From an uncultured Thermoplasmata archaeon (lineage in GTDB: Archaea; Thermoplasmatota; Thermoplasmata; Lutacidiplasmatales; UBA184), in contig CAVSTD010000008.1 of NCBI GenBank assembly GCA_963730815.1, positions 400,693 to 464,692 of the forward strand: a DNA stretch of 64,000 bases, in the 5' to 3' direction. Positions 1 to 64,000 of the stretch are shown piece by piece. Numbering within the stretch: the first letter of the stretch is position 1; each line of letters starts with the position of its first letter. Made by a program: the position numbers and the translations under genes. Below the pieces are notes generated by a model that made no database searches, was not told the DNA's origin, and saw only the letters and a program-made list of their open reading frames with translations.

Positions 1-80
1 TTCAGGAACTTCTTCGACGCGGCCGGATTCTTCGAGAAGAATTCGACGAACGCGATCGCCCCGTTGTTCGGTTTGTACAT
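1..80 (-). CDS. VOC/glyoxalase-like protein, N-terminal fragment (gene continues past window start)
   Basis: Reverse-strand ATG at 80-78 opens MYKPNNGAIAFVEFFSKNPAASKKFL, resembling the first strand/helix of VOC-fold proteins. Only 26 codons are visible and it is not in the ORF track. Confidence 0.3.
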   Translation of the reverse strand, partial: MYKPNNGAIAFVEFFSKNPAASKKFL

Positions 81-223
81 TTGGCACCCTCGCACGGGGG
101 CAATCGTGGGCGATATCTATGCTTGGCGCGACCCCAAGCGGGGGCAAGATCGCCGAAGGACCCGTCGTTGGGTCATGGAAGACTTGAAGCCCAATCTTTG
201 CCGTGACCCGACGAGGGCGAATC

Positions 224-535
224 ATGTACTGTCAGCAGTGCGGAAAGGAGATCCCTTCGGGTAGCCCGACTTGCCCCGCGTGCGGCTTCAATGCCATGGC
301 GCACGGGCCGACGCCTTCCTCGGGCTCGGATTCTCTCGAGCATTTTGTCTCCGAAACAAAGAAGGCGGCCAAGGAACTGGCGGCGGCCGCCGCCAGCCTC
401 TCCCAGCGCGTGGTCGACAAGGCCACGGATGCAGCGAAGAACCCCTCCGCCTCGGCCAAGCGCGCGACCAAGAAAGCCGCCGAAGAGTTGGAAAAGGCAG
501 CGAGAGAGATCGACCGGATCATCCGGGATCTCTAG
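224..535 (+). CDS. small zinc-ribbon protein with Ala/Lys-rich helical tail
   Basis: ORF 203..535. ATG at 224 gives MYCQQCGKEIPSGSPTCPACG (CxxC-x10-CxxC), followed by a KKAAKELAAAAA-type helix. Confidence 0.55.
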   Translation: MYCQQCGKEIPSGSPTCPACGFNAMAHGPTPSSGSDSLEHFVSETKKAAKELAAAAASLSQRVVDKATDAAKNPSASAKRATKKAAEELEKAAREIDRIIRDL

Positions 536-718
536 ACCGTCCCTCTCCGAACGGCGGGAAACAGCGCCGATCTGGAACGGTTCGGTCGAAGATAGCTGAT
601 CCCAGAGCGACGCTTCGGATGCCGACGCCCGGTTGGATGCTCGGGGTCTCGAACAGCGTCGGACCCTGCCCTCGTTCAAGGAATAAGTTCGTATAGGTGG
701 ACGAATTGGGACGCCCAT

Positions 719-1222
719 ATGCCCGGTCCTGAAGCACCGCCTCCACCGCCGTCTGCGTATCAGCCGGCAGCGCCGGCACCGAACGTCGTGAAACTCCCGG
801 CGGGTTTGAACCTGTGGGATTTGATCAGTTTCGTCATCATACTGGTCGGAGCCATACTCATCCTGGTCGGCTTCCTGGACGGGAACGCCTATGCTTCGTG
901 TACGCCCCCCGGATGCTCCGGGACCACTGCTCAGGGAGATATCGAAGGATTCTTCTCCTGGGCCGGCGCCGGGATCTTCCTCGTGATTCTGGGCTGGTTG
1001 CTCCGGGCCATGATCTTCCCTATGATCGCCGCCCGAAAGCCCTCGTCCGCGACCGGAATGGGCGCGCCAGCCCCGGCGCCCGCGACCATGATGGCCGCTC
1101 CCGCGCCCCCCGCGGCTGCATCCGTTCCGGCGACCCCGGTCTGCCCCAAGTGCGGCAAGCCTACGACGTACATCGCCCAGTACGGCCGATACTACTGCTA
1201 TACGGACGCAGTCTACGTCTGA
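719..1222 (+). CDS. membrane protein with Pro/Ala-rich segments and C-terminal zinc-ribbon-like motif
   Basis: ORF 719..1222. Hydrophobic helices LISFVIILVGAILILVGF and AGAGIFLVILGWLL; C-terminal CPKCGKPTTYIAQYGRYYCY. AT-rich box GAATAAGTTCGTATAGG lies ~25-35 nt upstream. Confidence 0.55.
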   Translation: MPGPEAPPPPPSAYQPAAPAPNVVKLPAGLNLWDLISFVIILVGAILILVGFLDGNAYASCTPPGCSGTTAQGDIEGFFSWAGAGIFLVILGWLLRAMIFPMIAARKPSSATGMGAPAPAPATMMAAPAPPAAASVPATPVCPKCGKPTTYIAQYGRYYCYTDAVYV

Positions 1223-1366
1223 AGTGTGGACGTAAGCGGCCTCGACGGGGCCCAGTCCGCGTAGCCGAGGGGTGGGTGTAAGCCCCGTTGATGACATGTT
1301 GACCTCCGCCCGATGTCGGGCAAGAAGCAAGTGCGGCGCCTCTCTTCAGCCCCCTCGAGGCGCCGC

Positions 1367-2401
1367 ATGGAGAGCGAACTGTTCGTCGGACTGGATGTGC
1401 ACAAGAAGTCGGTCGTGGCCACTGTTCTGGACCGAGAGGGGAATCGGGTAGACCAGTCGAGTTTCGGGTCCCGGGACTCCGAGCTGATCACCTATCTGAA
1501 CAGCCTCTCTGGCCGCAAGCATGTGGTCCTCGAGGCCTGCAACGTGTGGGAGCACTTCTACGATGCCGCCACGTCGACGGACGCCGAGGTGACTCTCGCC
1601 CACCCCTACCGGGTGCGCTTGATCAGTGAGGCGAGCTTGAAATCGGATAAGGTAGATTCGGCCAGCCTGGCGGAGCTCCTCCGCCTCCACGGAATCCCCA
1701 TGGCGTATGCTCCCGACCCCGAGATCCGAGCTCTGCGTCAGCTGGTGAGGGACCGTGCGTTCTACAAGCGCGAGGAGTCGAGCATCAAGAGCCACATCTA
1801 CTCGGCGCTGCTGCGCAAGGGGATCCAGTACGAGGATGGGCTCCTCGGCCAGAAGAGGAAGCGCGAGGAGTTGCGCTCCTACGCTCTTCCCGAGGTCGAT
1901 CGAGGCCTGGACGTCCTCCATCGATTCGAGGAGCTCACGAAGACCCTCGACGAGGCGATCCACGCGGTGTTCCTCAAGTCGAAGGAGGCCCAACTCCTCG
2001 AGACGATCCCGGGCATTGGGGAGTTCACAGCGGTGGCCCTAGTGGCCGAGCTGTGCCCGATCGACCGTTTCCCGAATGTGGAGAAGCTCTGCTCGTACGC
2101 CGGACTCGTCCCGACCAACCACCAGTCGGGAGAGTCCTCCTACCAGGGTCATCTGAAGCCCGACTCGAACCACCTCGTGAAGTGGCTCTTGGTCGAGGCA
2201 TCATGGTCCCACCGCCAGTGGGCCGACAAGAGCAGTGACGTCACGAAGGTGGCCCGTCGCGTAAGTCGACGGGGTGGGAAGCAGAAAGGGAATGTTGCGG
2301 GGGCCCACAAGCTTCTGAAGATCGTCTATGCGGTCCTCAAACGGGGGACCCCTTACACTCCTGACCGACCGAGCTCCGGTGTGGGTGCTGCGGAGTCGTG
2401 A
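1367..2401 (+). CDS. IS110-family DEDD transposase/recombinase
   Basis: ORF 1313..2401. FVGLDVHKKS, VVLEACNVWEH and KSDKVDSASLAELL form the RuvC-like DEDD N-domain; IPGIGEFTAVALVAEL...YAGLVPTNHQSGES is the Transposase_20-type C-domain with conserved Ser. ATG 1367 is preferred over 1313. Confidence 0.9.
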   Translation: MESELFVGLDVHKKSVVATVLDREGNRVDQSSFGSRDSELITYLNSLSGRKHVVLEACNVWEHFYDAATSTDAEVTLAHPYRVRLISEASLKSDKVDSASLAELLRLHGIPMAYAPDPEIRALRQLVRDRAFYKREESSIKSHIYSALLRKGIQYEDGLLGQKRKREELRSYALPEVDRGLDVLHRFEELTKTLDEAIHAVFLKSKEAQLLETIPGIGEFTAVALVAELCPIDRFPNVEKLCSYAGLVPTNHQSGESSYQGHLKPDSNHLVKWLLVEASWSHRQWADKSSDVTKVARRVSRRGGKQKGNVAGAHKLLKIVYAVLKRGTPYTPDRPSSGVGAAES

Positions 2402-2623
2402 GACGGCCGCGTGTCATTGAGTGGGGTCAGTCGATCGGGAGCGGGTGGCTGCGACTGTCATCGTGCGCAGAAGGCGCGGATAAGTGGATGCGGAGCCCGC
2501 AAACGCACAATCGGAGAACCATGTGATCCGCGGAGAACCGCCGCGGGCGGAAGTCACATAAGTGCACCCACTCACCACCCGTCCCTCTAAGTAGGGACGA
2601 CGAGCTCCCGCTCGGGGAGAACG
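2402..2623 (+). ncRNA. candidate IS110/IS1111-type bridge (guide) RNA region - hypothesis only
   Basis: 222-nt non-coding stretch directly 3' of the transposase. Local hairpins: GTCCCT-CTAAGT-AGGGAC (~2581-2598) and CTCCC-GCTC-GGGAG (~2604-2617). No covariance evidence is available. Confidence 0.15.
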
Positions 2624-2968
2624 ATGATCAGCGGAGCCCACTTCGTCCTGTTCAGCAAGGACGCAGAAGCGGACCGAGAGTTCTTTCGAGACGTCCTAAA
2701 ATTCCCGCACGTCGACGCGGGAGACGGTTGGTTGATCTTCGCTCTCCCGCCCGCGGAGGTGGCGGTCCATCCCGCCCACGAGAATGGGTCCCACGAGCTC
2801 TATCTGATGTGTGCGGACCTGACGGCGACGCTCAAAGTGCTCCAACAGAAGAAGGTCGGGTTTTCCACTCCGGTGCAGCGGGATTGGGGCACGATCACGA
2901 ACATCAAGCTGCCCGGCGGAGGCGAGGTCGGACTCTACCAACCCCGCCACGCCCTCGCGCCCCGTTGA
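2624..2968 (+). CDS. VOC family protein (glyoxalase/bleomycin-resistance fold)
   Basis: ORF 2624..2968. MISGAHFVLFSKDAEADREFFRDVLKF...GGEVGLYQPRH has the typical small VOC layout. Confidence 0.8.
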   Translation: MISGAHFVLFSKDAEADREFFRDVLKFPHVDAGDGWLIFALPPAEVAVHPAHENGSHELYLMCADLTATLKVLQQKKVGFSTPVQRDWGTITNIKLPGGGEVGLYQPRHALAPR

Positions 2969-3007
2969 AGGCGCGGGAAGTCCGCGGGCCCGGGTACCCG
3001 GGCGAAC

Positions 3008-3732
3008 CTAATCCTCTCGCCGCCGCCGCTTCCGGCGGTCGTCGTCATCGTCGGAGCGGGGAGGCCCGCGACGGGCGTATCCACCGGAGGGCCGACCGGC
3101 CCCGTAGCCGCCTCGACCCCGATAGGGAGGACGACCTCCCGAGGAAGGCCGGAACTCGCGGCGTCCATATCGGGGGCCTCCCCGGTCGCTTCGCCCACCG
3201 CCGCTATCGCTGCGGGGGGGCAGGGTGAATCGGTTCCCGCACGATTCGCACTCACCGACCAGCATCCCGTCGTCGCCCGTCGAGAACCGGAGGGGAGCTC
3301 CGCATTTCCGGCACGGTCGACTGCGAGGCGCTTCCGCGTCGAACCTCTCGGGCCTCTCTCGTTCGAACTTCGGGGCTTCCCGTTCTCGCTCGAGCTTCGG
3401 GGCTCCTCGCTGCGGGACGAAAATCGTAGTGATCTCGCAGTCCGCGCAAACGGCCTCGAGAGAACCGTTCTTACCTTCCTTGAACGAAAGCGGGGCGCCG
3501 CATTCGTCGCACTCGGGCCCGCCTTCGCCCACGACCGCGACGACCTCCGAGGGTTCGGTACCCCGGCCGGGGCCCGGGCGAGGCGAGCGGAGACGGTCGA
3601 CCCTTCCACGAACGCGTACTCCTTCGAGCACGACGGGCAGGTTCCGGTGCGGAGGTGCACTTCGCGTTCGTCGAATTCCATCGAAGTGCCACAGTCGGGG
3701 CAGGAGCTCGTCATGGTTGGTGCCCGTAGCAA
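3008..3732 (-). CDS. triple zinc-ribbon protein with RGG/Arg-rich tail (frame break; pseudogene if the break is real)
   Basis: Reverse ORFs 2935..3732 and 3008..3631 each carry part of one protein. Frame a: CPDCGTSMEF..CPSCSKEYAF. Frame b: CDECGAPLSF..CADCEITTIF, CRKCGAPLRF..CESCGNRFTL and the tail RGGYGAGRPSGGYARRG...DDDDDRRKRRRRED. The frame switch lies within G/C runs at ~3557-3578. Confidence 0.6.
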
Positions 3733-3803
3733 GGACCCGGCCCCCTCATTACGTTCCCCTGCCGTTTCGCGCGAGCGACGCCCCCCTCGACGGCGGGTCC
3801 GGC

Positions 3804-4934
3804 TCAGCGTTCTGCGGGCTCGCGGGAGTGCATGGTGACCTGACGGTCGGTTTTCGCGACGTTCTCGGGTTCGACGCTGCGGTTGATCGTGACCTCGTTG
3901 ATGATCACCAGCATTTCCAGCGCCATCAGTAGGTTCGAGACGACACGCTGGGCGGCCACCGCGAGTCGCCGGTCGGAGATATGGCGAGCGAGTGAGTCTC
4001 CCAGCTTGTAATCGGTCGGAAGGAGCCGGTCGATCTCGTTCAGGTTCGCGTTCGCGTCCACCACCGAAAGGCGGCCGAAGGCGTCCATCGTTCGTTCGAG
4101 GAGACTCTCGACTCGCTCGATCAGAGTGACCAGGCCGGTGACGGCCGGCTTCGGCAAGCGGTGGAGCCCGGGTAGGTTGTCGCCGATCTCGCGGCCCACG
4201 CCCGAGATCAGGTCTCCGGTGACCTCGAGGACCTTCGCGAGCAATCGGTATCCGATCTGGTAGTGGTGGCTCTCCACGCCGATGTCCCGCGCCACCTGGA
4301 AATCGTCCGACGAAAGCAGGAGCTGGCGGACCATCAGGAGATAGAATCGGTCGATCTCATCCTCCATGGGTCCGAGCTGTTGGAGGGCGGCGCGGTTCCC
4401 CCCGGTCAGGACCGATCGGCAGGTCTCGAGTTCGGAGCGCAGCATTCGAACTACTTGGCTCTGGAGGCGATGGAACTGGTAGCGACCCGGGTCGACGAAA
4501 TTCTGCACCTCGACCGCTCCCGACTCCTCCTCGACGACCGTCATCCCGAGGACGTGGGCGACGGTGCGCCGGACCTCCTGGCGTTGCTCGGAAGTGAGGC
4601 CCGAGCGAGACGTGACGATGATCTGGTCCTGACCGGTGATGTACGCCCCGATCAGGAGTCGGGCGAGAAGCTTGGGAGGAGCGCCGCTCGCGTCGATCCG
4701 CAGGAGCTTCTGACGACGGTCGGACGGGGTCTCGGCGTTCGCCGGGCTGATCTCGAGGCGCCCCCCGCCGAGGTCCCGGAATCGAAGGGTATCCCCCGTG
4801 TCGAGGTTCATCGAATCGGTCCAAGCCTTCGGGAGCGTGATCGAAAGGGACGAGGAGCCGGTCCGCTGGACTCGCCGTGTGAATCCGGGGGCAGCCGGAG
4901 TCTCCGGCGATTCCTTCCGAGCCCGCGGCATCAC
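3804..4934 (-). CDS. AbrB/SpoVT-domain + PhoU-domain regulator (archaeal 'phosphate uptake regulator' type)
   Basis: ORF 3804..4934. N-terminal swapped-hairpin-like RRVQRTGSSSLSITLPKAWTDSMNLDTGDTLRF, then PhoU-type helical repeats (EDEIDRFYLLMVRQL; NLNEIDRLLP..AVAAQRVVSNLLMALE). Confidence 0.8.
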   Translation of the reverse strand: MMPRARKESPETPAAPGFTRRVQRTGSSSLSITLPKAWTDSMNLDTGDTLRFRDLGGGRLEISPANAETPSDRRQKLLRIDASGAPPKLLARLLIGAYITGQDQIIVTSRSGLTSEQRQEVRRTVAHVLGMTVVEEESGAVEVQNFVDPGRYQFHRLQSQVVRMLRSELETCRSVLTGGNRAALQQLGPMEDEIDRFYLLMVRQLLLSSDDFQVARDIGVESHHYQIGYRLLAKVLEVTGDLISGVGREIGDNLPGLHRLPKPAVTGLVTLIERVESLLERTMDAFGRLSVVDANANLNEIDRLLPTDYKLGDSLARHISDRRLAVAAQRVVSNLLMALEMLVIINEVTINRSVEPENVAKTDRQVTMHSREPAER

Positions 4935-5221
4935 GACCGCATAATCTCGGGGTCATTAACGGTCTGCCCGACCACCTTCGTGCGCCCGGGACCCCCCCCG
5001 CCGGTCTCCTTACTCTCCTTACGGCCGTGACCGTACCCGCATCACCTTCGAGACCCTTCTCCCCTTCAGAGGCGTCACATGCGACCAGGACAAGGATTCC
5101 GAGTGTTCGACAGAGCCGACTGGCGACGAAAGGCACGGGTGCCCGATTTGGCCCAGCGTGCAGAGATCGAGAAGCGACCCTCGCAGGTCGCGGACCGAAA
5201 GACGCAGGGGAAGTGGTAACC

Positions 5222-5977
5222 ATGGCGTTCGTCGACTTCTTGGCGTTCCAACAGGCCATCTTGATCATGGCCGCGGTCATGGTGGGTTACGTAGGCGTGG
5301 CGGTATTCCTGGCGATGCGTCACAACGACGCGGCCGGAGTGAAGAGCGCGCTCAAGGGCGCTGCCATCCCCCTCGGCAGCCTCGGCGTGATTTCGACCGC
5401 ACTCGCCGTATGGGCGGAAGAGGCGTGGCCACTTCCGGGTAGCTACAACATCCTGTTCACGGATGTCTTCCTCCTGTTCGGGATCACGCTCGTGGTGCTG
5501 GCCGTTTGTATGGCTACCACCTCGAAGCTCCAGTATGCCGGTATTTTCGCGCTGGTCGCGGGCGGCATCGCGATCTCCTACGGGTGGAACGGCTACATCC
5601 TGCACATGACGAAGGCGCCGCTCGAGACGTTCATGCTCTACGGCGCGTTCGGACTCGCCGGGATCCTCTCGTTCCCCGCAACGATCGTCACCGACCACTA
5701 CCTCGCCCACCCGGAGAGCTCGCTCTTCGCGAAGCCCTCGTACGTGGCGACCCCCAGCCGGCGCCCGTCGATTCAGGGCGCGAGCCGAGCGGTCCAACCG
5801 ATCGTCCCAGTGGAGTCCTCGGACGCCCCGACGGAGACGGTGAAGACGACCTTCCACGTGCCGGTCTACATCAGCACCACGTTGCTCGTCTTCGTGGCGA
5901 TGATGGCGCTCGCGGGCATCGCAGCGATGTTCTACCTGGCCAGCACGCTGCCGGCGCACCTGACGTCGGCCCCGTAG
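5222..5977 (+). CDS. multi-pass integral membrane protein (DUF981-like, tentative)
   Basis: ORF 5027..5977 with ATG at 5222 (MAFVDFLAFQQAILIMAAVMVGYVGVAVFL). Six to seven hydrophobic helices, with a Ser/Pro-rich linker before the last helix. Confidence 0.65.
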   Translation: MAFVDFLAFQQAILIMAAVMVGYVGVAVFLAMRHNDAAGVKSALKGAAIPLGSLGVISTALAVWAEEAWPLPGSYNILFTDVFLLFGITLVVLAVCMATTSKLQYAGIFALVAGGIAISYGWNGYILHMTKAPLETFMLYGAFGLAGILSFPATIVTDHYLAHPESSLFAKPSYVATPSRRPSIQGASRAVQPIVPVESSDAPTETVKTTFHVPVYISTTLLVFVAMMALAGIAAMFYLASTLPAHLTSAP

Positions 5978-6023
5978 GTCGGAAGGACGAGAAGAAAGGG
6001 ATCGAAAGACCCAGGGGTCGGAG

Positions 6024-7118
6024 ATGGCATCGAAACGACGCCTCGCCTCCTCCGACCCGCCCCTCCCTCAGGCCGTGGTCTATACGGCTCACGAGCTGGG
6101 GGAGGGGCGACTCGAGCCAGGCCTTCCCGACGGGAGGGCGCAGAAGGTTTTGCGAATCGACATGACGGGAGCGCCGCCCAATCTGCTGGGGCGTCTCCTG
6201 GTCGGAAGCTACATCACGGGACAAGACCAGGTGATCGTTACGGCGCGCCACGGTCTCACGGTCGAACAAAGAAAGGAGATTCGCCAAGTGGTCGACCGGA
6301 CGCTCGGCATGACGGTCGTGGCCGATAGCCCGGCCACGGTCGAGATCCAGAACTTCATCGACCCCGGAAAGCACGAACTTCCCCGCCTCCTCCACCGGGT
6401 CGTTCAGTTGCTCCAGACCGAGCTCAAGGTCTGTCACTCCGCCCTCACCCAGGGCGGCGCGGAGGACCTGCCGGAGATCGAATCTCTCGAAGAGGAGGTG
6501 GACCGACTGTACCTTCTCGTGGTCCGGCAACTCTTGCTCTCCTCCGACAACCCGCGCATGGCACGGAACATCGACGTCGAGAGCCACCACTATCAGATCG
6601 GTGACCGCCTCGTGGCCAAGGTGCTCGAGGTGACGGGCGACCTGATCTATGAGATCGGAACGGACCTGCAGGCGAACCTCGCCGGCCTCCGAGCCACGCC
6701 CCGGCCGGTGAAGGACGAGCTCCTTACCCGGATCGAGCAGCTCGACCTCATACTGACCCGGACCATGGAGGCGTTCGGTCACCTTTCCGTCGTAGGAGCC
6801 AACGCGAACCTGAACGAGATCAAGGAGATCTTTCCGAAGGGTGCCGACCTTGGGCAGCTCATCGCCCGACGCGTCGCCGACCGGAAGGTCGCCGTCGCGG
6901 CGCAGCGGATCGCCTCCAATCTGGTGATGGCGCTCGAAATGATGATCATCGTCAACGAAGTAACGATCAATCGTAGCGTGGAACCCGAGACCGTCGCGCT
7001 CAGCGGCACCCGTCTCCAGGTCGGCGCTTCCCACTCACCCCGGCCCACGAGGGTGTCCCATACCTCGATCGCCATCCTCGCCACCGATCCGGCTCGGATC
7101 GGCGCCTCGGATACCTGA
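6024..7118 (+). CDS. PhoU-domain regulator, paralog of 3804..4934 with degenerate AbrB-like N-terminus
   Basis: VLRIDMTGAPPNLLGRLLVGSYITGQDQVIVTAR matches LLRIDASGAPPKLLARLLIGAYITGQDQIIVTSR in the paralog. Shared EEEVDRLYLLVVRQLLLSSD and NANLNEI motifs. Confidence 0.75.
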   Translation: MASKRRLASSDPPLPQAVVYTAHELGEGRLEPGLPDGRAQKVLRIDMTGAPPNLLGRLLVGSYITGQDQVIVTARHGLTVEQRKEIRQVVDRTLGMTVVADSPATVEIQNFIDPGKHELPRLLHRVVQLLQTELKVCHSALTQGGAEDLPEIESLEEEVDRLYLLVVRQLLLSSDNPRMARNIDVESHHYQIGDRLVAKVLEVTGDLIYEIGTDLQANLAGLRATPRPVKDELLTRIEQLDLILTRTMEAFGHLSVVGANANLNEIKEIFPKGADLGQLIARRVADRKVAVAAQRIASNLVMALEMMIIVNEVTINRSVEPETVALSGTRLQVGASHSPRPTRVSHTSIAILATDPARIGASDT

Positions 7119-7210
7119 GGCCCGCCCGCGCGTTCCCCCGGTCTTCCCGCACGATTTCGGGCTCGCGCCCCGGTCCCCCGGGCTCAAGTAGACCGGAACG
7201 GTGGTTGGCC

Positions 7211-7633
7211 ATGGCGCGTTCCTCTGCGGTGGGCCTCGAGTTCTCTCAAGTCCGGCTCTTGGTCCGGGATTTTCGAAAGTCCTATCATTTCTATCGTGAC
7301 CGCCTCGGACTCACCCCCGTGAAGGGGCACGGCGACCCTCCGTACGGAGCGTTCGCGTGGGAGGGCCGGCCGCTGCTCGCCCTCTTTGATCGAAAGCTGA
7401 TGGCCTCCGCGGTGGGACTCACTTCGGGCCGGTACCCGGAGAAGAACGTCGGGCGGTCCGCCCTAGTCTTTGAAGTGAAAGATGTCGACCAAACCGCCTC
7501 GCGACTGCGCCGGAGAAAGGTCCGCCTCCTTCGAGGCCCGACGAATCGTCCCGCTTGGGGGATACGAACCATCCACCTCAGGGATCCGGACGGGTACTTC
7601 GTTGAAATCTACTCCTCCCTCCCTCGAAAGTAG
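7211..7633 (+). CDS. VOC family protein (glyoxalase-like)
   Basis: ORF 7205..7633 (TTG at 7205, ATG at 7211). VRLLVRDFRKSYHFYRDRLGL...IHLRDPDGYFVEIYS is a typical VOC signature. Confidence 0.75.
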   Translation: MARSSAVGLEFSQVRLLVRDFRKSYHFYRDRLGLTPVKGHGDPPYGAFAWEGRPLLALFDRKLMASAVGLTSGRYPEKNVGRSALVFEVKDVDQTASRLRRRKVRLLRGPTNRPAWGIRTIHLRDPDGYFVEIYSSLPRK

Positions 7634-7766
7634 GCTCGCGAGCGAGGAAACCGTCTGCAGCGGACCGAGAAAGTCACTGAGGCATGGACGCGCCCCACGG
7701 AGGCGGGATTCCAGTCCGAGGCAGAGAGGCTTTGGGATTCTAATCCCCGATGAGGTGACCGTGTGA

Positions 7767-7777
7767 TTTTTCTTTTT
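7767..7777 (+). terminator. oligo-T tract TTTTTCTTTTT (archaeal-type termination signal)
   Basis: Seen directly; the only long T-run in an otherwise GC-rich stretch, downstream of the VOC gene and the structured segment 7673-7759. Confidence 0.3.
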
Positions 7778-7804
7778 GATCTGTGATTTAATTCGGCAGG
7801 TGGG

Positions 7805-7846
7805 TTTTGTGACAGAGTTCGAACGGAACACTCAGCCGTCACAAAA
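7805..7846. promoter_or_regulatory. inverted repeat TTTTGTGAC-N24-GTCACAAAA with central GTTCGAAC palindrome; third half-site GTTGTGACAAG at 7855-7865
   Basis: Read directly from the sequence, in the 400-nt non-coding leader upstream of the surface-protein gene. Confidence 0.3.
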
Positions 7847-8042
7847 GTCGGCAAGTTGTGACAAGAATCGCAAGCGCCCGTTCACTCGGGTTGAAGAAGC
7901 ACCCATTTCCCAGGACCTGACGGCTCGGGACAGAATCTGCGACGGACGGTTCCGACTAACTCCCCAGCCTGGGATGCGCAAGATTTTGCAAACGTTCTTG
8001 CGCACTCGCTTATCCCCCGCCGATTCAGTACAGGTTCGAGGG

Positions 8043-10535
8043 ATGACTGTAATGACCATGACTTCACGACGGGGAGGCCGCACGTCTTGGCTCGAAGACC
8101 GCGTAACCCCGGCCCGGTCCTCATCCTGCGTGATACTAATCATTCTGGTCATGGTCCTAGGGATCGTCCCGACATCCCACAGGGTCGACGTCCCCACCTC
8201 AACGGTCAGCTCACAAGTCTCCGATGGTCCGGCCCTTCCCCAGTCCTCCACCAGCTCCCCGAGGGATTTCTCCCCGCTCGCGGGGGACTTACCAGCGTCA
8301 GAGTCGATATCTGTCGGCTACAGCCCCGGAGGTGCCGCCTTTGACTCCTCCACTGGATACGTCTACGTCACCGGGTCCAACATCTCGGTCATTGACGGAA
8401 CATCAGTCATTGCATCGATACCTGTCGGCGGGGTGGGAGCCGTATTTGATCCTGCGAATGGATATGTCTACGTTACCAATGATTCCACAATCCACCCGGC
8501 GGGAGAATGTCCGAACGGAAGTCCGGGCTGTGTCTTTGTGATCAGCGGAACTTCGATCGTCGCTTCGATACCTGTCGGCAGTTTCCCCAGAGGAGCCGCC
8601 TTTGATTCCGCCACCGAAGAGGTCTACGTTGCAAACGAGCGATCGGCCAACGTCTCGGTGATTAATGGGAGTTCGGTCGTCGCATCGATATCTCTCCCCC
8701 CTAACTCAGATCCAAATTCGGCCGCCTTCGATTCCTCCAACGGAAATGTCTACCTTACCGATCAATGTTCAGGTGGTTCGGAGTGCGTCTCGGTGATTCA
8801 TGGGACAGCGATTACCACATCGATACCCCTCGAAGGAGCGTCGGTAGCGACTTTTGACTCCGCGAATCAACGAGTCTACGTCGCGGGGACCAACGCAACG
8901 GGGGGCCACGTCTACGTGATTAGTGGAGCGTCGGTCGTCGCATCGATATCGCTACCGAATGTCGCTGCCGACAGCACGGCCGCAGGAATCGCGTTTGATT
9001 CCATCAATGGATACGTCTACTCCGCTTGGGGCGGGTATGGCTTGACATCGAGCGAGGAGGTTTCAGTAATCAATGGAACTTCCGTCATCGAATCGATATA
9101 CCCGTCATTTAACGGGGCGAATCTCTTGGGAGCGACATTCGATCCCGCAGCCGGACTGGTTGATGTCACGTACGATTATGTGGACTATCCATCCGGCTAT
9201 GTCTGGGTGATCAACGGGTCCAACTTCTACCCTACTATATCATCCTTCACCGCGAACCCCGACGTGGTGGAAATCGACTCGTCCTCGGCCTCGACCACCA
9301 TGTTCGAAGTAAACTCAACACGAGGTGAAGGGCCCTCGAACTTCACCTATGCCGACCTCCCCCCAGGCTGCGTCACCTCTAACACATCGAATCTAATGTG
9401 CACGCCGAATCGTCCCGGCGCTTACGCGGTCCACGTTCTTGTCACCGACAGCGCAGGGTATAGCGCGGAGGCCGCGACGATGCTGACCGTTGACGGCCCG
9501 ATAACGGCTTCCGCGACCGCGACCCCGAACCGAACCGACGCGGGCGTGTTGATGAGCTTCGCCTCGAACCCATCCGGTGGAATAGGCCCCGACACCTTCG
9601 CTTGGCTTTTCGGGGACGGGGGGTCTTCCGACGCTCAGAACCCCTTTCACGCGTACGGGACCCCCGGGAGTTACTCCGCACAAGTTTGGGTCAACGATTC
9701 GGCAGGAGTTTCGACCAAGAGCACAGTCTTGGTTTCGATCGATACGGCACTCCAAGTGGCGCTCTCCGTTTCGAACGCGACTCCTGTTCTCGGTCAATCG
9801 ATTGCGATCGACGTAAACGCCACGGGCGGCGTAGCCCCTTACACGTATGCTTACGTCGGTCTCCCTCCCGGATGCGTCTCGGTCAACGGCTCGACAATCG
9901 GTTGCTTCCCTACCCAGGCCGGATACTACAATCTGAGCGCAACAGTCACCGACCAAAACGGGGTATCGACCAACTCATCGACCCCTCTCGAGATCGTTTT
10001 CGAGTTCACCGTGGCGGTCCCCGCTCGAACCACGGTTAATCACGCATTCAGTCTTTCTGTCCACGTTTACGGAAGCGACGAGACACTCACGTACAACTAC
10101 GTCGGCCTGCCACCCGGATGCGCCTCCGTCGATGCTCCGCAGGTAGTCTGCACTCCCACCCGAGTGGGCAGTTACAACATCTCGATCTCAGTCCAAGATC
10201 TGGCCGGGCACCACGCCACCCATCAGGTGAGGGTGGAGGTTGTCAGCGGCGGATCTCAGTCGATTTGGTCGTTCCTGGAATCGCCCCTCCTCCTCGGAGG
10301 GCTGATAGCCGCCCTCGTGGCGATTGTGCTGGTCGCCGTCGTTCTGAACTCGGGTCGAAGGAGTTCAACCAGCCCCCGGTCAGACTTGTATTCAGCCTAC
10401 CGAGTCTCACCGAGAACGGCCTCTCCCTCGGGCCCAGATTCGCCCAGTCCGACGCAACGCGGGAGGCCAGTGATTCCACCAGGGTCACCAAGCTCGGAGG
10501 CGGCCGAGGAAGACTCCCTTTCTGATCTGGTCTGA
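8043..10535 (+). CDS. cell-surface protein: YVTN beta-propeller repeats + PKD/Ig-like domains + C-terminal TM anchor
   Basis: ORF 7776..10535. ATG 8043 precedes a signal-anchor (SSSCVILIILVMVLGIVPTS). Repeated AAFDSxxGxVYVT..SVIxG(T/S)SV(I/V)ASIP units; PKD motif FAWLFGDGGSSDAQNPFHAYGTPGSYSAQVWVNDSAGVS; three YVGLPPGC modules; TM LLLGGLIAALVAIVLVAVVL; Ser/Pro-rich acidic tail; many N-x-S/T sequons. Confidence 0.8.
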   Translation: MTVMTMTSRRGGRTSWLEDRVTPARSSSCVILIILVMVLGIVPTSHRVDVPTSTVSSQVSDGPALPQSSTSSPRDFSPLAGDLPASESISVGYSPGGAAFDSSTGYVYVTGSNISVIDGTSVIASIPVGGVGAVFDPANGYVYVTNDSTIHPAGECPNGSPGCVFVISGTSIVASIPVGSFPRGAAFDSATEEVYVANERSANVSVINGSSVVASISLPPNSDPNSAAFDSSNGNVYLTDQCSGGSECVSVIHGTAITTSIPLEGASVATFDSANQRVYVAGTNATGGHVYVISGASVVASISLPNVAADSTAAGIAFDSINGYVYSAWGGYGLTSSEEVSVINGTSVIESIYPSFNGANLLGATFDPAAGLVDVTYDYVDYPSGYVWVINGSNFYPTISSFTANPDVVEIDSSSASTTMFEVNSTRGEGPSNFTYADLPPGCVTSNTSNLMCTPNRPGAYAVHVLVTDSAGYSAEAATMLTVDGPITASATATPNRTDAGVLMSFASNPSGGIGPDTFAWLFGDGGSSDAQNPFHAYGTPGSYSAQVWVNDSAGVSTKSTVLVSIDTALQVALSVSNATPVLGQSIAIDVNATGGVAPYTYAYVGLPPGCVSVNGSTIGCFPTQAGYYNLSATVTDQNGVSTNSSTPLEIVFEFTVAVPARTTVNHAFSLSVHVYGSDETLTYNYVGLPPGCASVDAPQVVCTPTRVGSYNISISVQDLAGHHATHQVRVEVVSGGSQSIWSFLESPLLLGGLIAALVAIVLVAVVLNSGRRSSTSPRSDLYSAYRVSPRTASPSGPDSPSPTQRGRPVIPPGSPSSEAAEEDSLSDLV

Positions 10536-10607
10536 CTCCTGCTTCGAACTCCTTCTCGGAAGGCTAATCCAACCGCTCAAGCTAGAGGTCGCTAGTGGTC
10601 CTGCCCT

Positions 10608-11678
10608 TTGCGAGAGATTTCCCGTGCGGAGGCCATCGTCATTGCCGAGCTCTTGGCTGGCTCAGGAACCCCCCGCAACGTCTCCACTAACGATCGCGTT
10701 CCCCGGAGGACGCGGCAAGCCATTCACCAGAGACTTGTTGCTCGGGGTTCGATCAAGGAGCGCTATCTTCCCGATCCGGCGGTTCTGGGCCGGCCGATTG
10801 TTACCTTTGCCTTCGGCCACCCATATGCCGAGATGCAATCCCGCGCCCTCGCGACGTGGCGGTCGCATGAGGGAGGAGTCGACGTATGGGCCTTCAAGGA
10901 CGCCATGTTTGGGGTCTTCTTTCTAAGGGAATTGCAAGGCGTCTCCGCTCTGCACGAACTATTGGGTAATCCAACAGTCTGCCGAGACATATTCTTCCTT
11001 GATTGTGATTCGAGAGAACCCACTGTTCCCGTTTTCTTCGATTTTGAGGCGTCGTGGGCCCAGATCTCGGGCCTTAACAGCACTTTGGCCTACCCCCATT
11101 CCCTTCCGTCCGCAGTCCGGACCGGGGAAGGCCCGTCTGCAGGGCTTTCGAAAGCAGACCGTGAGGCGCTTCACTCTATGCTGACGCGCCAGCTTCCTTC
11201 CGGCCGGGTATCCGGCTCATCTGCATGGATGCATCGAATCGCCCAAGGGACACGGGAACGCCGCCTTGTGCGCGGTGGGGTGGGGGAGTTCCGGTCTTTC
11301 CTCGACCCGGCCGCTTGTTCACGTTGGGCCAGCAACTTCCCGGAAGCGCTCGCATTTGTTCGGGGAGTTCTTGTAGAGACGGCGACGGCTCCCGAACTAT
11401 TTCGTTTGCTCGTCACTGACTGCCGGGTTAACCCGTTTCTCTTCACGACCGACGGCAGGTCCGTGCTATTCGCTTGTCTGTCCAATCGAGTCGAGGACCG
11501 GGAGGAAATCTCCGTATCCCAACGGATCGCCCTACTCCCAACGGTTCAGAGGTTTCTCCGGCAAATCGTAGTTCTGCGGGAGCCGCTTGTCGATCTCGAC
11601 ACCTTAGTCGATCACCGTTACGATCGGCCGTTCTCCGAACTGCCCAAGAAAGAGGACTCCCGAGTCGAAACAGATTAG
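10608..11678 (+). CDS. hypothetical protein with two tandem HTH-plus-effector-like modules (putative regulator)
   Basis: ORF with a TTG start. Internal duplication: RLVARGSIKERYLPDPAVLG..IVTFAFGH in half 1 and RLVRGGVGEFRSFLDPAACS..ALAFVRGV in half 2. No catalytic motif. Confidence 0.55.
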   Translation: MREISRAEAIVIAELLAGSGTPRNVSTNDRVPRRTRQAIHQRLVARGSIKERYLPDPAVLGRPIVTFAFGHPYAEMQSRALATWRSHEGGVDVWAFKDAMFGVFFLRELQGVSALHELLGNPTVCRDIFFLDCDSREPTVPVFFDFEASWAQISGLNSTLAYPHSLPSAVRTGEGPSAGLSKADREALHSMLTRQLPSGRVSGSSAWMHRIAQGTRERRLVRGGVGEFRSFLDPAACSRWASNFPEALAFVRGVLVETATAPELFRLLVTDCRVNPFLFTTDGRSVLFACLSNRVEDREEISVSQRIALLPTVQRFLRQIVVLREPLVDLDTLVDHRYDRPFSELPKKEDSRVETD

Positions 11679-12160
11679 CAGACCCCGGTCCGTTCATCGA
11701 CAGAAGCGGCCCAGGCGACCGGGGCCCTCTGCGTTCAGTATTCGAATACAGTGGGGGTTCCAGCCGTTACTCTATCTAGCTCTGTGCGTCCGTCCAAGTA
11801 TCGAGCGATGAAAATCAATCCCGTTCGGAAACTGGACATCAATGATAATCTAGGAAGGGCGGGCTTAAGACGCGTAACAGAATAACAACAGCCCACAACC
11901 TTCTGGCTACTATCACCGTGCGGAAGGTGTCGTTCAATCCTTGACGTGTCGTTTAGTCGATTTGGCTGTCGTTTTATCCATCTCCAGTAAGAATCCGACC
12001 CTTCTTTGAGGCCGAGGAGGCGAAAAATCAGCATCTCGAATCCGGGTCCATAACCTCGGATGCCTCGGCTGCCAGATCGTCATGGTCTCCCCACCAAAGG
12101 CCCGGAAGCTATATCCGGTGCCTCCCCCTTAAGCGCGACAGGTCATCCGGGGGACCTTAG

Positions 12161-14269
12161 ATGCCTAGCCTCAGTGGTTCCGTAACGGCCGCGCAATCGA
12201 GTTCGATGTCCACTTTGACAACAGGCGCACTGACTTCAGTAGCCAAGGACGTGATCGTGATAGGCATCTCGATCCCAAGCGCAACTGTTACGGTCAGATC
12301 CATCACGGACAGTGCCGGCAATACTTACTCGAACAGGACTCGGACGCACGGGACCGGAATCTCCGGAGAAGTCTGGACCGCGCCGAGCCCGTCCGCCTCG
12401 ACCTCCAACACGATCACGATAACCCTCTCCTCCGCTACCAGCGGCTGGGCCGTTGCTGCAGGGTCATATTCTGGAGTCTCGGCGTTTGACGCGGCGGGTA
12501 CGGCTCAATCAGCTAATTCTAGCGCGGTGAGCGTAAGCGCTACGGCTTCCAACCCTGCGGTGATCATGATTGGACACGTTTTCACGACACCGGCGGTCAC
12601 GACCTCGGGCCTGACGAGCGGTTACCTCGACATCCCAGGCTCATCGACCAGCTACTTGGTTCACCAGAGTTACTTGCTCAGAGGCGTTACTGGGTCTAAC
12701 ACTTTTGCGGAGACACTCAGCGCAAGCCAGAATCACGTTGCCATCTTAATCGCGCTGGTCATTACCGAGTGGTCCTCGATAGCGGAGTCCGGTAAGCCTT
12801 TCGTGACAGTCTCCCCTGGCGGGATTGAGAATGGTTTGGCGACGATTCCGAACAACGGAGCCGACTTCGGACCGGACAGCACAGTCGGGGGTGTAATGAC
12901 TTCTACGAGCGGCATCCAGGAAGCGTTGAACTATGGTTACGTAAATGACGCGGCGGTCGTATTGCTAGAAGGGACATTCAACATAACTAGCCCTATCATG
13001 CTGGAGTCTTACGCAACCCTCACCGGTCAAGGTCGACAATCTGTCATCCAAGCCCTCGCCGGGTTCTCCTCAAGCGGTAGCCTCCTTTACTTCGACACGA
13101 CGAAGGGAGCGAACATAGACAACATCACGATTGCTCATCTCGCAATCATTGGGAACAATGGGGCGAGTTCCACGGGAATAACGGCAACAGCAGGGACGGG
13201 TTACGTCGTAGACTTCCTGCTGCTCGACGACATACTTATTGTTGGAGTGAACACCGGCCTAAACCTCACCGCCGTTAGAGGAAGCTCCATACGGTCCATT
13301 GTGATCACGAACCAGGAGAATACCCCTTTTTACGGAATCTACCTTCAGGATTGCGTTAACGTGAGTATCTCAGGTTGCTACATTCTAGCCTGCACCAAGG
13401 GACTCTGGTTCGATCGCTCTTCGACGACGGTTCAGAACCAAGGCATCATCACGTCCGGCTGCTGGATCTTAACTTGCGTAACTGACCTTACTATTCAAGA
13501 CGGCCTGGCACTGAAATTTTCTGATTGCATTTTTGACACTGCCACCTACCAGGATGGCATCGGCATCATCAGCGGAGGGACTGATATCGTATTCCACGGC
13601 TGCTGGTTTGCCTCCAACAACTCGGCCACGACTCAATTCTTCGCCATCAGCCCAGCAGATCCAGCTGCCTTTTTCACGTTACAGCAGATAGAATTTCTCG
13701 CCTGTTATTTTGTGAACATGCAGGCGGGTGTAAACATCTATTACGACAGTGCGAGCTTGCGACGACCCCAGTTCATCGTCTTTGACGCTTGCTCGTTCAA
13801 CACGAATACGGCCCCAGGCAACTACGATGTGGTGATCAACAACGCTGATCACGTTTACTTCACGGATTGCAACTGGCCGGATTCCACGGGGAGTGGGAAC
13901 CTAATCGAACTGCACGGTTCGGGGGGTGCTCCGCCGAGTGATATCGTAGTGAAAGGAGGCTACATGGCAAAGGGCTACTCGGGCCTCTCGCTCCTTGCGG
14001 GCACGATCCTTCTGTTCAAAGTAGCCAACGTGAACCCTGTCCCCGGATACAGCGTGACCGCTGGAGCCTCCATCTACACCTTCCCGCTTCTCCCATTCGA
14101 CGCGGTTTACGTGATGACCACGGTTGGCGGAATCAGCGCGTTGACACTCGATGGGCAGGGTCTAGGCAGCTCGTTTTTCCCTGGCCTGCAGGTGTTCGTT
14201 GGTGCGAACCACACTCTGACTGCCAAATGGGCTACAACCGCGCCGGTGTTCTCGATCCTCCCTCTATAG
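12161..14269 (+). CDS. right-handed parallel beta-helix (pectate-lyase/tailspike-like) protein, no signal peptide
   Basis: ORF 12161..14269. N-terminal Ser/Thr-rich beta-sandwich-like ~200 aa, then TSGIQEALNYGYVNDAAVVLLEGTFNITSPI (pectate_lyase_3-like entry) and repeated I/V-x-I-x-G/N-C coils (NITIAHLAIIGNN, VSISGCYILACT, DIVFHGCWFASNN, HVYFTDCNWPDS). Confidence 0.8.
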   Translation: MPSLSGSVTAAQSSSMSTLTTGALTSVAKDVIVIGISIPSATVTVRSITDSAGNTYSNRTRTHGTGISGEVWTAPSPSASTSNTITITLSSATSGWAVAAGSYSGVSAFDAAGTAQSANSSAVSVSATASNPAVIMIGHVFTTPAVTTSGLTSGYLDIPGSSTSYLVHQSYLLRGVTGSNTFAETLSASQNHVAILIALVITEWSSIAESGKPFVTVSPGGIENGLATIPNNGADFGPDSTVGGVMTSTSGIQEALNYGYVNDAAVVLLEGTFNITSPIMLESYATLTGQGRQSVIQALAGFSSSGSLLYFDTTKGANIDNITIAHLAIIGNNGASSTGITATAGTGYVVDFLLLDDILIVGVNTGLNLTAVRGSSIRSIVITNQENTPFYGIYLQDCVNVSISGCYILACTKGLWFDRSSTTVQNQGIITSGCWILTCVTDLTIQDGLALKFSDCIFDTATYQDGIGIISGGTDIVFHGCWFASNNSATTQFFAISPADPAAFFTLQQIEFLACYFVNMQAGVNIYYDSASLRRPQFIVFDACSFNTNTAPGNYDVVINNADHVYFTDCNWPDSTGSGNLIELHGSGGAPPSDIVVKGGYMAKGYSGLSLLAGTILLFKVANVNPVPGYSVTAGASIYTFPLLPFDAVYVMTTVGGISALTLDGQGLGSSFFPGLQVFVGANHTLTAKWATTAPVFSILPL

Positions 14270-14427
14270 GCGAGTCAGCTGATAGCACGATTCTCGCGAA
14301 TCTCTGATCGCTCGGGCTACCGTTCTCGAAGCAAACCTGAACAACCTTGGATTTCCAACGTACGTCAACCCTTTGCCGCAGCCTTCCCTCCGAGGGCGTG
14401 ACCGGAAGCGAGGACTGTGGAGTGAGC

Positions 14428-14628
14428 ATGGCCAGCCCGTCCTTTGATCGGGACGTCTTCATCACCGACGGAACGCAATTTCACCCTATCGACAGGGTCG
14501 TGGTCCGCTCCTCCGGGGTGTATGTCCTCGATCCAAACGCTCCGGACGCTGGGAAAATTTCTTACCATTCGACCGGAGCAATCAACCTGGGGCAACCAAA
14601 GTACGATCCCCCGGTACTCTATGGCTAG
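14428..14628 (+). CDS. small hypothetical protein
   Basis: ORF 14347..14628 with ATG at 14428 (MASPSFDRDVFITDGTQFHPIDRVVVRSSGVYVLDP...). No recognisable motif; inside the island. Confidence 0.3.
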   Translation: MASPSFDRDVFITDGTQFHPIDRVVVRSSGVYVLDPNAPDAGKISYHSTGAINLGQPKYDPPVLYG

Positions 14629-14890
14629 CTCGACGCGCCCGAACGTGGCCACGGTTACCAATACATTAGTCCCCGGGCACTCGTCACAAGGAGGCTCCGC
14701 CCTCTCCTCGATGAGTCAACCTCGAAGGGACCTTCCGACAGAAGGGCGGGACTAGTTGTCGACATCCGGGAGCAGCCACCAAACTCAGGGGTCCTTGAGA
14801 TCGACTTCGGTGTAAGATGCCCTGTCACCTGCCATCAAGCAATTGACTGCTCGTTTCCGTCCCGACGTTTCGCTAGAGACGAGACTACCC

Positions 14891-15127
14891 TCACGACGAG
14901 ATTGTTGGTGATCTCCGCTTCCTGGCTGCCGCCCCTTTCGTGAGAGATGGTGAGGCGCCCGAGCCCTTACGAACCATAGCTGATCGGCCTGTGACGTCCA
15001 CTTCCCAGGAAATCGAATCGCCGGGCTCAAGTCCTAGGACGGTCGCCACCGACTGCGGAACCGTCGTTTTCAGCGAGTCAGAGCCCGGGGACGCCTTGAA
15101 CGCCTTAGATTCGAAAGCCTTCGGCAT
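14891..15127 (-). CDS. AbrB/SpoVT-family DNA-binding protein
   Basis: LKTTVPQSVATVLGLEPGDSISWEVDVTGRSAMV is the looped-hinge/swapped-hairpin signature. Basic tail KGAAARKRRS. Confidence 0.7.
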   Translation of the reverse strand: MPKAFESKAFKASPGSDSLKTTVPQSVATVLGLEPGDSISWEVDVTGRSAMVRKGSGASPSLTKGAAARKRRSPTISS

Positions 15128-15222
15128 ACGACCTCCAGACCCGCCTAGACGCGCTCAGGGTCATATAAGTGGCCTATCAGGAGGGCGATGTATAGACCTC
15201 ATCCTTAAATACAACCGGGCGT

Positions 15223-15244
15223 ATAGGTCTATTTAGAGACCTAT
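15223..15244. promoter_or_regulatory. perfect inverted repeat ATAGGTCT-N6-AGACCTAT overlapping the transposase start codon; extra half-site TATAGACCT at 15191-15199
   Basis: Read directly. Lies in the 115-nt divergent region between the AbrB gene and the SWIM-DDE transposase gene. Confidence 0.4.
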
Positions 15245-16538
15245 GAATGGGACACGAGGGACCTGGAACGGGGAAACTGAAGCCAGGGCAATCAGGCTGC
15301 TCTCGACTAAGCGTGAGCGAGTGCGGGCGGAGGGTCGGCTCCGTTTCAGCGTTCGGTCCTCTGACGACTTGAGGAACTACGAAGTCGTCGCTGATGCCGA
15401 CGGTTGGAGCTGTGAATGCCCCGCGTGGCTCGATCGGAATACTCCCTGTAAGCACATCCTCGAGACAGTGATTTGGCTCGACCCCAATCCGCCTCCTATC
15501 TACGACGCGGCGGCCGAACCGACGAGGCCCACCTACACACAGCCTGACTGGGGAGCGTATGATCGAGGGCAGCAGCTCGAACATCAAGTGTTCGACCGCT
15601 ACCTTTGGGACTTAGTTGGCGGACTTCACGAAACGCCGTGGCCGAGGGCCAAGCGCGGTCGGCCGGTAATCCCGCTTCGGACTCAGGTGATGATGGCCGT
15701 GCGTAAGGTACACCTCAACCAATCGACCCGCCGCCCCCGGGGGCTACTGGTCGCCCTGAATCAGGACGGGAAGGGGCTTCTTAGTAGGGTCCCGAATTAC
15801 TCGGTCCCTTCCCGCTTTTTCAACCGGCCTCTGGCGACGGGGGTGCTTGTGGACCTGATCGAACGGAGTGGCCTCGTACTGAAGGACATCGAGGACGCAG
15901 GGACAGTCGCGATCGATTCTTCCGGATTCTCCACGTCGACGATGGGGGCGTACTTCACTGAAAAGTATGCCCCGGAGCGACGGCACGGATTCGTCAAGGC
16001 TCACCTCGCGGTGGGCGTCAAGTCGCACGTCGTCCTTTCTGTCAGGGTTACGGATGAGCATGGGGGGGACTCGCCGGAATTCATCCCGCTCCTCCGTCGG
16101 CTCACCGAAATCGGGCATTCCCCCGACCGAGTCACGGCCGACAAGGCCTACCTGAGTCACGGGAATCTCGCTGCGGCCGATGCACTAGGGATCGACCCCT
16201 ACGTCCCGTTCAAGGTCAATTCGCGTGGCCTGGCAAGGTGTTCGCCTATGTGGAACCGAAAGTATCACGAATTCCAGCTCAGACGAGACGAGTTCGACTC
16301 GGCCTACCACCAGCGAAGCAACGTCGAGTCCACATTCTCAGCGATTAAGCGGAAACTCGGTGAACCTTTGCTCTCAAAGAGCACGTTCGCACGGCTCAAC
16401 GAACTCCTGGCGAAGATTCTCGCTTACAACGTCGGTGTAGTGATCAGCCAGGCTCATCTTCACGGCCTCGAGCCGAGCCCGACGAGCTTCATTCCTAGGT
16501 CCCCCGCACTGACGCACCTGGGGGAGGCGGCCTGGTGA
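15243..16538 (+). CDS. SWIM zinc-finger + DDE (IS4/IS5-like) transposase
   Basis: SWIM motif WSCECPAWLDRNTPCKHILE. DDE candidates AIDSSGF, VTADKAYLS and YHQRSNVESTFSAIKRKLG (the Y-x-x-R-x-x-x-E block typical of DDE_Tnp_1). Confidence 0.85.
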   Translation: MNGTRGTWNGETEARAIRLLSTKRERVRAEGRLRFSVRSSDDLRNYEVVADADGWSCECPAWLDRNTPCKHILETVIWLDPNPPPIYDAAAEPTRPTYTQPDWGAYDRGQQLEHQVFDRYLWDLVGGLHETPWPRAKRGRPVIPLRTQVMMAVRKVHLNQSTRRPRGLLVALNQDGKGLLSRVPNYSVPSRFFNRPLATGVLVDLIERSGLVLKDIEDAGTVAIDSSGFSTSTMGAYFTEKYAPERRHGFVKAHLAVGVKSHVVLSVRVTDEHGGDSPEFIPLLRRLTEIGHSPDRVTADKAYLSHGNLAAADALGIDPYVPFKVNSRGLARCSPMWNRKYHEFQLRRDEFDSAYHQRSNVESTFSAIKRKLGEPLLSKSTFARLNELLAKILAYNVGVVISQAHLHGLEPSPTSFIPRSPALTHLGEAAW

Positions 16539-16788
16539 TGACCCAGCCGATTCAGCAGCCCTGTAGCCTGCGTCACTCAAGGAAGATCACGATGCGCGGC
16601 CACGGAGTCATGGTGGGAGGGACTTCCAACGACATGCCGCCACCACCATAGAAGGGGGTCACACCCCCCTCTCGAGTTCAGAAAAACCCCTTTGTTCTCC
16701 TGTGATTGTAATCGGGGGTTTGGGAATCAAACCTCCGACCTCGAATTGGTGGTCTTGCTAAAATCCCAAAGTCAGGCAGATATCTATC

Positions 16789-16798
16789 TTTTTATATG
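16789..16798 (+). promoter_or_regulatory. TATA-like box TTTTTATATG upstream of dnaK
   Basis: AT-rich element ~75 nt upstream of the dnaK ATG in an otherwise GC-rich region. Confidence 0.35.
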
Positions 16799-16871
16799 AG
16801 CGCTTTCTTACTTATCGCGAAGGAAGACGGGGTTCCTGCGGCGCAGCGGCGGGGTCCCCGGCAGCACAACC

Positions 16872-18767
16872 ATGTCGAAAATCATCGGGATTGACCTCGG
16901 GACCAGCAACTCCGCGGCGGCCGTGCTCGAAGGCGGGCGCCCTGTCATCATTCCGAGCTCGGAAGGAACCACGGTCGGCGGAGGCAAGGCCTTCCCGTCG
17001 TACGTCGCGTTCACCAAAGACGGGCAGTTGATCGTCGGAGAACCGGCCCGTCGGCAGGCGATTTCGAACCCCGAAGGTACGGTCACTGCTTTCAAGCGGA
17101 AGATGGGAACGGACTACCAGTACACCCTTCACGGAAAGAAGTACACGCCGCAGCAGCTGTCGGCGTTCCTTCTCCAGAAGATCAAGCGGGACGCGGAAGC
17201 GTTCCTCGGCGACAAGGTGGAGAAGGCCGTCATCACCGTGCCCGCCTACTTCAACGACAACCAGCGCCAGGCGACGAAGGACGCGGGCGCGATCGCGGGC
17301 CTCGAGGTCATTCGGATCATCAACGAACCGACCGCCGCCTCCCTCGCCTACGGGCTCGACAAGGCCGGCAAGAACCAGAAGATCCTCGTTTTCGACCTCG
17401 GCGGAGGCACTCTCGATGTCACCCTGATGGACTTCGGAGAGGGTGTCTTCGAGGTCATGTCGACGAGCGGCGACACGCAGCTCGGCGGCACCGACATGGA
17501 CAACGCGGTCACCGAATGGATCGCCGCGGAATTCCAGAAGGAATCCGGCGTCAACATCCGTTCGGACAAGATGGCGATGCAGCGCGTGCGCGACGCCGCC
17601 GAGAAGGCGAAGATCGAGCTTTCCTCGACCATGGAGACCCAGATCAACCTCCCGTTCCTCACGGCCACGCACGAGGGACCGAAGCACCTCGCCTTGCCTC
17701 TGAGTCGAGCGAAGCTCGAGGAGCTCGTCCGGCCGATCGTCGACCGATGCCGGGCTCCGGTTGACCAGGCGATCAAGGACGCCAAGGTCACGAAGGACCA
17801 AATCAGCCGCGTCGTCCTGGTCGGTGGCCCCACCCGGATGCCGATCGTCCAGAAGTTCCTCGAGCAGAGCATCGGCCGCCCGATCGAGCACGGGGTCGAC
17901 CCGATGGAATGTGTCGCCACGGGCGCGGCCGTCCAGGGCGGTGTCCTCGCGGGCGAAGTGAAGGACGTGGTCCTGCTCGATGTCACGCCCCTCTCGCTGG
18001 GGGTCGAGACCCTGGGAGGTGTCGCCTCCCACCTGATCGAACGGAACACGACCATCCCCACGCACAAGAGCCAGATCTTTACGACGGCCGCGGACAGCCA
18101 GTCGACGGTCGAGATCAAGGTCTACCAGGGCGAACGGCCGATTGCGGCCGACAATGTGCCGCTGGGGAGCTTCCTCCTCACGGGAATTCCCCCGGCACCC
18201 CGGGGAATCCCGCAGATCGAGGTCTCCTTCGATATCGACGCGAACGGCATTCTGAACGTCTCGGCGAAGGACCTCGCCTCGGGCCGCAAGCAGGGGATCA
18301 CGATCACCGCGTCCAACAAGCTCTCGAAGGACGAGGTCGCCAAGATGGTCCACCAGGCCGAGGAGTTCGCCGAGAAGGACCGCGAGCGGGCCGAGCTCAT
18401 CCAAGCTCGGAACGCGGCCGAATCCCTCGCGTACGAAGCCGAGCGGGTCGTCGCCGACCAGAAGGAAAAGATCTCCGGCCCGGAAGCGGACGACCTTCGG
18501 GACAAAGTGAAGGCCCTGCGCGCGACCATCGGCAAGAGCGACGCGACGCTCCGGGAGATCCGGGACCAGACCGACGAACTCACGAAGGCGTTGCACGCGG
18601 TCGCCCAGAAGCTCTACCAGTCCGCGACCCCGCCCGAGGCCGCCCATAGCGAGGCCCCCCCGACGGGCGGGACCTCGGAGCCTCCTCCGGCAGGGGGCAC
18701 GGGACCCGTCGACGCCGACTTCAAGGTGGTCGACTCCGACCACAACGGCGAGAAGGGCCAGCCGTAG
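16872..18767 (+). CDS. dnaK: molecular chaperone DnaK (Hsp70)
   Basis: [33 protein letters not shown] and [18 protein letters not shown] are diagnostic Hsp70 motifs. Confidence 0.97.
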
Positions 18768-18779
18768 AGGCTCGCTCGC

Positions 18780-19907
18780 TCACGGGACGGCGATGGGCCG
18801 GGGCCACTCGCGGCCTTTCGCCGGTCCGATGTACTCGACGTCGGGCCGAATGAGCCGATTGTCCGCCGCCTGCTCGAGCGCGTGCGCGGTCCATCCCGCC
18901 GCGCGGGCCACGGCGAACGTCGGGGTGAACATCTCCCGGGGAAGACCGACCGCCTCGAGAACGAGGGCGCTGTAGTACTCCACGTTCGTGAACAGTCGAG
19001 CCTCCGGTCGGGCCCGACGCAGCGCGGCGAGCGCGGCCCGTTCGACCGCCTCGGCGAGCGCGAACCGGGCCGGGTCGGCGACGGACCGTGCGATCTGGTG
19101 CAGCACGAGGCCGCGCGGGTCCTCGGTCTTGTACGCCCGATGCCCGAACCCGAAGAGGAGTTCTCGGCGCGCAAGGCGCTCCGAGATCCACGCTTCGGCC
19201 CGCTCGGGGGTCCCGATCGCGTCCAGCATCTCGGAGACCCGGCTCGGCGCGCCCCCGTGCAGCGGCCCCTTCAACGTGGCGAGAGCCGCCGTCGCCGCGC
19301 TGATCAGGTCCGATTGAGTGGAGATGGCCACCCGGAGCGCGAACGTCGAGGCGTTCATCCCGTGGTCCGCGAGCAGGCAGAGATATCCTTCGAGGGCCCG
19401 AACCTGTTGCGCCGTGGGCTCCGTCGCGCTGAGCATCCATAGGTAATTCGCTGCGTGAGAAAGCTCCGAGCGAGGACCCGCCGGACTCTGACCCCGGGAT
19501 CGGCGAACGAACCGCGCGAGGAGGACCGGCGTCTGGGCGATGAGTCGGAACCCTTCCTCGAGGGTAGGAGGGTAACCGTACGTGCCGTCCCCGAGGGAGG
19601 AGAGGATGGTTCGGAGGGCTTCGAGGGGAGGGAGTTGCGGTGTCAGGGCATCGACGACCCGCTCCGCCGCGGCGGGGGGGTTTCGGTTCGCCTTCAACGC
19701 GAGGACGACCTCGGGCGACGGGTCGACCGCGGGCGGGTCACCGTAGAGGAGCAGATGGACAATCGACTCGTACGGCACTCCCGGAACGAGCGCGCGTACG
19801 TCGAAACCGCGGTAGACCAGGTCGCCGGTGTTCCCTCCAACCCAGGAGACCTGGGACTGGCCGACCACCACGTCGTCCAGGCCTTTCGAGACGTGCGCCG
19901 GTGTCAC
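18780..19907 (-). CDS. citrate synthase (or 2-methylcitrate synthase)
   Basis: GLDDVVVGQSQVSWV.., LADHGMNASTF, LKGPLHGGAPS, GFGHRAYKTEDPR. Confidence 0.9.
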   Translation of the reverse strand: MTPAHVSKGLDDVVVGQSQVSWVGGNTGDLVYRGFDVRALVPGVPYESIVHLLLYGDPPAVDPSPEVVLALKANRNPPAAAERVVDALTPQLPPLEALRTILSSLGDGTYGYPPTLEEGFRLIAQTPVLLARFVRRSRGQSPAGPRSELSHAANYLWMLSATEPTAQQVRALEGYLCLLADHGMNASTFALRVAISTQSDLISAATAALATLKGPLHGGAPSRVSEMLDAIGTPERAEAWISERLARRELLFGFGHRAYKTEDPRGLVLHQIARSVADPARFALAEAVERAALAALRRARPEARLFTNVEYYSALVLEAVGLPREMFTPTFAVARAAGWTAHALEQAADNRLIRPDVEYIGPAKGREWPRPIAVP

Positions 19908-19987
19908 ACCCGACCGTATACGGGTCTCAAGATATCGTTCGCCCTGCTCGGAAAACGCTTAAGGGCCGAGTCCGGGTCCGCGGGTCG

Positions 19988-20230
19988 ATGGTCGATGGCC
20001 CGACCCACGTCGTCGAGCGCCTGCTGCAGCAGCGCGTGACCCTCGAGTTGAAGGACACGCGTTCGCTGACGGGCAAGCTCGTCGGGGTCGACGAACACAT
20101 GAACCTCGTCCTCGAGGATGCCGAGGAGCGGACCTCCGAGGTCACTCGCCACCTCGGCCGCGTCGTCCTGCGAGGGTCGAACGTCGTCACCCTGAACGCC
20201 CCGCAGGGCGCCGCAGGGAAGTCGTCCTAA
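19988..20230 (+). CDS. Sm-like archaeal protein (LSm/SmAP)
   Basis: ATG at 19988 inside ORF 19640..20230. Sm1 LTGKLVGVDEHMNLVLEDA and Sm2 GRVVLRGSNVVTL. Confidence 0.85.
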   Translation: MVDGPTHVVERLLQQRVTLELKDTRSLTGKLVGVDEHMNLVLEDAEERTSEVTRHLGRVVLRGSNVVTLNAPQGAAGKSS

Positions 20231-20934
20231 TGGGACCGTCCGCGGGCGCCAGCCTCGATTCCGGTCGTCCTCGCCCGAAGGGCGAGGCGCTCGCGGTCCT
20301 GAAACTGCTCGCGATCGCCGGCGGTGACCATGCCCCCGTCGTCTTCACCTCCCGGGAGATCGGCGAACGAATCGGGGTCAGCCAACAGGCGGCGGACCGC
20401 TACCTGCTCGCGCTCGAGGCGAAGGGTCTCCTCACCCGGTCCCTGGCGCAACGACGTCAGCGACTTCTCCTGACCCCGGCCGCCATGGAGCTCCTTCGCG
20501 TCGAGTACCACGGGTATCGCCGTATCTTCGAAGGTCCGGCGAAGGTCTCCCTCTCGGGCAAGGTGACCTCGGGGTTGGGAGAAGGCCGGTACTACCTCAG
20601 CCAGCCGGGGTACGTCATCCAGTTCACCGAGCGCCTCGGATACTCTCCCTACCCGGGCACGCTCAACGTGCGGGTGGGGGCGCAAGCCCTTCGAAAGGCG
20701 TCGCTGGTCTCCGAATGGAGCGGGATGCGCATCGACGGGTTTCACGCGAGCGGCCGGACGTTCGGTGGGGCGACGTGCTTTCCCGCCCGGATGAACGGAC
20801 ACCCCTGCCACCTCATCCATCCCGACCGGACGCACTACAAGGACGTCATCGAGTTCATCGCGCGCGACTGGCTGCGAGAGACTCTGCACATCAAGGACGA
20901 CGACGTCGTCGAAATCGCCATCGAGGAATCGTGA
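20230..20934 (+). CDS. ribK: wHTH + CTP-dependent riboflavin kinase
   Basis: N-terminal MarR-like HTH, then SGLGEGRYYLSQPGYVIQFTERLGYSPYPGTLNVRV...HLIHPDRTHY (archaeal RibK/DUF120). The start overlaps the LSm stop (TAATG). Confidence 0.85.
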   Translation: MGPSAGASLDSGRPRPKGEALAVLKLLAIAGGDHAPVVFTSREIGERIGVSQQAADRYLLALEAKGLLTRSLAQRRQRLLLTPAAMELLRVEYHGYRRIFEGPAKVSLSGKVTSGLGEGRYYLSQPGYVIQFTERLGYSPYPGTLNVRVGAQALRKASLVSEWSGMRIDGFHASGRTFGGATCFPARMNGHPCHLIHPDRTHYKDVIEFIARDWLRETLHIKDDDVVEIAIEES

Positions 20935-21952
20935 CGCCGGAATCGATCGGTCGCTTCATCGCTCGGGACCGTCGCCCGAGCCGGCCCCTTCGGGCGAGGC
21001 GCGTCGGTACGTCAACCAGTGGGTCGAGGCAGAGGCGATCGGGCCCGAGCGCGTTCGCGCGTTCGTCCTGATCCTTCGGACGCGCGGCTGTTATTGGGCC
21101 GATGTCAAAGGGTGTTCGATGTGCGGATACTCGAAGGATACGCTGGGACGGTCCGCGACGTCGGAGGAGCTCGCGGAACAACTTTCCCGGGCTCTGGCTC
21201 GCTACCGGGACGAGCCGTACGTCAAGGTCTACACCTCGGGGAGCTTCCTCGACGACCGGGAGGTCGACCCGGCGAGCCGGGCGGCGATCGTGGCGGCCTT
21301 CTCGGGGCGCGCCCGACGATTCCTGTTCGAAACGTTGCCGGAGTTCGCGCTTCCCGAGACCATCAACCCGTTGCGAGGGGCCTTCGCCGGCGAGATCGAG
21401 GTGGCACTCGGGCTCGAGTCCACCGACCCCACCGTGCTCGGACGCTTCGTCAACAAAGGCTCGCCTCCTTCCGAGTACCTCGCCGCGGCCGACCGACTCG
21501 GCCCGCTCGGGGTCCGGCGGAAGGCCTACCTGCTCCTCAAGCCGCCCTACCTCACGGAATCGGAAGCCGTCGCGGACGTGGTCCGGTCGGTTCGGGAAGC
21601 CGCCCCGCACTTCGATTCGATCTCCGTGAATCCCGTGCACATTCAGAACGGCACGGTGGTGGAGTGGTTGTACCACCGAGGACGATACCGACCGCCCTGG
21701 CTCTGGTCGCTCGTAGACGTCTTGCGCGACGGCTCCGCGGTCCGCGGGACCACGCGGCTCGTTTCCTTCCCGACCGCCGGTGGGTTGGCCCGGGGCCCGC
21801 ACAATTGCGGCGCATGCGACGCCCGGGTCCTCGCCGCGATCGAGGAGGCGTCGCTCTCCCAGGATTTCTCCGGACTCGACGAACTCGACTGCCCCTGCCG
21901 GTCGGAGTGGCGGACGACGCTCGACTACATGCCGCTGGGGGTAGAGGCGTGA
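20931..21952 (+). CDS. TIGR01210-type radical SAM protein (RaSEA-like, archaeosine pathway); N-terminus frame-broken
   Basis: LILRTRGCYWADVKGCSMCGY cluster motif. The in-frame part from 20921 has no start codon. GTG 20931 (overlapping the ribK stop, GTGA) opens VTPESIGRFIARDRRPSRP in another frame. Apparent 1-nt shift at the C-run ~20981-20990. Confidence 0.7.
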
Positions 21953-22758
21953 GCAGCCTCGTGCCCCGGCTTCCGATGCACGCGGTCGACACCATCCACC
22001 AGTTCCTGAGGGCCCACGCGCTCGGAGGGGGTTCCGACGGGGTCGTGGTGGGACTCTCCGGGGGAATCGATAGTGCGCTCGTCGCCCGCCTCGCCCGGGA
22101 CGCGCTCGGTGCCGAGCACGTGCTCGGCGTGCTCCTCCCCGACGCCCCGTTCCCGGACGCGCTCCGTAAGGAGACGGAAGAGTACGCTCGCGACCTCGGG
22201 ATCGAAACGCGAACGGTCCCGATCGAGACGGTCGAGAAAGCGTATCGCGCACTCCTTCCCGAGCTCACCGACCGGGTGTCGCTCGGGAACGTGAAGGCTC
22301 GAATCCGCATGACCGTCCTCTACGCCATCGCGAGGGAGCGCCATCGTCTCGTCGCCGGCACGGGAAACAAGTCCGAGCTCCTGCTCGGCTACTTCACGAA
22401 ATACGGCGACGGCGGCGTGGACATCGTTCCCCTCGGAGACCTGTACAAGACGGACCTTCGCAGCGTCGCGAAGGAGCTCGGAGTGCCCGAAGCGATCCAG
22501 CAACGCGCCCCCACCGCGGGGCTCTGGAAAGGGCAAACCGACGAAGAGGAGCTCGGGATCTCCTACGGGGACGTCGACCAGATCCTCTACGGCCTCGAAC
22601 AACTTCGCACGGAGGAAGAGATCGCTTCCCTGACGGGTTTCCCTCTCGCGCGCGTCCGCGAGGTCTCGGAGCGGGTCGCCCGATTTCGGCATAAGCGCCG
22701 GCCTCCCCCGATCCCGAAGGTTCGGCTCCGGACCATCGGCATGGATTGGCGAGAATGA
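21949..22758 (+). CDS. nadE: NH3-dependent NAD+ synthetase
   Basis: C-terminal 269 aa of ORF 21019..22758. GLSGGIDSALVA (PP-loop), GTGNKSELLLGYFTKYGDGG. GTG 21949 overlaps the upstream stop (GTGA). Confidence 0.9.
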   Translation: MSSLVPRLPMHAVDTIHQFLRAHALGGGSDGVVVGLSGGIDSALVARLARDALGAEHVLGVLLPDAPFPDALRKETEEYARDLGIETRTVPIETVEKAYRALLPELTDRVSLGNVKARIRMTVLYAIARERHRLVAGTGNKSELLLGYFTKYGDGGVDIVPLGDLYKTDLRSVAKELGVPEAIQQRAPTAGLWKGQTDEEELGISYGDVDQILYGLEQLRTEEEIASLTGFPLARVREVSERVARFRHKRRPPPIPKVRLRTIGMDWRE

Positions 22759-22850
22759 GATTCGGAAACCGCCCGGGCCACCCCGCGTCCTTCGGCGCAA
22801 CGTTTTACCCGCTCGCGGCTCGGGGCGCCATCTACTGACTGCGTACCTCC

Positions 22851-23735
22851 ATGGACCGAGCGACCTACCAGCGCCTCTACGATTCCCTCGTCACCTACGA
22901 GGACGTGCACCGCATTGCCCACACCGAGCACCGGGACGAGGAGTTGCTCTTCGTCATCCACACCCATCGGGTCACCCGGGACGCGACCCGTCGATTCTAC
23001 GTCGTCAAGCGCCAGCTGCCGAAGCTCGTGTCCCAGTGGAAGCGCGGCCGCTCCGTCCTCGACATCGCGCGGGAATGGAAGTTCCCGCCGGTGCTGATGG
23101 GCCAACAGATGCTCGGGGAGCTCGGCATCCCGCGCAAGAAGGTCTGGGGGGCGTTCCTGCATCCCGAGACCGCCCCGGACGCGCGGCTCCGCAAAGAGAT
23201 CGAAGAGCTCCTCGCCGCGGACATGATCTACTCTCCGCACGGGATGGAGCTGCAGCGGGAGCGGGGTCGCAAGGGGGAAGACCGCCTCCAACGGTGGCTC
23301 GAGAAGCACGGGATCGGCTTCCGGACGGAGAAGGACCTTCGGGGGAAGTACGCGAAGACCCCGGACGCGCTCCTTGACGAGCCGATCATCTTCTACGGCC
23401 AGAAGCTCACGTGGATCGAATCGAAGGCAAACTTCGGGGACGACGTCGAGCTGCGGAAGAACCTACGACGCCAGCTCGGCCCGTACACCGAGATCTTCGG
23501 CGAAGGAGCGGTCGTTTACTGGTACGGATATGTGGAGGGCGCGGAGTCGCCCCCGGGGATTCTCCTCTGGGACGGGGAAACGTTCGAAGGGATCACTCCG
23601 ATCGTACCGCCGCGCTCCGAGCGACCTCACGCTGCTCACCCGTCGCGAGATCACGTTCGACCAGCGCACCCGGTGCCGCCTCCCGCAGGCCCAGGATCAG
23701 CGCACGGCGGCTCCGGCGGCGCGCCGCCTCCTTGA
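22851..23735 (+). CDS. TPD-domain protein (C15orf41/CDIN1-like PD-(D/E)xK nuclease family)
   Basis: RGKYAKTPDALLDEPIIFYGQKLTWIESKANFGD (TPD motif plus E-x-K). The Pro-rich last ~45 aa overlap hisS convergently and may not be genuine. Confidence 0.7.
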   Translation: MDRATYQRLYDSLVTYEDVHRIAHTEHRDEELLFVIHTHRVTRDATRRFYVVKRQLPKLVSQWKRGRSVLDIAREWKFPPVLMGQQMLGELGIPRKKVWGAFLHPETAPDARLRKEIEELLAADMIYSPHGMELQRERGRKGEDRLQRWLEKHGIGFRTEKDLRGKYAKTPDALLDEPIIFYGQKLTWIESKANFGDDVELRKNLRRQLGPYTEIFGEGAVVYWYGYVEGAESPPGILLWDGETFEGITPIVPPRSERPHAAHPSRDHVRPAHPVPPPAGPGSAHGGSGGAPPP

Positions 23736-24900
23736 GCTGACGCGAAAGGTTCCGAGACAGCAGGTCGCAGTCGGCGCTCCGTCCGGCGCGCCGCAGCTCC
23801 TGCACGATCGCGATCGCCTCGGCCTGCAGGGCCGGGTCGGGGACCGCCACCGCCACGAAGGTATCGAGCGGAGGCTCGCCTTCGGGCCAGCGACCGGCGT
23901 TCTTGAGCAGGATCTCGAGCGTCTGGTCCCCGATGGCGATCCCCGCGGCCGGCGTCGGAGGGCCCTCGAACAATTCGATGAGGTGGTCGTACCGTCCGCC
24001 TCCGAACAACGCCCGGGAGTCCCCCGTCTTCGCGTACCCCTCGAAGACGATCGAGGTGTAGTAGGCCAGGCCGCGCACCACGGTGGGGTCGAAAACGGTG
24101 CGGTCGGAAAGTCCGGCCCGCTCGAGCAGCGAAAACAGTTTGCGGAGCCGTTCGACCCCCTCCAGGGCCGGGGTGTCGAGACCCTCGCGCGAGAGCTCGG
24201 AGAGGAACCGGTCGAGGTTCGCTGCGGGAATCCCGGTGCCGGCGCTCTCGAAGAAGGAGCGGAGCTCCTCCACCCGATCTGGCGAGACGCCGGCGGCCCC
24301 AAGTTCTCCTTCGAACTCCGCGGGAGGGATCTTGCGGTACTGGTCGACCGCCCGGAAGAAAGGGCCGGTCTCTTTCGCTCCGGCCCGGCGCCCGAGGCCT
24401 TCCGCGATGGCTCGGTCGCTCACCCGGAACGCATAGAGGCCCTGGGCCCCGACGTCGTCGAGGAGGAGGGCGGTCGTCGCGAGGATGTCGGTCTCGGCCT
24501 CGACCCCCGGGACTCCGAGGATATCGAGATTGAATTGCAGGAACTCCCGCGTCCTTCCGGCCTGGGGTTCCTCGTACCGCCAGGATTTCGACACCGTGAA
24601 CCATTTGGCGGGGAGCGGCTCTGACTTCGCCCGCGCGGCGAAGACGCGGGCGAGCGACGGAGTCGTTTCCGGTACGAGCGCCACCAACCGCTCTCCCTTG
24701 TCGTGGAACATCCAGGTCTGGGCCGCGATGCCTTCCCCGCTCTTCGTCTGGTAAAGCTCGAAGCTCTCGACGCACGGCGTCTCGAGTTCGACGTAGCCTC
24801 CTCGACGGGCCGCCGCCCTCATCCGACGGCGGATCTCCGAGCGGGCCCCCGCCTCGGGCGGCGGATAGTCTCGGAATCCTCGCAAGGCGTCGAACGGCAC
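23593..24900 (-). CDS. hisS: histidine--tRNA ligase
   Basis: RGFRDYPP, WRYEEPQAGRTREFLQFN, FGGGRYDHLIELF; class II HisRS motifs plus a C-terminal anticodon-binding domain. Confidence 0.95.
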   Translation of the reverse strand: MPFDALRGFRDYPPPEAGARSEIRRRMRAAARRGGYVELETPCVESFELYQTKSGEGIAAQTWMFHDKGERLVALVPETTPSLARVFAARAKSEPLPAKWFTVSKSWRYEEPQAGRTREFLQFNLDILGVPGVEAETDILATTALLLDDVGAQGLYAFRVSDRAIAEGLGRRAGAKETGPFFRAVDQYRKIPPAEFEGELGAAGVSPDRVEELRSFFESAGTGIPAANLDRFLSELSREGLDTPALEGVERLRKLFSLLERAGLSDRTVFDPTVVRGLAYYTSIVFEGYAKTGDSRALFGGGRYDHLIELFEGPPTPAAGIAIGDQTLEILLKNAGRWPEGEPPLDTFVAVAVPDPALQAEAIAIVQELRRAGRSADCDLLSRNLSRQLKEAARRRSRRALILGLREAAPGALVERDLATGEQREVARSAAVRSE

Positions 24901-24929
24901 GGCCGGAAGACCGCCGCCCGGTTAATTAG

Positions 24930-26048
24930 CTATGCCGACGGGCCGGAACGCACGCCGCTCGCGAGGACGCCGGCCCCCACGTCGACCGACCCGAGCGGCG
25001 TGAGCCGGTCGGCGAATGCCCGCAGGCGACGGAAGGCGACGAGCATTCCGACGAAGTTGCGTTGCCGCAGTTCGGTGGCGACGTCCCGGAGGTCGGTGAC
25101 CGCGGGGGCGATGTCGGCTCCGGAGGTTCGACCGTCGTTCAACCGGTCCCGGATGCGTCGAAGGTCCTCGAAGAACCGGGGTTCGAGAACGGTCCACAGT
25201 GCGACCGCCGCCCGAGCGAGGAGCTTCTCGGCCTCGGTCCGACGTCCTCGGGAGAGGAATTTTCTCCCTTCCTCGAGAGGACCTTGGGCCGGAGCGGGGT
25301 CCCCGCCGAGCTCGCGGATGGTCTGGACGAGCAGGTCGCATTCGGTGACGAGGATCCGGCCCACCTCCCATTCCTCTTCCACGCGCAGGAGTTCGTCCCG
25401 GACGTGGGTGAGGCGTCGCAGGGCACCGGGCAAGTCCCCGAGGCGAATCGACTCGCGGATCGCGTCGAGCTCGACGTCGGCGCTCGGCGTGGGCACGAGC
25501 TGCGTGAGCTCGTTGCGCTGAGCGATCGTGGCCTCGAACTCCTCGGCGAGGCCGCTCACCAGGTGGACGAACATCTCCCGGGCCAGCACGTCGAGCGAGT
25601 TCTCGTCCCCCGCGAGGGTCGCCGCGTTCGAGCGAAGTTCGAAGTCCGTGAAATCGGCGCCCATCCGTCGGCCGAGCTCGAAGTATTCTCGGATCCGCTT
25701 GCGGAGTTGCGCGTCCGTCCTGCCGGAGGGGAGCTCGGGAAGGTCCTTCAGCGGCGCGATCGCCTTCGCGGTCCGGGGGTGCTCGGGAGGAGGGCCACCG
25801 GCCGTCGCGGGGCGCTTGGGTCGGCTCATCAGGCCGTGCGAAGAGGCCAGGGCGGGAGCGACGCTCGGTTTTCCGAGATCGACGGTGGCCAACAACTCTC
25901 CGATGGTCCGAATGTAGGTGGGGTCCTGATCGGGGGAGGTACCGGCGGCCTCTCGAACGGCCGAGAAGAGCGTCACGGAAAGTTGACATTCCGGGCACTT
26001 CTGCGATTCCGGCGTCACTTCCGAGCCGCACGCGGGACACGACGCCAT
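24930..26048 (-). CDS. zinc-ribbon protein with long helical C-terminal domain (function unknown)
   Basis: MASCPACGSEVTPESQKCPECQ, then a Pro-rich linker and ~250 aa predicted helical. Confidence 0.6.
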   Translation of the reverse strand: MASCPACGSEVTPESQKCPECQLSVTLFSAVREAAGTSPDQDPTYIRTIGELLATVDLGKPSVAPALASSHGLMSRPKRPATAGGPPPEHPRTAKAIAPLKDLPELPSGRTDAQLRKRIREYFELGRRMGADFTDFELRSNAATLAGDENSLDVLAREMFVHLVSGLAEEFEATIAQRNELTQLVPTPSADVELDAIRESIRLGDLPGALRRLTHVRDELLRVEEEWEVGRILVTECDLLVQTIRELGGDPAPAQGPLEEGRKFLSRGRRTEAEKLLARAAVALWTVLEPRFFEDLRRIRDRLNDGRTSGADIAPAVTDLRDVATELRQRNFVGMLVAFRRLRAFADRLTPLGSVDVGAGVLASGVRSGPSA

Positions 26049-26233
26049 GGAAGGGCGCTAGCTCCTTCCTGGGCGACGGGGGAATCCGAATCGGCGGAGC
26101 AAGCCTTGAACGGCCACCAAAACGAAGACGCGAGACAGTGTCGTCGTGCCGATGCGCGCTCCCATGGAGCCGGACCCAGCGAATTGAATGTGGGGACCAA
26201 CTCAAAAGCTCTCGGTGAGCGCGGAAAGACGCT

Positions 26234-27553
26234 CTACGCTTCGGGGCCGAGCGGAGCGAGGTGGCGACGCGCGGAGGGGGTCGGATGATACACCCCGGTC
26301 CGCAGGGTGGGGGGCTTGCGAACCCGCTGGGCCGCTTCGGGTGGATATCGGCGGTGACATCGCGGGCATCGGTACCCGCGAACGGTGCCCATCGACCGGG
26401 TCGGCCGGTGACACTCGGTGCAGGAAGGCGGTGAGGGAGCGCTCCAGCGAGGAACGAGAGAAACGACACGAAGGCCTTCCATCTTGAGCACCGGGCTCGA
26501 GTCCCGACTTCCCCAAATGACGACCCGGTCTCCCGGCGAGAGGGCTCGGACGACCGCGGGAAGGGTCTTCGTGGGCTCGAAGGCGACCGTTTCGAGAGCG
26601 GTGCCTTCGGAGTCCTCGATTCGAAGACGCACGTGGCCCCCGTGGAGAACCCGCGGTTCCCCGAGGACGCGGCCCGAGACTCGGCCGGACTCGAACGGAC
26701 CGACTTCCCGTGCGAGCCGGCTGCGGAGATGATCACCGGTGCCTTGATTCGTACGGTAGAGAACCCACCGGTCCACGGGTTCGGAGATCACGCCGCTCCG
26801 AGCTTGGAGCGGTGACTCCGAGTCGGTCGCCCGGAGCCCGAACAGGATGGGGCAGGGCGTATGGGGCGTGACGAGCAAGCGCCGGGTCCGTGGGTCGTGG
26901 CTGAGGAACAGCCGAGGGTGCGCCCGGGCCACCGAGCGCACGGACTCGGCATCTACCCGACGCCGGGCGCCCTCGTGAGCGAGGGGGCGGTAGGCGATCA
27001 TCTCCCACGTGACCCGTCGCCCCGGCCACGCAATCGCGGCACTGGCGCCGACGACTCCGCGCCCGTCCCCTTCGGCGTGGACGACGGCCCCGACGGAGTC
27101 GAGGTAGCGATGAATCTCCTCGACCGGAACGACTTCTCGCACGGCGCGGTAGTACATTTGCGCCGGAAGCTGGTGGCGGACGGCGACCAACGCCGGGTCG
27201 GTGTGGGCTTCTCCCAGTCGGGAGCTCTCCCGCACGCGTTCCCAGGCTCGATCGAGGAAGATGTTCTCCCGCAACGCCCGAAGCGGGCCGCCGTCCCGAT
27301 AGCTCCACAGGGGGCGGCCAGAGACCTCCCCGAGACGTCGTCGAGGACCTCGCCCGCGTCCGAATCGCGCCGAGAGCGCCGCGTTGCCGCGCGTTTTCCA
27401 CGGGATATTCGGGTTCAGCCGAACGAGGCGCGGCTCGCCGATGAGGTCGACCCCCTCCTCCCGGGCGAGCGCGAGCAGTTCCGTGAGAACCCAGGTGGTG
27501 CAGCCCCCTTCGGGGCTGTCGGTGTCATCGATTCCGAGCCAGATCGTGCTCAC
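26234..27553 (-). CDS. tiaS: tRNA(Ile2) 2-agmatinylcytidine synthetase
   Basis: MSTIWLGIDDTDSPEGGCTTWV...RLNPNIPWKTRGNAA (TiaS N-domain) and C-terminal Zn ribbon CTECHRPT..YRCPRCH. Confidence 0.85.
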   Translation of the reverse strand: MSTIWLGIDDTDSPEGGCTTWVLTELLALAREEGVDLIGEPRLVRLNPNIPWKTRGNAALSARFGRGRGPRRRLGEVSGRPLWSYRDGGPLRALRENIFLDRAWERVRESSRLGEAHTDPALVAVRHQLPAQMYYRAVREVVPVEEIHRYLDSVGAVVHAEGDGRGVVGASAAIAWPGRRVTWEMIAYRPLAHEGARRRVDAESVRSVARAHPRLFLSHDPRTRRLLVTPHTPCPILFGLRATDSESPLQARSGVISEPVDRWVLYRTNQGTGDHLRSRLAREVGPFESGRVSGRVLGEPRVLHGGHVRLRIEDSEGTALETVAFEPTKTLPAVVRALSPGDRVVIWGSRDSSPVLKMEGLRVVSLVPRWSAPSPPSCTECHRPTRSMGTVRGYRCPRCHRRYPPEAAQRVRKPPTLRTGVYHPTPSARRHLAPLGPEA

Positions 27554-27592
27554 CCCCTGCGCGCTCGCGCCGAGGGCAACCGGGCGGGGTGC

Positions 27593-28459
27593 CTACGCGA
27601 GCCCCGAAAGGAGCTTCTGGTAGGCCGCAAGGTTCGGAGCGAGCTCGATATCGGACCGCACGGGCCCGGGGCCTTCGCCGACCAGCTTGACCTCGAGACC
27701 GTCCCGCGCGGCCACCCTCGGCCGATGCATCACGCCGATGGGGATCCGCCCGGATTCGGTCGTCTCGAGGCAGAGCCGGAACATCGCCTTGCGGTCGGTC
27801 GGGTCGTAGCCCTCGAGGGTCGAGACGTCGAGGACCTTCTCGCGCCAAAGTTTGTAGGTGTCGTTGTAGGTGACGCACGGGGAAAGGTCCTCGACGAACG
27901 CGAACCCCCGGCCCTCGCGGTTGAACCGCAGCGCCTCCGTGAGGATCGCGATCATGGTCTTCGGGTCTCCCGAGAAAGTCCGGGCGATGAAGTTCGGCGC
28001 CGGTATAGAGAGCGCCGTCAGGATGGAATGGAACGGGGGTTCGACGTTCCCCTCGAACCCGATCTGGCTGGTCGGAGAGGCCTGGCCTTTGGTGAGCCCG
28101 TAGGTCTCGTTGTTCATGACGATGTAGAGGAGGGAGGCGTTCTTCTTGAACGCGTGCATGAAGTGGCCCATTCCGATCGCGTACCCATCTCCATCGCCGC
28201 CGGCGGCCACGACGGTGAGGGAGGGGTTGGCGAGCTTCACGCCGACCGCTTGGGCCAGAAGCCGGCCGTGGAGCGCATGGATCCCGTTGATCTCGAGGAA
28301 GTTGTGGATCGAGCCGGAACAACCGATCCCGCCGACGAGCACGAGCTCGTGGGTGGGGATCTTGAGCTCGGCGGCCGCCTTCTTGACCGCAGCCAGAACG
28401 CCGAAATCCCCGCAGCCCGGACACCAGATCGGAGGGACCGGCTTCGCGGACTGCACCAT
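27593..28459 (-). CDS. 2-oxoacid:ferredoxin oxidoreductase, beta subunit
   Basis: WCPGCGDFGVL, GGIGCSGS, GGDGDGYAIGMGHF (TPP-binding). Confidence 0.9.
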   Translation of the reverse strand: MVQSAKPVPPIWCPGCGDFGVLAAVKKAAAELKIPTHELVLVGGIGCSGSIHNFLEINGIHALHGRLLAQAVGVKLANPSLTVVAAGGDGDGYAIGMGHFMHAFKKNASLLYIVMNNETYGLTKGQASPTSQIGFEGNVEPPFHSILTALSIPAPNFIARTFSGDPKTMIAILTEALRFNREGRGFAFVEDLSPCVTYNDTYKLWREKVLDVSTLEGYDPTDRKAMFRLCLETTESGRIPIGVMHRPRVAARDGLEVKLVGEGPGPVRSDIELAPNLAAYQKLLSGLA

Positions 28460-28460
28460 C

Positions 28461-30254
28461 CTAGGCCACCTCCTTCATCGCGGAGACGATCTCGGGGGCG
28501 CGGAACGTGAACCCGTCGTACTTCACGACCGGCCGGAGCTTCGCGTGGTGCCAGGGCATTGTCTCCCGGAGGAGTCGGGAGAATTGGCCCGTGTAATTGT
28601 GCTCGACCACGTAGACGACGTCGACCGATTTCAAGAACGGGTCGATCTCATGCACCGGCACCGGGTAGAGCGTACGGGCCTGGAGATAACGAGTCGCTAC
28701 GCCGCGATGCTGGAGAAGGCCCTGGGCTTCGAGGATCGGCCCCGAGGTGCTTCCAAATCCGATGATCCCGACCTTGGCGTCGGGAGGTCCGAAGAGGCGG
28801 CAGGACGGGAGTTCCGCCCGCGCGTGGACCATCTTCTCCATTCGCTTGGTCATCATCTTGATCCGGTTCGCAGGGTTGACGGAGACGTGTCCCCACTCAT
28901 CGTGTTCGTTGCCCGTCACTTCGGACCAAACTCCCGGTGTTCCCGGAGGAGCGTAGGCGCTCCGGCCGTCCGAACTGTGCTCGTAGACTTTGTACTGGGT
29001 GAGCTTCGCGGTCGCTTCGGGGGAGAGCCGCTTTCCCCGGTCGATGCGCACCTTGGAAAGGTCGAAGCGGGCGCTCGTGGTGGTGTTCTGACAGAGCGCT
29101 TGGTCGAGGAGAAGGATCACCGGTAGGCGCCAGCGCTCCGCGAGATTCAGTGCCTCTACCGTGAGGTCGAAGCAGTCGACCGGGTCGGCGGGAGCGAGAA
29201 TGAAGCGCGGGTATTCGCCGTGGCCGAGGTTGGCCAGGTGCGAAAGGTCCGATTGCTCGTGGCGGGTCGGCTGCCCGGTCGACGGGCCGACGCGCTGGCA
29301 GTCCGCGATCACGACCGGGATCTCGGCGGTGGAGGCGTGTCCGATCCCTTCGGTCATGAGCGAGAGCCCCGGGCCGCTCGTGGAAGTCATGACCCGGGCC
29401 CCGGCGTACGCCGCCCCGATCACCATGTTGATCGCCGCGAGCTCGTCTTCGGCCTGACGGACGACACCGCCGAGCGGAGGAAGATACCGTTGAAGGTACT
29501 CCATGACCTCGGTGGCCGGAGTGATCGGATACCCCGCGAAAAACCGTCCTCCGCCGACGACAAAGCCGAGCGCGACGGCTTGATTGCCGGTCGTGAGGAT
29601 CATATCGTGAGCATCCCCGTTCGCCAGCGAGAATCGGTTTTCGACCCCGGGAGCGGAGAGTGCCACCTTCCGCCCGATCTCGAGCGCCTTCAGATTCTTC
29701 TCGAGCGCTTCGCCGCCGCGTCGCTTGAACCGCTCCTCGATCACCGAGCGGGTCAGGGCGGGGTCGAAGCCAAAGAGCACCGAGAGGGCGCCGTACGCCG
29801 CCGTGTTCTTGAAGATCGGCTGACCGAGCGGTCCTCCGACCAGGGTCGCGAACGGAAATCCGGCCGAGTGCGGATCCGCGATGTGAAAGGTGGTGGAATC
29901 GTAGATGATGAAACCGTGGGGGGCGAGCTCGGCCTTTCCCATCTCGACGGCCTCGTTGTCGAACGCGACCAAGACGTCGACATGGGACTTGACCGCGGCC
30001 ATCGGGTCCCGGCTGGCACGGACCGACGCATCGGCGTGCCCTCCTCGAATCCGGGAAAGGACGTTTCTCGAAGTGTAGACGTACAGGCCCTTCTTGCGGA
30101 AGTACCTGCCCAAGAGGTCCGAGACGGTGAGCGTCCCATCGCCTCCCTGCCCCCCGATCATCACGCTGACGTCGCTGAGCTCAAGAGGGGGCCGTGGAGC
30201 GGTGGGACCGGACTGCTCGGGAAGCGGAGTGATTTGGGCGGCCGCGGGGGACAT
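28461..30254 (-). CDS. 2-oxoacid:ferredoxin oxidoreductase, alpha (fused gamma-alpha) subunit
   Basis: IGGQGGDGTLT (gamma-type domain) followed by GNQAVALGFV..GYPITPATE (alpha). One nt separates it from the beta gene. Confidence 0.9.
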   Translation of the reverse strand: MSPAAAQITPLPEQSGPTAPRPPLELSDVSVMIGGQGGDGTLTVSDLLGRYFRKKGLYVYTSRNVLSRIRGGHADASVRASRDPMAAVKSHVDVLVAFDNEAVEMGKAELAPHGFIIYDSTTFHIADPHSAGFPFATLVGGPLGQPIFKNTAAYGALSVLFGFDPALTRSVIEERFKRRGGEALEKNLKALEIGRKVALSAPGVENRFSLANGDAHDMILTTGNQAVALGFVVGGGRFFAGYPITPATEVMEYLQRYLPPLGGVVRQAEDELAAINMVIGAAYAGARVMTSTSGPGLSLMTEGIGHASTAEIPVVIADCQRVGPSTGQPTRHEQSDLSHLANLGHGEYPRFILAPADPVDCFDLTVEALNLAERWRLPVILLLDQALCQNTTTSARFDLSKVRIDRGKRLSPEATAKLTQYKVYEHSSDGRSAYAPPGTPGVWSEVTGNEHDEWGHVSVNPANRIKMMTKRMEKMVHARAELPSCRLFGPPDAKVGIIGFGSTSGPILEAQGLLQHRGVATRYLQARTLYPVPVHEIDPFLKSVDVVYVVEHNYTGQFSRLLRETMPWHHAKLRPVVKYDGFTFRAPEIVSAMKEVA

Positions 30255-30307
30255 CGAATTCTCCAGGAACAGGTCGTCGCCGACTTGTACGCAGTTTCAG
30301 GTCAGGT

Positions 30308-30319
30308 GGCTATTTAAGT
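30308..30319 (+). promoter_or_regulatory. TATA-like element GGCTATTTAAGT in divergent promoter region
   Basis: AT-rich box between the divergently transcribed OFOR-alpha (ATG 30254) and leuA-like (ATG 30407) genes. Same GGCTATTTA core as at 36423. Confidence 0.25.
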
Positions 30320-30406
30320 ACTCATCTCGCCGGAACGGGATTCCGCTTCGAACGTCGCGTTCGCGCGCCAACAAACGTTAATTCGCCGGGTCCCGTAGAA
30401 GAAAGA

Positions 30407-31654
30407 ATGGCGAAGACCCGCCTGGTGGAGAACTACCACTCCGAGACCCACCACCAGCGGCGCATCCATCCCCGGATCGAGATCTGGGACGAGACCCTCC
30501 GAGACGGTGAACAGATGCCCGGGGTCCACTTTTCACCGGGAGAAAAGCTGCGGATCGCCACCGCGCTATCGGAAATCGGGGTCGGCGTGATCAACGCGGG
30601 CATTCCCGTCGTCTCGGCCGACGAGGCCCGAGCGGTCCGGGAGGTGGCCGCGGCCGGTTTGAAAGCCAAGATCTTGGCCGCGGCGCGAACCGTTCCGTCC
30701 GACGTGGACGCCGTGATCAAGAGCGGGGTCACCCACATCGCGATCTTCGTCGCCGCCAGCCACGTCCATCTGAAGTTCAAGCTGAGGATGAGCCAGGACG
30801 AGGTCCACGCGGCGTCCGTCAAGACCGTCCGTCAGGCGAAGGAGGCCGGCCTCCACGTCGCGTTCGTGACCGAAGACACCGTCCGGGCACCGTTCGACTT
30901 TGTCGAGCGGCTCTACCGAGATGTCCAGGACGCGGGGGCGGACCGACTTGTCGTCGCGGACACCGTCGGAATCATGACGCCCCTCACATTCCGTTGGTAT
31001 CTCACCGAATTCCAACGCCGTGTGAAGCCGAAGGACCTCTCGGTCCACTGTCACAACGACTTTGGCCTCGCCACCGCGAACACCCTGACCGCCATCGAAT
31101 GTGGCGCCCGCGCGCCGCACGTCTGTGTCAACGGGATCGGGGAGCGGGCGGGCAACGCCGCGCTCGAGGAGGTGGTCCTGGGTCTCGAAACCTTGTACGG
31201 GATTCGGACGGGGATCAAGACGGAAAAGATCCATGACCTCTCTCGTCTGGTCGAGGAACTCTCCGGGGTGCCGGTCGCGGCGAACAAGGCGCTCGTCGGC
31301 TACAATGCCTTCTCTCACGAAGCCGGAATCCATACGCACGGCATCCTCGCGCACACGCTCACTTACGAACCTCTTCAGCCGGGGGCGGTCGGTCGAGTAC
31401 GAAAGATGATCCTCGGAAAGCACACCGGAAAGGCGGCGCTCGTTGAGAAGCTGAAGGAGCGCGGGATATCGGCGGCGGACCCGCTTCTCCTCGAGCTGTT
31501 GGCGCGGGTGAAGTCGGAGACCGAATCCCAGTCGAAGAGCGGGCTTCGCAAATTCCTCCATTACTATCGAGCCATGTTCGAGAGTCCGGGTCTCAGCGAC
31601 GCCGAGTTCTGGACCATTGTGGATGCGCTCGGGATTCGGCCGGTGAGTGCATGA
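30407..31654 (+). CDS. 2-isopropylmalate / homocitrate / citramalate synthase family enzyme (short form, no LeuA regulatory domain)
   Basis: IWDETLRDGEQ, HCHNDFGLATANT, NGIGERAGNA. Substrate cannot be assigned from sequence alone. Confidence 0.85.
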   Translation: MAKTRLVENYHSETHHQRRIHPRIEIWDETLRDGEQMPGVHFSPGEKLRIATALSEIGVGVINAGIPVVSADEARAVREVAAAGLKAKILAAARTVPSDVDAVIKSGVTHIAIFVAASHVHLKFKLRMSQDEVHAASVKTVRQAKEAGLHVAFVTEDTVRAPFDFVERLYRDVQDAGADRLVVADTVGIMTPLTFRWYLTEFQRRVKPKDLSVHCHNDFGLATANTLTAIECGARAPHVCVNGIGERAGNAALEEVVLGLETLYGIRTGIKTEKIHDLSRLVEELSGVPVAANKALVGYNAFSHEAGIHTHGILAHTLTYEPLQPGAVGRVRKMILGKHTGKAALVEKLKERGISAADPLLLELLARVKSETESQSKSGLRKFLHYYRAMFESPGLSDAEFWTIVDALGIRPVSA

Positions 31655-32934
31655 GCGACGCGCGCGGACACGGTGCCACTCTGGCCGAGAAAGTGTTGTC
31701 GCGGGCCTCGGGCCTCGACCACGTCGTCCCCGGTCAGATCGTGGAGGGGTCCGTCGACCTCGCGATGATGCACGAACAAGGAGCCCAGACCGTGGCCCCG
31801 TTCCATCAGATGGGCGCGGTCAAAGTCTGGGACCCGGACCGGGTCGTCATCGCCATTGACCATTGGGTACCCGCCTCCACCGAGGGAGCGGCCGTGCTCC
31901 ACCGCATCCTGCGCAAGTTCGCCGCCGAGACCGGACTCACCCACTTCTACGACGTCGGCCGGCACGGAATTTGCCACCAAATCCTCGCGGAGAACGGCTG
32001 GGTCGTACCGGGGGACTTGGCCGTAGGAACCGACTCCCACACCAACATGCTCGGCGCCATGGGGTCCGTGTCGGCGGGTATCGGACCGACCGAGATGGCC
32101 GCGGTGCTCGCGCTCGGACGACTTTGGCTCAAAGTGCCTCCGACGATCCAGGTACGGGTCCGGGGTTCGTTCGGGAAAGGGGTCACGGCGAAGGACCTGG
32201 TCCTGCGAGTTCTCGGAGAGGTGCGGACGACGGGGGCCACCTACAAGGCCGTCGAGTTCACCGGCCCGACCATTCGGGGCCTTTCGATGCCCGAGCGCTT
32301 CACGATCTGCAACATGACCACCGAGATGGGGGCGAAGACCGGGATCGTGGGGCCCGACGAGAAGACGTTCGAATATCTCGCCAAGACGGCGAAACATCCC
32401 ATGCATCCGATGACGGCGGACTCCGACGCCCAGTACGAGCGGACGATCGATATTGACGTCGACGGAATGCCGCCGATGGTCGCGTGCCCGTACTCGCCCG
32501 ACAACGTCCGGCCGCTGACCGACGTCGTTCGAGAGCATGTCAAGGTCGACCAGGTCTTCCTGGGGTCTTGCACCAACGCGCGGATCGAGGACCTTCGGGA
32601 GGGAGCCGCGCTGATGAAGGGACGGAAGGTCGCGCACGGAGTGCGGTTCATCGTCTCCCCCGCCTCGACCCCGATTTACGACCAGTGTCTGCACGAAGGA
32701 ATCATCGAGACGTTCACGGACGCCGGCGCGGTCTTCACCAATTCGAGCTGTTCCGCGTGCTTCGGGGGGAACATGGGAATCCTCGCGCCCGACGAGGTCT
32801 GTGCCTCCTCCTCGAATCGGAATTTCCCCGGCCGCATGGGGGCGAAGGAGGCCCGAATCTATCTCATGTCGCCCGCCGCGGTCGTCGCGACGGCCATCAA
32901 GGGCGAGATCGCGGACCCGCGGGAGCTCTTGTAG
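31651..32934 (+). CDS. 3-isopropylmalate dehydratase / homoaconitase large subunit
   Basis: Aconitase-family motifs DHWVPAST, GTDSHTNMLG, LGSCTNARIEDL, SSCSACFGG. ATGA overlap with the upstream gene. Confidence 0.9.
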   Translation: MSDARGHGATLAEKVLSRASGLDHVVPGQIVEGSVDLAMMHEQGAQTVAPFHQMGAVKVWDPDRVVIAIDHWVPASTEGAAVLHRILRKFAAETGLTHFYDVGRHGICHQILAENGWVVPGDLAVGTDSHTNMLGAMGSVSAGIGPTEMAAVLALGRLWLKVPPTIQVRVRGSFGKGVTAKDLVLRVLGEVRTTGATYKAVEFTGPTIRGLSMPERFTICNMTTEMGAKTGIVGPDEKTFEYLAKTAKHPMHPMTADSDAQYERTIDIDVDGMPPMVACPYSPDNVRPLTDVVREHVKVDQVFLGSCTNARIEDLREGAALMKGRKVAHGVRFIVSPASTPIYDQCLHEGIIETFTDAGAVFTNSSCSACFGGNMGILAPDEVCASSSNRNFPGRMGAKEARIYLMSPAAVVATAIKGEIADPRELL

Positions 32935-32942
32935 AGGTCCGG

Positions 32943-33467
32943 ATGAAGGACGTCATCGAAGGACGCGTCTGGACACTCGGGGCGGACGTCGACACGGACC
33001 AGATCATCTCGGGCAAGTACCTCACTATCATCGACCCCGACGAGCTCAAGAAGCACGTTTTTGAAATCGCGTTGCCGGAGTTCGCGCACGAAGCACGGGC
33101 CGGCGATATCATCGTCGCGGACGAGAATTTCGCCTGCGGTTCGAGCCGGGAACACGCCCCCCAGGCAATGCGGGCGATCGGAGTGGGCGCCGTCGTCGCC
33201 GATTCCTTCGCCCGGATCTTCTACCGGAATGCGATCAACCTGGGGATCCCCACGGTCGAGGCCCGAGGCGTACACGCGATCTTCGAAAAGGGCGATACTG
33301 CCCGCATCGAGATGACCTCGGGGCGAGTCACGAACCTTCGGACGGGCGCCAGCGTTTCGTTCCCTCCTCTTCCCCACCATCTCCTCGACCTTCTCGAAGC
33401 CGGGGGCTTGGTGGAGAAGGTCCGACGAGAGCTCGAGGCCCGGGCGGCGGGCGGGAGCCCACCGTGA
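32943..33467 (+). CDS. 3-isopropylmalate dehydratase / homoaconitase small subunit
   Basis: ATG 32943 inside ORF 32484..33467. DVDTDQIISGKYL, NFACGSSREHAPQA, FARIFYRNAINLG. Confidence 0.9.
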   Translation: MKDVIEGRVWTLGADVDTDQIISGKYLTIIDPDELKKHVFEIALPEFAHEARAGDIIVADENFACGSSREHAPQAMRAIGVGAVVADSFARIFYRNAINLGIPTVEARGVHAIFEKGDTARIEMTSGRVTNLRTGASVSFPPLPHHLLDLLEAGGLVEKVRRELEARAAGGSPP

Positions 33468-34597
33468 AGGAAGCGGGCTACGAGATCGCGGTCTACCCCG
33501 GGGACGGCACCGGGCCCGAGGTGATCCGGGAAGGATGCCGCGTGCTCGACGCGCTCGCACAGGGCGGACCCGCCCCTTGGCATTGTACCGAGTTTCCCGG
33601 CGGGGGACAGTACTTTCTGCGGACCGGACGGGAATGGGAGCCCGAGGCTAAAGCGGCCTCCCGCTCGGCGGACGCGATACTCGTCGGGGCCGTCGGATGG
33701 CCGGGGGCGACGCTGCCGAACGGCGACCTGGCCGGCCGAGCGCTGGTGCTCGGGCTCCGAGAGGGCTTGGACCTGTACGCGAACGTCCGGCCCTGCAAGC
33801 TCTACCCGGGCGTGCAGCACCGGATCAGCGGCGAGTACCGAGAGGTCTGGGCCCCCAAGAACGTCGACATGGTGATCGTTCGGGAGAACACGGAGGACCT
33901 CTACACACCGGCGCGCGGTCGTCTCCGGAGGGCGGAGGAGACCGAGGTGGCGATCGATACTCGGATCATTACCCGCAAGGGTTCGGAGCGAGTCGTCCGG
34001 TATGCCTTCGAGCTCGCGCGGGCCCGCTCGCGGGGTGCCCCCGAGGACGGGGCGCGGCGGGTGACCTGCGTCGACAAATCGAACGTCATGGAAGGATGCC
34101 GCTTCTTCCGGGAGACGTTCGATCGGGTCGGGGCGGAGTATCCCGAGATCGAGCGCGATTATGCCTACGTGGATGCGTTCGCGCAGTGGCTGGTCCGCAA
34201 TCCGGAACATTACAATGTCGTCGTCGCGACCAACATGATGGGCGACATCATCACCGACCTCGCGGCGGTCCTTCAGGGAGGGATGGGCTTCGCCTCGGGC
34301 GGCAACATCGGCACCGATCACGGGATGTTCGAACCGGTGCACGGAAGCGCTCCCAAGTACGCGGGCAAGAACCAGGTGAATCCCTTCGCGACCTTCTTCG
34401 CCGTCGAGCAGATGCTGCGCTGGCTCGCAAGCCGTCACACGGACCCACGACTCCTCGGACAGGCAGATCGTCTCGAACGGGTGCTCGCCCGGACCCTCGC
34501 GGACGGACGGACTCGAACGTATGACCAGGGCGGAACCAAAACGACGAGTGAAGCGGGCGATGCGGTCATCGCCGGGATTCGGGGGGAGGCCCGATGA
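33464..34597 (+). CDS. isopropylmalate/isocitrate dehydrogenase-family enzyme (tartrate/D-malate dehydrogenase-like)
   Basis: YPGDGTGPEV, GAVGWPG, IVRENTEDLY, ATNMMGDIITDLAA. The GAVGWP block is typical of the TtuC-like branch. GTGA overlap upstream. Confidence 0.85.
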   Translation: MKEAGYEIAVYPGDGTGPEVIREGCRVLDALAQGGPAPWHCTEFPGGGQYFLRTGREWEPEAKAASRSADAILVGAVGWPGATLPNGDLAGRALVLGLREGLDLYANVRPCKLYPGVQHRISGEYREVWAPKNVDMVIVRENTEDLYTPARGRLRRAEETEVAIDTRIITRKGSERVVRYAFELARARSRGAPEDGARRVTCVDKSNVMEGCRFFRETFDRVGAEYPEIERDYAYVDAFAQWLVRNPEHYNVVVATNMMGDIITDLAAVLQGGMGFASGGNIGTDHGMFEPVHGSAPKYAGKNQVNPFATFFAVEQMLRWLASRHTDPRLLGQADRLERVLARTLADGRTRTYDQGGTKTTSEAGDAVIAGIRGEAR

Positions 34598-35777
34598 CCG
34601 GACGCGCCGTGGCGATCGTCGGAGGGGTCACGACCAAGTTCGGGGTCCGGCCCGCCACGTGGGCCGAACTCGCGCAGGAGGTCGGCGCCGCTCTGTTCCG
34701 TTCGGTGCCCGAACTTCGGACCGAGGACGTTGATTCCCTGTTCGTCGGCGCCGCCGAGCCCGAACGGTTCGCGTTCCAATCGCACGTCGCTCCCTTCGCC
34801 GCGGAGCAGATGGGTCTCCGGCCCTACCGGATCTTGCAGCGAACCGAACTGGCCTGCGCGTCGGGCCAGTCCGCGATCCGCTCGGCGTATGCGGCGATCG
34901 CGAGCGGGCTCTCGGACGTCGCCGTCGCGGTCGGCATCGAGAAGATGAACATTCCGTCGATGGCCGAGGCGAACTCGGCGATGGGGTGCGTAATGGACCG
35001 CGCCTGGGACGGACCCCACGGGGCCACCGCTCCCCCGTTCTTCGCGATGGTGGCCCAGCGCCATATGCTCGAGCACGGCACGACCGAAGAGCAGCTGGCC
35101 GCCGTCTCCGAGAAGAACCACCGGTTCGCGAACACGAACCCCACCGCCCATTTCCACGAGAAGACATTCCCCCGCGACAAGCTTCTGCGACTCCCGATCA
35201 TCGCACCCCCGCTGCGACTCGGAGACTGCTCCTCGATGACCGACGGGGCGGCTGCGGTCGTTCTCACCTCGGAAGAGAGGGCCCGTTCCTACACCGACAC
35301 ACCCGCGTGGGTTCGGGGGAGCGGTCAATATTCGGATTTCCATAATCTTGCGAACGCCGGCTCGCTCACGGAATGGAGCGGACTCACCCGGGCGGCCCGC
35401 GAGGCGCTTGGCCGAGCCGGCATCGGAGTCGGTGACCTCGACCTTGCGGAGGTCCACGACTGCTTCTCCATCTCCGAGATCGTCGAGTACGAAGCGCTCG
35501 GGCTCTGCCCCCCGGGGAAGGAGGGAAGTTCGCCGCGGACGGGCGCGGCGACCTCGGCGGTGACCTCGTCGTGAACCCTCGCGGAGGGCTGCTCGGCTGC
35601 GGCCATCCTCTCGGCGCGACTGGGATCGCCCAGGCCGTCGAGGTCTTCCAGCAGTTCTCCTCGACCGTGCCGGCGGCCCGACAGGTCCCCGACCCCGAGT
35701 GGGCCCTCGTGCACAATCTGTCGGGGAGCGCGAACGTCCATTCGGTCATGGTCTACCAGCGAGGGGGAGCGGCGTGA
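34594..35777 (+). CDS. archaeal-type thiolase (acetyl-CoA acetyltransferase / SCP-x-like); frame-broken near the C-terminus
   Basis: ORF 34594..35574 (active-site LACASGQSAI) continues in ORF 35571..35777 (NPRGGLLGCGHPLGATG). Reading CCCCCCGGGG (35508-35517) with one extra G restores ..LCPPGEGGKFAADGRGDLGGDLVVNPRGG. Confidence 0.85.
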
Positions 35778-36319
35778 GCACTGAGGTCCGCCCCCGGCGC
35801 GCCGCGAAGGCGACCCTGGCGCCCCCGGTCGAACGCCCGACGCCGCGACCGCCGGAACCCGATTCGCCTCCGAAACCCTCGAAGACCTTCGCGAAGCGGC
35901 CGTTCCTCCTCGACTTCTTCCCTCTCGAGAGCGCCGACCAGACCCGTCTGCATCGGTTCTACGAACGTCTGCGGGCCGGACGGCTTTCCACGACTCGCTG
36001 CCCTCGGGACGGGGAACTTCTGTGGCCACCGCGGACCGCGTGTCCGAAGTGCCATCAGGAGGAGCTCGAATGGGTGGATCTTCCCGAAACCGGCCACGTC
36101 TACGCCTTCAGCGCCGTCCTCGCGGGAGCCCCACTCGGCATGGAGGACGAGGTCCCGTTCGCGGTAGGACTGGTCGACCTCGACGGGGTCCCGCTCCGCC
36201 TGTTCGGACGCATCGAGGGCCGGCCGTGGGCCGAACTGAGGATCGGCCAACCGGTCCGCGCCGAGTCCTACGACATCGGCGACGGGCGTGTGTTCTACCG
36301 GTTTCGCACCGTCGGCTAA
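35774..36319 (+). CDS. DUF35 Zn-ribbon/OB-fold protein (thiolase partner)
   Basis: GTG 35774 overlaps the thiolase stop. CPRDGELLWPPRTACPKCH rubredoxin-like knuckle, then the OB segment GHVYAFSAV...FAVGLVDLDG. Confidence 0.8.
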   Translation: MSTEVRPRRAAKATLAPPVERPTPRPPEPDSPPKPSKTFAKRPFLLDFFPLESADQTRLHRFYERLRAGRLSTTRCPRDGELLWPPRTACPKCHQEELEWVDLPETGHVYAFSAVLAGAPLGMEDEVPFAVGLVDLDGVPLRLFGRIEGRPWAELRIGQPVRAESYDIGDGRVFYRFRTVG

Positions 36320-36425
36320 CGAGGGAGTGGATTCAGCCAATTCGAGGGCCGCCCGACGGCTCTTTACGCAGCGAACAGGGCGTTCGGCGCCACTGACGGT
36401 TTTTGTGGGGTTTTCCGGCGTAGGC

Positions 36426-36433
36426 TATTTATA
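36426..36433 (+). promoter_or_regulatory. TATA box TATTTATA upstream of aglB
   Basis: GGCTATTTATACACC lies ~50 nt upstream of ATG 36480; strongest AT-rich element in the intergenic region. Confidence 0.45.
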
Positions 36434-36479
36434 CACCCCCTAGGTCTCGCGCGCCGCCGGCTCGGAGAGCCGGTCGCGC

Positions 36480-39400
36480 ATGGAATCGACATCTTCCGGA
36501 TGGTGGCACCGTCACGGCTGGACGGTGGCGATTCTTCTCTCCGCGTTCGGGATCTCCTTCGCGCTCCGGACCATCTGGGCCTATCCGGTCGTTTCCCAGT
36601 GGGGACCGCTCTTCACCTACGCCGGCGGCTCGGACTCCTACTACCACTCCCGGGTGATGCAGTACATCATCCTCAACCATACGAATTTGATCCACGACCC
36701 GCTCCTCCAGTTCCCGGTCGGAGCGATCAACCCCCGAGAGCCGCTGTTCGACTGGATGAACGCGATCCTCGGGATCATCTTCGCCCCGTTCTTCGGCGGG
36801 AACGCCGTCGTGGCGGGCGCCTGGTTCCTGGACCTGCAGGCCCCGCTCTGGGCCGCGCTCGGCGTCTTCCCGGTCTACCTGATCGGCCGAGAGGTCTCGG
36901 GCCGACGGACGGGGCTCATCGCGGCGGTCATCTTCCCGTTCCTGAGCGGGAACATCGACTCCTCGATCTTCGGGTATGCGAACTATCTTTCGTTTTACAC
37001 TTTCATCATCCTCGTTGTCGTCTATTCGTACATCCGTACCGTCAAGGCGGTCGGAAGTCGACGTTGGGTCGAAGATTACCGCCACCCCCGACAGTACATC
37101 CCCGCGGTCCGCGCGTTCGTCCGTACGGAACGCAGCGCGGTGAAATGGGCCGTCTTCACGGGCGTCTCTCTCGGAACGCTCGCGCTGGCCTGGCAAGGGT
37201 ACACCTACGGCGTGGTCGTGATCGCGATCTCCCTCGTCGTCGCGATGGTGGTGGAGCGGATCCGCCGGGTGGACTCGTTCGGACTCTACGTCGCGACCTG
37301 GATCGTCGGGCTGGTCGGATTCCCGATGGCGATGCCCTACTACCTCGTCCAGCAGCAGTTCGCCGTATGGTTCGACCTTCCGCTGTTGATCTTCTTCGGC
37401 GCACTCGCCCTGCTGCTCCCGTTCCTCTTGATGCGGGACATCCCCTGGGTGTTCTCGGTCCCGTTCCTCGTGGCGGTTTTCGCCGCGGGCGTGGGCGCGC
37501 TCGCCATCGTGAGTCCCACCTACTTCACGTCCCTCGTCACCGGGCAGGGATACTTTGTCAAGAACCTGATCTATTCGACCGTCGCCGAGGCCCAGGCTCC
37601 CTCGATCGACCAGTTGGTCCTCGGCTACGGCGTCGTGACGTTCTTCCTCGCGTTCGCCGGGCTCGCCATCTTCGTCTACCTCCTCGTCCAGGGTCGCTTC
37701 AAACGACACCACGTCGTGTTCCTCGTCTTCTCCCTCCTCTCGCTCTACCTTCCGATATCCGCCGCGAAGTTCTTCCTCGTCGGCTCGCCGATCTTCGCAC
37801 TGCTACCGGCCGAGGCGATACGTCGGGCGCTCGACGTCGCCGGGTACGGGGAGCTGCGAAGAACCACGGCGTCCCTCTCCGACCGGAGAAGCCAGTTCTC
37901 CGCCTTCCGCAAGGCGTTCAAGCCGCGCCACGTCCTCGTGATGGCGCTCGTCCTCATCGTCGTGCTCCCCAACGTGTGGGTCGCGATCGACGCGGGCATT
38001 CCGGGCAACACCAAATCCGAGTACGCGGCCCAGGTTGGGGCCACTTTGCCGCCCTGGCTCCAGCTCAATACGTCCAACCCGTCGAACTATTACTTCGGGG
38101 CCGCGGGGACCTCCCTCGACACTCCGAACCAGTACGATAGCGCCGGGTACAATTGGCTCGCCCAGCAGGACACGAACGTTCCGGCCCCGCAGCGTCCGGC
38201 CTTTGTCAGTTGGTGGGATTACGGATTCCAGGCGATCGCCCAGGGAGCCCACCCGAGCGTCGCCGACAACTTCCAGAACGGGATCGACCCCGCGGGACAG
38301 TTCCTCCTCTCCCAGAATGAATCGCAGGCGATCGGCGTGCTCGCCACCACGCTCCTCGCCGCCGAGCAGCGCGCATCGGGGTTGCCCGACCTCCCGCCCG
38401 CCCTCAACCAGATCCTCGCTGCCGACGGGCTCAACACGAATCAGCTCCATAACCTGCTCGTCAACACGGGCTCGGACTACAACCTCGTGGTCGCCCACCC
38501 CGAGCGGTATCTCCCCGTCGACGCGAGCACGATCACCCCGGTGAATGCGATGTATCTCGCGATGGCCTACTTCCTCGCGACCTCTCTGCCCCTCAACGGG
38601 GTCGCGAAGGTCTACAACGACATCCAGTCGTACACGGGCTGGTCGATCCGCTATACGATGACCGACACGCGGCTCTTCCCGTTCAGCGGCACCGACACCG
38701 GCATTTTCTACGCTCCGGCGGAGCTCACCGGACGGGTCATCGATTCGACCGGCGCGCCCTCTACGTTCTTCAATCTGAGCGTGCTCGGGTCCGACGGCAA
38801 CTACTACTCGCCCAACCATCTGCCCGCGGGGGTCACCCAGGTCGGCTCGCCGGTCGTCAACTACTTCGCCCCGTTCTATAACTCGATGATCTACCGAACG
38901 TACATCGGGTACAACGGGACGGACATCGGTTCGAGTCCCGGCATCCCGGGCCTCTCCTCCTCCCTCGCGAACGCGACGATCGAGCCGGGCTGGATGCTCC
39001 AGCATTTCCAGGTCGTCTACAAGACCGCGTACCTCTGCTCGCTGCCCAATGACGGCGGAAACTGCATCGCGGACAACGAACCGGCCGCGGTCGCCGGCGC
39101 CGCCCGCATCAACGGCTCCGCCGACACGACCGCCTTCACCTACTTCAGCGGGGGCGAGTCGATGCTCGAGTACTATCCCGGCGAGACCCTCCTCGGGGAC
39201 GTCCAGCTCCCGGACGGCTCGCCCGTCGGCGGCGCGCGGGTGACGGTCTACGATGGCTGGGGGATCCCGCATCAGACCGTCCTGACCGCCCCGGACGGCA
39301 CCTTCTCGCTCGTCCTGCCTCCCGGCAACGACACCGTGAACGTCACCATGGGGACGTTCGACGGGCTGACGCAGGCCGGCGGCACCCTCCTGAGCTCCGC

Positions 39401-42400
39401 GAAGATCGTCGTCCCGAACGCGGTCGGCCTCAGCTACAACGCCCCAAATCTGGTCCAGACGTTCACAGTAGGCGGCGGCTCCATCCAGGGCTTCGTCTTC
39501 TGGCAGTTCGGGACCAACTCCTCGGTACTCGCCTCCCGCGGATACGCTCGTCTCGGGCGCCCAGGTGGTTTTCAGCGGAACGAACCTGACCCAGCACACG
39601 GCGACGACGGATGCCAGCGGTTCGTTCAACCTGACCAACGTGGCGCCGGGGGTCTACAGCTACCATGTCCTCTACGGCGGGCAGAATTACACCGAGAGCA
39701 GCATCACCGTCAATCCCGGCAAGAGCTCGAACGCGACCGCCGGGCTCGCGGCGGCGACCGTCCTCGGAACGGTGAGCACCTCGAGCGGACACCCACTCCC
39801 CGGAGCGACCGTGTTCCTCGGGGGACCGAGCGGAACGCTCGCATCGACCACTTCGGGTGCCACGGGCGACTACCGGCTCGGCAGTGTCGGAGCGGGCAAC
39901 TATACGCTCCTCGCCGCGGTGGCCGGGTCGGACCTTCGCTCGGCCGGTGTGCCCATCACGCTCACCGCGGGGAATCTCAACGTGAGCGAGAACCTCACCG
40001 TCCGCCCGACGGGAAGCGCCACCTTCGTACTGACCGCGGGCGATGCCGCCGCCGCGAACATCCCTGTCCGGTTCACGCCGATCGCGACCTACTCCAACAG
40101 CTCGGTCTCCCCTCTTGCCTCGCTCGGGAATGCCTCCCGAAATTCCACCGTCCTTCTGAGTTCGGGCTCCGGGGCCGCCGCCGCCGCCCTCCCGCCCGGG
40201 AACTACTCGGTGTACGCTTCCGGGGTCATCAACGGCGTTCAGTACGTCGGTCTCGGCGAGGCCCTCGTCACCGCCGGGTCCGCGTCGACCTCCCTACTCG
40301 CCCTCGCTCCGGCGCTCCGGCTCTCGGGCAACGTGGCGGCCGTGGGCCCGCAGACGAACCAGACCCAAACGGCGGTGATCGCGTACGCGCCGAATGGGGA
40401 CGAGGTCGTGACGTGGGCCACCGGAGGGGCCTATTCATTCTCGCTGCCCGCCGGCAATTACGGCGTGCTGGCTCTGGAGGGGCCGAAGAACGAGGCGAAC
40501 TCGGTTTGGACCGCGCTCGCCGGGGTCACTCTCTCGACCGCGACGACTCTGCCGATCGACCCGGTGGCGGCCGCGAGGGTCGCTTTCACGGTCGGGGCGC
40601 CGCTGGCGGGCGGGACCCTCTTCCCCGCGGGCGGGGCGACGGTGTTCGTCAGCGAGGGCACCAGTGGGCCCTCGATACCGGTGACCTCGAGCGGCAACGG
40701 CTCGGTCGCGCTGTACGTGCCGACCACGCTGCCCCTCACGGCGAGTTCGTACTGCGTGCGCGCGAGCGCCCTCGGGTTCGCCTCGACGACCATGTGCGGC
40801 CTCTCTCCGAGCGCGCTCGCCGCGCTGACCCAGCTCGTGACATCCCTCGACCCGGTCCCCGTGACGATCACCGTCCTCGGGCTCCCGTCAGGGAGCTCCG
40901 TTCAGGTCAACCTTACCGCGGTGAGCTCAACGGCTGTCAACCAGACGCTTTCGGGCGGACCGGATTTCTCGTTGAATGTGGCACCCGGTCTTTACACGAT
41001 CGCGGCCCGGGCCGTGGTCGGAGGGACGGTCATCTACCTTCCTCCGGGTCCATTCTCCACGGCGATCCCGCTCGGGACCACCAGCTACGACGTGACGCTT
41101 CTCATGATTCCACAGGTGAACTCTACGGGGACGCTGACGGTTCCAAGCGGCGTGCCGCTCGGGAACGTCAATGTCTCGCTCTCCTCGCCGGGGCTCAATG
41201 TGACCGTGAACGGCAGCACGTTCGAGAGCGGTTTCTTCGCCGCTCCCGGGACGTATTCGGCCTACGCGACCGCCACGGCGGGCGGCACCACCTACGCGAG
41301 CCTCTCCCGGGTGACCATCGCTTCGAGCGGAGCGGTCTCTCCGGCGATCGTGCTTTCCGGCGCCGGGCCTCGGCTGACGGGGACGCTGGTGAACGCTTCC
41401 GGCGCGACCGTCCCCCTCAACGCGACCGCGTTCGTGGTTGCCCCCGGCGGGGCGGTCGCTGTCGCGAATTCGGTCGACGGCATCTTCTCTCTGCCGCTCA
41501 ACTCCGGGACGACCTATGCGGTCTTCGTCAACGGCACGACCGTGACGCCGGGACCGAACGGCAGCTTCGTTCAGTCCTGGAGCGCCGCCGCGGGGGCCAG
41601 CTGTTCGCTCGGGGCCGTGAACACGTCGTGTGATGTACCCTTGGTAGGGGTCCCCCGGTTCGTGTACCTCAATGGGACCCTGGTCGCGTCGGGCGTCCCG
41701 GGGACCGTGCCCGGCACGTTGCGGTTGGTGGGTCCGTACCCGTCGACCAACGTGACCGTAGTGACCACGGCCACCGGGTCGTTCTCGGCTTCCCTGCTCC
41801 CGGGCGCGTATTCCCTCTATGCGACGGGCGGAGGGTCGGTCGAACCGCTCGCGAACCTTACGAGCATTCTGGCTCTTCGATCGAGTTCCAGCCCGCTTTC
41901 CGTCTCGCTCTCGCCGACCTGGGTCGACACGATCTCCGTCGTTCCCCCGGGCGGCCCCGGTGGGGGCATCGGCCCGGTCACGGTAACTATCACCGACGCG
42001 CTCGGGACCCGGACGCTGTATTCCGGTCAGTCCCCGAGCTCCCCGCTCCTGCTCGCCCTCCCCGCGGGGACCTACCTTATCCGGGCGACGGCGGCCGGTT
42101 CCTACGGCGGAGTTCCTTCGAACGCCTCCGCGCAGTCGACGGTCACGATCCTCAACGGCAACGTGGGCACGGTCCTTCCGCTGACGTACGTCACGACCAC
42201 GGCCGTCGCGGGGAACCTAATTGGTCCTACGTCGACGACCGTCCAAGCCGGAGGGACCGCGACGTTCTCGTTCTCGCTGCGCAATTCCGGCAACGTCCCG
42301 GTGACCGTCCACCCGGTCGGTACGCCGGCCTACTGGACGTTCGACTTCAACTTCGGTAACGTCACGCTCCTTCCGGGCCCGAGCGGCACGGTGGTCGCCG

Positions 42401-43074
42401 GCGAAGTCCGAGTGCTGATTCCGGCCGGGACCGATGTCGCCCACCCCGGGGTGACGGTCGAGTTTGAGAACGCCACCGGCACGATCTTCGGGTCGGTGAG
42501 TCCGGCGCCCACCATCAACGTTGTCGGGTACTACGGGCTCCTCGCCGGGTATTCGCCCCTTCCGGGCCAGGTGACCGCATCGGTCGCGATTCTTCCGTTC
42601 TACATCGTGAACACGGGCAACGTCGGCGAGACCGTCGTCGCCACCGTCACGGACTCGGCGCAGCTCTCGGGGCTCGGCTGGGCAAGCGGATTCCAGTTGG
42701 GGGCGGGCGGGGCCGCGACCCCGTCGCTTCAGACGTACCTCTCGACCGGTGGCAACACCACCGTCTACCTGAATCTGACCGCGACCTCCTCCATCTTCAT
42801 CACGCCGCGGTCGGCGACCGTCTCGCTCTCCGTCCTCAATGCATCGGGGAGCGTCTCCGAGACCCTGACGTTGAACGTGCCGGTCGTCTCGGTCAGCGCG
42901 GGCACCGGTCCTGGCTCCCCGCCCGTTACGGTCACCGGCCCCTCGGTCGGTCCGCAACCGAATGCCCCGCTGGTTTGGCTCGTGCCACTCCTCTCGTTTG
43001 TTCCGGCGATCGCCCTCGTCGTCGGCGTGGTCACGTATCGATGGTGGCGCACCCGGAGGTGGACGCGGCGATGA
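36480..43074 (+). CDS. aglB: giant oligosaccharyltransferase AglB/STT3 fused to an Ig-like/carboxypeptidase-regulatory repeat array and C-terminal TM anchor (one frame break at ~39535-39541)
   Basis: ORF 36480..41633 carries multi-TM STT3 with SWWDYGFQ (WWDYG). From ~39541 the coherent reading continues in ORF 39565..43074 (..NSSVLAS|ADTLVSGAQVVFSGTNLTQHTATTDASGSFNL..). The frame-1 tail after that point is Arg/Gly-rich noise. Confidence 0.85.
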
Positions 43075-43904
43075 ACCGCCGACGTAACGCTATTGCCGTC
43101 CTCGGTCTCGTGCTGCTGCTCGCGGCCCCGACGTTCCTCATCGCGGTCTCGGCCGTCGCGCCGAGCGCGCGGGCGGCGACGACCGAGGCCGTGACCGGTT
43201 CGGTCAGCGGACCCGGCATCGTCGCCACCGGCTCCACCACCCTCTTCTACGTGTACGGGTGGGGCGGCCCGGCCGTGGCGTTCAACGCCACCGTGGTCGG
43301 GACGATCAAGTATTACTCTGCGCTCTCGGGCTCCAACCTCACCGGGGTCTCGTTCACGCCGGCGACGGGGAATATCACCTCGAACCAGTCGGTCCTGGTG
43401 GACCTCGCCGTCGGGAACGCCACGGAGACGATCACGATCAGCGTGATGATCTCCTCCCTCAACTCGAACGCGAGCGAGAATCAGTCGACGAACGTCTCCA
43501 CGACGGTCCACATCGTCCAACCGTATGTGATCTCGGCGACGATCGTGAACTCCTCGGCCACGACGGTCAGCGCGTTCGTCGTGTACGTGACCCTGGACGG
43601 CTCGATGGTCGGACGAGTGAACGTCACGAGCCTCGCCGCCGGTAAGTCGTTCCAACTGGTCTACCAGTACGCGACTTTAGGTCTCTCGAGCGGCGAGCAT
43701 ACGTTCGGGATCTCGCTCGCCCAGGAGCACGGGCTCGTCACGTTCCCGAACGGTCAGACGCAGTACACCGTGAACGTGTACGTCAACGGACCCGCTCCGG
43801 ACTACACGCTGTGGTATGTCGCCGGAATCGTGACGTTCTTCGGCGTCCTCTTTATATTCGCATCCCGGGTGGCCGCGCGCCGGCGAGGCGCGGCGCGTCG
43901 TTGA
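43071..43904 (+). CDS. secreted, C-terminally anchored sequon-rich protein
   Basis: ATG 43071 overlaps the aglB stop (ATGA). Signal peptide MNRRRNAIAVLGLVLLLAAPTFLIAVSAVAPSARA, ~10 N-x-S/T sequons, C-terminal TM WYVAGIVTFFGVLFIFA plus RRRGAARR. Confidence 0.7.
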   Translation: MNRRRNAIAVLGLVLLLAAPTFLIAVSAVAPSARAATTEAVTGSVSGPGIVATGSTTLFYVYGWGGPAVAFNATVVGTIKYYSALSGSNLTGVSFTPATGNITSNQSVLVDLAVGNATETITISVMISSLNSNASENQSTNVSTTVHIVQPYVISATIVNSSATTVSAFVVYVTLDGSMVGRVNVTSLAAGKSFQLVYQYATLGLSSGEHTFGISLAQEHGLVTFPNGQTQYTVNVYVNGPAPDYTLWYVAGIVTFFGVLFIFASRVAARRRGAARR

Positions 43905-43925
43905 CCGGCGAAGGACCTCGATAGC

Positions 43926-44102
43926 ATGATGTCGGCGCGGATCGAATTGCGATGCTCCTCGTGCGGCCGCACCGTGCCCGCGAAGGGGGCGACCCAGTTT
44001 CCGTGCCCGAACTGCGGCGAGACGACCATCGGGCGATGCGCGCGCTGCCGGGACCAGAGCGTGCTCTACCGGTGCACGAAGTGCGGCTTCGAGGGACCGT
44101 AG
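43926..44102 (+). CDS. Zn-ribbon protein (DUF1610-like; conserved neighbour of aEF-1beta)
   Basis: 58-aa ORF below the track cutoff: MMSARIELRCSSCGRTVPAKGATQFPCPNCGETTIGRCARCRDQSVLYRCTKCGFEGP (four CxxC pairs). Confidence 0.7.
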   Translation: MMSARIELRCSSCGRTVPAKGATQFPCPNCGETTIGRCARCRDQSVLYRCTKCGFEGP

Positions 44103-44110
44103 GGGGCTCG

Positions 44111-44377
44111 GTGGGCCAGGTCGCCGTACTGTTCCGGCTGATGCCGCAGGGCGTCGAGACCGACCTCAACGAGGTCGCGAAGACGGTCCGCACCTCCCTG
44201 CCCGCGGGCGTCACGATCCGGGGCATGCAGGTCAAGGACATCGCGTTCGGCCTCAAGTCGCTCCTCGTCTCGGTCGTGATGGACGACGCGGGCGGGGTGC
44301 TCGAATCGACCGAGCGCGCGTTCGCGAAGGTCCCGCACGTGGAGTCGGTCGAAGTGATGGAGGAGGGGCTCCTCTAG
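44111..44377 (+). CDS. ef1b: translation elongation factor aEF-1 beta
   Basis: GTG 44111 inside ORF 43952..44377. GQVAVLFRLMPQGVETDLNEVAKTVR..IAFGLKSLLVSVVMDDAGG..VESVEV, ~88 aa, the typical aEF-1beta pattern. Confidence 0.85.
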   Translation: MGQVAVLFRLMPQGVETDLNEVAKTVRTSLPAGVTIRGMQVKDIAFGLKSLLVSVVMDDAGGVLESTERAFAKVPHVESVEVMEEGLL

Positions 44378-44399
44378 GGAAGCCCGTCCCGGGGCTACC

Positions 44400-45383
44400 G
44401 TGGACCTCCTCACGCACGTACTCGTCGCCTACCTTCTGACCTACGGTCTCGTCGGGCTCCAGCCCCAGTATCTCGCCGCCGGGGCGCTCGCCGGGGGCAT
44501 CCCGGACGCGGACGCGCTCCTCTTCCCGCTCTCTCGGCGCTTTCCGATCCTCCGCCACCACGGGATCACGCACTCGCTCCTCGGCGTGACCATCGTGGCG
44601 AGCGTCGGGGCGTTCGTCGCGCCGATGATCCTCGCCGGCTCTCCCCTCGTCTACTTCCTCGTCATGGAGGTCGGCGGGATCGCCCACATCCTCCAGGACG
44701 GGTTCACCCAGTTCTCCGTCCCGCCGCTGATGCCGTTCTCCGATAAGCGCCTCCAGCTGGACGCCGACCGGGCGATCAACTTCGTCACCCTCGTCGTCTC
44801 CGCGGTCGGGTTCTACGTCCTCCTCGGCGTCGAGCGGAATCACGTCGCCCTCGGGGTCTACGTCGGAACCCTCTGGGTGCTGACGGCCTTCTTCGTGGCG
44901 TACTTCGCGATCCGGCTCGCGGGTCGCGCCGCGATCGGCAAGCACCGGATGCTGCTCGGGGTGCGCGCGCAACCCGTTCCGAGCGGGAACCCGTTCCGCT
45001 GGATGCTCCTTTCCGAGGAGCTCAAGGACGGACGAATGCGGACCACGTGGGCTCGCTACGTGCTCGGCCGGGGCATCACGGAGGGTCCCTTCAGCGTCGA
45101 GGGGCCGATGGAGCCCGCCGCCCACCTCGGGGCCCCGGCCAACGCAACGGAGGCGCTCGAGTGGTCGTACCCGCTCGCGCGCCGAGCGAGCCGGGTGATC
45201 GAGACGACGTACCATTTCGGCGAGGCGTTCCAGGAGGCGGCGGGGACGTGGGTCGCGGTCTGGTATTCGCTCGAGTTCACGATGTTCGGTCGCTCTCCCG
45301 CCGTCCGGGTGCGCTTCCCGACCCAGGGCGGGCCGGCGGAGGTCCACTCGACGTTCTATCGGCCGGTCCAGCACTCGATCTAG
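44400..45383 (+). CDS. membrane-bound metal-dependent hydrolase (DUF457/YdjM-like) with soluble C-terminal domain
   Basis: MDLLTHVLVAYLL.., GGIPDADALL, HHGITHSLLG, HILQDGF. Confidence 0.75.
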   Translation: MDLLTHVLVAYLLTYGLVGLQPQYLAAGALAGGIPDADALLFPLSRRFPILRHHGITHSLLGVTIVASVGAFVAPMILAGSPLVYFLVMEVGGIAHILQDGFTQFSVPPLMPFSDKRLQLDADRAINFVTLVVSAVGFYVLLGVERNHVALGVYVGTLWVLTAFFVAYFAIRLAGRAAIGKHRMLLGVRAQPVPSGNPFRWMLLSEELKDGRMRTTWARYVLGRGITEGPFSVEGPMEPAAHLGAPANATEALEWSYPLARRASRVIETTYHFGEAFQEAAGTWVAVWYSLEFTMFGRSPAVRVRFPTQGGPAEVHSTFYRPVQHSI

Positions 45384-45424
45384 TCGGTTCGGTGGCGCGG
45401 CCGGCGCCGGAAGCGAGGGGGCCG

Positions 45425-45703
45425 CTACTTGTACGTCGAGCGGTGTGTGGTGCCCTCGTCGTCGACGATCGTGATGCATTCCCCTTCGCACTCGAAGAGG
45501 CAGGCCTCGCACATGATACAGTCCGGGCCGTGGATGACGGCCGAGCGCTCGCCCCGGAACTGGAACTTCGCGGCGACGGCGGGGTCGTCCACGACGTCGG
45601 GCCAGTTCTCGCGCGGCTTCATCTCGAAGACCGTCACGGGGCAAACGTCCCGGCAATGCGCACACCCCGTGCACTTTTCTAGAGCGACTTCAACACTGAC
45701 CAT
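45425..45703 (-). CDS. 4Fe-4S ferredoxin
   Basis: CTGCAHCRDVCP and CIMCEACLFEC cluster motifs. AT-rich box AATATATT lies ~30 nt upstream on the reverse strand. Confidence 0.85.
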   Translation of the reverse strand: MVSVEVALEKCTGCAHCRDVCPVTVFEMKPRENWPDVVDDPAVAAKFQFRGERSAVIHGPDCIMCEACLFECEGECITIVDDEGTTHRSTYK

Positions 45704-45807
45704 AGGATACCGGTTTTCCCACCGAGGCGGAATATATTAAGCCGTTCCGTCGAGGAGCGTTCCGCTCGCCGGCCGGCGGTCGTGTTAGCCTGCGACGCGG
45801 CGGTTTT

Positions 45808-46659
45808 TCACGGGATTTCAGAAGGGTCCCACATGCCGACGCGCGGACCTCCCCGGAGCCCGTCCAGGGCGGCGACCTCACGCGCGGAGAGGGAGAAATC
45901 GAAGACCTGAGCGTTCTCGCGGATCCGCTCGCGGTGGACGGACTTCGGGATCTCGACGACCCCGTGCTCGAGGCCCCAGCGGATAAGCACCTGGGCGGGA
46001 GTCCGGTGACGGGCGGCCGCGATCGACTGGATCGTCGGGTCGTCGAGGCGGCGCCCGCGCGTCAGCGGCGACCAGGCCTCGAGGCGGATGCCGAGGCGCT
46101 CGCAGTAGGCGAGGAGCTCGGGATTGAACACGAACGGATGGAACTCGACCTGATTGACGGCGGGCACGACCGAGGAATGGGTCCGCAGCTCCTCGAGGTG
46201 GCGGATGGTGTAGTTGCTGACGCCGATTGCCCGGCAGACCCCCTCCTTCTGGAGTTGGACGAGGGCTTTCCACGAATCGAGTCGGTCCTGCGGTGAGTTG
46301 GCGCGGGGCCAGTGAATGAGATAGAGGTCGATCGGTCCGAGTCCGAGCCGTTCGGCGCTGGCCCTACCCGCTTTCAGCGCGGGCTCAAAGCCGTGGTCCG
46401 TGTGCCAGAGCTTGGTGGTGACGAACACCTCGTCCCGGGCGAGCCCGCTCTGTCGTACCGCCTCTCCGACGTCCGATTCGTTGCGGTACATCGCTGCGGT
46501 GTCGATGGCGCGATACCCGGTCTCGAGAGCGTAGCGGGCGGCATCGCGGGTCACCGGGCCCGGCTCGGACTGGAAGACTCCGAGACCGAGCCACGGGATC
46601 TCGGGCCCTTGGTTGAGCTTCACCCGCGAGGCGATCGACGCGCCGCTCGGAAATGGCAT
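45808..46659 (-). CDS. aldo/keto reductase
   Basis: LGLGVFQ.., GYRAIDTAAMYRNE, LYLIHWP, IPKSVHRERIREN. Confidence 0.9.
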   Translation of the reverse strand: MPFPSGASIASRVKLNQGPEIPWLGLGVFQSEPGPVTRDAARYALETGYRAIDTAAMYRNESDVGEAVRQSGLARDEVFVTTKLWHTDHGFEPALKAGRASAERLGLGPIDLYLIHWPRANSPQDRLDSWKALVQLQKEGVCRAIGVSNYTIRHLEELRTHSSVVPAVNQVEFHPFVFNPELLAYCERLGIRLEAWSPLTRGRRLDDPTIQSIAAARHRTPAQVLIRWGLEHGVVEIPKSVHRERIRENAQVFDFSLSAREVAALDGLRGGPRVGMWDPSEIP

Positions 46660-46683
46660 GGTGAGGTCAGGAAACGCAGAGGC

Positions 46684-46989
46684 TTATCGTGCGCGCCCCG
46701 GGGCGGAAGTGCCGGCGGCAATGGAACGAAACCGCGCGGGGATTCCTCGTTCTTTAAGTCGTTGGTCGTACCGTCGGAGCTGAGTCTCGTGTTCGGGGCA
46801 AACGGAGAATGGCCTCCACATCGCGTCCGCCCGAGAACGGTCGGCTCCGGCGGCGTACAGCTCGACTTGGCTCGGCCGATCGTCGCACCCGCCACCGTCC
46901 TCCGCCGAGGGTTCGCCCAACGTCGACCGGTAGGCGAAGTCGTACGCGGCCCCCATGTCGCAGAGCGGTCGCTGGAAAAGGTGGCTCAT
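46684..46989 (-). CDS. hypothetical protein
   Basis: ATG 46989 inside ORF 46684..47073 (MSHLFQRPLCDMGAAYDF...CPEHETQLRRYDQRLKERG). No recognised family. Confidence 0.3.
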   Translation of the reverse strand: MSHLFQRPLCDMGAAYDFAYRSTLGEPSAEDGGGCDDRPSQVELYAAGADRSRADAMWRPFSVCPEHETQLRRYDQRLKERGIPARFRSIAAGTSAPGRAR

Positions 46990-47030
46990 GCACCACTCAC
47001 CCGTTCGTTCGGCGTTTCGGCAGTTGGTGG

Positions 47031-47321
47031 TCAGATCGTCCGGATGAGTTCGGCGAACTCCGCCGCCGACCAACCTTTCAGCGTCGTCGTACGGACGAAA
47101 CCGGCCATGCCGGCTCGCAACGCCAGTTGGTTCGCCGCGTTGTCGGACGGCAGCTCGACGGCACAGACCAGGTCGTACGTCCCCATCGTGTGCAGGAACG
47201 AGAGGACCTTTCCGCCGGCTTGCTCCACCGACTTGCGGAACGATTCGCCGCGGCTCGGTGAGTCCTTCACGTTTCGAATTCCCTCGGCGGTCCAGTTCAC
47301 CAAGATCACGTAGGACGGCAT
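47031..47321 (-). CDS. GYD-domain protein
   Basis: MPSYVILVNWTAEGIRNVKDSP...HTMGTYDLVCAVELPSD (GxYD motif), ~96 aa. Confidence 0.8.
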   Translation of the reverse strand: MPSYVILVNWTAEGIRNVKDSPSRGESFRKSVEQAGGKVLSFLHTMGTYDLVCAVELPSDNAANQLALRAGMAGFVRTTTLKGWSAAEFAELIRTI

Positions 47322-47474
47322 GGTGCTCCCGGGAGGCGGGACGGGTGCCCCCCTACAAAACCGTTGGCGGGCCTGCGGGTTCCTCGACGACCGTCGAAGC
47401 TATGACCCCCACCGCGGCTCGGCCGGATTCGCGCGCTTTCTCTGGACAAACGCGCGGGACGGATACGGAAATCG

Positions 47475-48302
47475 ATGCCCTCGGCAAAACTCGCGAATGC
47501 GCAGATCCACTACGACCTGGCCGGGGAAGGAGACCCCACCGTGCTCGTTCACGGTTCGCTGGTCGACCGAACGAGCTGGGACGGGGTCCGGACCCGACTC
47601 GCCCAGTCGCTCGCAGTCCTCGCCTACGACCGGCGCGGCCACGGCGAGAGTTCGGGAACCGCCCGCACCCACCCGGTCGGGGATGACGCGGACGACCTCG
47701 CGCAGCTGCTCGAGTCGCTCGACTTTTACCCGGTTCATCTCATCGCACATTCCTACGGAGGCGCGGTAGCTCTCCGACTCGCGGTGGATCGACCCGAGAT
47801 GGTCCGCAGTCTCGTCCTCCACGAACCCCCGTTGGTCGGCCTGCTCGAAGAGGACCCCGCGACCGCACCGGAGGCCGATCGGCTTTGGGCCGGCACGAAA
47901 GCGATCCTGGCCATGGTCGATGCCGGACGCCCCGTCGAGGCGGCTCGCGAGATCGTGAACGCCTTCTCGGTCGAACCGGGAGCTTGGGATCGCCTGCGTC
48001 CCGACGTGCAACGCGGACTCATCCGCCACGTCGATCGGTGGGCGGAAGAGTTGCGCGACCCCGAAGCCACTCACGCGAACCGCGCCGGGCTCGCCGAGCT
48101 CCTGATCCCGACGCTGGTCAGCACGGGGGAACGGAGCCCGCCCTTCCTCGGACGCATCGGACGCCGGCTGGCCGAGAGCCTACGCAACGCGACCTTCCGG
48201 ACCCTCCCGGGCGTCGGCCACGTTCCCCACATCAGCGACCCCGACCAATTCATCGCCCTCGTACACAGTTTCCTCGTGGAAAGGAACGTGCCGAGCACGT
48301 GA
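47475..48302 (+). CDS. alpha/beta-fold hydrolase
   Basis: TVLVHGS, nucleophile elbow IAHSYGGA, C-terminal PGVGHVPH. Confidence 0.85.
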   Translation: MPSAKLANAQIHYDLAGEGDPTVLVHGSLVDRTSWDGVRTRLAQSLAVLAYDRRGHGESSGTARTHPVGDDADDLAQLLESLDFYPVHLIAHSYGGAVALRLAVDRPEMVRSLVLHEPPLVGLLEEDPATAPEADRLWAGTKAILAMVDAGRPVEAAREIVNAFSVEPGAWDRLRPDVQRGLIRHVDRWAEELRDPEATHANRAGLAELLIPTLVSTGERSPPFLGRIGRRLAESLRNATFRTLPGVGHVPHISDPDQFIALVHSFLVERNVPST

Positions 48303-48363
48303 GAGGCACCGAAGCCGGCTCCTTGACTCCGGGATCCTCCCGGATGGGACCGTCGGCCCGAGG

Positions 48364-48934
48364 CTACGGGCCTAGCTTTTGCCCGCAATTCGGGCAGAAC
48401 GGGAATTGTCCCACGAAGTAGACCCGGCCGCATCCGCGGCAGGCAAGCTGGGGGATCATCGGCCCTGTCGCGGGCGGGAAGCTGTACGGATAGCTGTACC
48501 CGCCCGGCGGCCCTTGTGCTTCGCGCATCGCGTCTCCGATCTTCAGATAGCCGACCAAGTAGAGGATTCCTGGGATCAGACCGAGGAACAGCGAAAGGAT
48601 CCCGAGCACCAGCGTCGGTGCTTGAGCTTCTTGATACTGTCCTCGTTGGATTCGGAGGTACGAGTACCTCGTACGCGCAGTACAGGAAGAGCAGCGAAAG
48701 TCCCCCTACGACCGATGCCACGAGGGCGAAGACCCAGGTGGCCCGATCGGAGTGAAAGGCCGCGAATCCGAACAAGAGCAAGAAGAGTCCCAGGATGACG
48801 ACCGCGGCGATGACCTGCAAAACGAGGGCGACCAGCACCAGGGTCTCGGCCGTTCCCGCCGAGGGCGGGCGGGTTCGAGGAGTCGGGTAGGCTACCGGAG
48901 TCGGAGAGTACGCGCCGCCCATGGCGGAAGTCAC
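48364..48934 (-). CDS. small membrane protein with C-terminal zinc ribbon (frame-broken)
   Basis: N-terminal TM region lies in ORF 48071..48934 (LVLVALVLQVIAAVVILGLFLLLFGF..GGLSLLFLYCAYE). The C-terminus lies in ORF 48364..48609 (YLRIQRGQYQEAQAPTLVLGILSLFLGLIPGILYLVGY...CRGCGRVYFVGQFPFCPNCG). Frame switch at ~48655-48670. Confidence 0.55.
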
Positions 48935-49030
48935 TCCGACCGAAGTGGTGAGCTATTGGTCAACCCGGCCTGACCGAGTCCCATCGAATCCACCCGGAAT
49001 ATCTCTCCCGCTCCGACGACGTTGAATCGG

Positions 49031-49861
49031 TCAGCGCGGGGGTCGTTCCCCCGACGCGAAGAACGGCTCGAGCAGCTCCATCACGCCCTTCCCCAACCAC
49101 TGACCGCCGTCGACGGCGAGGACTTGACCAGTGATGTAGCTCGACCGTGGACTCGACAGGAATCGGACGGCCTCGGCGACCTCTTGGGGCGTCCCGAAAC
49201 GTCCGAGAGGGACTGCGTCCGTCACCGACTTCTCGACGGCCTCCGAGATCCAGAGACGCTCGTCCGTCCCCTCCGTGTGCACCGGACCGGGCGCGACCGC
49301 ATTCACCCGGATCCCGTAGCGCGCCCACTCCACCGCCAGAGTCCGGGTGAGGGCAAGTACTCCGGCTTTCGCCGAGGCCGAGTGCGCGGTGCCGGGGCCG
49401 GCCATCCAGGCGTAGGATGCCACGATGTTCACGATGGCGGGGGTGGGCGATCGTTGCAGCAGGGGGAGGGCGGCTTTCGAACAGAAGAATGTCCCGTCAA
49501 GGACGATCCCCACGACCGCTCTCCATCCGTTCGGGGTGATCTTCTCGGCCGGAGAGACGAAGTTTCCGGCCGCGTTGTTCACCAGGACGTCCAGGCGGCC
49601 AAACTCCTCGCGAACCCGGCTCAATAGACGATCGACCTGTTCCGGAACCCGCACGTCGGTAGGGACCTCGATCACGCGGGCGCCGTGACCGCGGAGCTCA
49701 CCGGCACCCGAGGCGAGATGTTCGGCCGAGCGGCTCGCGATCACCAGATTGTACCCGTCGTCCGCGAGCGCAACGCCGATAGCGCGGCCGAGGCCAGTGC
49801 CTCCGCCCGTGATGAGTGCGACAGGCTTCGCTTCGGGTCGATGGGCGGAACCTGCGGTCAT
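49031..49861 (-). CDS. short-chain dehydrogenase/reductase (enoyl/dienoyl-CoA reductase-like)
   Basis: ITGGGTGLGRA, VNNAAGNF, HSASAKAG. Confidence 0.9.
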   Translation of the reverse strand: MTAGSAHRPEAKPVALITGGGTGLGRAIGVALADDGYNLVIASRSAEHLASGAGELRGHGARVIEVPTDVRVPEQVDRLLSRVREEFGRLDVLVNNAAGNFVSPAEKITPNGWRAVVGIVLDGTFFCSKAALPLLQRSPTPAIVNIVASYAWMAGPGTAHSASAKAGVLALTRTLAVEWARYGIRVNAVAPGPVHTEGTDERLWISEAVEKSVTDAVPLGRFGTPQEVAEAVRFLSSPRSSYITGQVLAVDGGQWLGKGVMELLEPFFASGERPPR

Positions 49862-49953
49862 GGGAAAAGGGAGTCCGGGCCCCTTAAGAACCTAACCCGA
49901 GGGGACGCCCGCTCGGAAGCGTCCGCGCGGCTTCGGAACGAGACAGTCGGACG

Positions 49954-50289
49954 TCAGCCGGTGCGTGAAAGGGCGGCCGCCCGCGCTTGTTCGAGGCCCC
50001 CGACGGGCAACCCCCTTCCCAGCACGCCGTCGACTCGAAAGATCGGAGTCCCATTCCGGAACACGACGAGCGTCGGCACCACGTCGATTCGGAAGTCGTC
50101 CCACAGCGGGCTCTCCTCGGAAGTAACATCCCCTGTGGCGATTCGGAAACCTTTCTCGGATTCAATTACCGAGAACTGCGGGAGGAAACGGTGGCAGAAC
50201 GGGCACCAGTCCGCGACGAACGCGACGATCCACGTTCCTTCTCGAAGGAGCTCCGTCTTTCGGAACGCAGCGGCTTCGAATCTCTCCAT
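49954..50289 (-). CDS. thioredoxin-fold protein
   Basis: ATG 50289 inside ORF 49954..50748. WIVAFVADWCPFCHRF (CxxC), VPTLVVFRNG. Confidence 0.7.
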   Translation of the reverse strand: MERFEAAAFRKTELLREGTWIVAFVADWCPFCHRFLPQFSVIESEKGFRIATGDVTSEESPLWDDFRIDVVPTLVVFRNGTPIFRVDGVLGRGLPVGGLEQARAAALSRTG

Positions 50290-50350
50290 GGACGCTCTGG
50301 ATGGACCCGGGGCCGGTACGGTTCGGCCCCCGCGAGCGAAGCGTGCCGGC

Positions 50351-51223
50351 CTAAAGAGGAGAACGCTGGGAAACGACCGGATTTCCCGATCCCCCTCGAC
50401 GCACGCCCTGATCGGTCCAGAACTCGGAGACATACCGCCGCGGAGTCCGGTCGAACAGGTCAGGGAGCGCTCGACGGGGTGAGCGTCGACCGGTGAATTT
50501 CGAGCGTCCCGCGACGACGACGACGGGGACCCCCGCACTCGCGGCCGCCCGCGCGAGCCGATGGGTTCCCACCTTGTGGACCACCGTCCCATCCCGGTAG
50601 ATCGCGTCCGCTCCCAGGAGAACGAGACCGGCCGTCTTGACCACGCGACCGCCTTGGACATCGGGAACCGCTCGGGCGCGGAGACCCGCGTTCCGTAGAT
50701 CCCGAGCGAAGAGCCGACCTTCTCCGCCGGGGAGGCTTTCGAGGACAAGGATTCGCTCCGGGCGCCGCGACCGAGGCGGGCTCTTCAATGCCGCGAGAAC
50801 CGACCGGCTCCGACTGAATGTGACCACGAGCCGCACTTTCGGGAATCTTCGTCGGCTCGTGCGGGTTACTCGGGGAAGTTCGTTTCGCAGGAGGCGTCGC
50901 TCCCGCCGCAGCCAGCCCCGGGCGAACTTCGTCAACCCGACCGGAGAATCCGGCCGGGCCATGGCGCGCCACTGCGTCGCCCATCGCAGAAATGGCCCCA
51001 TCGCGGGTTGTGCCTGCTCCAGGGATCGAGCGACCTGCCGGAAACGAGTTCGAAGTACCGTGTCGGGTGAATCCGACCATTCGCTCGTCAGCCGGGAGAG
51101 GATTGCCAGCGCCTCGGTAGAGAGAGCGTGGGCGCCGTGGGTTCGATCGAGGCGAATTCGATCGAACGCGGTGGACCATTCGTGTCCGGAGGGTCGAAGC
51201 CGAATCGGTCGACCGTCGCGCAT
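50351..51223 (-). CDS. eIF-2B alpha/beta/delta-family protein (initiation factor 2B-related / sugar-phosphate isomerase-like)
   Basis: ATG 51223 inside ORF 50351..51640. ILVLESLPGGEG, LVLLGADAIYRDGTVVHKVGT, VPVVVVAGRSKF. Confidence 0.75.
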   Translation of the reverse strand: MRDGRPIRLRPSGHEWSTAFDRIRLDRTHGAHALSTEALAILSRLTSEWSDSPDTVLRTRFRQVARSLEQAQPAMGPFLRWATQWRAMARPDSPVGLTKFARGWLRRERRLLRNELPRVTRTSRRRFPKVRLVVTFSRSRSVLAALKSPPRSRRPERILVLESLPGGEGRLFARDLRNAGLRARAVPDVQGGRVVKTAGLVLLGADAIYRDGTVVHKVGTHRLARAAASAGVPVVVVAGRSKFTGRRSPRRALPDLFDRTPRRYVSEFWTDQGVRRGGSGNPVVSQRSPL

Positions 51224-51289
51224 CGGCACCGCCCCCGACGACCCCCTGTCTATTGAGCTCCCCGCGTGTCCCATCTCCGAGGATCGTCG

Positions 51290-52372
51290 ATGTCCTGGCG
51301 AGTTCCGACCGAGGCCAAGAGCGACCGAGTGTTTCCCGGCCCGATCCACGGCACGGTGGAAAACCACCGCTTTTCGAGCCGCGTGCTCAAAGGGAATCCG
51401 TGGGGAGACCCCGAGGAGCGCGACCTGCCGGTGTATCTCCCGCCGTCCGGACGCTCCGACGGACTCCCCCTGCTTCTGCTTCTCACCGGCTACACCGGGG
51501 CCGGTTGGATGCATTTCCAGCGGCCGAGATATCTCACCGACACGATCTCCGGTCGACTGGATCGACTGATCCGGCTGAAGCTCGCTCCCGAGGCTGTGAT
51601 GGTGGCACCGGACTGCCTGACTCTGCTCGGGGGAAGCCAATACCTCAATTCCTCGGCTACGGGGCGCTACGAGGACTACGTCATGGACGAGGTCCTACCG
51701 TTCGTGCGAGAGCGCTACCACACGGGACCCATCGCGGTGATGGGCACGTCGAGCGGAGGATACGGCTCGCTCGCCCTCGCCCTGCGCCACCCTGAGATTC
51801 TCCGAGCGGCCGGGTCGAACGCCGGAGACGCCTACTTCGAATACACCTACGCACCGGAGTTTCCCATCGCATTCCGGGAGATCCGCAAGGCGGGAGGGCC
51901 CGACAAACTCCTCGAGAAAGTGCTTCACGCGCCGGTAAGCGGTTTCGGTCCGGGGAACCACGAGATCCAAGCGCTCGAGATGATGGGGTATGCTTCGTGC
52001 TACTCGCCCATCGACTCGGAGCCCGGCCGGTTCGACCTCCCGTTCGACCTCGACATCGGGAACCTCCGCCCCGAGATCTGGTCGAAATGGCTGGCCTGGG
52101 ACCCGGTCCGGATGGTCGGGGAAACCCGATATCGGGACGCCGCCCGGCGCCTCGCCTATCTGTACGTCGACGGTGGGACCCGCGACGAGTACTCGCTCGA
52201 CGTCGGCGCCCGCATCTTCGCCCACGCGGCGCGAGCGGCCGGGGCAAAGGTCGACTTCGAAGAATTCGATGGGGTCCACGGCGACGGAGGTCCGCGCTAC
52301 GAGGTCATGATCCCTCGGCTTTTGGCCGCGCTCGGGTTTCCGGCTCCGAGCGCCCCGCCGGCATCCGTTTAG
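51290..52372 (+). CDS. esterase-family alpha/beta hydrolase
   Basis: ORF 51266..52372 (GTG 51266 or ATG 51290). VYLPPS.., nucleophile elbow VMGTSSGGYGSL, FEEFDGVHG. Confidence 0.75.
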   Translation: MSWRVPTEAKSDRVFPGPIHGTVENHRFSSRVLKGNPWGDPEERDLPVYLPPSGRSDGLPLLLLLTGYTGAGWMHFQRPRYLTDTISGRLDRLIRLKLAPEAVMVAPDCLTLLGGSQYLNSSATGRYEDYVMDEVLPFVRERYHTGPIAVMGTSSGGYGSLALALRHPEILRAAGSNAGDAYFEYTYAPEFPIAFREIRKAGGPDKLLEKVLHAPVSGFGPGNHEIQALEMMGYASCYSPIDSEPGRFDLPFDLDIGNLRPEIWSKWLAWDPVRMVGETRYRDAARRLAYLYVDGGTRDEYSLDVGARIFAHAARAAGAKVDFEEFDGVHGDGGPRYEVMIPRLLAALGFPAPSAPPASV

Positions 52373-52427
52373 TAGCCTGCCGAGCTGGCGCACTTCGCAT
52401 CGCCGTGGGGGCGACGGCAGGGACCCG

Positions 52428-52577
52428 ATGATCCGCGACGGTCAGTTGTACTGTGACGCCTGCCAGAAGCCCATCAGCCGGATAACGGACGTCCCGTCGG
52501 AGGGTTGGCCGAAGATGCATATCGTCTGCTCGGCGTGCTTCGCCCAGCTCAAGACCCAGGCGATTCCACGGGCCTAG
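52428..52577 (+). CDS. small zinc-binding protein (49 aa)
   Basis: Below the track cutoff: MIRDGQLYCDACQKPISRITDVPSEGWPKMHIVCSACFAQLKTQAIPRA (CxxC ... CxxC). Confidence 0.4.
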   Translation: MIRDGQLYCDACQKPISRITDVPSEGWPKMHIVCSACFAQLKTQAIPRA

Positions 52578-52588
52578 TCGGGCCCTCG

Positions 52589-53152
52589 CTACGAGGAGAG
52601 CGACTCGGGGGCATCGGGCCCTTCGAAGGGGGCGAGCGTATCGACCGCCTCGTCCTCGAACCACGCGAGGACGATGAAATACCAGGAAAGAACGATGAGC
52701 AGAAGGAGCTCGGGCAGGTTCAACGCCTCCGGGGCCACCACGACGGCCCCGGCCGAAAGGTGGCGGCCTTCCCGGGCGGGTTCTACGTGAAGGATTTCCT
52801 TCCCGTCCCGGGAGGTCACCTTCCAGGCGGGTACGAGTACACCGGCTCGGTGGAACCGGTAGGAGCGTCCCCCCAGAACATCGATCTGGTGGTAGTTGAG
52901 GTGGACGGTGAGCCGGCCGATGACCACCTCTCCCGAACGAGCCGTGATGTGGGGGTTGAGGAACCCTCCGCGCTTCAGGCTCCATTCCCCGGCGGCACTG
53001 CGCGCCGTCGCGAGCGAAGTTCCCCGAGCCTGCCACTCGAGGGTCGCCGCAGTCGCATCGCCCGAGAGCAGAGAGAACGCATCCGGATGGTCCCGATCCC
53101 GGAGCCAGCGGAGAGCGGAGCGGTCGACGCTCGAGAACGGCGTAAGGGCCAT
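52589..53152 (-). CDS. hypothetical protein with C-terminal TM helix
   Basis: ORF 52589..53152. Soluble beta-rich N-domain, then LPELLLLIVLSWYFIVLAWF. No family recognised. Confidence 0.5.
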   Translation of the reverse strand: MALTPFSSVDRSALRWLRDRDHPDAFSLLSGDATAATLEWQARGTSLATARSAAGEWSLKRGGFLNPHITARSGEVVIGRLTVHLNYHQIDVLGGRSYRFHRAGVLVPAWKVTSRDGKEILHVEPAREGRHLSAGAVVVAPEALNLPELLLLIVLSWYFIVLAWFEDEAVDTLAPFEGPDAPESLSS

Positions 53153-53215
53153 CGAGGACCCACCCCGCCAGAGGGATTTAACCCGGAGCCGGGGGACCCG
53201 CCTCCGAGTCTTGGT

Positions 53216-53580
53216 TCAGCGTGCGGACAGGAGATAGAGAATTCCCGCAATGAGAGCAAAGAGCGCGGCCAGGAGGGCGAACAACCCGTCCGCCAAGCCC
53301 AAACCAAGCCATCCCACGACGGCCAGCACAATGAGTACCACTCCGGCCGTGAAGGTCCGGTCGTTCCCCCCGATCGGCCAATCACGGTGAACAGACCGAT
53401 GATGATCCCGATCACGACGTAAATCACCGACCGGGTAAATGCCCCGATCGCGGGGCCTCCCAGGCCGAGGGCCAGGAAGACGAAGCTGCCAAAGAAACTG
53501 ATGACCCCGGCGACGATGAGGATGATGGCTCCGAGAGCTCCGAACAAAAACGCGAGGTTTCGGTCCCCCGAACTCGACAC
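53216..53580 (-). CDS. small multi-TM membrane protein (frame-broken)
   Basis: The N-terminus in ORF 52975..53580 (..GLFTVIGRSGG) joins ORF 53216..53590 (NDRTFTAGVVLIVLAVVGWLGLGLADGLFALLAALFALIAGILYLLSAR) if the C6 run 53366-53371 is read as C7. Confidence 0.55.
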
Positions 53581-53676
53581 GGGCTCCCACCCGCGGGTGA
53601 GCCGCCCTTGGTTTTACGCTTTCGCGAGCCTCTCCCGGGCGCCTTCGATGGGCGGGGACGGCCGGTGAACTAGGGA

Positions 53677-53925
53677 ATGCTGCGCGAAACGACGTTCTGG
53701 ATCGGAGGCATTCTCACGATCGTCCTCGGGGTCTTGCTGGACGCCGGACTCTTTTTCGCGGGGGCGGGGGTGGAATTCGCGGACGCCTGGCTCGCGAGCG
53801 GATTGGCCATCGGCTTCGGCGCGTTCTTCCTCTACGTGGCCCGGGAGGAACATCGTGACCGACTGGCATTCCTCGCGGACGCCGAGAAGGAAGGACCCGG
53901 CGAGCCGCACTCGGGTTCTCCGTAG
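53677..53925 (+). CDS. small membrane protein
   Basis: ORF 53677..53925; two hydrophobic helices (FWIGGILTIVLGVLLDAGLFFAGAG; ASGLAIGFGAFFLYVA). Confidence 0.5.
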   Translation: MLRETTFWIGGILTIVLGVLLDAGLFFAGAGVEFADAWLASGLAIGFGAFFLYVAREEHRDRLAFLADAEKEGPGEPHSGSP

Positions 53926-53967
53926 CCCGCGCAGGGCGGGGAAACCTTTTCTTACGACCGCAGCGTC

Positions 53968-54075
53968 CAACGGTCGTGGCCGGGATGGGGTAGCTTGGCC
54001 TATCCTGGGGGACTGTGGATCCCTCGACCCGGGTTCAAAGCGGCGCGGGGACCTCCCCCGTGCTGTGAGACTCTC
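53968..54075 (+). tRNA. tRNA-His (anticodon GTG) with 32-nt intron in the T-loop (between positions 59 and 60)
   Basis: G-1 at 53968. Acceptor GCCGGGA/TCCCGGC with C73. D-arm has A14, G18G19 and A21. Anticodon arm GGGGA-CTGTGGA-TCCCT. T-stem CCGGG/CTCGG. T-loop TTCAAA[intron]T. A complete hBHBh' motif is present (details in findings). Confidence 0.85.
54030..54061 (+). other. tRNA intron (BHB-type, non-canonical position 59/60)
   Basis: GCGGCGCGGGGACCTCCCCCGTGCTGTGAGAC. A 10-bp internal helix is flanked by two 3-nt bulges separated by the 4-bp helix TTCA/TGAG. Confidence 0.8.
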
Positions 54076-54085
54076 GGTCCCGGCC

Positions 54086-54922
54086 CTACGCCCTCTTCGA
54101 CCGAGTCGCGGTCCTTCGAGTCGGGGATTTCCGAGTCTTGGATTCCAGCGCGCTGAGGGTAGCCGGAAGGTCCGATAGGGTGTAATCGGCCCAGGCCGCA
54201 CCCCACTTCTTGAGGTCGGCCGGGGTGAGCGTCCATCCGGGGAGCCGCGAAGCTCGGGCCACCGGCGTCACGCCGGCCACCGACCGGGCGGCTTCCATGT
54301 CGAACCGGGAGTCTCCGACCAGGAACATCGGCACGGCGGGGTAGCGGCGTCGGTACTCGGCGAGGTGTTCGCGTTTCGTACCCTCGCCGGACCCTAGGAC
54401 GCCCTCGAACCAATATCGCAGGCCCTCTCGTTCTAGCATCAGGTCGGCCATTTCGGTCTCGGCACCGGTCGCGACCGCGAGCGTCCAACCATCCCGGTCC
54501 AAGGTGTTCAGGAGCTTCGGCACCTCGGGGAACGGGTGAGCCTTCGCGTAGGCTTCGACCACCTTGCGTTGGTGGAACGTCCGCGCTGTGCTGGCCCGGA
54601 GCGCAGCGGGAGCGGTCGGGTAGAGCTGGGCGAGCTGAGCCTCGAACGGCATACCGGTCGTTGCGAGGTAGTGGACCCGAGCCTCCTCTTCGGGGGTTCC
54701 GAACGCTTGGGCCATTACGTCGGCGGCGACCGTGCAAATGAGCGAGATGTCGTCGAGGATCGTTCCGTCGAGGTCGAAGACAACGACCCCGCGCTTCACG
54801 GCGCGAGGCGGCACGATTTCGCGAGGACCCCCGACCGGCCGGGAAATCTCCGCGAATTGGCTCGTCGCGGGGAGCACCGGTAGTGAGGCTTCGGGGGCGG
54901 GAAGGTCTTCGGGACCAGGCAT
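54086..54922 (-). CDS. HAD-superfamily hydrolase
   Basis: VVVFDLDGTI (DxDGT), GDSRFDMEAA. ATG 54922 is preferred over 54994 because a reverse-strand TCTTAAAGAG box sits ~25 nt upstream. Basic K/R/T-rich C-terminal tail. Confidence 0.8.
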   Translation of the reverse strand: MPGPEDLPAPEASLPVLPATSQFAEISRPVGGPREIVPPRAVKRGVVVFDLDGTILDDISLICTVAADVMAQAFGTPEEEARVHYLATTGMPFEAQLAQLYPTAPAALRASTARTFHQRKVVEAYAKAHPFPEVPKLLNTLDRDGWTLAVATGAETEMADLMLEREGLRYWFEGVLGSGEGTKREHLAEYRRRYPAVPMFLVGDSRFDMEAARSVAGVTPVARASRLPGWTLTPADLKKWGAAWADYTLSDLPATLSALESKTRKSPTRRTATRSKRA

Positions 54923-55023
54923 CGCGCCAGCGAGCCGGGCGACCTCTTTAAGATGGTAGGCGCGGGGTCGCGCTAATAGCGAGGCGCGCCTCACCCTGCG
55001 AACGCGACGTTCGAGGGACTGTC

Positions 55024-56323
55024 ATGCATCCGAGTCACGCGATCCGAGGCCGTTCCAGTCAGCTGCTCGCGGGACGGCGTATTGTCCTCGGGGTTTCCGG
55101 TTCGATCGCCGCGATCGAACTCCCGAAGATAATCCGAGAGCTGATCCGCCACGGCGCCGACGTTCAGGCCGTCATGAGCCCCGAGGCCATGCGCATTGTC
55201 ACCCCCGAGACCCTCGAATTTGCGACCGGTCATCCACCAATCACCCAGCTCACGGGGAACGTCGAGCACGTCACCCTTCTCGGGCCGGGTACGGGGCGGG
55301 CGGACCTCTACTTGATCGCGCCCGCGACGGCCAACACAATCTCCAAGATCGCTCACGGGATCGACGACACGCCCGTCACGACCTGCGCTTCGGTGGCGCT
55401 CGGAGGAGGCGTGCCAATCCTGCTTGCACCGGCGATGCACAGCCACATGGGACTGAACCCTGCCGTGAAGGAGAACCTGGAGAAGCTTCGCGGCTGGGGA
55501 GTCGGAATCGTTCCCAGCGTTTCCGCCGAGGGAGAGGAGAAGATCGCCGGCCCCGAGGCGGTCGCCGCGGCGGTGTTGCATCATCTCGCCTCCGGTCCGT
55601 GGCTGGGGCGCCGAGTGATCGTGGTCGGAGGTGCGTCCCGAGAACCTATTGACGCGGTCCGGTCGGTGACGAACGAGAGTTCGGGAACGACCGCGCTCGC
55701 CCTCGCGAACCAAGCGTACTACCGGGGTGCCGAGGTCGAGCTCTGGGCGGGCGCCCTCGAGGTCGGAGTGCCCGACTGGATTCCGACGACCTCGTGGAAA
55801 GGGGTAGAGGACCTGCTGGCGCTCGTTCGCCGGCGACGCTCGGAGCTCCGAGAGGCGGCCGCAGTACCTCGTCCCGGCCGCCCTCTCCGATTTCACTCTT
55901 GAGCGGCGCCCGGGGAAGATTCCGTCCCGGGAACACGAGAACCTGACCCTTACCCTTCGTCGCGCCCCGAAGGTCCTACCCGAACTACGTCGAGTCGCCC
56001 CCTCCCCTACTCGGCTCGTCGCCTTCAAGCTGGAACCGGGTCTTACGCCCGCCCAGCTCGAAGAGGAGGGTCGTCGTCTCGCCCGAGAAACGGGGGCCGA
56101 TTGGGTCGTCGCGAACGATGTGACCTCGATGGGCGGCCCGGAGACGAACGCGCTGGTGCTTCCTCCCGCCGGGGGCCGCCACTGGATCCGTGGGCCGAAG
56201 ACCGAGTTCGCCGGGAAGCTGCTCGACGACATCGGCCGCGACCTCGTGAATCTCTCCGCAAGCCCGGCGGGCCCTCAGCCGAGGAAGCGGCGAGTCGGGC
56301 GGCATCGGTCTCTCGACCATTGA
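55024..56323 (+). CDS. coaBC: bifunctional phosphopantothenoylcysteine decarboxylase / phosphopantothenate-cysteine ligase (frame-broken)
   Basis: ORF 55024..55902 holds the flavoprotein domain (LGVSGSIAA, APAMHSHM) and the start of the CoaB domain. The CoaB remainder (LVPAALSDFTLERRPGKIPS...VVANDVTSMGGPETNALVL) lies in the frame of ORF 56120..56323. 1-nt shift at ~55865-55870. Confidence 0.85.
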
Positions 56324-56371
56324 TCCTCGGACCCGGGACCGCTTTGCCGGGCCCGTCTAGGTCCAGGTTCC

Positions 56372-57135
56372 CTAGATCGCGTTGACCAAGAATCCGACGA
56401 GGAAACCGACCAACACTCCGAGGTAGACGAGGCGTTGCTTGATGTACGTCGCCTGAGGCGGGTCCGCCGGCCGGAACGCCGTTCGAAGCATGGGAAGAGT
56501 AGAGTACAGGATAGCTCCGATCGCCAGCCCATCGAAGATTAGATTGAACATCGCGCTGTTGTAAAAGTACCCGCGACGCCTCCGATGATCGTGGGCAATC
56601 CTCCGATGGCGAAGAACACCACGATCAACCCGATCCTTCTGTCCTGCCGGGTCAGCAACGGCGCGGTGATGGGGAACCCTTCGGTGACGTTCTGGAGGAA
56701 GAAGCCCACGAAGACCACGGTCGAGAGCCCGACCGTGCCGAGCGCCCAGGAGGCTCCGAACACGAGGCCCTCGGTCAGGTTCTGGAATCCGATCGCCAGG
56801 GCCACGATGAGCGCAAGGGAGACCGGGGTCGCCTTGGTGCCGCGGGAGCGATGTTCGGTAGCGAACAGAAGGAGATAGCAAAACGTCACCGCGAGCGCGA
56901 ACGCGGTCGCGTAGGTACCGTTCGCGACAAACGCGTTGGAGGTGCCCGAATAGATGGTCGGGGCCGCGTCGGCAAAGATGTCCGCGAGCAGAAAGACGAG
57001 GATCCCGATGGCTGCGGCGTTGAGCAGCGTGATCGTCCGCGACCCCATCTTCTTGTGGAGGATGACGGGCAGACCGAGGTAGATGGAGAGCCCCATCGCT
57101 GTCGAGAGGGCGACGAGCTCCGGGAAGTTCGCCAT
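56372..57135 (-). CDS. ZIP-family divalent metal transporter (frame-broken)
   Basis: ATG 57135. ORF 56539..57171 (..AIGFQNLTEGL.., ..QNVTEGFPI..) joins ORF 56372.. (NSAMFNLIFDGLAIGAILY..) if the A4 run 56553-56556 (T4 on the coding strand) is read as 5. Confidence 0.8.
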
Positions 57136-57308
57136 CGGACTGACGGGTCTCGGGAGGTGAGTACTTAACACCCACTGTTTACGGGTGTGCCCTCCACCTT
57201 ACGGCGACGCTCGGCCGAACTTTTCTATCGGGAATTCGGAGCGTTCTTTGGCTCGGCGCCGACCGCCGCCCTTAATAGACCGGCCCCATGCGCGCGCCGA
57301 GGATTCCG

Positions 57309-58442
57309 ATGGTCAAGCTTGCCGAGTGGCAAGGAAAGAATGTCTTCCGCAAATACGGTGTACCGCTCCCGCGCGGGACCATCGCCCGTTCCGCGGACGA
57401 GGCCGAGGCCGCCGTTCGGGAAGGAAAAGTCCCGCTCCCCTGCGTGATCAAGGCCCAAGTTCTGGCGGGGGGTCGCGGCAAGGGGGGTGCGGTCCGGTTC
57501 GCGAACTCCGCGGAGGAAGCCCGGTCCGCGGCCGGCGCGATACTCGCGATGGAATTCAAAGGCGAGAAGGTACGCGAGGTACTCCTCGAGGAGAAGCTCC
57601 CGATCGGTCGCGAGCTCTACCTCTCGCTCACCCTCGACCGAACCCGTCGTCTCCCTCTCCTTATCGCAAGCCCTCACGGGGGGGTCGAGATCGAATCGGT
57701 CGCCGACTCCGAGATCGACCGACAGACGGTGGATCCGTTCCCGGGGCTCACCGGCTACGAGAAGCGCCGCGTCGCCCAGGTCCTCGGGGTCTCGGGCTCC
57801 GCGGCCCGGTCGCTCGACCGTCTGCTCGATTCGCTGTGGAACGTCTTTCAGCACGAGGACGCGGAGCTCGTCGAGATCAATCCGCTCGCGGCCGTGGGCG
57901 ATGGTCTCGTCGCGCTGGACGCGAAGGTGATTATCGAGGACGATGCGGCGTTCCGTCATCCCGAGTACGCCGAGGTCCGGGACGACCGGACCGAGCTCGA
58001 AGAGATCGCCCGGGAGAAGGAGATCGCGTTCGTCCAATTGGACGGGAACATCGGGGTGATCGCCAACGGTGCGGGCCTCACGATGGCGACGCTCGACGTG
58101 CTGAAAGAGCTGGGGGGCGCTCCGGGGGTGTTCCTCGACCTGGGCGGTACGGACGACCCGAAGAAGGTCACGGAAGCATTCCTACTCATGGCGCGGGCCA
58201 AGCCGGCCTCGGTCTTCCTCAACATCTTCGGAGGAGTGACGCGGTGCGACACGGTCGCCAAGGGTCTCGTGGAGGCCATGGGCCAGGTCCCGGCCAGCGA
58301 GCGATTCCCGTTGATCGCGAGAATCCGCGGAAACAACGAGAAGGAGGGGATCGAGATCCTCCGATCGGCCGGGGTCACTTCGGTCTTCGACCTACGCGCC
58401 TCGGCTCAAGCGGCGGTGGATGCTGCTCGAGGTCGGCCATGA
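57309..58442 (+). CDS. sucC: succinyl-CoA synthetase (ADP-forming) beta subunit
   Basis: ATG 57309 (MVKLAEWQGKNVFRKYGVP). KAQVLAGGRGKGG, NIGVIANGAGLTMATLD, FLDLGG, NIFGGVTRCD. Confidence 0.95.
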   Translation: MVKLAEWQGKNVFRKYGVPLPRGTIARSADEAEAAVREGKVPLPCVIKAQVLAGGRGKGGAVRFANSAEEARSAAGAILAMEFKGEKVREVLLEEKLPIGRELYLSLTLDRTRRLPLLIASPHGGVEIESVADSEIDRQTVDPFPGLTGYEKRRVAQVLGVSGSAARSLDRLLDSLWNVFQHEDAELVEINPLAAVGDGLVALDAKVIIEDDAAFRHPEYAEVRDDRTELEEIAREKEIAFVQLDGNIGVIANGAGLTMATLDVLKELGGAPGVFLDLGGTDDPKKVTEAFLLMARAKPASVFLNIFGGVTRCDTVAKGLVEAMGQVPASERFPLIARIRGNNEKEGIEILRSAGVTSVFDLRASAQAAVDAARGRP

Positions 58443-59320
58443 GCGTTCTCGTCGACCGGGAGACCCGCGTGGTCGTCCAGGGGATCACGGGCCACCAGGG
58501 CACGGTCCACTCGCGGCAAATGCGGCAGTTCGGCACGTCGGTGGTCGCCGGCGTCACCCCCGGGAAGTTCGGAACGGACGTCGAGGGGGTCCCCGTCTAC
58601 AACGCGGTCCGGGACGCCGTCGAGGCCACTCGCGCGAACGCGTCCTGCATCTTTGTCCCGGCACCGTACGCCAAGGATGCCCTGCTCGAGGCCGTGGACG
58701 CGGGCATCCGTCTGTGTGTGATCGTCACCGAGCACATTCCGTTCCACGACATGTTGGTGATGTACCATTACGCCAAGTCGAAAGGGACTCGGATCATCGG
58801 CCCGAACTGTCCGGGCATCGCCTCGCCAGGGAAATCTAAGGTTGGCATCATCCCGAACGTCGTGTTCCAGCCGGGGCGGATCGGAGTCATCTCCCGAAGC
58901 GGAACGCTGACCTACGAGATCGTGAACGGGATCAAGGAGGTCGGACTCGGCCAGTCGACGTGCATCGGCCTCGGGGGAGACCCCGTGGTCGGAACGTCGT
59001 TCGTCGATGCCCTGCCGCTCTTCGAGGCCGACCCCGAGACGGACGCGCTCGTGATGGTCGGAGAGATCGGCGGGACCGCGGAGGAGGATGGGGCCGAGTA
59101 CATCCGCCATCACTTCACCAAACCCGTCGTGGCCTACATCGCCGGCCGGAGCGCTCCGCCGGGAAAGCGGATGGGGCACGCCGGGGCCATCATCACGCGC
59201 GGCAAGGGAACGGCGGAGACGAAGGTCGCCGCCCTGGAAGCCGCCGGAGCCAAGGTGGCTCGATTCCCGTACGAGATTCCCGGAATGGTCGCCGAGGCCG
59301 CACGGAAGGCCCAACGATGA
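58439..59320 (+). CDS. sucD: succinyl-CoA synthetase alpha subunit
   Basis: C-terminal 293 aa of ORF 57185..59320. [38 protein letters not shown] overlap with sucC. Confidence 0.95.
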
Positions 59321-59541
59321 CGCCCGATGCTCCCCGCCCTCGCGAGCCCGAAGAAGAGGAGCCGTGCCTGGTCCCCGGCTGCGGCGCACCCTCCGCCCGG
59401 CGTCTTTCGCTCACCGAGGCGAAGAAGGCCTTCCCGGGCCTCCCGGACCGCGGGCGTCGCGCCCCGCTCTGCCGAGACCATTATCGAGAGTGGAAGAAGG
59501 CGACCAAGAAATCGCGCGAACTCGAACGCGCCACTTGGTGA
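59317..59541 (+). CDS. small Cys/His protein translationally coupled to sucD (function unknown)
   Basis: ATG 59317 overlaps the sucD stop (ATGA). [30 protein letters not shown]...APLCRDHYREWKKATKKSRELERATW (C-x4-C ... C-x2-H). Confidence 0.5.
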   Translation: MTPDAPRPREPEEEEPCLVPGCGAPSARRLSLTEAKKAFPGLPDRGRRAPLCRDHYREWKKATKKSRELERATW

Positions 59542-59580
59542 GGGCAGGAAGGGGTTCCGTCCCGATTGCTCGGGACCGGC

Positions 59581-59688
59581 CTACTGCTTGCGCATCTTCT
59601 GGGCTCTCATGCGGCGGCGCATCCGCTTCTTGCGCCACTTCCAGCGCATGTGGCCGCGTTTCTTCCAAACGCGCGAAGAACGTTTCAT
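59581..59688 (-). CDS. rpl41e: 50S ribosomal protein L41e
   Basis: 35-aa reverse ORF below the track cutoff: MKRSSRVWKKRGHMRWKWRKKRMRRRMRAQKMRKQ. Matches the archaeal/eukaryotic eL41 pattern (..RWKWxKKRxRRLKR..). Confidence 0.8.
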   Translation of the reverse strand: MKRSSRVWKKRGHMRWKWRKKRMRRRMRAQKMRKQ

Positions 59689-59764
59689 TCCCTCTCAGTC
59701 CGGACGCGCCGCGGTACGGGCGACCGTTTATTAGGGTTGCCAACGGCGAGCGGCTGCCGCCGGC

Positions 59765-60286
59765 GTGCCGGAGGCGTCCGAACCGAGCTTCCGGGGACGC
59801 TCACCGGCCGGCGGGGGTGCCTTGGACCCCTTTGCCCAGCGTTATCTGGCGGGGGAGGGTCGGCCGTGCGTGCTCGACCTCAGCGACCTCGAGATCAACG
59901 TCCTCGAGTTCCGGCAGCGTTCCTTCCAGTTCGAGCGGATGATCGACGTCGGGGGGAACGAACATGCGGTTTTCTCGCGCACGGAGACGGAGAGCGAAAG
60001 CCAGTTCCGCCCTCGGCTCGTCCACCTTCGCCTCGTGGTCCCGCGGGGCTGGGTGGTGTACGACGAACCCAACGATGTCCTCCTGCTGGCGCGGGACGGG
60101 GCCACCGTCCCCGTCCGCCTCACCGAACCGGTGACCGAGGTGCGCGCCGAGCGCTCCGAGTTCAAGGAACAGGGGATCGACTGGCGCCGCGCCGAGGGAC
60201 CCGAAGGGTTCCTCGTCTACGCCCCGGCGGAGTTCGCCGAGGAGCTTCTGTCGCCCGCCGGCCTCGCTCGACTCGCCGACTCCTGA
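59765..60286 (+). CDS. hypothetical protein
   Basis: ORF 59765..60286 (GTG start). No recognisable motif; coding-like composition. Confidence 0.4.
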   Translation: MPEASEPSFRGRSPAGGGALDPFAQRYLAGEGRPCVLDLSDLEINVLEFRQRSFQFERMIDVGGNEHAVFSRTETESESQFRPRLVHLRLVVPRGWVVYDEPNDVLLLARDGATVPVRLTEPVTEVRAERSEFKEQGIDWRRAEGPEGFLVYAPAEFAEELLSPAGLARLADS

Positions 60287-60302
60287 ACGAGTCGGTCCGT
60301 GT

Positions 60303-61043
60303 CTACGAGGACGAGTTCTTCAGCGCTCGGTCCACAAGCGCGGCGAGCAGCCCGCCGAGAATCGGGGCGACCCAGAAGACCCAATCTTGGCCGATCGCCC
60401 AGTTTCCGTTCGACCACATCGACGAAAGGACTGCCGGAGCGAAGCTGCGGGCGGGGTTGATCGAGGCCCCGTCGATCGGGATGGCCACGAGGTTCGCCAT
60501 CAGCAGCGTGAGTCCGATCCCGATGGGAGCGAGGTTCTTCGCCGAGCTCGAGCTTCGGGTTGAGAAGAGGATCGCGACGACGAGCAGGAACGTGAACGCG
60601 ACCTCGATCAAGAAGACCGCGCCCAAACCGAATCCCGCGCACGCGGTCGAGCCCGCGGAATAGCACTGGGAACCCAGCGCCGCCGTCTGAGCGGTGGGGA
60701 AGAATGTGGAATTGCCGTAGGCGATCCCCGCAATGACGCCCATGGCCACGACGCCCCCGGCGACCTGGGCGAGGATGTAGGGTAGGACATCGCGCGCCGA
60801 CATCCTTCCGGAGACCCACGCGGCAACCGTCACGGCGGGGTTGAAGTGACCGCCGGAAATGTCGCCGAAGGCGTAGATGAGACCAATGAGCCCGAAGCCG
60901 ACCGAGAGACTGATCACGGTCACCCGGACGAGCGGGTCGAAGTCTTCCAAGAGAGTGAACACAGCCGCGCCGCCGACCGCGAGCAGGAGACCGAACGTTC
61001 CGACGAACTCGGCGAGGTATTTCTGCCCCGAACTGTACGTCAT
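60303..61043 (-). CDS. aqpM: aquaporin (MIP family)
   Basis: Two NPA boxes (GGHFNPAVT, ASINPARS) and six TM segments. Confidence 0.9.
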   Translation of the reverse strand: MTYSSGQKYLAEFVGTFGLLLAVGGAAVFTLLEDFDPLVRVTVISLSVGFGLIGLIYAFGDISGGHFNPAVTVAAWVSGRMSARDVLPYILAQVAGGVVAMGVIAGIAYGNSTFFPTAQTAALGSQCYSAGSTACAGFGLGAVFLIEVAFTFLLVVAILFSTRSSSSAKNLAPIGIGLTLLMANLVAIPIDGASINPARSFAPAVLSSMWSNGNWAIGQDWVFWVAPILGGLLAALVDRALKNSSS

Positions 61044-61110
61044 CGGCCCGCGACCCGCCCGTCCCCTCTAAAAACTATCGGCGCAGCGGTGCCAACGGCT
61101 CCGGTGTCCC

Positions 61111-62253
61111 CTAAAGGACCCCCATCTCGGTCAACTTCTCCGGCAGGTAGTGCTCGGTCACGTAGTTGAGACCGTACTTGGCGAGCGACTGCTGTTCCGC
61201 CTTCTTCCCGTTCTTGAGCATCAGCTCGATCTCCGCGCGCCACTCGGCGGTCCCGAACCTCGGGTCCGTCAGCTCGGCCTGGAGGGCGCGGATGTCCTGC
61301 TCGGAGAGCTTGTCGGAGGGAAGGTCGTAGTTCTCGATATCCGACGCCGTGACTCCGAGGAACTCCGCGGAGGGCGTGGCGAGGTAGTTCGAGAGGTGCG
61401 CGGTCTTGATCGCCCCGTAGGCGACCGACGCAAAGATGCGGAACGACCAGGGGTCGCCGTCGGTGAAGACGACCACGGGGAGCTTGAGCTCCTCGGAGGC
61501 CCGTCGTAGAAATCGCCGGGTCGAACGTGCGGGCTGTCCCTTGAGGTGCAGCAGAATCGCGTCGTGCTGCTCGTCAAAGCCGTTCTCGGCGAGACGGTCG
61601 ACCATTCCGCCGCACTCGATCGCGATCAGGAACTTCGCGTTCGTGCTGACGAATTCGATCTTCTCCTTCTCGACGTTGAACGGGAGGGAGTAGCCTCCGT
61701 CACCGACATCGTCCCGGCAGTTGATCTTCTTGACGACCCCTTTCCGATTCCGCTCCTTGATCGTGAGGTCTCCGATGACCGATGCACCGTTCTCCTCGGG
61801 GTGGAGGCGGAAGTCCTCGCGCAGCCGCTCGCACATCACCTCGAGGTCCTCGATCAGAAGGTTCGACTCGTCCTCTCCGTGGAACTTCGCGTCTTCCCAC
61901 GCCTCGCTGATGTAGTAGAGCTCCCGCAGGGTCGACGTCTTTCCGTCGCGGGCCATCTCGTTGATGAAATCGACGAGATAGAACGTCCGCAGCAGCATGA
62001 GCGCCCCGTCGAGCTTGCGCGCGCTGCGCGTGCCCATCGCGCGGCCGAGCTTCCAGACGCCCTCCCTCGGCTGGAACATGATGTTCTGCTTCGTGCGCAG
62101 CGGAAGGCGCATCCGCGGGATTTCCCCCCGGTCCAGCTGCTCGTAGATCTGCTCGGCGAGACCCACGGTGGGCTGGAGCGCGTCCGCGCGGACCTTCACG
62201 GCCGGCTCTTCGTCACTCTTCTTCGCTGGCGTGCGCGCTCGCTTCGGCGGCAT
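61111..62253 (-). CDS. top6A: DNA topoisomerase VI subunit A (Spo11-like)
   Basis: TLRELYYISE (catalytic Tyr region), Toprim VVFTDGDPWSFRI. The start overlaps the top6B end by 41 nt. Confidence 0.95.
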   Translation of the reverse strand: MPPKRARTPAKKSDEEPAVKVRADALQPTVGLAEQIYEQLDRGEIPRMRLPLRTKQNIMFQPREGVWKLGRAMGTRSARKLDGALMLLRTFYLVDFINEMARDGKTSTLRELYYISEAWEDAKFHGEDESNLLIEDLEVMCERLREDFRLHPEENGASVIGDLTIKERNRKGVVKKINCRDDVGDGGYSLPFNVEKEKIEFVSTNAKFLIAIECGGMVDRLAENGFDEQHDAILLHLKGQPARSTRRFLRRASEELKLPVVVFTDGDPWSFRIFASVAYGAIKTAHLSNYLATPSAEFLGVTASDIENYDLPSDKLSEQDIRALQAELTDPRFGTAEWRAEIELMLKNGKKAEQQSLAKYGLNYVTEHYLPEKLTEMGVL

Positions 62254-64000
62254 CGTAATCTACCTCCTCTTCGGCGCTGGTCCCGTTCGCGGCGGCGTCC
62301 GCGGCCGCGGCTTCGGCGGCCTCGACGATCGTCCGGGGAAGACGGACCTCCCAGTCGCCCGGGAGCGGCTCGGCCCCGAGGATATGGGATTCGTCGATCC
62401 CGGCCACGTACCAATCAAGGTCGCTCGCGTCCACGTCGGTTTTGGCAGGGAATGTAACGGTCAGGTTGGTCCTTCCGTTCGGTGCCAGCTTGGGGAGGGT
62501 CCACCAAGCTCGTCCCAACGGGCCATCGACTCCGTCGGGAACGGGGTCGAAAGAGGCGACCGGGAAGACGTCCGGCGGGATCTCGACGAACAGTTCGAGC
62601 ACTCGCGGCCGCGGGGTGTAGTTCGTCACCTCCATCTTCGCGCGGACGCCGTTTGCGTCGGACTCGAGGGGGGACTCGACGTTGACGATGTCCATGATGC
62701 GGGTGATCACGGGGGTGAGGTCGGGGATCGCCTTGCCCACGAGGTGGCTCGTCTTTTCGGCTAGTTTCGGTAAGATCCGCTGGATGATCGCGAATTTTTC
62801 ACTCGCGAAGTCCCGGCGGCTCTTTCGCGAGAGGTGAGTTCGAAGGTGACGGGCCGCCGCCTGAAGGGCGAGCGTCAGCTCCTTGTCGATCTCGGGGTCC
62901 TCGGCGACCGCCTCCTTGGCTTCGCTCGTGAACGGTACCTTGGTGGAGGCCACGTGGACCAGGATGAGCGCGGGCCCGGAAGGCACCCCCGACCCGCCCT
63001 TCTGCTCGAGCCCGTACCGTCGCCAATCCAGGTTGGCGATCGCGTTCGTGATCGCGCAGGCCCCTTGCTGGAACAGCAGCGGGACGCGGTTGGCAAAGCG
63101 GAGGATCTGGACCGGTTGGTCGGCCGGAAGGCCACCACCATAGACGAGGCCCACCTCGACCATGAAGGGGAACCCGCCATGTACCTTCGGCGGACGGCTC
63201 ACGGGCGGGCAGTAGAACTCGGGACGGAGCTCTCCGAGGACGTTCCGCAGGCCTCGCTTGATGAGCATCGAGCCGATCGGGGAAAGACCCTCGGGGGAGG
63301 GAGCGATGAGCGGCGCCGCGTGAAGGGCGCGCAGGAGTCGGTCCTGGCCGTCACCGGCCACCGAGCTTGGAGACGCGCTCGCTTTGAGTCCTGCTGAGGC
63401 CAGCAGCTCTCTCGACGCACGGGCGCTGACTCCCTGCAGGTCTTTGGATAGGAAATCCGAGAGGCTCGACCGCTTGGAGGCCTTCAGTAGATACCCCAGC
63501 TCCCCGAGCTCGAGCCCGTAGGGGTGGGGCAGGGTCTCCTGGGCGATCGGGGGAAGGTCGGTGCTCGCGCGTTCGAACGTCACGCGGGTCCCGTCGACCT
63601 CGACGAGAGCGATGCGAGCGTGGGGGTTGACGATCGCCGTCCCGCGAAGATACTCGTACGGGGACTGCCGGCCGCGGACGTAGCGCGCCTTCAGCACGAG
63701 CTCCACTCGGGTGCCGTGCTCCGAGTCCCAGAGCGTGACGTCTTCCGAAACGATGCGAGGCTGATTCTTCTGGGTGTCGATCACGACCTCGAGGACGTGC
63801 GCGGCCTCCTCTTCCTCTACCTTCGAGGTGATCCGCGCGGGCCGGGCCGTCGTCAGGTTGGCGTAGAGCACTGCCGCGGAGATCCCAATCCCCTGCTGGC
63901 CTCGCGCCTGGCGGTTCGAGTGAAATCGGGATCCATACAGGAGCCGGGCGAAAACGTTCGGGATCTCCCGGCGGAGGATTCCGGGCCCGTTGTCGGTAAC
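62213..64000 (-). CDS. top6B: DNA topoisomerase VI subunit B (5' end truncated by window edge)
   Basis: The frame stays open to the window end: VTDNGPGI...ARGQQGIGISAAVLYANL (GHKL/Bergerat ATP-binding motifs), followed by the H2TH and transducer regions of ORF 62213..63871. Confidence 0.95.
   Translation of the reverse strand, partial: VTDNGPGILRREIPNVFARLLYGSRFHSNRQARGQQGIGISAAVLYANLTTARPARITSKVEEEEAAHVLEVVIDTQKNQPRIVSEDVTLWDSEHGTRVELVLKARYVRGRQSPYEYLRGTAIVNPHARIALVEVDGTRVTFERASTDLPPIAQETLPHPYGLELGELGYLLKASKRSSLSDFLSKDLQGVSARASRELLASAGLKASASPSSVAGDGQDRLLRALHAAPLIAPSPEGLSPIGSMLIKRGLRNVLGELRPEFYCPPVSRPPKVHGGFPFMVEVGLVYGGGLPADQPVQILRFANRVPLLFQQGACAITNAIANLDWRRYGLEQKGGSGVPSGPALILVHVASTKVPFTSEAKEAVAEDPEIDKELTLALQAAARHLRTHLSRKSRRDFASEKFAIIQRILPKLAEKTSHLVGKAIPDLTPVITRIMDIVNVESPLESDANGVRAKMEVTNYTPRPRVLELFVEIPPDVFPVASFDPVPDGVDGPLGRAWWTLPKLAPNGRTNLTVTFPAKTDVDASDLDWYVAGIDESHILGAEPLPGDWEVRLPRTIVEAAEAAAADAAANGTSAEEEVDYDAAEASAHASEEE

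Follow-up and report, generated by a model that had tools for sequence, protein, structure and literature searches.

A predicted giant AglB oligosaccharyltransferase with an Ig-like domain array and a second membrane anchor in soil Thermoplasmata

To our knowledge, archaeal N-glycosylation has a single universal enzyme, AglB, whose characterised examples reach ~870 aa at most. These stop after between one and a few peripheral beta units, and in the GT-C oligosaccharyltransferases AglB, STT3 and PglB alike a DK or MI motif forms the Ser/Thr pocket. Eukaryotic oligosaccharyltransferase (OST) includes beta-sandwich subunits with a single anchor, i.e., the ribophorins and OST48. NOMO, a ~1,200-aa chain of transthyretin-like beta-sandwich domains with one C-terminal transmembrane (TM) helix and a short cytosolic tail, belongs to the BOS complex of the ER multipass translocon. 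The longest of the A. fulgidus AglB paralogues, AglB-L, has 868 aa (PMC8342417).

Here we describe a locus in the window, i.e., the whole 64,000-nucleotide stretch of DNA that was analysed, which is very probably a single gene for a giant AglB of high-GC soil Thermoplasmata (Lutacidiplasmatales-like), double-anchored and natively 2,197 aa long, with an arch whose proposed role is set out below. The protein resembles AfAglB-L (PDB 3WAJ/3WAK/5GMY/7E9S) in its 13-helix STT3 fold, external catalytic domain, EL1 Asp, TIXE Glu and WWDYG, but continues for another ~1,300 aa of Ig-like domains, to a second TM and a conserved tail, and reads N-Y-L where AfAglB-L has D-x-H in EL2. Much closer in layout are other giant AglBs (P0309; QLH74806.1/P0055, 2,175 aa; L003), which place WWDYG at ~570-600 and carry a ~1,200-1,300-aa extension with a TM and a basic tail. 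The window copy differs from these by a 1-nt insertion, while giant AglBs of distant clades have DHD in EL2 and generic basic tails instead of RWWRTRRWTRR.

Gene layout and the frame break

Once a frame break is repaired, positions 36480-43074 (+) encode one protein of 2,197 aa, close to the ~2,198 aa of the original prediction. In order, it comprises a 13-helix STT3/AglB domain, the WWDYG catalytic domain, ~13 Ig-like domains, a linker, a TM helix and a tail. The flanking features and the break are as follows.

36426..36436 (+): TATA-box-like element ctatttataca, ~45-55 nt upstream of the AglB ATG, read from the sequence
39524..39525 (+): frame break, one extra G (GG; relatives have G), from blastn against L003, orthologue proteins and GC3 register
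43071..43904 (+): overlapping gene, ~277 aa, from its overlap with the AglB stop (ATGA) and its translation

The ctatttataca element is a candidate archaeal promoter. The product of the overlapping gene has a signal peptide, a C-terminal TM, an Arg-rich tail and 10 sequons (3.2 +/- 1.5 expected), and had no Pfam match; an orthologous 276-aa gene lies at the same place in the relative L002. This gene is probably co-transcribed and translationally coupled with AglB. It is built in the same style as surface glycoproteins.

From the ATG at 36480, frame 0 reads as a plausible AglB as far as ...FGTNSS and then as Arg-rich, off-frame sequence that stays open to 41633, while frame +1 runs open from 39472 until its stop codon (43072-43074). 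GC3 switches register at ~39540 without a gap, from 0.91-0.96 upstream of the break to 0.82-0.89 downstream. In blastn alignment with the nearest relative (L003, DATEQS010000036.1; 87% nt identity, 2,198 aa, intact), the single uncompensated insertion is an extra G within CCTCGGTAC at 39524/39525, and deletion of either G restores the 2,197-aa ORF. A single break had been foreseen correctly, but its proposed site at 39535-39541 lay ~12-15 nt too far downstream of the one given by the L003 alignment. The junction proposed with it, NSSVLAS|ADTL, was wrong; the correct one is ...GTNSS|YSPPADTLVSGAQ, i.e., NSS|YSPPADTL, in keeping with the orthologues P0027, P0028, P0029 and P0034, which read NSS-YSPPADTLVPGAQ. 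The first three of these are continuous across the break position, and dozens of uninterrupted orthologues prove that continuity. The central claim of the original prediction, that an AglB/STT3, a sequon-rich Ig-like array and its own C-terminal anchor form one polypeptide, is supported.

Were the frameshift genuine, the locus would be a pseudogene or would yield two products, an AglB that trails off into Arg-rich nonsense for ~700 aa up to a stop at 41633, and a surface protein starting from GTG 39565. The sequence as given is indeed frameshifted, and the public assemblies of eight relatives (L001, L002, L015, L029, L033, L044, L050 and L053) also hold interrupted copies, yet we consider this very unlikely. 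The break falls inside the second Ig-like domain, and a start at 39565 would produce a protein that begins mid-domain and lacks a signal peptide. Break positions differ among the interrupted relatives, at least the L001 and L002 assemblies also have fragmented aconitase and isocitrate dehydrogenase genes, and a single ORF of 2,050-2,230 aa, running from the AglB start to the TM and basic tail, is intact in 63 of the 73 GTDB species-representative loci. In the post-break frame dN/dS against L003 is 0.17 (0.09 for the anchor), which shows purifying selection on the post-break sequence. The only other uncompensated 1-nt coding indel in 19 kb sits next to a C6 run in the adjacent, essential-looking thiolase gene 4 kb away, which makes assembly error the likeliest cause of the break. 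Exceedingly improbable is a joining of both frames in vivo at the GG, whether by transcriptional slippage or by programmed +1 ribosomal frameshifting. While ~50 nt (39472-39525) carry no intervening stop, so that a shift anywhere there would give the full-length product, the site is in frame in L003 and in every intact orthologue, so that no recoding signal is conserved, and it offers neither a slippery heptamer nor a long homopolymer. The extra G is most likely an assembly or sequencing indel, or otherwise a very recent mutation, and the window gene is an ordinary family member with a probable assembly indel.

The AglB membrane and catalytic domains

36480..37994 (+): AglB membrane domain (STT3 N-terminal multi-helix), aa 1-505, from Pfam STT3, profile, AF2 and Foldseek
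37995..39119 (+): external catalytic domain, aa 506-880, from translation, a Pfam AglB_core-like match at aa 574-621 and profile matches to the AglB C-terminal domains 3vu0 and 3vgp

The first ~880 residues had been read as an ordinary multi-TM AglB/STT3 with SWWDYGFQ, and Pfam, profile and AF2/Foldseek results all agree with this. Pfam STT3 (PF02516) covers aa 47-495 with 28.6 bits (cut-off 24.5), and the family profile matches AfAglB-L (3waj) at E 7.7e-30, positions 6-501 to 4-488. The AF2 model of the membrane domain is helical (pTM 0.75), and Foldseek ranks AfAglB-L (7e9s; E 5.5e-23, TMt 0.68) first, followed by the human (STT3A/B) and yeast (Stt3) enzymes and then by PglB.

SWWDYGFQ occupies aa 577-584, and the WWDYG within it (aa 578-582; nt 38211-38225) is unchanged throughout the 36 clade members and the ~90 giant relatives examined. 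In the first acidic motif, GGSDSYYH of EL1, the invariant D52 aligns to AfAglB-L D47, and T367 and E370 of the TIXE/SVSE-type motif STVAEAQ in EL5 are invariant across the family. The second acidic motif (D-x-D/E/H), in EL2, is altered: AfAglB D161/H163 align to N168/L170 (YANYL). Residue 168 is N in 31/36 clade members and D in the other 5/36, a conservative, clade-wide change under strong constraint and so a variant site, not decay; full catalytic competence is assumed. For the DK/MI motif, no D-x-x-K or M-x-x-I could be aligned, and an invariant N689-A-M-Y stretch ~110 aa after WWDYG may take its place. With the AglB fold in the model and most of the catalytic motifs in the sequence, we identify the protein as an AglB oligosaccharyltransferase with putative transfer activity.

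The Ig-like array, C-terminal helix and tail

39186..39380 (+): first Ig-like domain (CarboxypepD_reg), aa 903-967, from Pfam PF13620 (E 5e-10, 40 bits) and AF2 beta strands
39477..39744 (+): second Ig-like domain, aa ~1000-1088, spanning the break, from Pfam matches and continuous orthologues
39757..39972 (+): third Ig-like domain (CarboxypepD_reg), aa 1093-1164, from Pfam PF13620 (E 3e-23 / 1.9e-22)
39973..42177 (+): ~8 further all-beta Ig-like domains, aa ~1165-1899, sequon-rich, from AF2 (pLDDT mostly 80-92, strands only)
42178..42888 (+): a pair of Ig-like domains next to the membrane, aa ~1900-2136, from AF2 strands and N[ST]GN motifs
42889..42978 (+): low-confidence linker with conserved TVTGPSVG, from AF2 (pLDDT <50 for model residues 1117-1149) and alignment of C-termini
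42979..43038 (+): C-terminal TM helix LVWLVPLLSFVPAIALVVGVVTY, from the Kyte-Doolittle peak of 2.43 at aa 2167-2185
43039..43074 (+): cytoplasmic tail RWWRTRRWTRR and stop TGA (43072-43074), from 35 orthologues and a six-frame search

The extension had been described as repeats of carboxypeptidase-regulatory/Ig-like type, with AlphaFold suggested as a check. The AF2 model (pLDDT 81.7) consists of strands only plus one terminal helix, and so agrees with an all-beta array, but in Pfam only the first three domains are recognisable CarboxypepD_reg. These three exceed the PF13620 gathering cut-off of 32.3 bits, the two after the first totalling 82 bits and the best stretch of the third being residues 73-144 of the protein that starts at 39541. 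The other ~10 domains reach only sub-threshold CarboxypepD_reg scores (16-19 bits), yet are all-beta in AF2. The second domain is made up of GSIQGFVFW...NSS from frame 0 and YSPPADTLVSGAQVVFSG...TTDASGSFNL from frame +1, and has fn3_3/SdrD_B/EMC7 beta-sandwich as well as CarboxypepD_reg matches in Pfam. The gene has no DNA-level tandem repeat, and the domain repeats of the array are old and diverged.

Foldseek of the array domains (aa ~1165-1899) returned only generic multi-Ig arrays. The two membrane-proximal domains, with the N[ST]GN motifs RNSGNVPVTV... and VNTGNVGETV... and two occurrences of the family consensus VxNTGN...W..F, appear from sequence and model to resemble CARDB/NPCBM_assoc-type domains. 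NPCBM_assoc/FixG_C/HYDIN-like Ig matches occur at the equivalent place in the Methanomassiliicoccus luminyensis orthologue (P0309), which has eight CarboxypepD_reg stretches; in the window protein no such Pfam match was significant.

Among solved structures, the extension matches human NOMO2 best in sequence (9c7v_B; E 9.7e-29 with profile A1, 3.5e-20 with A2). Each of the five HMMER stretches aligns profile positions ~411-638 to a different NOMO domain, and in the M. luminyensis orthologue the NOMO_5th, NOMO1-like_9th and NOMO_3rd models match the same residues as CarboxypepD_reg, out of order. With similarity at the domain or clan level and not collinear, identity as a NOMO/BOS-complex subunit was rejected.

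Sequons (N-x-S/T) number 36 in aa 881-2140, where 13.9 +/- 3.2 are expected from composition-preserving shuffles (n=5,000), none of which reached 36; the original count of ~33 was thus low, while the enrichment it pointed to is real. The density of 2.9 per 100 aa is the same as in the window's other surface proteins (2.1-3.4; cytosolic enzymes 0-0.5), and marks an exposed glycoprotein; it is not a property special to the AglB fusion. Archaeal S-layer-type surface glycoproteins share the Ig-like arrays, the N-x-S/T enrichment and a C-terminal TM with basic residues, whereas they lack an enzyme domain and carry a cleavable signal peptide, and the window protein is anchored at both ends.

Conservation varies along the extension. 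The first Ig-like domain, at 63% mean clade identity, is as conserved as the catalytic domain (65%), while the array middle falls to 37-45% (TM catalytic domain 70%). After a linker that the model suggests is probably disordered, the protein ends as originally described, with one TM helix (AF2 model residues 1147-1171; a C-terminal TM occurs in about 88/92 giant relatives) and an Arg-rich stop-transfer sequence. This tail, RWWRTRRWTRR, is better conserved in the clade than any other part of the protein (87% mean identity, 35 orthologues), and a six-frame search of the window and 82 loci finds it solely at the end of the AglB fusion. The C-terminus reads ...GPQPNAPLVWLVPLLSFVPAIALVVGVVTYRWWRTRRWTRR, with no PGF tripeptide ahead of the helix, and a PGF-CTERM/archaeosortase-processed surface protein was ruled out on this ground.

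Distribution and proposed role

While the original prediction implied that the fusion is rare, the homologue survey it suggested found a form common across the clade, an outcome that the prediction had itself named as refuting. Full-length relatives P0042-P0046 have 2,186-2,217 aa at 54-74% identity, and close relatives share the synteny. Of the best 150 cluster representatives (50% identity), about 90 have 1,900-2,775 aa and the same layout, ranging over Lutacidiplasmatales-like soil lineages, DHVE2 and Methanomassiliicoccales, the last with gut-associated members. With a Methanomassiliicoccales member as query, 555 proteins match at E<=1e-20, nearly all of 2,100-2,230 aa, including one entry already named AglB and the RefSeq protein of the cultured M. 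luminyensis (2,173 aa, 'carboxypeptidase regulatory-like domain-containing protein'). Length and the order and number of domains are constant down to 30% identity among giant AglBs. Database names (GT39, peptide transporter, carboxypeptidase regulatory-like) are generic or misleading, and the giant form appears unremarked in databases. The literature searched held no paper describing it, and the view that such an architecture is undescribed stands unrefuted there. On these sequence comparisons, we regard the giant fusion as real and as the standard AglB form of this archaeal class.

The STT3 part would have its N-terminus inside and an odd helix count, and the tail follows the positive-inside rule; on this topology both ends are predicted to sit in the membrane, with the Ig array as an extracellular arch or loop whose inferred contour length is roughly 50 nm. 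The ~880 N-terminal aa would act on exported proteins, moving glycans from a dolichol-linked donor onto Asn-x-Ser/Thr; the arch itself would be N-glycosylated, and the conserved tail would dock to a partner in the membrane or the cytoplasm. We tentatively suggest that the arch is a built-in envelope or glycocalyx strut, which would hold the enzyme within the coat of surface glycoproteins that covers these archaea, most of them without a cell wall. The suggestion draws on the topology, the glycosylation potential and the statement that M. luminyensis has no prominent cell-wall-like structure (PMC4153887). Enzyme and array may be separated by post-translational cleavage. Enzymes are usually far less abundant than coat proteins, which disfavours a bulk structural role.

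An unlikely alternative to the strut is an accessory module encoded in cis and made up of the array and the C-terminal helix, which would capture or present unfolded substrates or couple the OST to the translocon or a cytoplasmic partner; its eukaryotic counterparts would be the ribophorins and OST48, or NOMO. NOMO1/2 (BOS complex, PDB 9C7V), the source of the best solved-structure match, is a similar anchored chain, with CarboxypepD_reg-like domains and a C-terminal anchor on the non-cytoplasmic side of a glycosylating membrane, and NOMO-specific Pfam models match orthologues; however, NOMO is a separate polypeptide unfused to STT3, and the matches are not collinear and are confined to the same 2-3 CarboxypepD_reg domains. 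The conserved first Ig domain and tail suggest specific interactions, and the constant length and domain number would suit a module of this kind, whereas the fast evolution of the array middle is expected of exposed surface domains and no partner was identified. It is more doubtful still that the array, second TM and tail build a cis holo-enzyme module, a glycosylated cage or arch over the catalytic site whose helix would pack against the STT3 bundle while the tail touches a cytoplasmic partner, or that the enzyme doubles as a principal envelope glycoprotein in S-layer-poor lineages. If the cage were real, a single polypeptide of Thermoplasmata would unite what in eukaryotes is assembled from STT3 and single-anchor beta-sandwich subunits, be they ribophorins/OST48 or NOMO-type scaffolds of transthyretin domains.

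With the envelope strut as our preferred, tentative reading, recognising the giant form in the first place corrects annotation, as gene callers and assemblies often split such genes. It also brings to light two clade-specific oddities, an Asn at the position of the second catalytic Asp and a cytoplasmic Trp/Arg tail that is ultra-conserved, and M. luminyensis provides a cultured organism for asking what an Ig arch does for an oligosaccharyltransferase.

Reading frame of the giant AglB gene

Within 36480-43074 on the forward strand, the ORFs 36480-41633 and 39565-43074 are both long, overlap and occupy different frames. Frame 0 translates into a convincing multi-spanning membrane protein containing SWWDYGFQ and, past ...FWQFGTNSS, becomes Arg/Gly/Pro-rich, as is expected off-frame in DNA of 66% GC. 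Frame +1, open from 39472, is Ser/Thr/Gly/Val-rich and beta-type, and its C-terminal end is LVWLVPLLSFVPAIALVVGVVTYRWWRTRRWTRR, followed by the stop. GC3 stays at 0.91-0.96 in the first frame until ~39480; from ~39660 onward the second frame has 0.82-0.89, and no gap separates the two, so the coding register shifts by one base inside a continuous coding sequence. Outside the AglB gene a GC3 frame scan of the whole window for more frameshifts was too noisy, and alignment to L003 (DATEQS010000036.1), the orthologous locus of the nearest relative, was used instead.

Features of the giant AglB gene and its flanks
34594 onward, + strand: thiolase gene, broken at ~35508 (region 35480-35574) by a 1-nt deletion relative to L003
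36426-36436, ~50 nt upstream of the AglB start: candidate TATA-box-like element ctatttataca, read from sequence
aa 1-505, + strand: STT3 membrane domain of the giant AglB
aa 506-880, + strand: catalytic domain with WWDYG
43039-43071 (aa 2187-2197), + strand: cytoplasmic tail RWW(R/K)TRRW(T/V)RR, 11 residues, from the alignment of orthologues
43071-43904, + strand: gene for a ~277-aa protein with signal peptide, C-terminal TM helix and Arg-rich tail, in ATGA overlap with the AglB stop

Across the break, the orthologue P0027 (82% identical) reads ...NSSYSPPADTLVPGAQ..., and at the same site P0028 has NTTYSPPTDTVVPGAQ and P0029 has STGYSPSVDTLLSGAQ; the window gives GTNSS from frame 0 and YSPPADTLVSGAQ from frame +1. 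In the nucleotide alignment with L003 (19 kb, 87% identity) the window has a single surplus G at 39524/39525, within CCTCGGTAC, and its removal yields a 2,197-aa protein. The original prediction had set the break at 39535-39541, with NSSVLAS joined to ADTL; judged by the orthologues and the L003 alignment, this was off by 12-15 nt. There is only one other uncompensated coding indel in the alignment, a base missing at 35508 that adjoins a C6/G4 run (CCCCCCGGGG, window vs L003) and breaks the thiolase gene, where frame 1 is nonsense to 35574 and the canonical thiolase C-terminus, ...NPRGGLLGCGHPLGATG..., is kept in frame 0. That two conserved genes at a distance of 4 kb each carry a 1-nt indel suggests assembly consensus errors, the most likely origin of both, and the giant AglB gene of the window has probably been miscalled owing to such an indel.

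A programmed frameshift was ruled out because the site is in-frame in relatives, and a separate downstream gene from GTG 39565 because this start lies mid-domain and a signal peptide is absent. In the comparison of the window with L003, dN/dS came to 0.05 (membrane domain), 0.08 (catalytic domain), 0.09 (anchor) and 0.17 (extension past the break); this last value indicates that the downstream frame is maintained as protein-coding. Antisense ORFs at 36429-37712, 37803-39638, 40458-40871 and 42217-42957 were treated as high-GC shadows, since strong GC3 periodicity tracks the two forward AglB frames and the forward frame is stop-free.

Enzyme and Ig-like extension

The membrane domain matched Pfam STT3, with a family profile E-value of 7.7e-30 against A. 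fulgidus AglB-L, and the catalytic part matched the AglB core domain; as a single sequence in a PDB search the catalytic part gave a weak match alone, and the family profile was needed. The top structural match of an AlphaFold2 model of residues 1-1015 (pLDDT 81.2, pTM 0.75) was AfAglB-L (7e9s, E 5.5e-23, TMt 0.68), followed by human and yeast STT3 and then PglB. D52 (GGSDSYYH), E370 (STVAEAQ) and WWDYG are invariant. The second acidic active-site motif differs: AfAglB has D161-x-H163 and distant giant AglBs have DHD, whereas the window protein reads Y-A-N-Y-L (aa 166-170, nt 36975-36989), giving N168 and L170. Of 36 clade members, 31 have N at residue 168 and 5 have D. The DK/MI motif was sought in the window AglB and could not be placed. 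AfAglB-L has 868 aa (PMC8342417), and characterised AglBs are less than half the length of the giant form.

The extension begins at residue ~890. CarboxypepD_reg scored above the Pfam threshold three times (aa 903-967, once across the break, and aa 1093-1164) and later repeats reached 16-19 bits only; altogether the extension is estimated to hold about 13 Ig-like domains. The model covering residues 1021-2197 (pLDDT 81.7) consists of strands throughout, with a low-confidence linker and a single terminal helix, and Foldseek with the extension returned generic multi-Ig proteins only, with no enzymatic or lectin fold. The last two Ig-like domains contain N[ST]GN motifs, and their equivalent in the Methanomassiliicoccus luminyensis orthologue (P0309) gave NPCBM_assoc/FixG_C-type matches. 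At the DNA level there was no recent tandem duplication of the repeats.

Sequons number 36 in the extension against 13.9 ± 3.2 in shuffles, none of 5,000 shuffles reaching 36. Like enrichment was found in a PKD protein (7776-10535) and in the small anchored protein directly downstream (10 sequons vs 3.2 expected), compared with 0-0.5 sequons per 100 aa in the window's cytosolic enzymes. As the enrichment is common to other surface proteins, sequon density marks an exposed glycoprotein and is not peculiar to the giant AglB gene.

Distribution and gene neighbourhood

The fusion of AglB with the Ig-like array is genuine, on the evidence of three independent sources together with selection. Scanning a single genome for each GTDB species turned up 450 relatives, and among the best 73 loci 63 hold an uninterrupted ORF of 2,050-2,230 aa, from the AglB start to the C-terminal TM helix and basic tail; that of L003 has 2,198 aa. 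Where copies in relatives are interrupted, the break positions differ between them. When residues 1-880 were compared exhaustively by phmmer with 1.84 billion cluster representatives, the best 150 matches included about 90 proteins of 1,900-2,775 aa, all with WWDYG at ~570-820. The terminal TM helix is present in about 88 of 92 giant relatives, and an internal TM segment after WWDYG is predicted in P0043, P0045, P0099 and P0120 only among the ~90. A word-indexed search that started from one Methanomassiliicoccales member gave 555 matches at E<=1e-20, nearly all of 2,100-2,230 aa; among them are a MAG protein that already bears the name AglB and the 2,173-aa RefSeq protein of cultured M. luminyensis. 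The suspicion in the original prediction of a unique oddity is not borne out by this clade-wide form: the gene in the window is a typical representative of a large family already present in public sequence data, and the architecture of that family is clearly a variant of known AglBs.

In public assemblies (MFD/ERZ contigs) up to 4-5 frameshifts interrupt the giant AglB of L001 (7264-13843), L002 (7357-13929), L015, L029, L033, L044, L050 and L053, and gene callers label the pieces only 'CarboxypepD_reg' or 'STT3'; aconitase and isocitrate dehydrogenase are likewise fragmented in at least the L001 and L002 assemblies. AglB relatives of ~1,100-1,200 aa with a Met start and no terminal TM helix (P0163, P0168, P0173, P0174, P0176, P0183 and P0186) may be a genuine intermediate in another lineage, with the enzyme, a few Ig domains and no second anchor.

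Close relatives are all Thermoplasmata MAGs from soil or peat, among them Candidatus Lutacidiplasma silvani, whose order comprises high-GC (~69%) soil archaea (PMC9287336). Gene order is kept in L001 and L002: pyruvate:ferredoxin oxidoreductase, homocitrate/isopropylmalate synthase-like, aconitase, isocitrate/isopropylmalate dehydrogenase and thiolase, then ChsH2-like, giant AglB, small anchored protein, aS21, EF-1beta and YdjM. Between the ChsH2-like gene and the giant AglB there are 160 nt, and the candidate TATA-box-like element lies there. The ~277-aa downstream protein has no Pfam family, and its orthologue occupies the same position in L002 (13938-14768). Rfam gave no RNA family across the entire window.

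A lower-GC stretch (0.55-0.59 vs ~0.66) within 7776-16538 resembles an island of surface proteins that is mobile or variable.

Features of the lower-GC stretch and its surroundings
1295-2401: IS110-family transposase, at one border
3804-4952, - strand: 382-aa ORF with an N-terminal MazE/AbrB-type antitoxin-like domain (aa 29-73)
7776-10535: PKD-domain protein, 919 aa, sequon-rich, in the stretch
12161-14269: beta-helix protein, in the stretch
15243-16538: DDE_Tnp_1 transposase, at the other border

Conserved tail and possible role

In 35 soil-clade orthologues no other part of the protein is as well conserved as the tail (87% identity), compared with 70% for the membrane domain, 65% for the catalytic domain, 63% for the first Ig domain, 37-45% for the remaining array and 55% for the anchor helix. 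Translating the window and 82 loci in all six frames located the motif only at the end of the giant AglB, and the idea of RWWxTRRW as a general sorting signal was set aside, the giant AglB being its sole carrier in the sampled DNA. Tails in other clades are generic basic only.

In relatives, one polypeptide joins the AglB fold and most catalytic motifs to an all-beta, sequon-rich extension under purifying selection, with a conserved anchor and tail. The N-terminal part would be the cell's oligosaccharyltransferase. STT3 has its N-terminus inside, 13 helices and an external C-terminal domain; this topology and the positive-inside rule would place the array outside and the tail in the cytoplasm, so that the protein would be anchored at both ends. 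The array may then be shaped as an arch or loop, about 50 nm in contour and itself possibly glycosylated.

[quoted passage not shown] (PMC4153887). The main functional rival, which we consider rather unlikely, is that the array is a cis-encoded accessory module, in concept like ribophorins/OST48 or NOMO. Strong conservation of both the tail and the first Ig domain speaks for such a module. NOMO matches at the level of domains only (E 3.5e-20 to 9.7e-29), and it was ruled out as an architectural relative.

Full-text searches of literature that is largely outside subscription journals, together with reviews and genome papers on Thermoplasmata, yielded no description of a giant AglB, so the form may be noted elsewhere. 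The giant AglB is, to our knowledge, an unremarked clade-wide form of a universal enzyme, and two of its peculiarities can be tested: N168 and the conserved tail.

Follow-up and report, generated by a model that had tools for sequence, protein, structure and literature searches.

Structure of the tRNA-His locus

The window, meaning the whole 64-kb stretch of DNA analysed here, carries on its plus strand a tRNA-His(GTG) gene that is interrupted in its T-loop by 32 nucleotides. The gene consists of a long 5' exon that runs into the T-loop, a hairpin-forming intron and a short 3' exon, and a promoter-like element lies upstream of it (Table 1). The identity of the gene as tRNA-His(GTG) with an encoded G-1 opposite C73, which the initial annotation had assigned, is confirmed by ARAGORN on the spliced sequence. 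CCA is absent from the gene, and the sequence after C73 reads CCTAC. All of the sequence strings and structural elements in the initial annotation are present at the locus, but every one of its coordinates is 10 bases too low (an exact +10 shift); its interval of 53968-54075 begins 10 nt upstream of the gene and omits the last 10 nt of the gene. The coordinates in Table 1 are those of the window. The gene is probably the only tRNA-His gene of its genome, 64 kb of which are in view.

Table 1. Parts of the pre-tRNA-His(GTG) gene and its upstream element, in window coordinates
Feature	Position	Strand	Basis or remark
Promoter-like element AAACCTTTTCTTA	53942-53954	+	A-rich BRE-like block at -36 to -34 and TATA-like CCTTTTCTT at -33 to -25, counted from G-1
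Pre-tRNA-His(GTG), G-1 to discriminator C73, 108 nt	53978-54085	+	sequence; fold with cloverleaf stems and intron hairpin
5' exon, G-1 to A59, 62 nt	53978-54039	+	ARAGORN cloverleaf of the spliced product
G-1	53978	+	immediately 5' of the 7-bp acceptor stem, opposite C73 at 54085
Acceptor stem, GCCGGGA with TCCCGGC	53979-53985 with 54078-54084	+	sequence; ARAGORN
Anticodon GTG	54015-54017	+	ARAGORN on the spliced sequence
T-stem, CCGGG with CTCGG	54029-54033 with 54073-54077	+	5-bp outer helix
Helix H, 5' strand TTCA (T54, T55, C56, A57)	54034-54037	+	pairs with 54066-54069
5' bulge AAG	54038-54040	+	predicted 5' cut after A59 (54039/54040), implied by the canonical BHB rule and by the 7-nt T-loop that results
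Intron, 32 nt, GCGGCGCGGGGACCTCCCCCGTGCTGTGAGAC	54040-54071	+	between tRNA positions 59 and 60
Inner helix h, 5' strand CGGCGCGGGG	54041-54050	+	10 bp with 54056-54065, two G·U pairs
Hairpin loop of the intron, ACCTC, 5 nt	54051-54055	+	fold; sequence variable among relatives
Inner helix h, 3' strand CCCCGTGCTG	54056-54065	+	fold; covariation
Helix H, 3' strand TGAG	54066-54069	+	pairs with TTCA as U·G, U-A, C-G and A-U
3' bulge ACT	54070-54072	+	predicted 3' cut before T60 (54071/54072), on the same grounds as at the 5' bulge
3' exon, T60 to C73, 14 nt	54072-54085	+	ARAGORN on the spliced sequence

Host of the locus

The window has a GC content of about 66% and encodes topoisomerase VI A and B, succinyl-CoA synthetase beta (SucC), a MIP channel, DnaK, an archaeal-type 2-oxoacid:ferredoxin oxidoreductase, an isopropylmalate/homocitrate synthase, histidyl-tRNA synthetase, an IS110 transposase, aEF-1beta, citrate synthase and an STT3-like protein. 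A haloarchaeal origin, which the 66% GC suggested, is ruled out because the encoded proteins are non-acidic.

The nearest relative among the matches listed is the MAG of isolate SMAG_U9053 (L071). Its DNA is 86% identical to that of the window over 7.3 kb, which identifies it as a relative and rules out that the two are the same genome, and its pre-tRNA is 100% identical to that of the window, intron included. Four further matches (L066, L079, L101 and L111) follow the isolate naming of the study that described the Lutacidiplasmatales (TMEG, GTDB UBA184), and two of these isolates, AcS5-58 (L079) and SubAcS10-22 (L066), are named in that study (PMC9287336). The set of genomes that bear the intron includes the Lutacidiplasmatales AcS5-58, AcS13-54 and SubAcS15-120, from soil and peat and with 66-69% GC; members of the order are described as soil archaea whose genomes measure about 2 Mb, at 68-69% GC (PMC9287336). 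The SucC protein of the window is 70-93% identical to those of the intron-bearing set among the matches listed, and 73-76% identical to those of the three AcS/SubAcS MAGs in which SucC falls inside the fetched flank. The public runs that contain the window are soil and peat metagenomes. On the basis of gene content, the closest MAGs, the SucC identities and the soil and peat runs, the host is placed in the Thermoplasmata, either inside the order Lutacidiplasmatales or beside it. The closest genomes among the matches listed are all Thermoplasmata MAGs, and not members of a crenarchaeal-type (TACK) or DPANN lineage.

Splice motif and fold of the precursor

The proposal that a 32-nt intron lies between positions 59 and 60 and is embedded in a complete hBHBh' motif holds in the sequence, in the ARAGORN model and in folding. 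The motif is of the strict 3-4-3 type, in which two 3-nt bulges on opposite strands are separated by the 4-bp helix H, and it is flanked by the 5-bp T-stem on the outside and by a 10-bp inner helix on the inside, where the motif requires a minimum of 2 bp for each. The minimum free energy fold of the precursor consists of the cloverleaf stems and the inner hairpin (-61.2 kcal/mol, z = -2.8), with none of 200 shuffles as good. When the T-arm and intron segment is folded alone, helix H and the inner helix are both recovered (z = -3.65, 1 of 200 shuffles). The structure of the precursor exceeds chance, and the comparative evidence is decisive.

Since the nucleotides on either side differ, the position of the splice site is free of ambiguity. 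Only cuts that follow nucleotide 2 of both bulges would restore a 7-nt T-loop. Excision at these points regenerates the canonical T-loop TTCAAAT, as had been foreseen: deletion of 54040-54071 leaves a 76-nt sequence that ARAGORN calls as tRNA-His(GTG).

Other kinds of interrupted gene were considered and rejected. Group I and II self-splicing introns possess a catalytic core of hundreds of nucleotides, and an intron of that kind is ruled out by the 32-nt length and by the absence of any Rfam match. A split or permuted tRNA is ruled out, as the two halves are contiguous and collinear. A box C/D guide role of the intron was set aside as well, such motifs not being seen by eye in the 32 nt.

Conservation and covariation of the intron

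A scan of GTDB with one genome per species, using the anticodon-to-T-loop part of the 5' exon as the pattern, returned at least 120 loci. At least 62 of them combine the exons of the window with an insert at the identical T-loop site, and among the matches listed these intron-bearing loci are labelled Thermoplasmata archaeon, save one that is mislabelled as a 'bacterium'. An alignment was built from 61 distinct precursors, namely the copy of the window and those of about 60 other species-level MAGs. Each of the 61 introns has a different sequence, with a length of 28-33 nt (32 nt in 43 of the 61). The mean pairwise identity is 64% for the intron, which was unconstrained by the search, versus 97% for the exons, whose near-invariance follows in part from the search pattern and the extraction regex and is therefore given no weight.

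The intron sequences diverge while retaining their pairing. In the structure named above (helix H and the inner helix), 90.4% of alignment cells pair. Shuffling of columns lowers this to 79.8%, and a displacement of the partners by 1-3 columns to 34-56%. Compensatory changes on both sides occur in 7 of the 10 inner-helix pairs. Double-change cells number 84, a value that none of 500 shuffled alignments reaches (26.8 +/- 3.4); the controls with displaced partners give 8-27. The covariation score of 0.286 compares with 0.113. RNAalifold predicts the inner helix independently from the same alignment. Within the hairpin, a G/C core (GGGG/CCCC) is nearly invariant, and free variation is seen in the loop and at the majority of stem positions.

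The pairs of helix H are not equally constrained. Those at positions 54, 55 and 56, which adjoin the 3' bulge, are kept in all 61 precursors, and the pair at position 57 is A57-U in 41 and A·G in the other 20. By a column-based count, the motif is strictly 3-4-3 in 29 of the 61 precursors, including that of the window. In each of the other 32, a single pair, next to the 5' bulge, is imperfect: it is either A57·G or a C·C at the first inner pair, and the two never occur together. As judged from the aligned sequences, the feature conserved across the 61 species is the BHB geometry, that is, the positions of the bulges and their 4-bp spacing.

Inserts in tRNA-His also occur elsewhere. The same tRNA-His site holds unrelated BHB inserts of 16 and 22 nt in two Hadarchaeota MAGs and of 31 nt in another pair of Thermoplasmata. 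Other low-GC Thermoplasmata have an insert in the D-loop of tRNA-His.

Upstream element, synteny and intronless alleles

In 60 aligned upstream regions, the positions of the upstream box are 68-100% A/T versus about 25% in the flanks. The consensus reads AAACCTTTTC(T/A)T, with AAA at -36 to -34 and CCTTTTC(T/A)T at -33 to -25. In position and composition, the box fits a putative archaeal BRE/TATA element placed for a short leader.

A convergent HAD hydrolase gene adjoins the tRNA-His gene in at least 58 loci. Across the syntenic loci, a fast-evolving ORF of 413 aa shows only 34-62% identity. The HAD synteny thus holds across SucC identities of 70-93% and ORF identities of 34-62%, which indicates that the intron has been retained over a long divergence.

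The intronless junction, joined to the acceptor stem, was sought in 241 million metagenome records. All of the 17 matches come from organisms of 36-57% GC and have other exon variants; some of them bear a canonical 37/38 intron instead. Neither an intronless allele of the gene of the high-GC clade nor a spliced cDNA was present among the 241 million records. Among the matches listed, no intron-bearing MAG contributed a second, intronless tRNA-His match.

Detection by tRNA finders

It had been anticipated that the gene might escape standard tRNA finders, and with the intron in place it does escape ARAGORN and Rfam. ARAGORN called no tRNA in the whole 64-kb window, and Rfam gave no match at its gathering thresholds. 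Relaxation of the Rfam search to E<=10 on the locus produced two chance-level matches only (E about 5), with no tRNA match, even a partial one, and a search of the whole window at E<=0.5 produced no matches. As a control, two intronless homologues (L001 and L125) were detected by both ARAGORN and Rfam (54 and 52 bits in Rfam). Intron-bearing relatives were missed or received faulty models: L071 was missed by both tools, L061 by ARAGORN, and L079 and the tRNA-His of L044 by Rfam, and the ARAGORN models for L018, L119 and L079 were wrong and truncated.

The Lutacidiplasmatales study used tRNAscan-SE 2.0.5 in archaeal mode and reported a type genome with tRNAs for all 20 amino acids (PMC9287336); tRNAscan-SE therefore probably finds the gene. 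The consequence for annotation concerns an abundant soil and peat clade, on whose gene ARAGORN and Rfam/Infernal fail or build a faulty model. Genomes of this clade can for that reason seem to be devoid of tRNA-His or receive a truncated model.

Occurrence of the precursor in RNA libraries

The runs examined for contigs at the locus comprised 12 labelled as RNA, two of DNA and one of unknown kind. Contigs that contain the 5' exon together with the intron were found in at least eight RNA libraries (X20, X22, X23, X29, X30, X31, X32 and X33). The contig of X20 (53989-54140) has the exact intron of the window, and those of X22, X23 and X29-X33 have introns of relatives. In X31, a 106-nt contig with a depth of 12.7 spans almost exactly the pre-tRNA.

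No contig that skips the 32 nt was found in the 12 RNA-labelled runs and the one of unknown kind, which are assembled metatranscriptomes; no small-RNA run holding the exon was found. These RNA data are contigs from an assembler that drops minority branches, and DNA carry-over is possible. With a 3' exon of only 14 nt, a spliced branch would be a unitig shorter than 50 nt. Moreover, compared with precursors, mature tRNAs with their modifications are poorly represented in ordinary metatranscriptomes. For these reasons, namely the dropped branches, the 14-nt 3' exon, the under-representation of tRNA and the possible DNA, the intron-bearing contigs are not taken as a refutation of splicing. Splicing of the pre-tRNA-His is inferred.

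Proposed maturation of tRNA-His

The locus is very likely a functional tRNA-His(GTG) gene of a soil and peat Thermoplasmata archaeon, with an ordinary, protein-spliced archaeal intron at a non-canonical but documented position. Transcription from the gene's own BRE/TATA-type promoter would produce a precursor with the 32-nt intron between positions 59 and 60. In this precursor, T54-A57 would pair with TGAG of the intron to form the 4-bp helix of the BHB, with the T-stem on one side and the 10-bp hairpin on the other. The BHB is the element by which the archaeal splicing endonuclease (EndA) recognises its substrate, and the enzyme cuts symmetrically in both bulges. Here EndA would cut behind nucleotide 2 of either bulge, after A59 and before T60, and an RtcB-type ligase would join the exons. 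Processing by RNase P, which would leave the encoded G-1 in place, 3' trimming and CCA addition are then predicted to yield a 76-nt tRNA with a G-1:C73 pair. Ligation by RtcB, 5' processing by RNase P and CCA addition are established steps of archaeal tRNA maturation.

Two other readings deny the splicing or the function of the gene. It is very improbable that the 32 nt stay in and that the RNA works, or is tolerated, with an extra hairpin in its T-loop. The RNA-library contigs, which show intron-containing forms only, would agree with retention, but they are biased against mature tRNA. Free T54, T55 and C56 are needed for the T-loop fold and for the elbow contacts of the T-loop with G18 and G19 in the D-loop; helix H sequesters these three nucleotides, and the precursor therefore cannot be a working tRNA. 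Moreover, a hairpin alone does not explain why the exact BHB geometry is conserved in 61 species. Decay to a pseudogene, or disruption of the tRNA gene by an insertion, would account for the lack of recognition by ARAGORN and Rfam, yet this reading is hardly credible at all in view of intact and nearly invariant exons, an intron structure kept by compensatory changes in 61 species, a conserved promoter box and conserved synteny, and intron-containing RNA in several libraries. The same MAGs also show no intronless copy, among the matches listed, that could replace such a pseudogene.

A third idea adds to splicing rather than competing strictly with it, namely that the intron is kept for an extra role, such as shielding the 3' half of the gene from integration or providing a stable circular RNA. 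We regard such a role as unlikely. The intron is fixed throughout the clade, with no loss seen among the matches listed and the metagenome records, the GGGG/CCCC core of the hairpin is nearly invariant, and independent inserts occupy the same tRNA-His site in Hadarchaeota and in another Thermoplasmata group. Against this, the loop and most stem positions are free to vary, motifs resembling box C/D are not evident, and fixation can be neutral once the enzyme is present.

Endonuclease type

The initial annotation regarded the intron position as a hint of a crenarchaeal-type lineage or of a broad-specificity splicing endonuclease. This suggestion is not supported, the host being a Thermoplasmata archaeon and the motif a strict 3-4-3. 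The α4 and α'2 forms of EndA require a strict 3-4-3 hBHBh', and the (αβ)2 and ε2 forms accept relaxed motifs too (PMC3239211; PMC5829648). A canonical BHB is cleaved by all forms of EndA, whatever the mature domain in which it lies (PMC3239211; PMC8707768), and for the 288-aa homodimeric EndA of Ferroplasma, a member of the Thermoplasmatales, a minimal BHB suffices as substrate, with hardly any dependence on its sequence (PMC8707768). Because every EndA architecture cleaves a strict BHB, the motif of the window is uninformative on the type of endonuclease.

A search for the enzyme itself by tblastn with the EndA of M. jannaschii (checked against PDB 1a79) found no EndA in the 64-kb window or in at least 120 flanking loci, and no RtcB was found in the 64-kb window or the fetched loci. 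Protein database searches gave no EndA traceable to the clade. Their matches belong to other lineages: α4 enzymes of DPANN, α'2 enzymes of Archaeoglobi, Methanosarcinales and Methanonatronarchaeales, and enzymes of low-GC Thermoplasmatota. One high-GC candidate (P0106, from locus L121) was rejected, as it groups with Methanonatronarchaeales.

It is improbable that the T-loop intron signals a lineage whose endonuclease is of broad specificity, be it the crenarchaeal-type (αβ)2 or ε2. Non-canonical positions are strongly enriched in lineages with these enzymes (PMC3239211; PMC5829648), and the single imperfect closing pair beside the 5' bulge in 32 of the 61 relatives hints at tolerance of a relaxed motif. 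These points are countered by the placement of the host in Thermoplasmata, outside TACK and DPANN, and by the strict 3-4-3 motif of the window, which α4 and α'2 can cleave (PMC3239211). They are also countered by the characterised EndAs of Thermoplasmatales, which are α'2 (PMC5829648; PMC8707768), and by two-unit proteins of 313-314 aa in MAGs that NCBI labels Thermoplasmatota, those proteins being from low-GC lineages. Given the imperfect motifs in half of the relatives, there is a modest possibility that the enzyme of the clade is more tolerant than a textbook α'2.

These observations lead to a broader and tentative proposal, which we consider possible but doubtful as a whole: in an order-level clade of Thermoplasmatota, expected to have a narrow-specificity, homodimeric α'2 enzyme, the tRNA-His gene, which is probably the sole one, may have become fixed for a 59/60 intron, with about half of the species tolerating an imperfect pair beside the 5' bulge. 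If this is true and EndA is α'2, introns at a non-canonical position and with a mildly relaxed motif would need neither (αβ)2 nor ε2, and the rule of co-evolution between intron and endonuclease would be weakened. If EndA is not α'2, the clade would have acquired a different or new EndA architecture.

Relation to known systems

The element itself is an ordinary and well-understood archaeal intron of a kind already known, as BHB introns and position 59/60 are documented, and positions in the T-arm and D-arm are listed among known intron sites (PMC8707768). In the literature searched, no report was found of a large soil clade of Thermoplasmata in which a T-loop intron has become fixed in tRNA-His. 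The chief value of the locus lies in annotation and in a test set for the co-evolution rule. The set of 61 species constitutes a natural covariation series for a 59/60 BHB, outside the TACK and DPANN lineages in which such introns are usually discussed, and makes it testable whether the position, or a mild relaxation of the motif, needs a broad-specificity endonuclease.

The closest counterparts are the introns in pre-tRNA-Pro(GGG) and pre-tRNA-Cys(GCA) of ARMAN-2 (Ca. Micrarchaeum acidiphilum), which are likewise short, protein-spliced and located at the 59/60 site of the T-loop (Fujishima et al. 2011, PMC3239211). The relaxed motif of the ARMAN-2 tRNA-Cys was cleaved in vitro and the strict motif of tRNA-Pro was described (PMC3239211); the latter is an hBHBh' as in the window. 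ARMAN-2 belongs to another phylum (DPANN), with an ε2 endonuclease; its 59/60 introns reside in other tRNAs, and 56% of its tRNA genes are disrupted (PMC3239211), whereas the view from the window is of one gene, in a Thermoplasmata host.

The non-canonical tRNA introns of Crenarchaeota and Thermoproteales, as far as they are covered in the passages of PMC4033280 and PMC3239211 that cite Sugahara et al. 2008 and Marck & Grosjean 2003, resemble the intron of the window in having a BHB outside the anticodon loop. According to the same passages, they are also missed, as is the window intron, by finders that expect introns at 37/38 only (PMC4033280, PMC3239211). They differ in that those lineages are there described with an (αβ)2 EndA, many relaxed HBh'/hBH motifs and multiple introns per tRNA, whereas the window has a single strict motif in a euryarchaeal-type lineage.

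BHB sites that flank archaeal 16S and 23S rRNA provide another parallel: they are processed by the same enzyme in the rRNA precursors, and they show recognition of a BHB outside any tRNA body by the EndA of every archaeon (PMC5829648; PMC8707768). Unlike the intron of the window, these rRNA sites are not tRNA introns, and their products need not be ligated again to give a functional exon. The canonical 37/38 introns of euryarchaea, including those in tRNA-His of three contigs with lower GC (L129, L134 and L123), share with the window the 3-4-3 motif and the presumed EndA/RtcB pathway. The exons of these three contigs are near-identical to those of the window in the T-arm and acceptor, but the intron lies in the anticodon loop there and in the T-loop in the window.

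Genomic neighborhood of the tRNA-His gene

The tRNA-His(GTG) gene is followed directly by a convergent gene for a HAD-family hydrolase. The stop codon of the hydrolase ORF (54086–54088, CTA on the forward strand) immediately adjoins the tRNA discriminator base at 54085. Most of the 60 relatives among the matches listed (Thermoplasmata MAG loci with the same exons and an intron at the same site) also have CTAC directly 3′ of the tRNA, and synteny of the HAD gene with tRNA-His extends to at least 58 loci. This arrangement leaves essentially no room for a 3′ trailer or terminator between the two genes. The adjacent 413-aa ORF is found beside the HAD gene in at least 49 relatives and is fast-evolving, because its identity is only 34–62% despite this synteny. 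The histidyl-tRNA synthetase gene of the window is located ∼30 kb away from its cognate tRNA gene. The 1729-aa ORF may encode a fusion of an oligosaccharyltransferase with a large extracellular portion.

Protein-coding features of the window
Feature	Position	Strand	Assignment and remarks
IS110-family transposase ORF	1295–2401	+	RNA-guided
MazE-domain ORF	3804–4952	-	near the IS110 transposase ORF
Histidyl-tRNA synthetase gene	23593–24921	-	TIGR00442 hisS, above cut-off
1729-aa ORF (very long)	36444–41633	+	weak STT3/AglB-like N-terminal region and CarboxypepD_reg domain
478-aa ORF	42468–43904	+	no Pfam match
HAD-family hydrolase ORF	54086–54994	-	Pfam HAD_2, 302 aa; convergent with tRNA
413-aa ORF	54991–56232	-	no Pfam match

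In the assembled contigs of two public sequencing runs (X6 and X34), short contigs spanning only the 5′ exon (window 53981–54038) exhibit a word depth of 260–725, compared with 8–18 in the flanks. This depth fits many co-occurring Thermoplasmata strains that have the exon in common and differ in the intron, so that the branch point of the assembly graphs coincides exactly with the 5′ splice site.

Unrelated inserts at site 59/60 and their annotation

Short, unrelated inserts of 16, 22 and 31 nt occupy site 59/60 of tRNA-His at two Hadarchaeota loci (L044 and L120) and two Thermoplasmata loci (L053 and L065; ∼31 nt in both). Every insert at these four loci shows TGAA–TTCA pairing and 3-nt bulges. 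These features, shared by otherwise unrelated sequences, suggest that site 59/60 of tRNA-His is in recurrent or ancient use.

At L044, Rfam and ARAGORN both call a tRNA-Gln, and neither reports the interrupted tRNA-His. ARAGORN assigns wrong boundaries to the "tRNA-His" of three intron-bearing relatives (L018, 1039–1114; L119, 4914–4989; L079, 4013–4103). These models are 76 or 91 nt long and end within the intron or skip part of it, and the true precursors are 108 nt long. Automated annotation can therefore yield a plausible-looking but false gene model.

Other tRNA-His arrangements in archaea

A Thermoprotei MAG (L013) contains two tRNA-His copies that are inverted and abutting. In a Thermococci MAG (L089), the 3′ part of tRNA-His is present from the anticodon onward, and no 5′ half is recognizable upstream; the 3′ part may be a fragment or belong to a split gene, or a further intron may be involved.

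The tRNA-His genes of three low-GC Thermoplasmata MAGs (L002, L010 and L030) carry a D-loop insertion of ∼28 nt (GTAGC[...]TGGCAGCAT) that is missing from their close intronless relatives L040 and L057, also low-GC Thermoplasmata MAGs. This insertion is a second non-canonical intron position within tRNA-His, distinct from 59/60. ARAGORN found no tRNA in L010. The tRNA-His genes of metagenome contigs with 36–50% GC (L129, L134/L135/L137 and L123/L130/L133/L139) contain an intron at the canonical position 37/38, not at 59/60, and share the T-arm and acceptor 3′ strand of the window gene.
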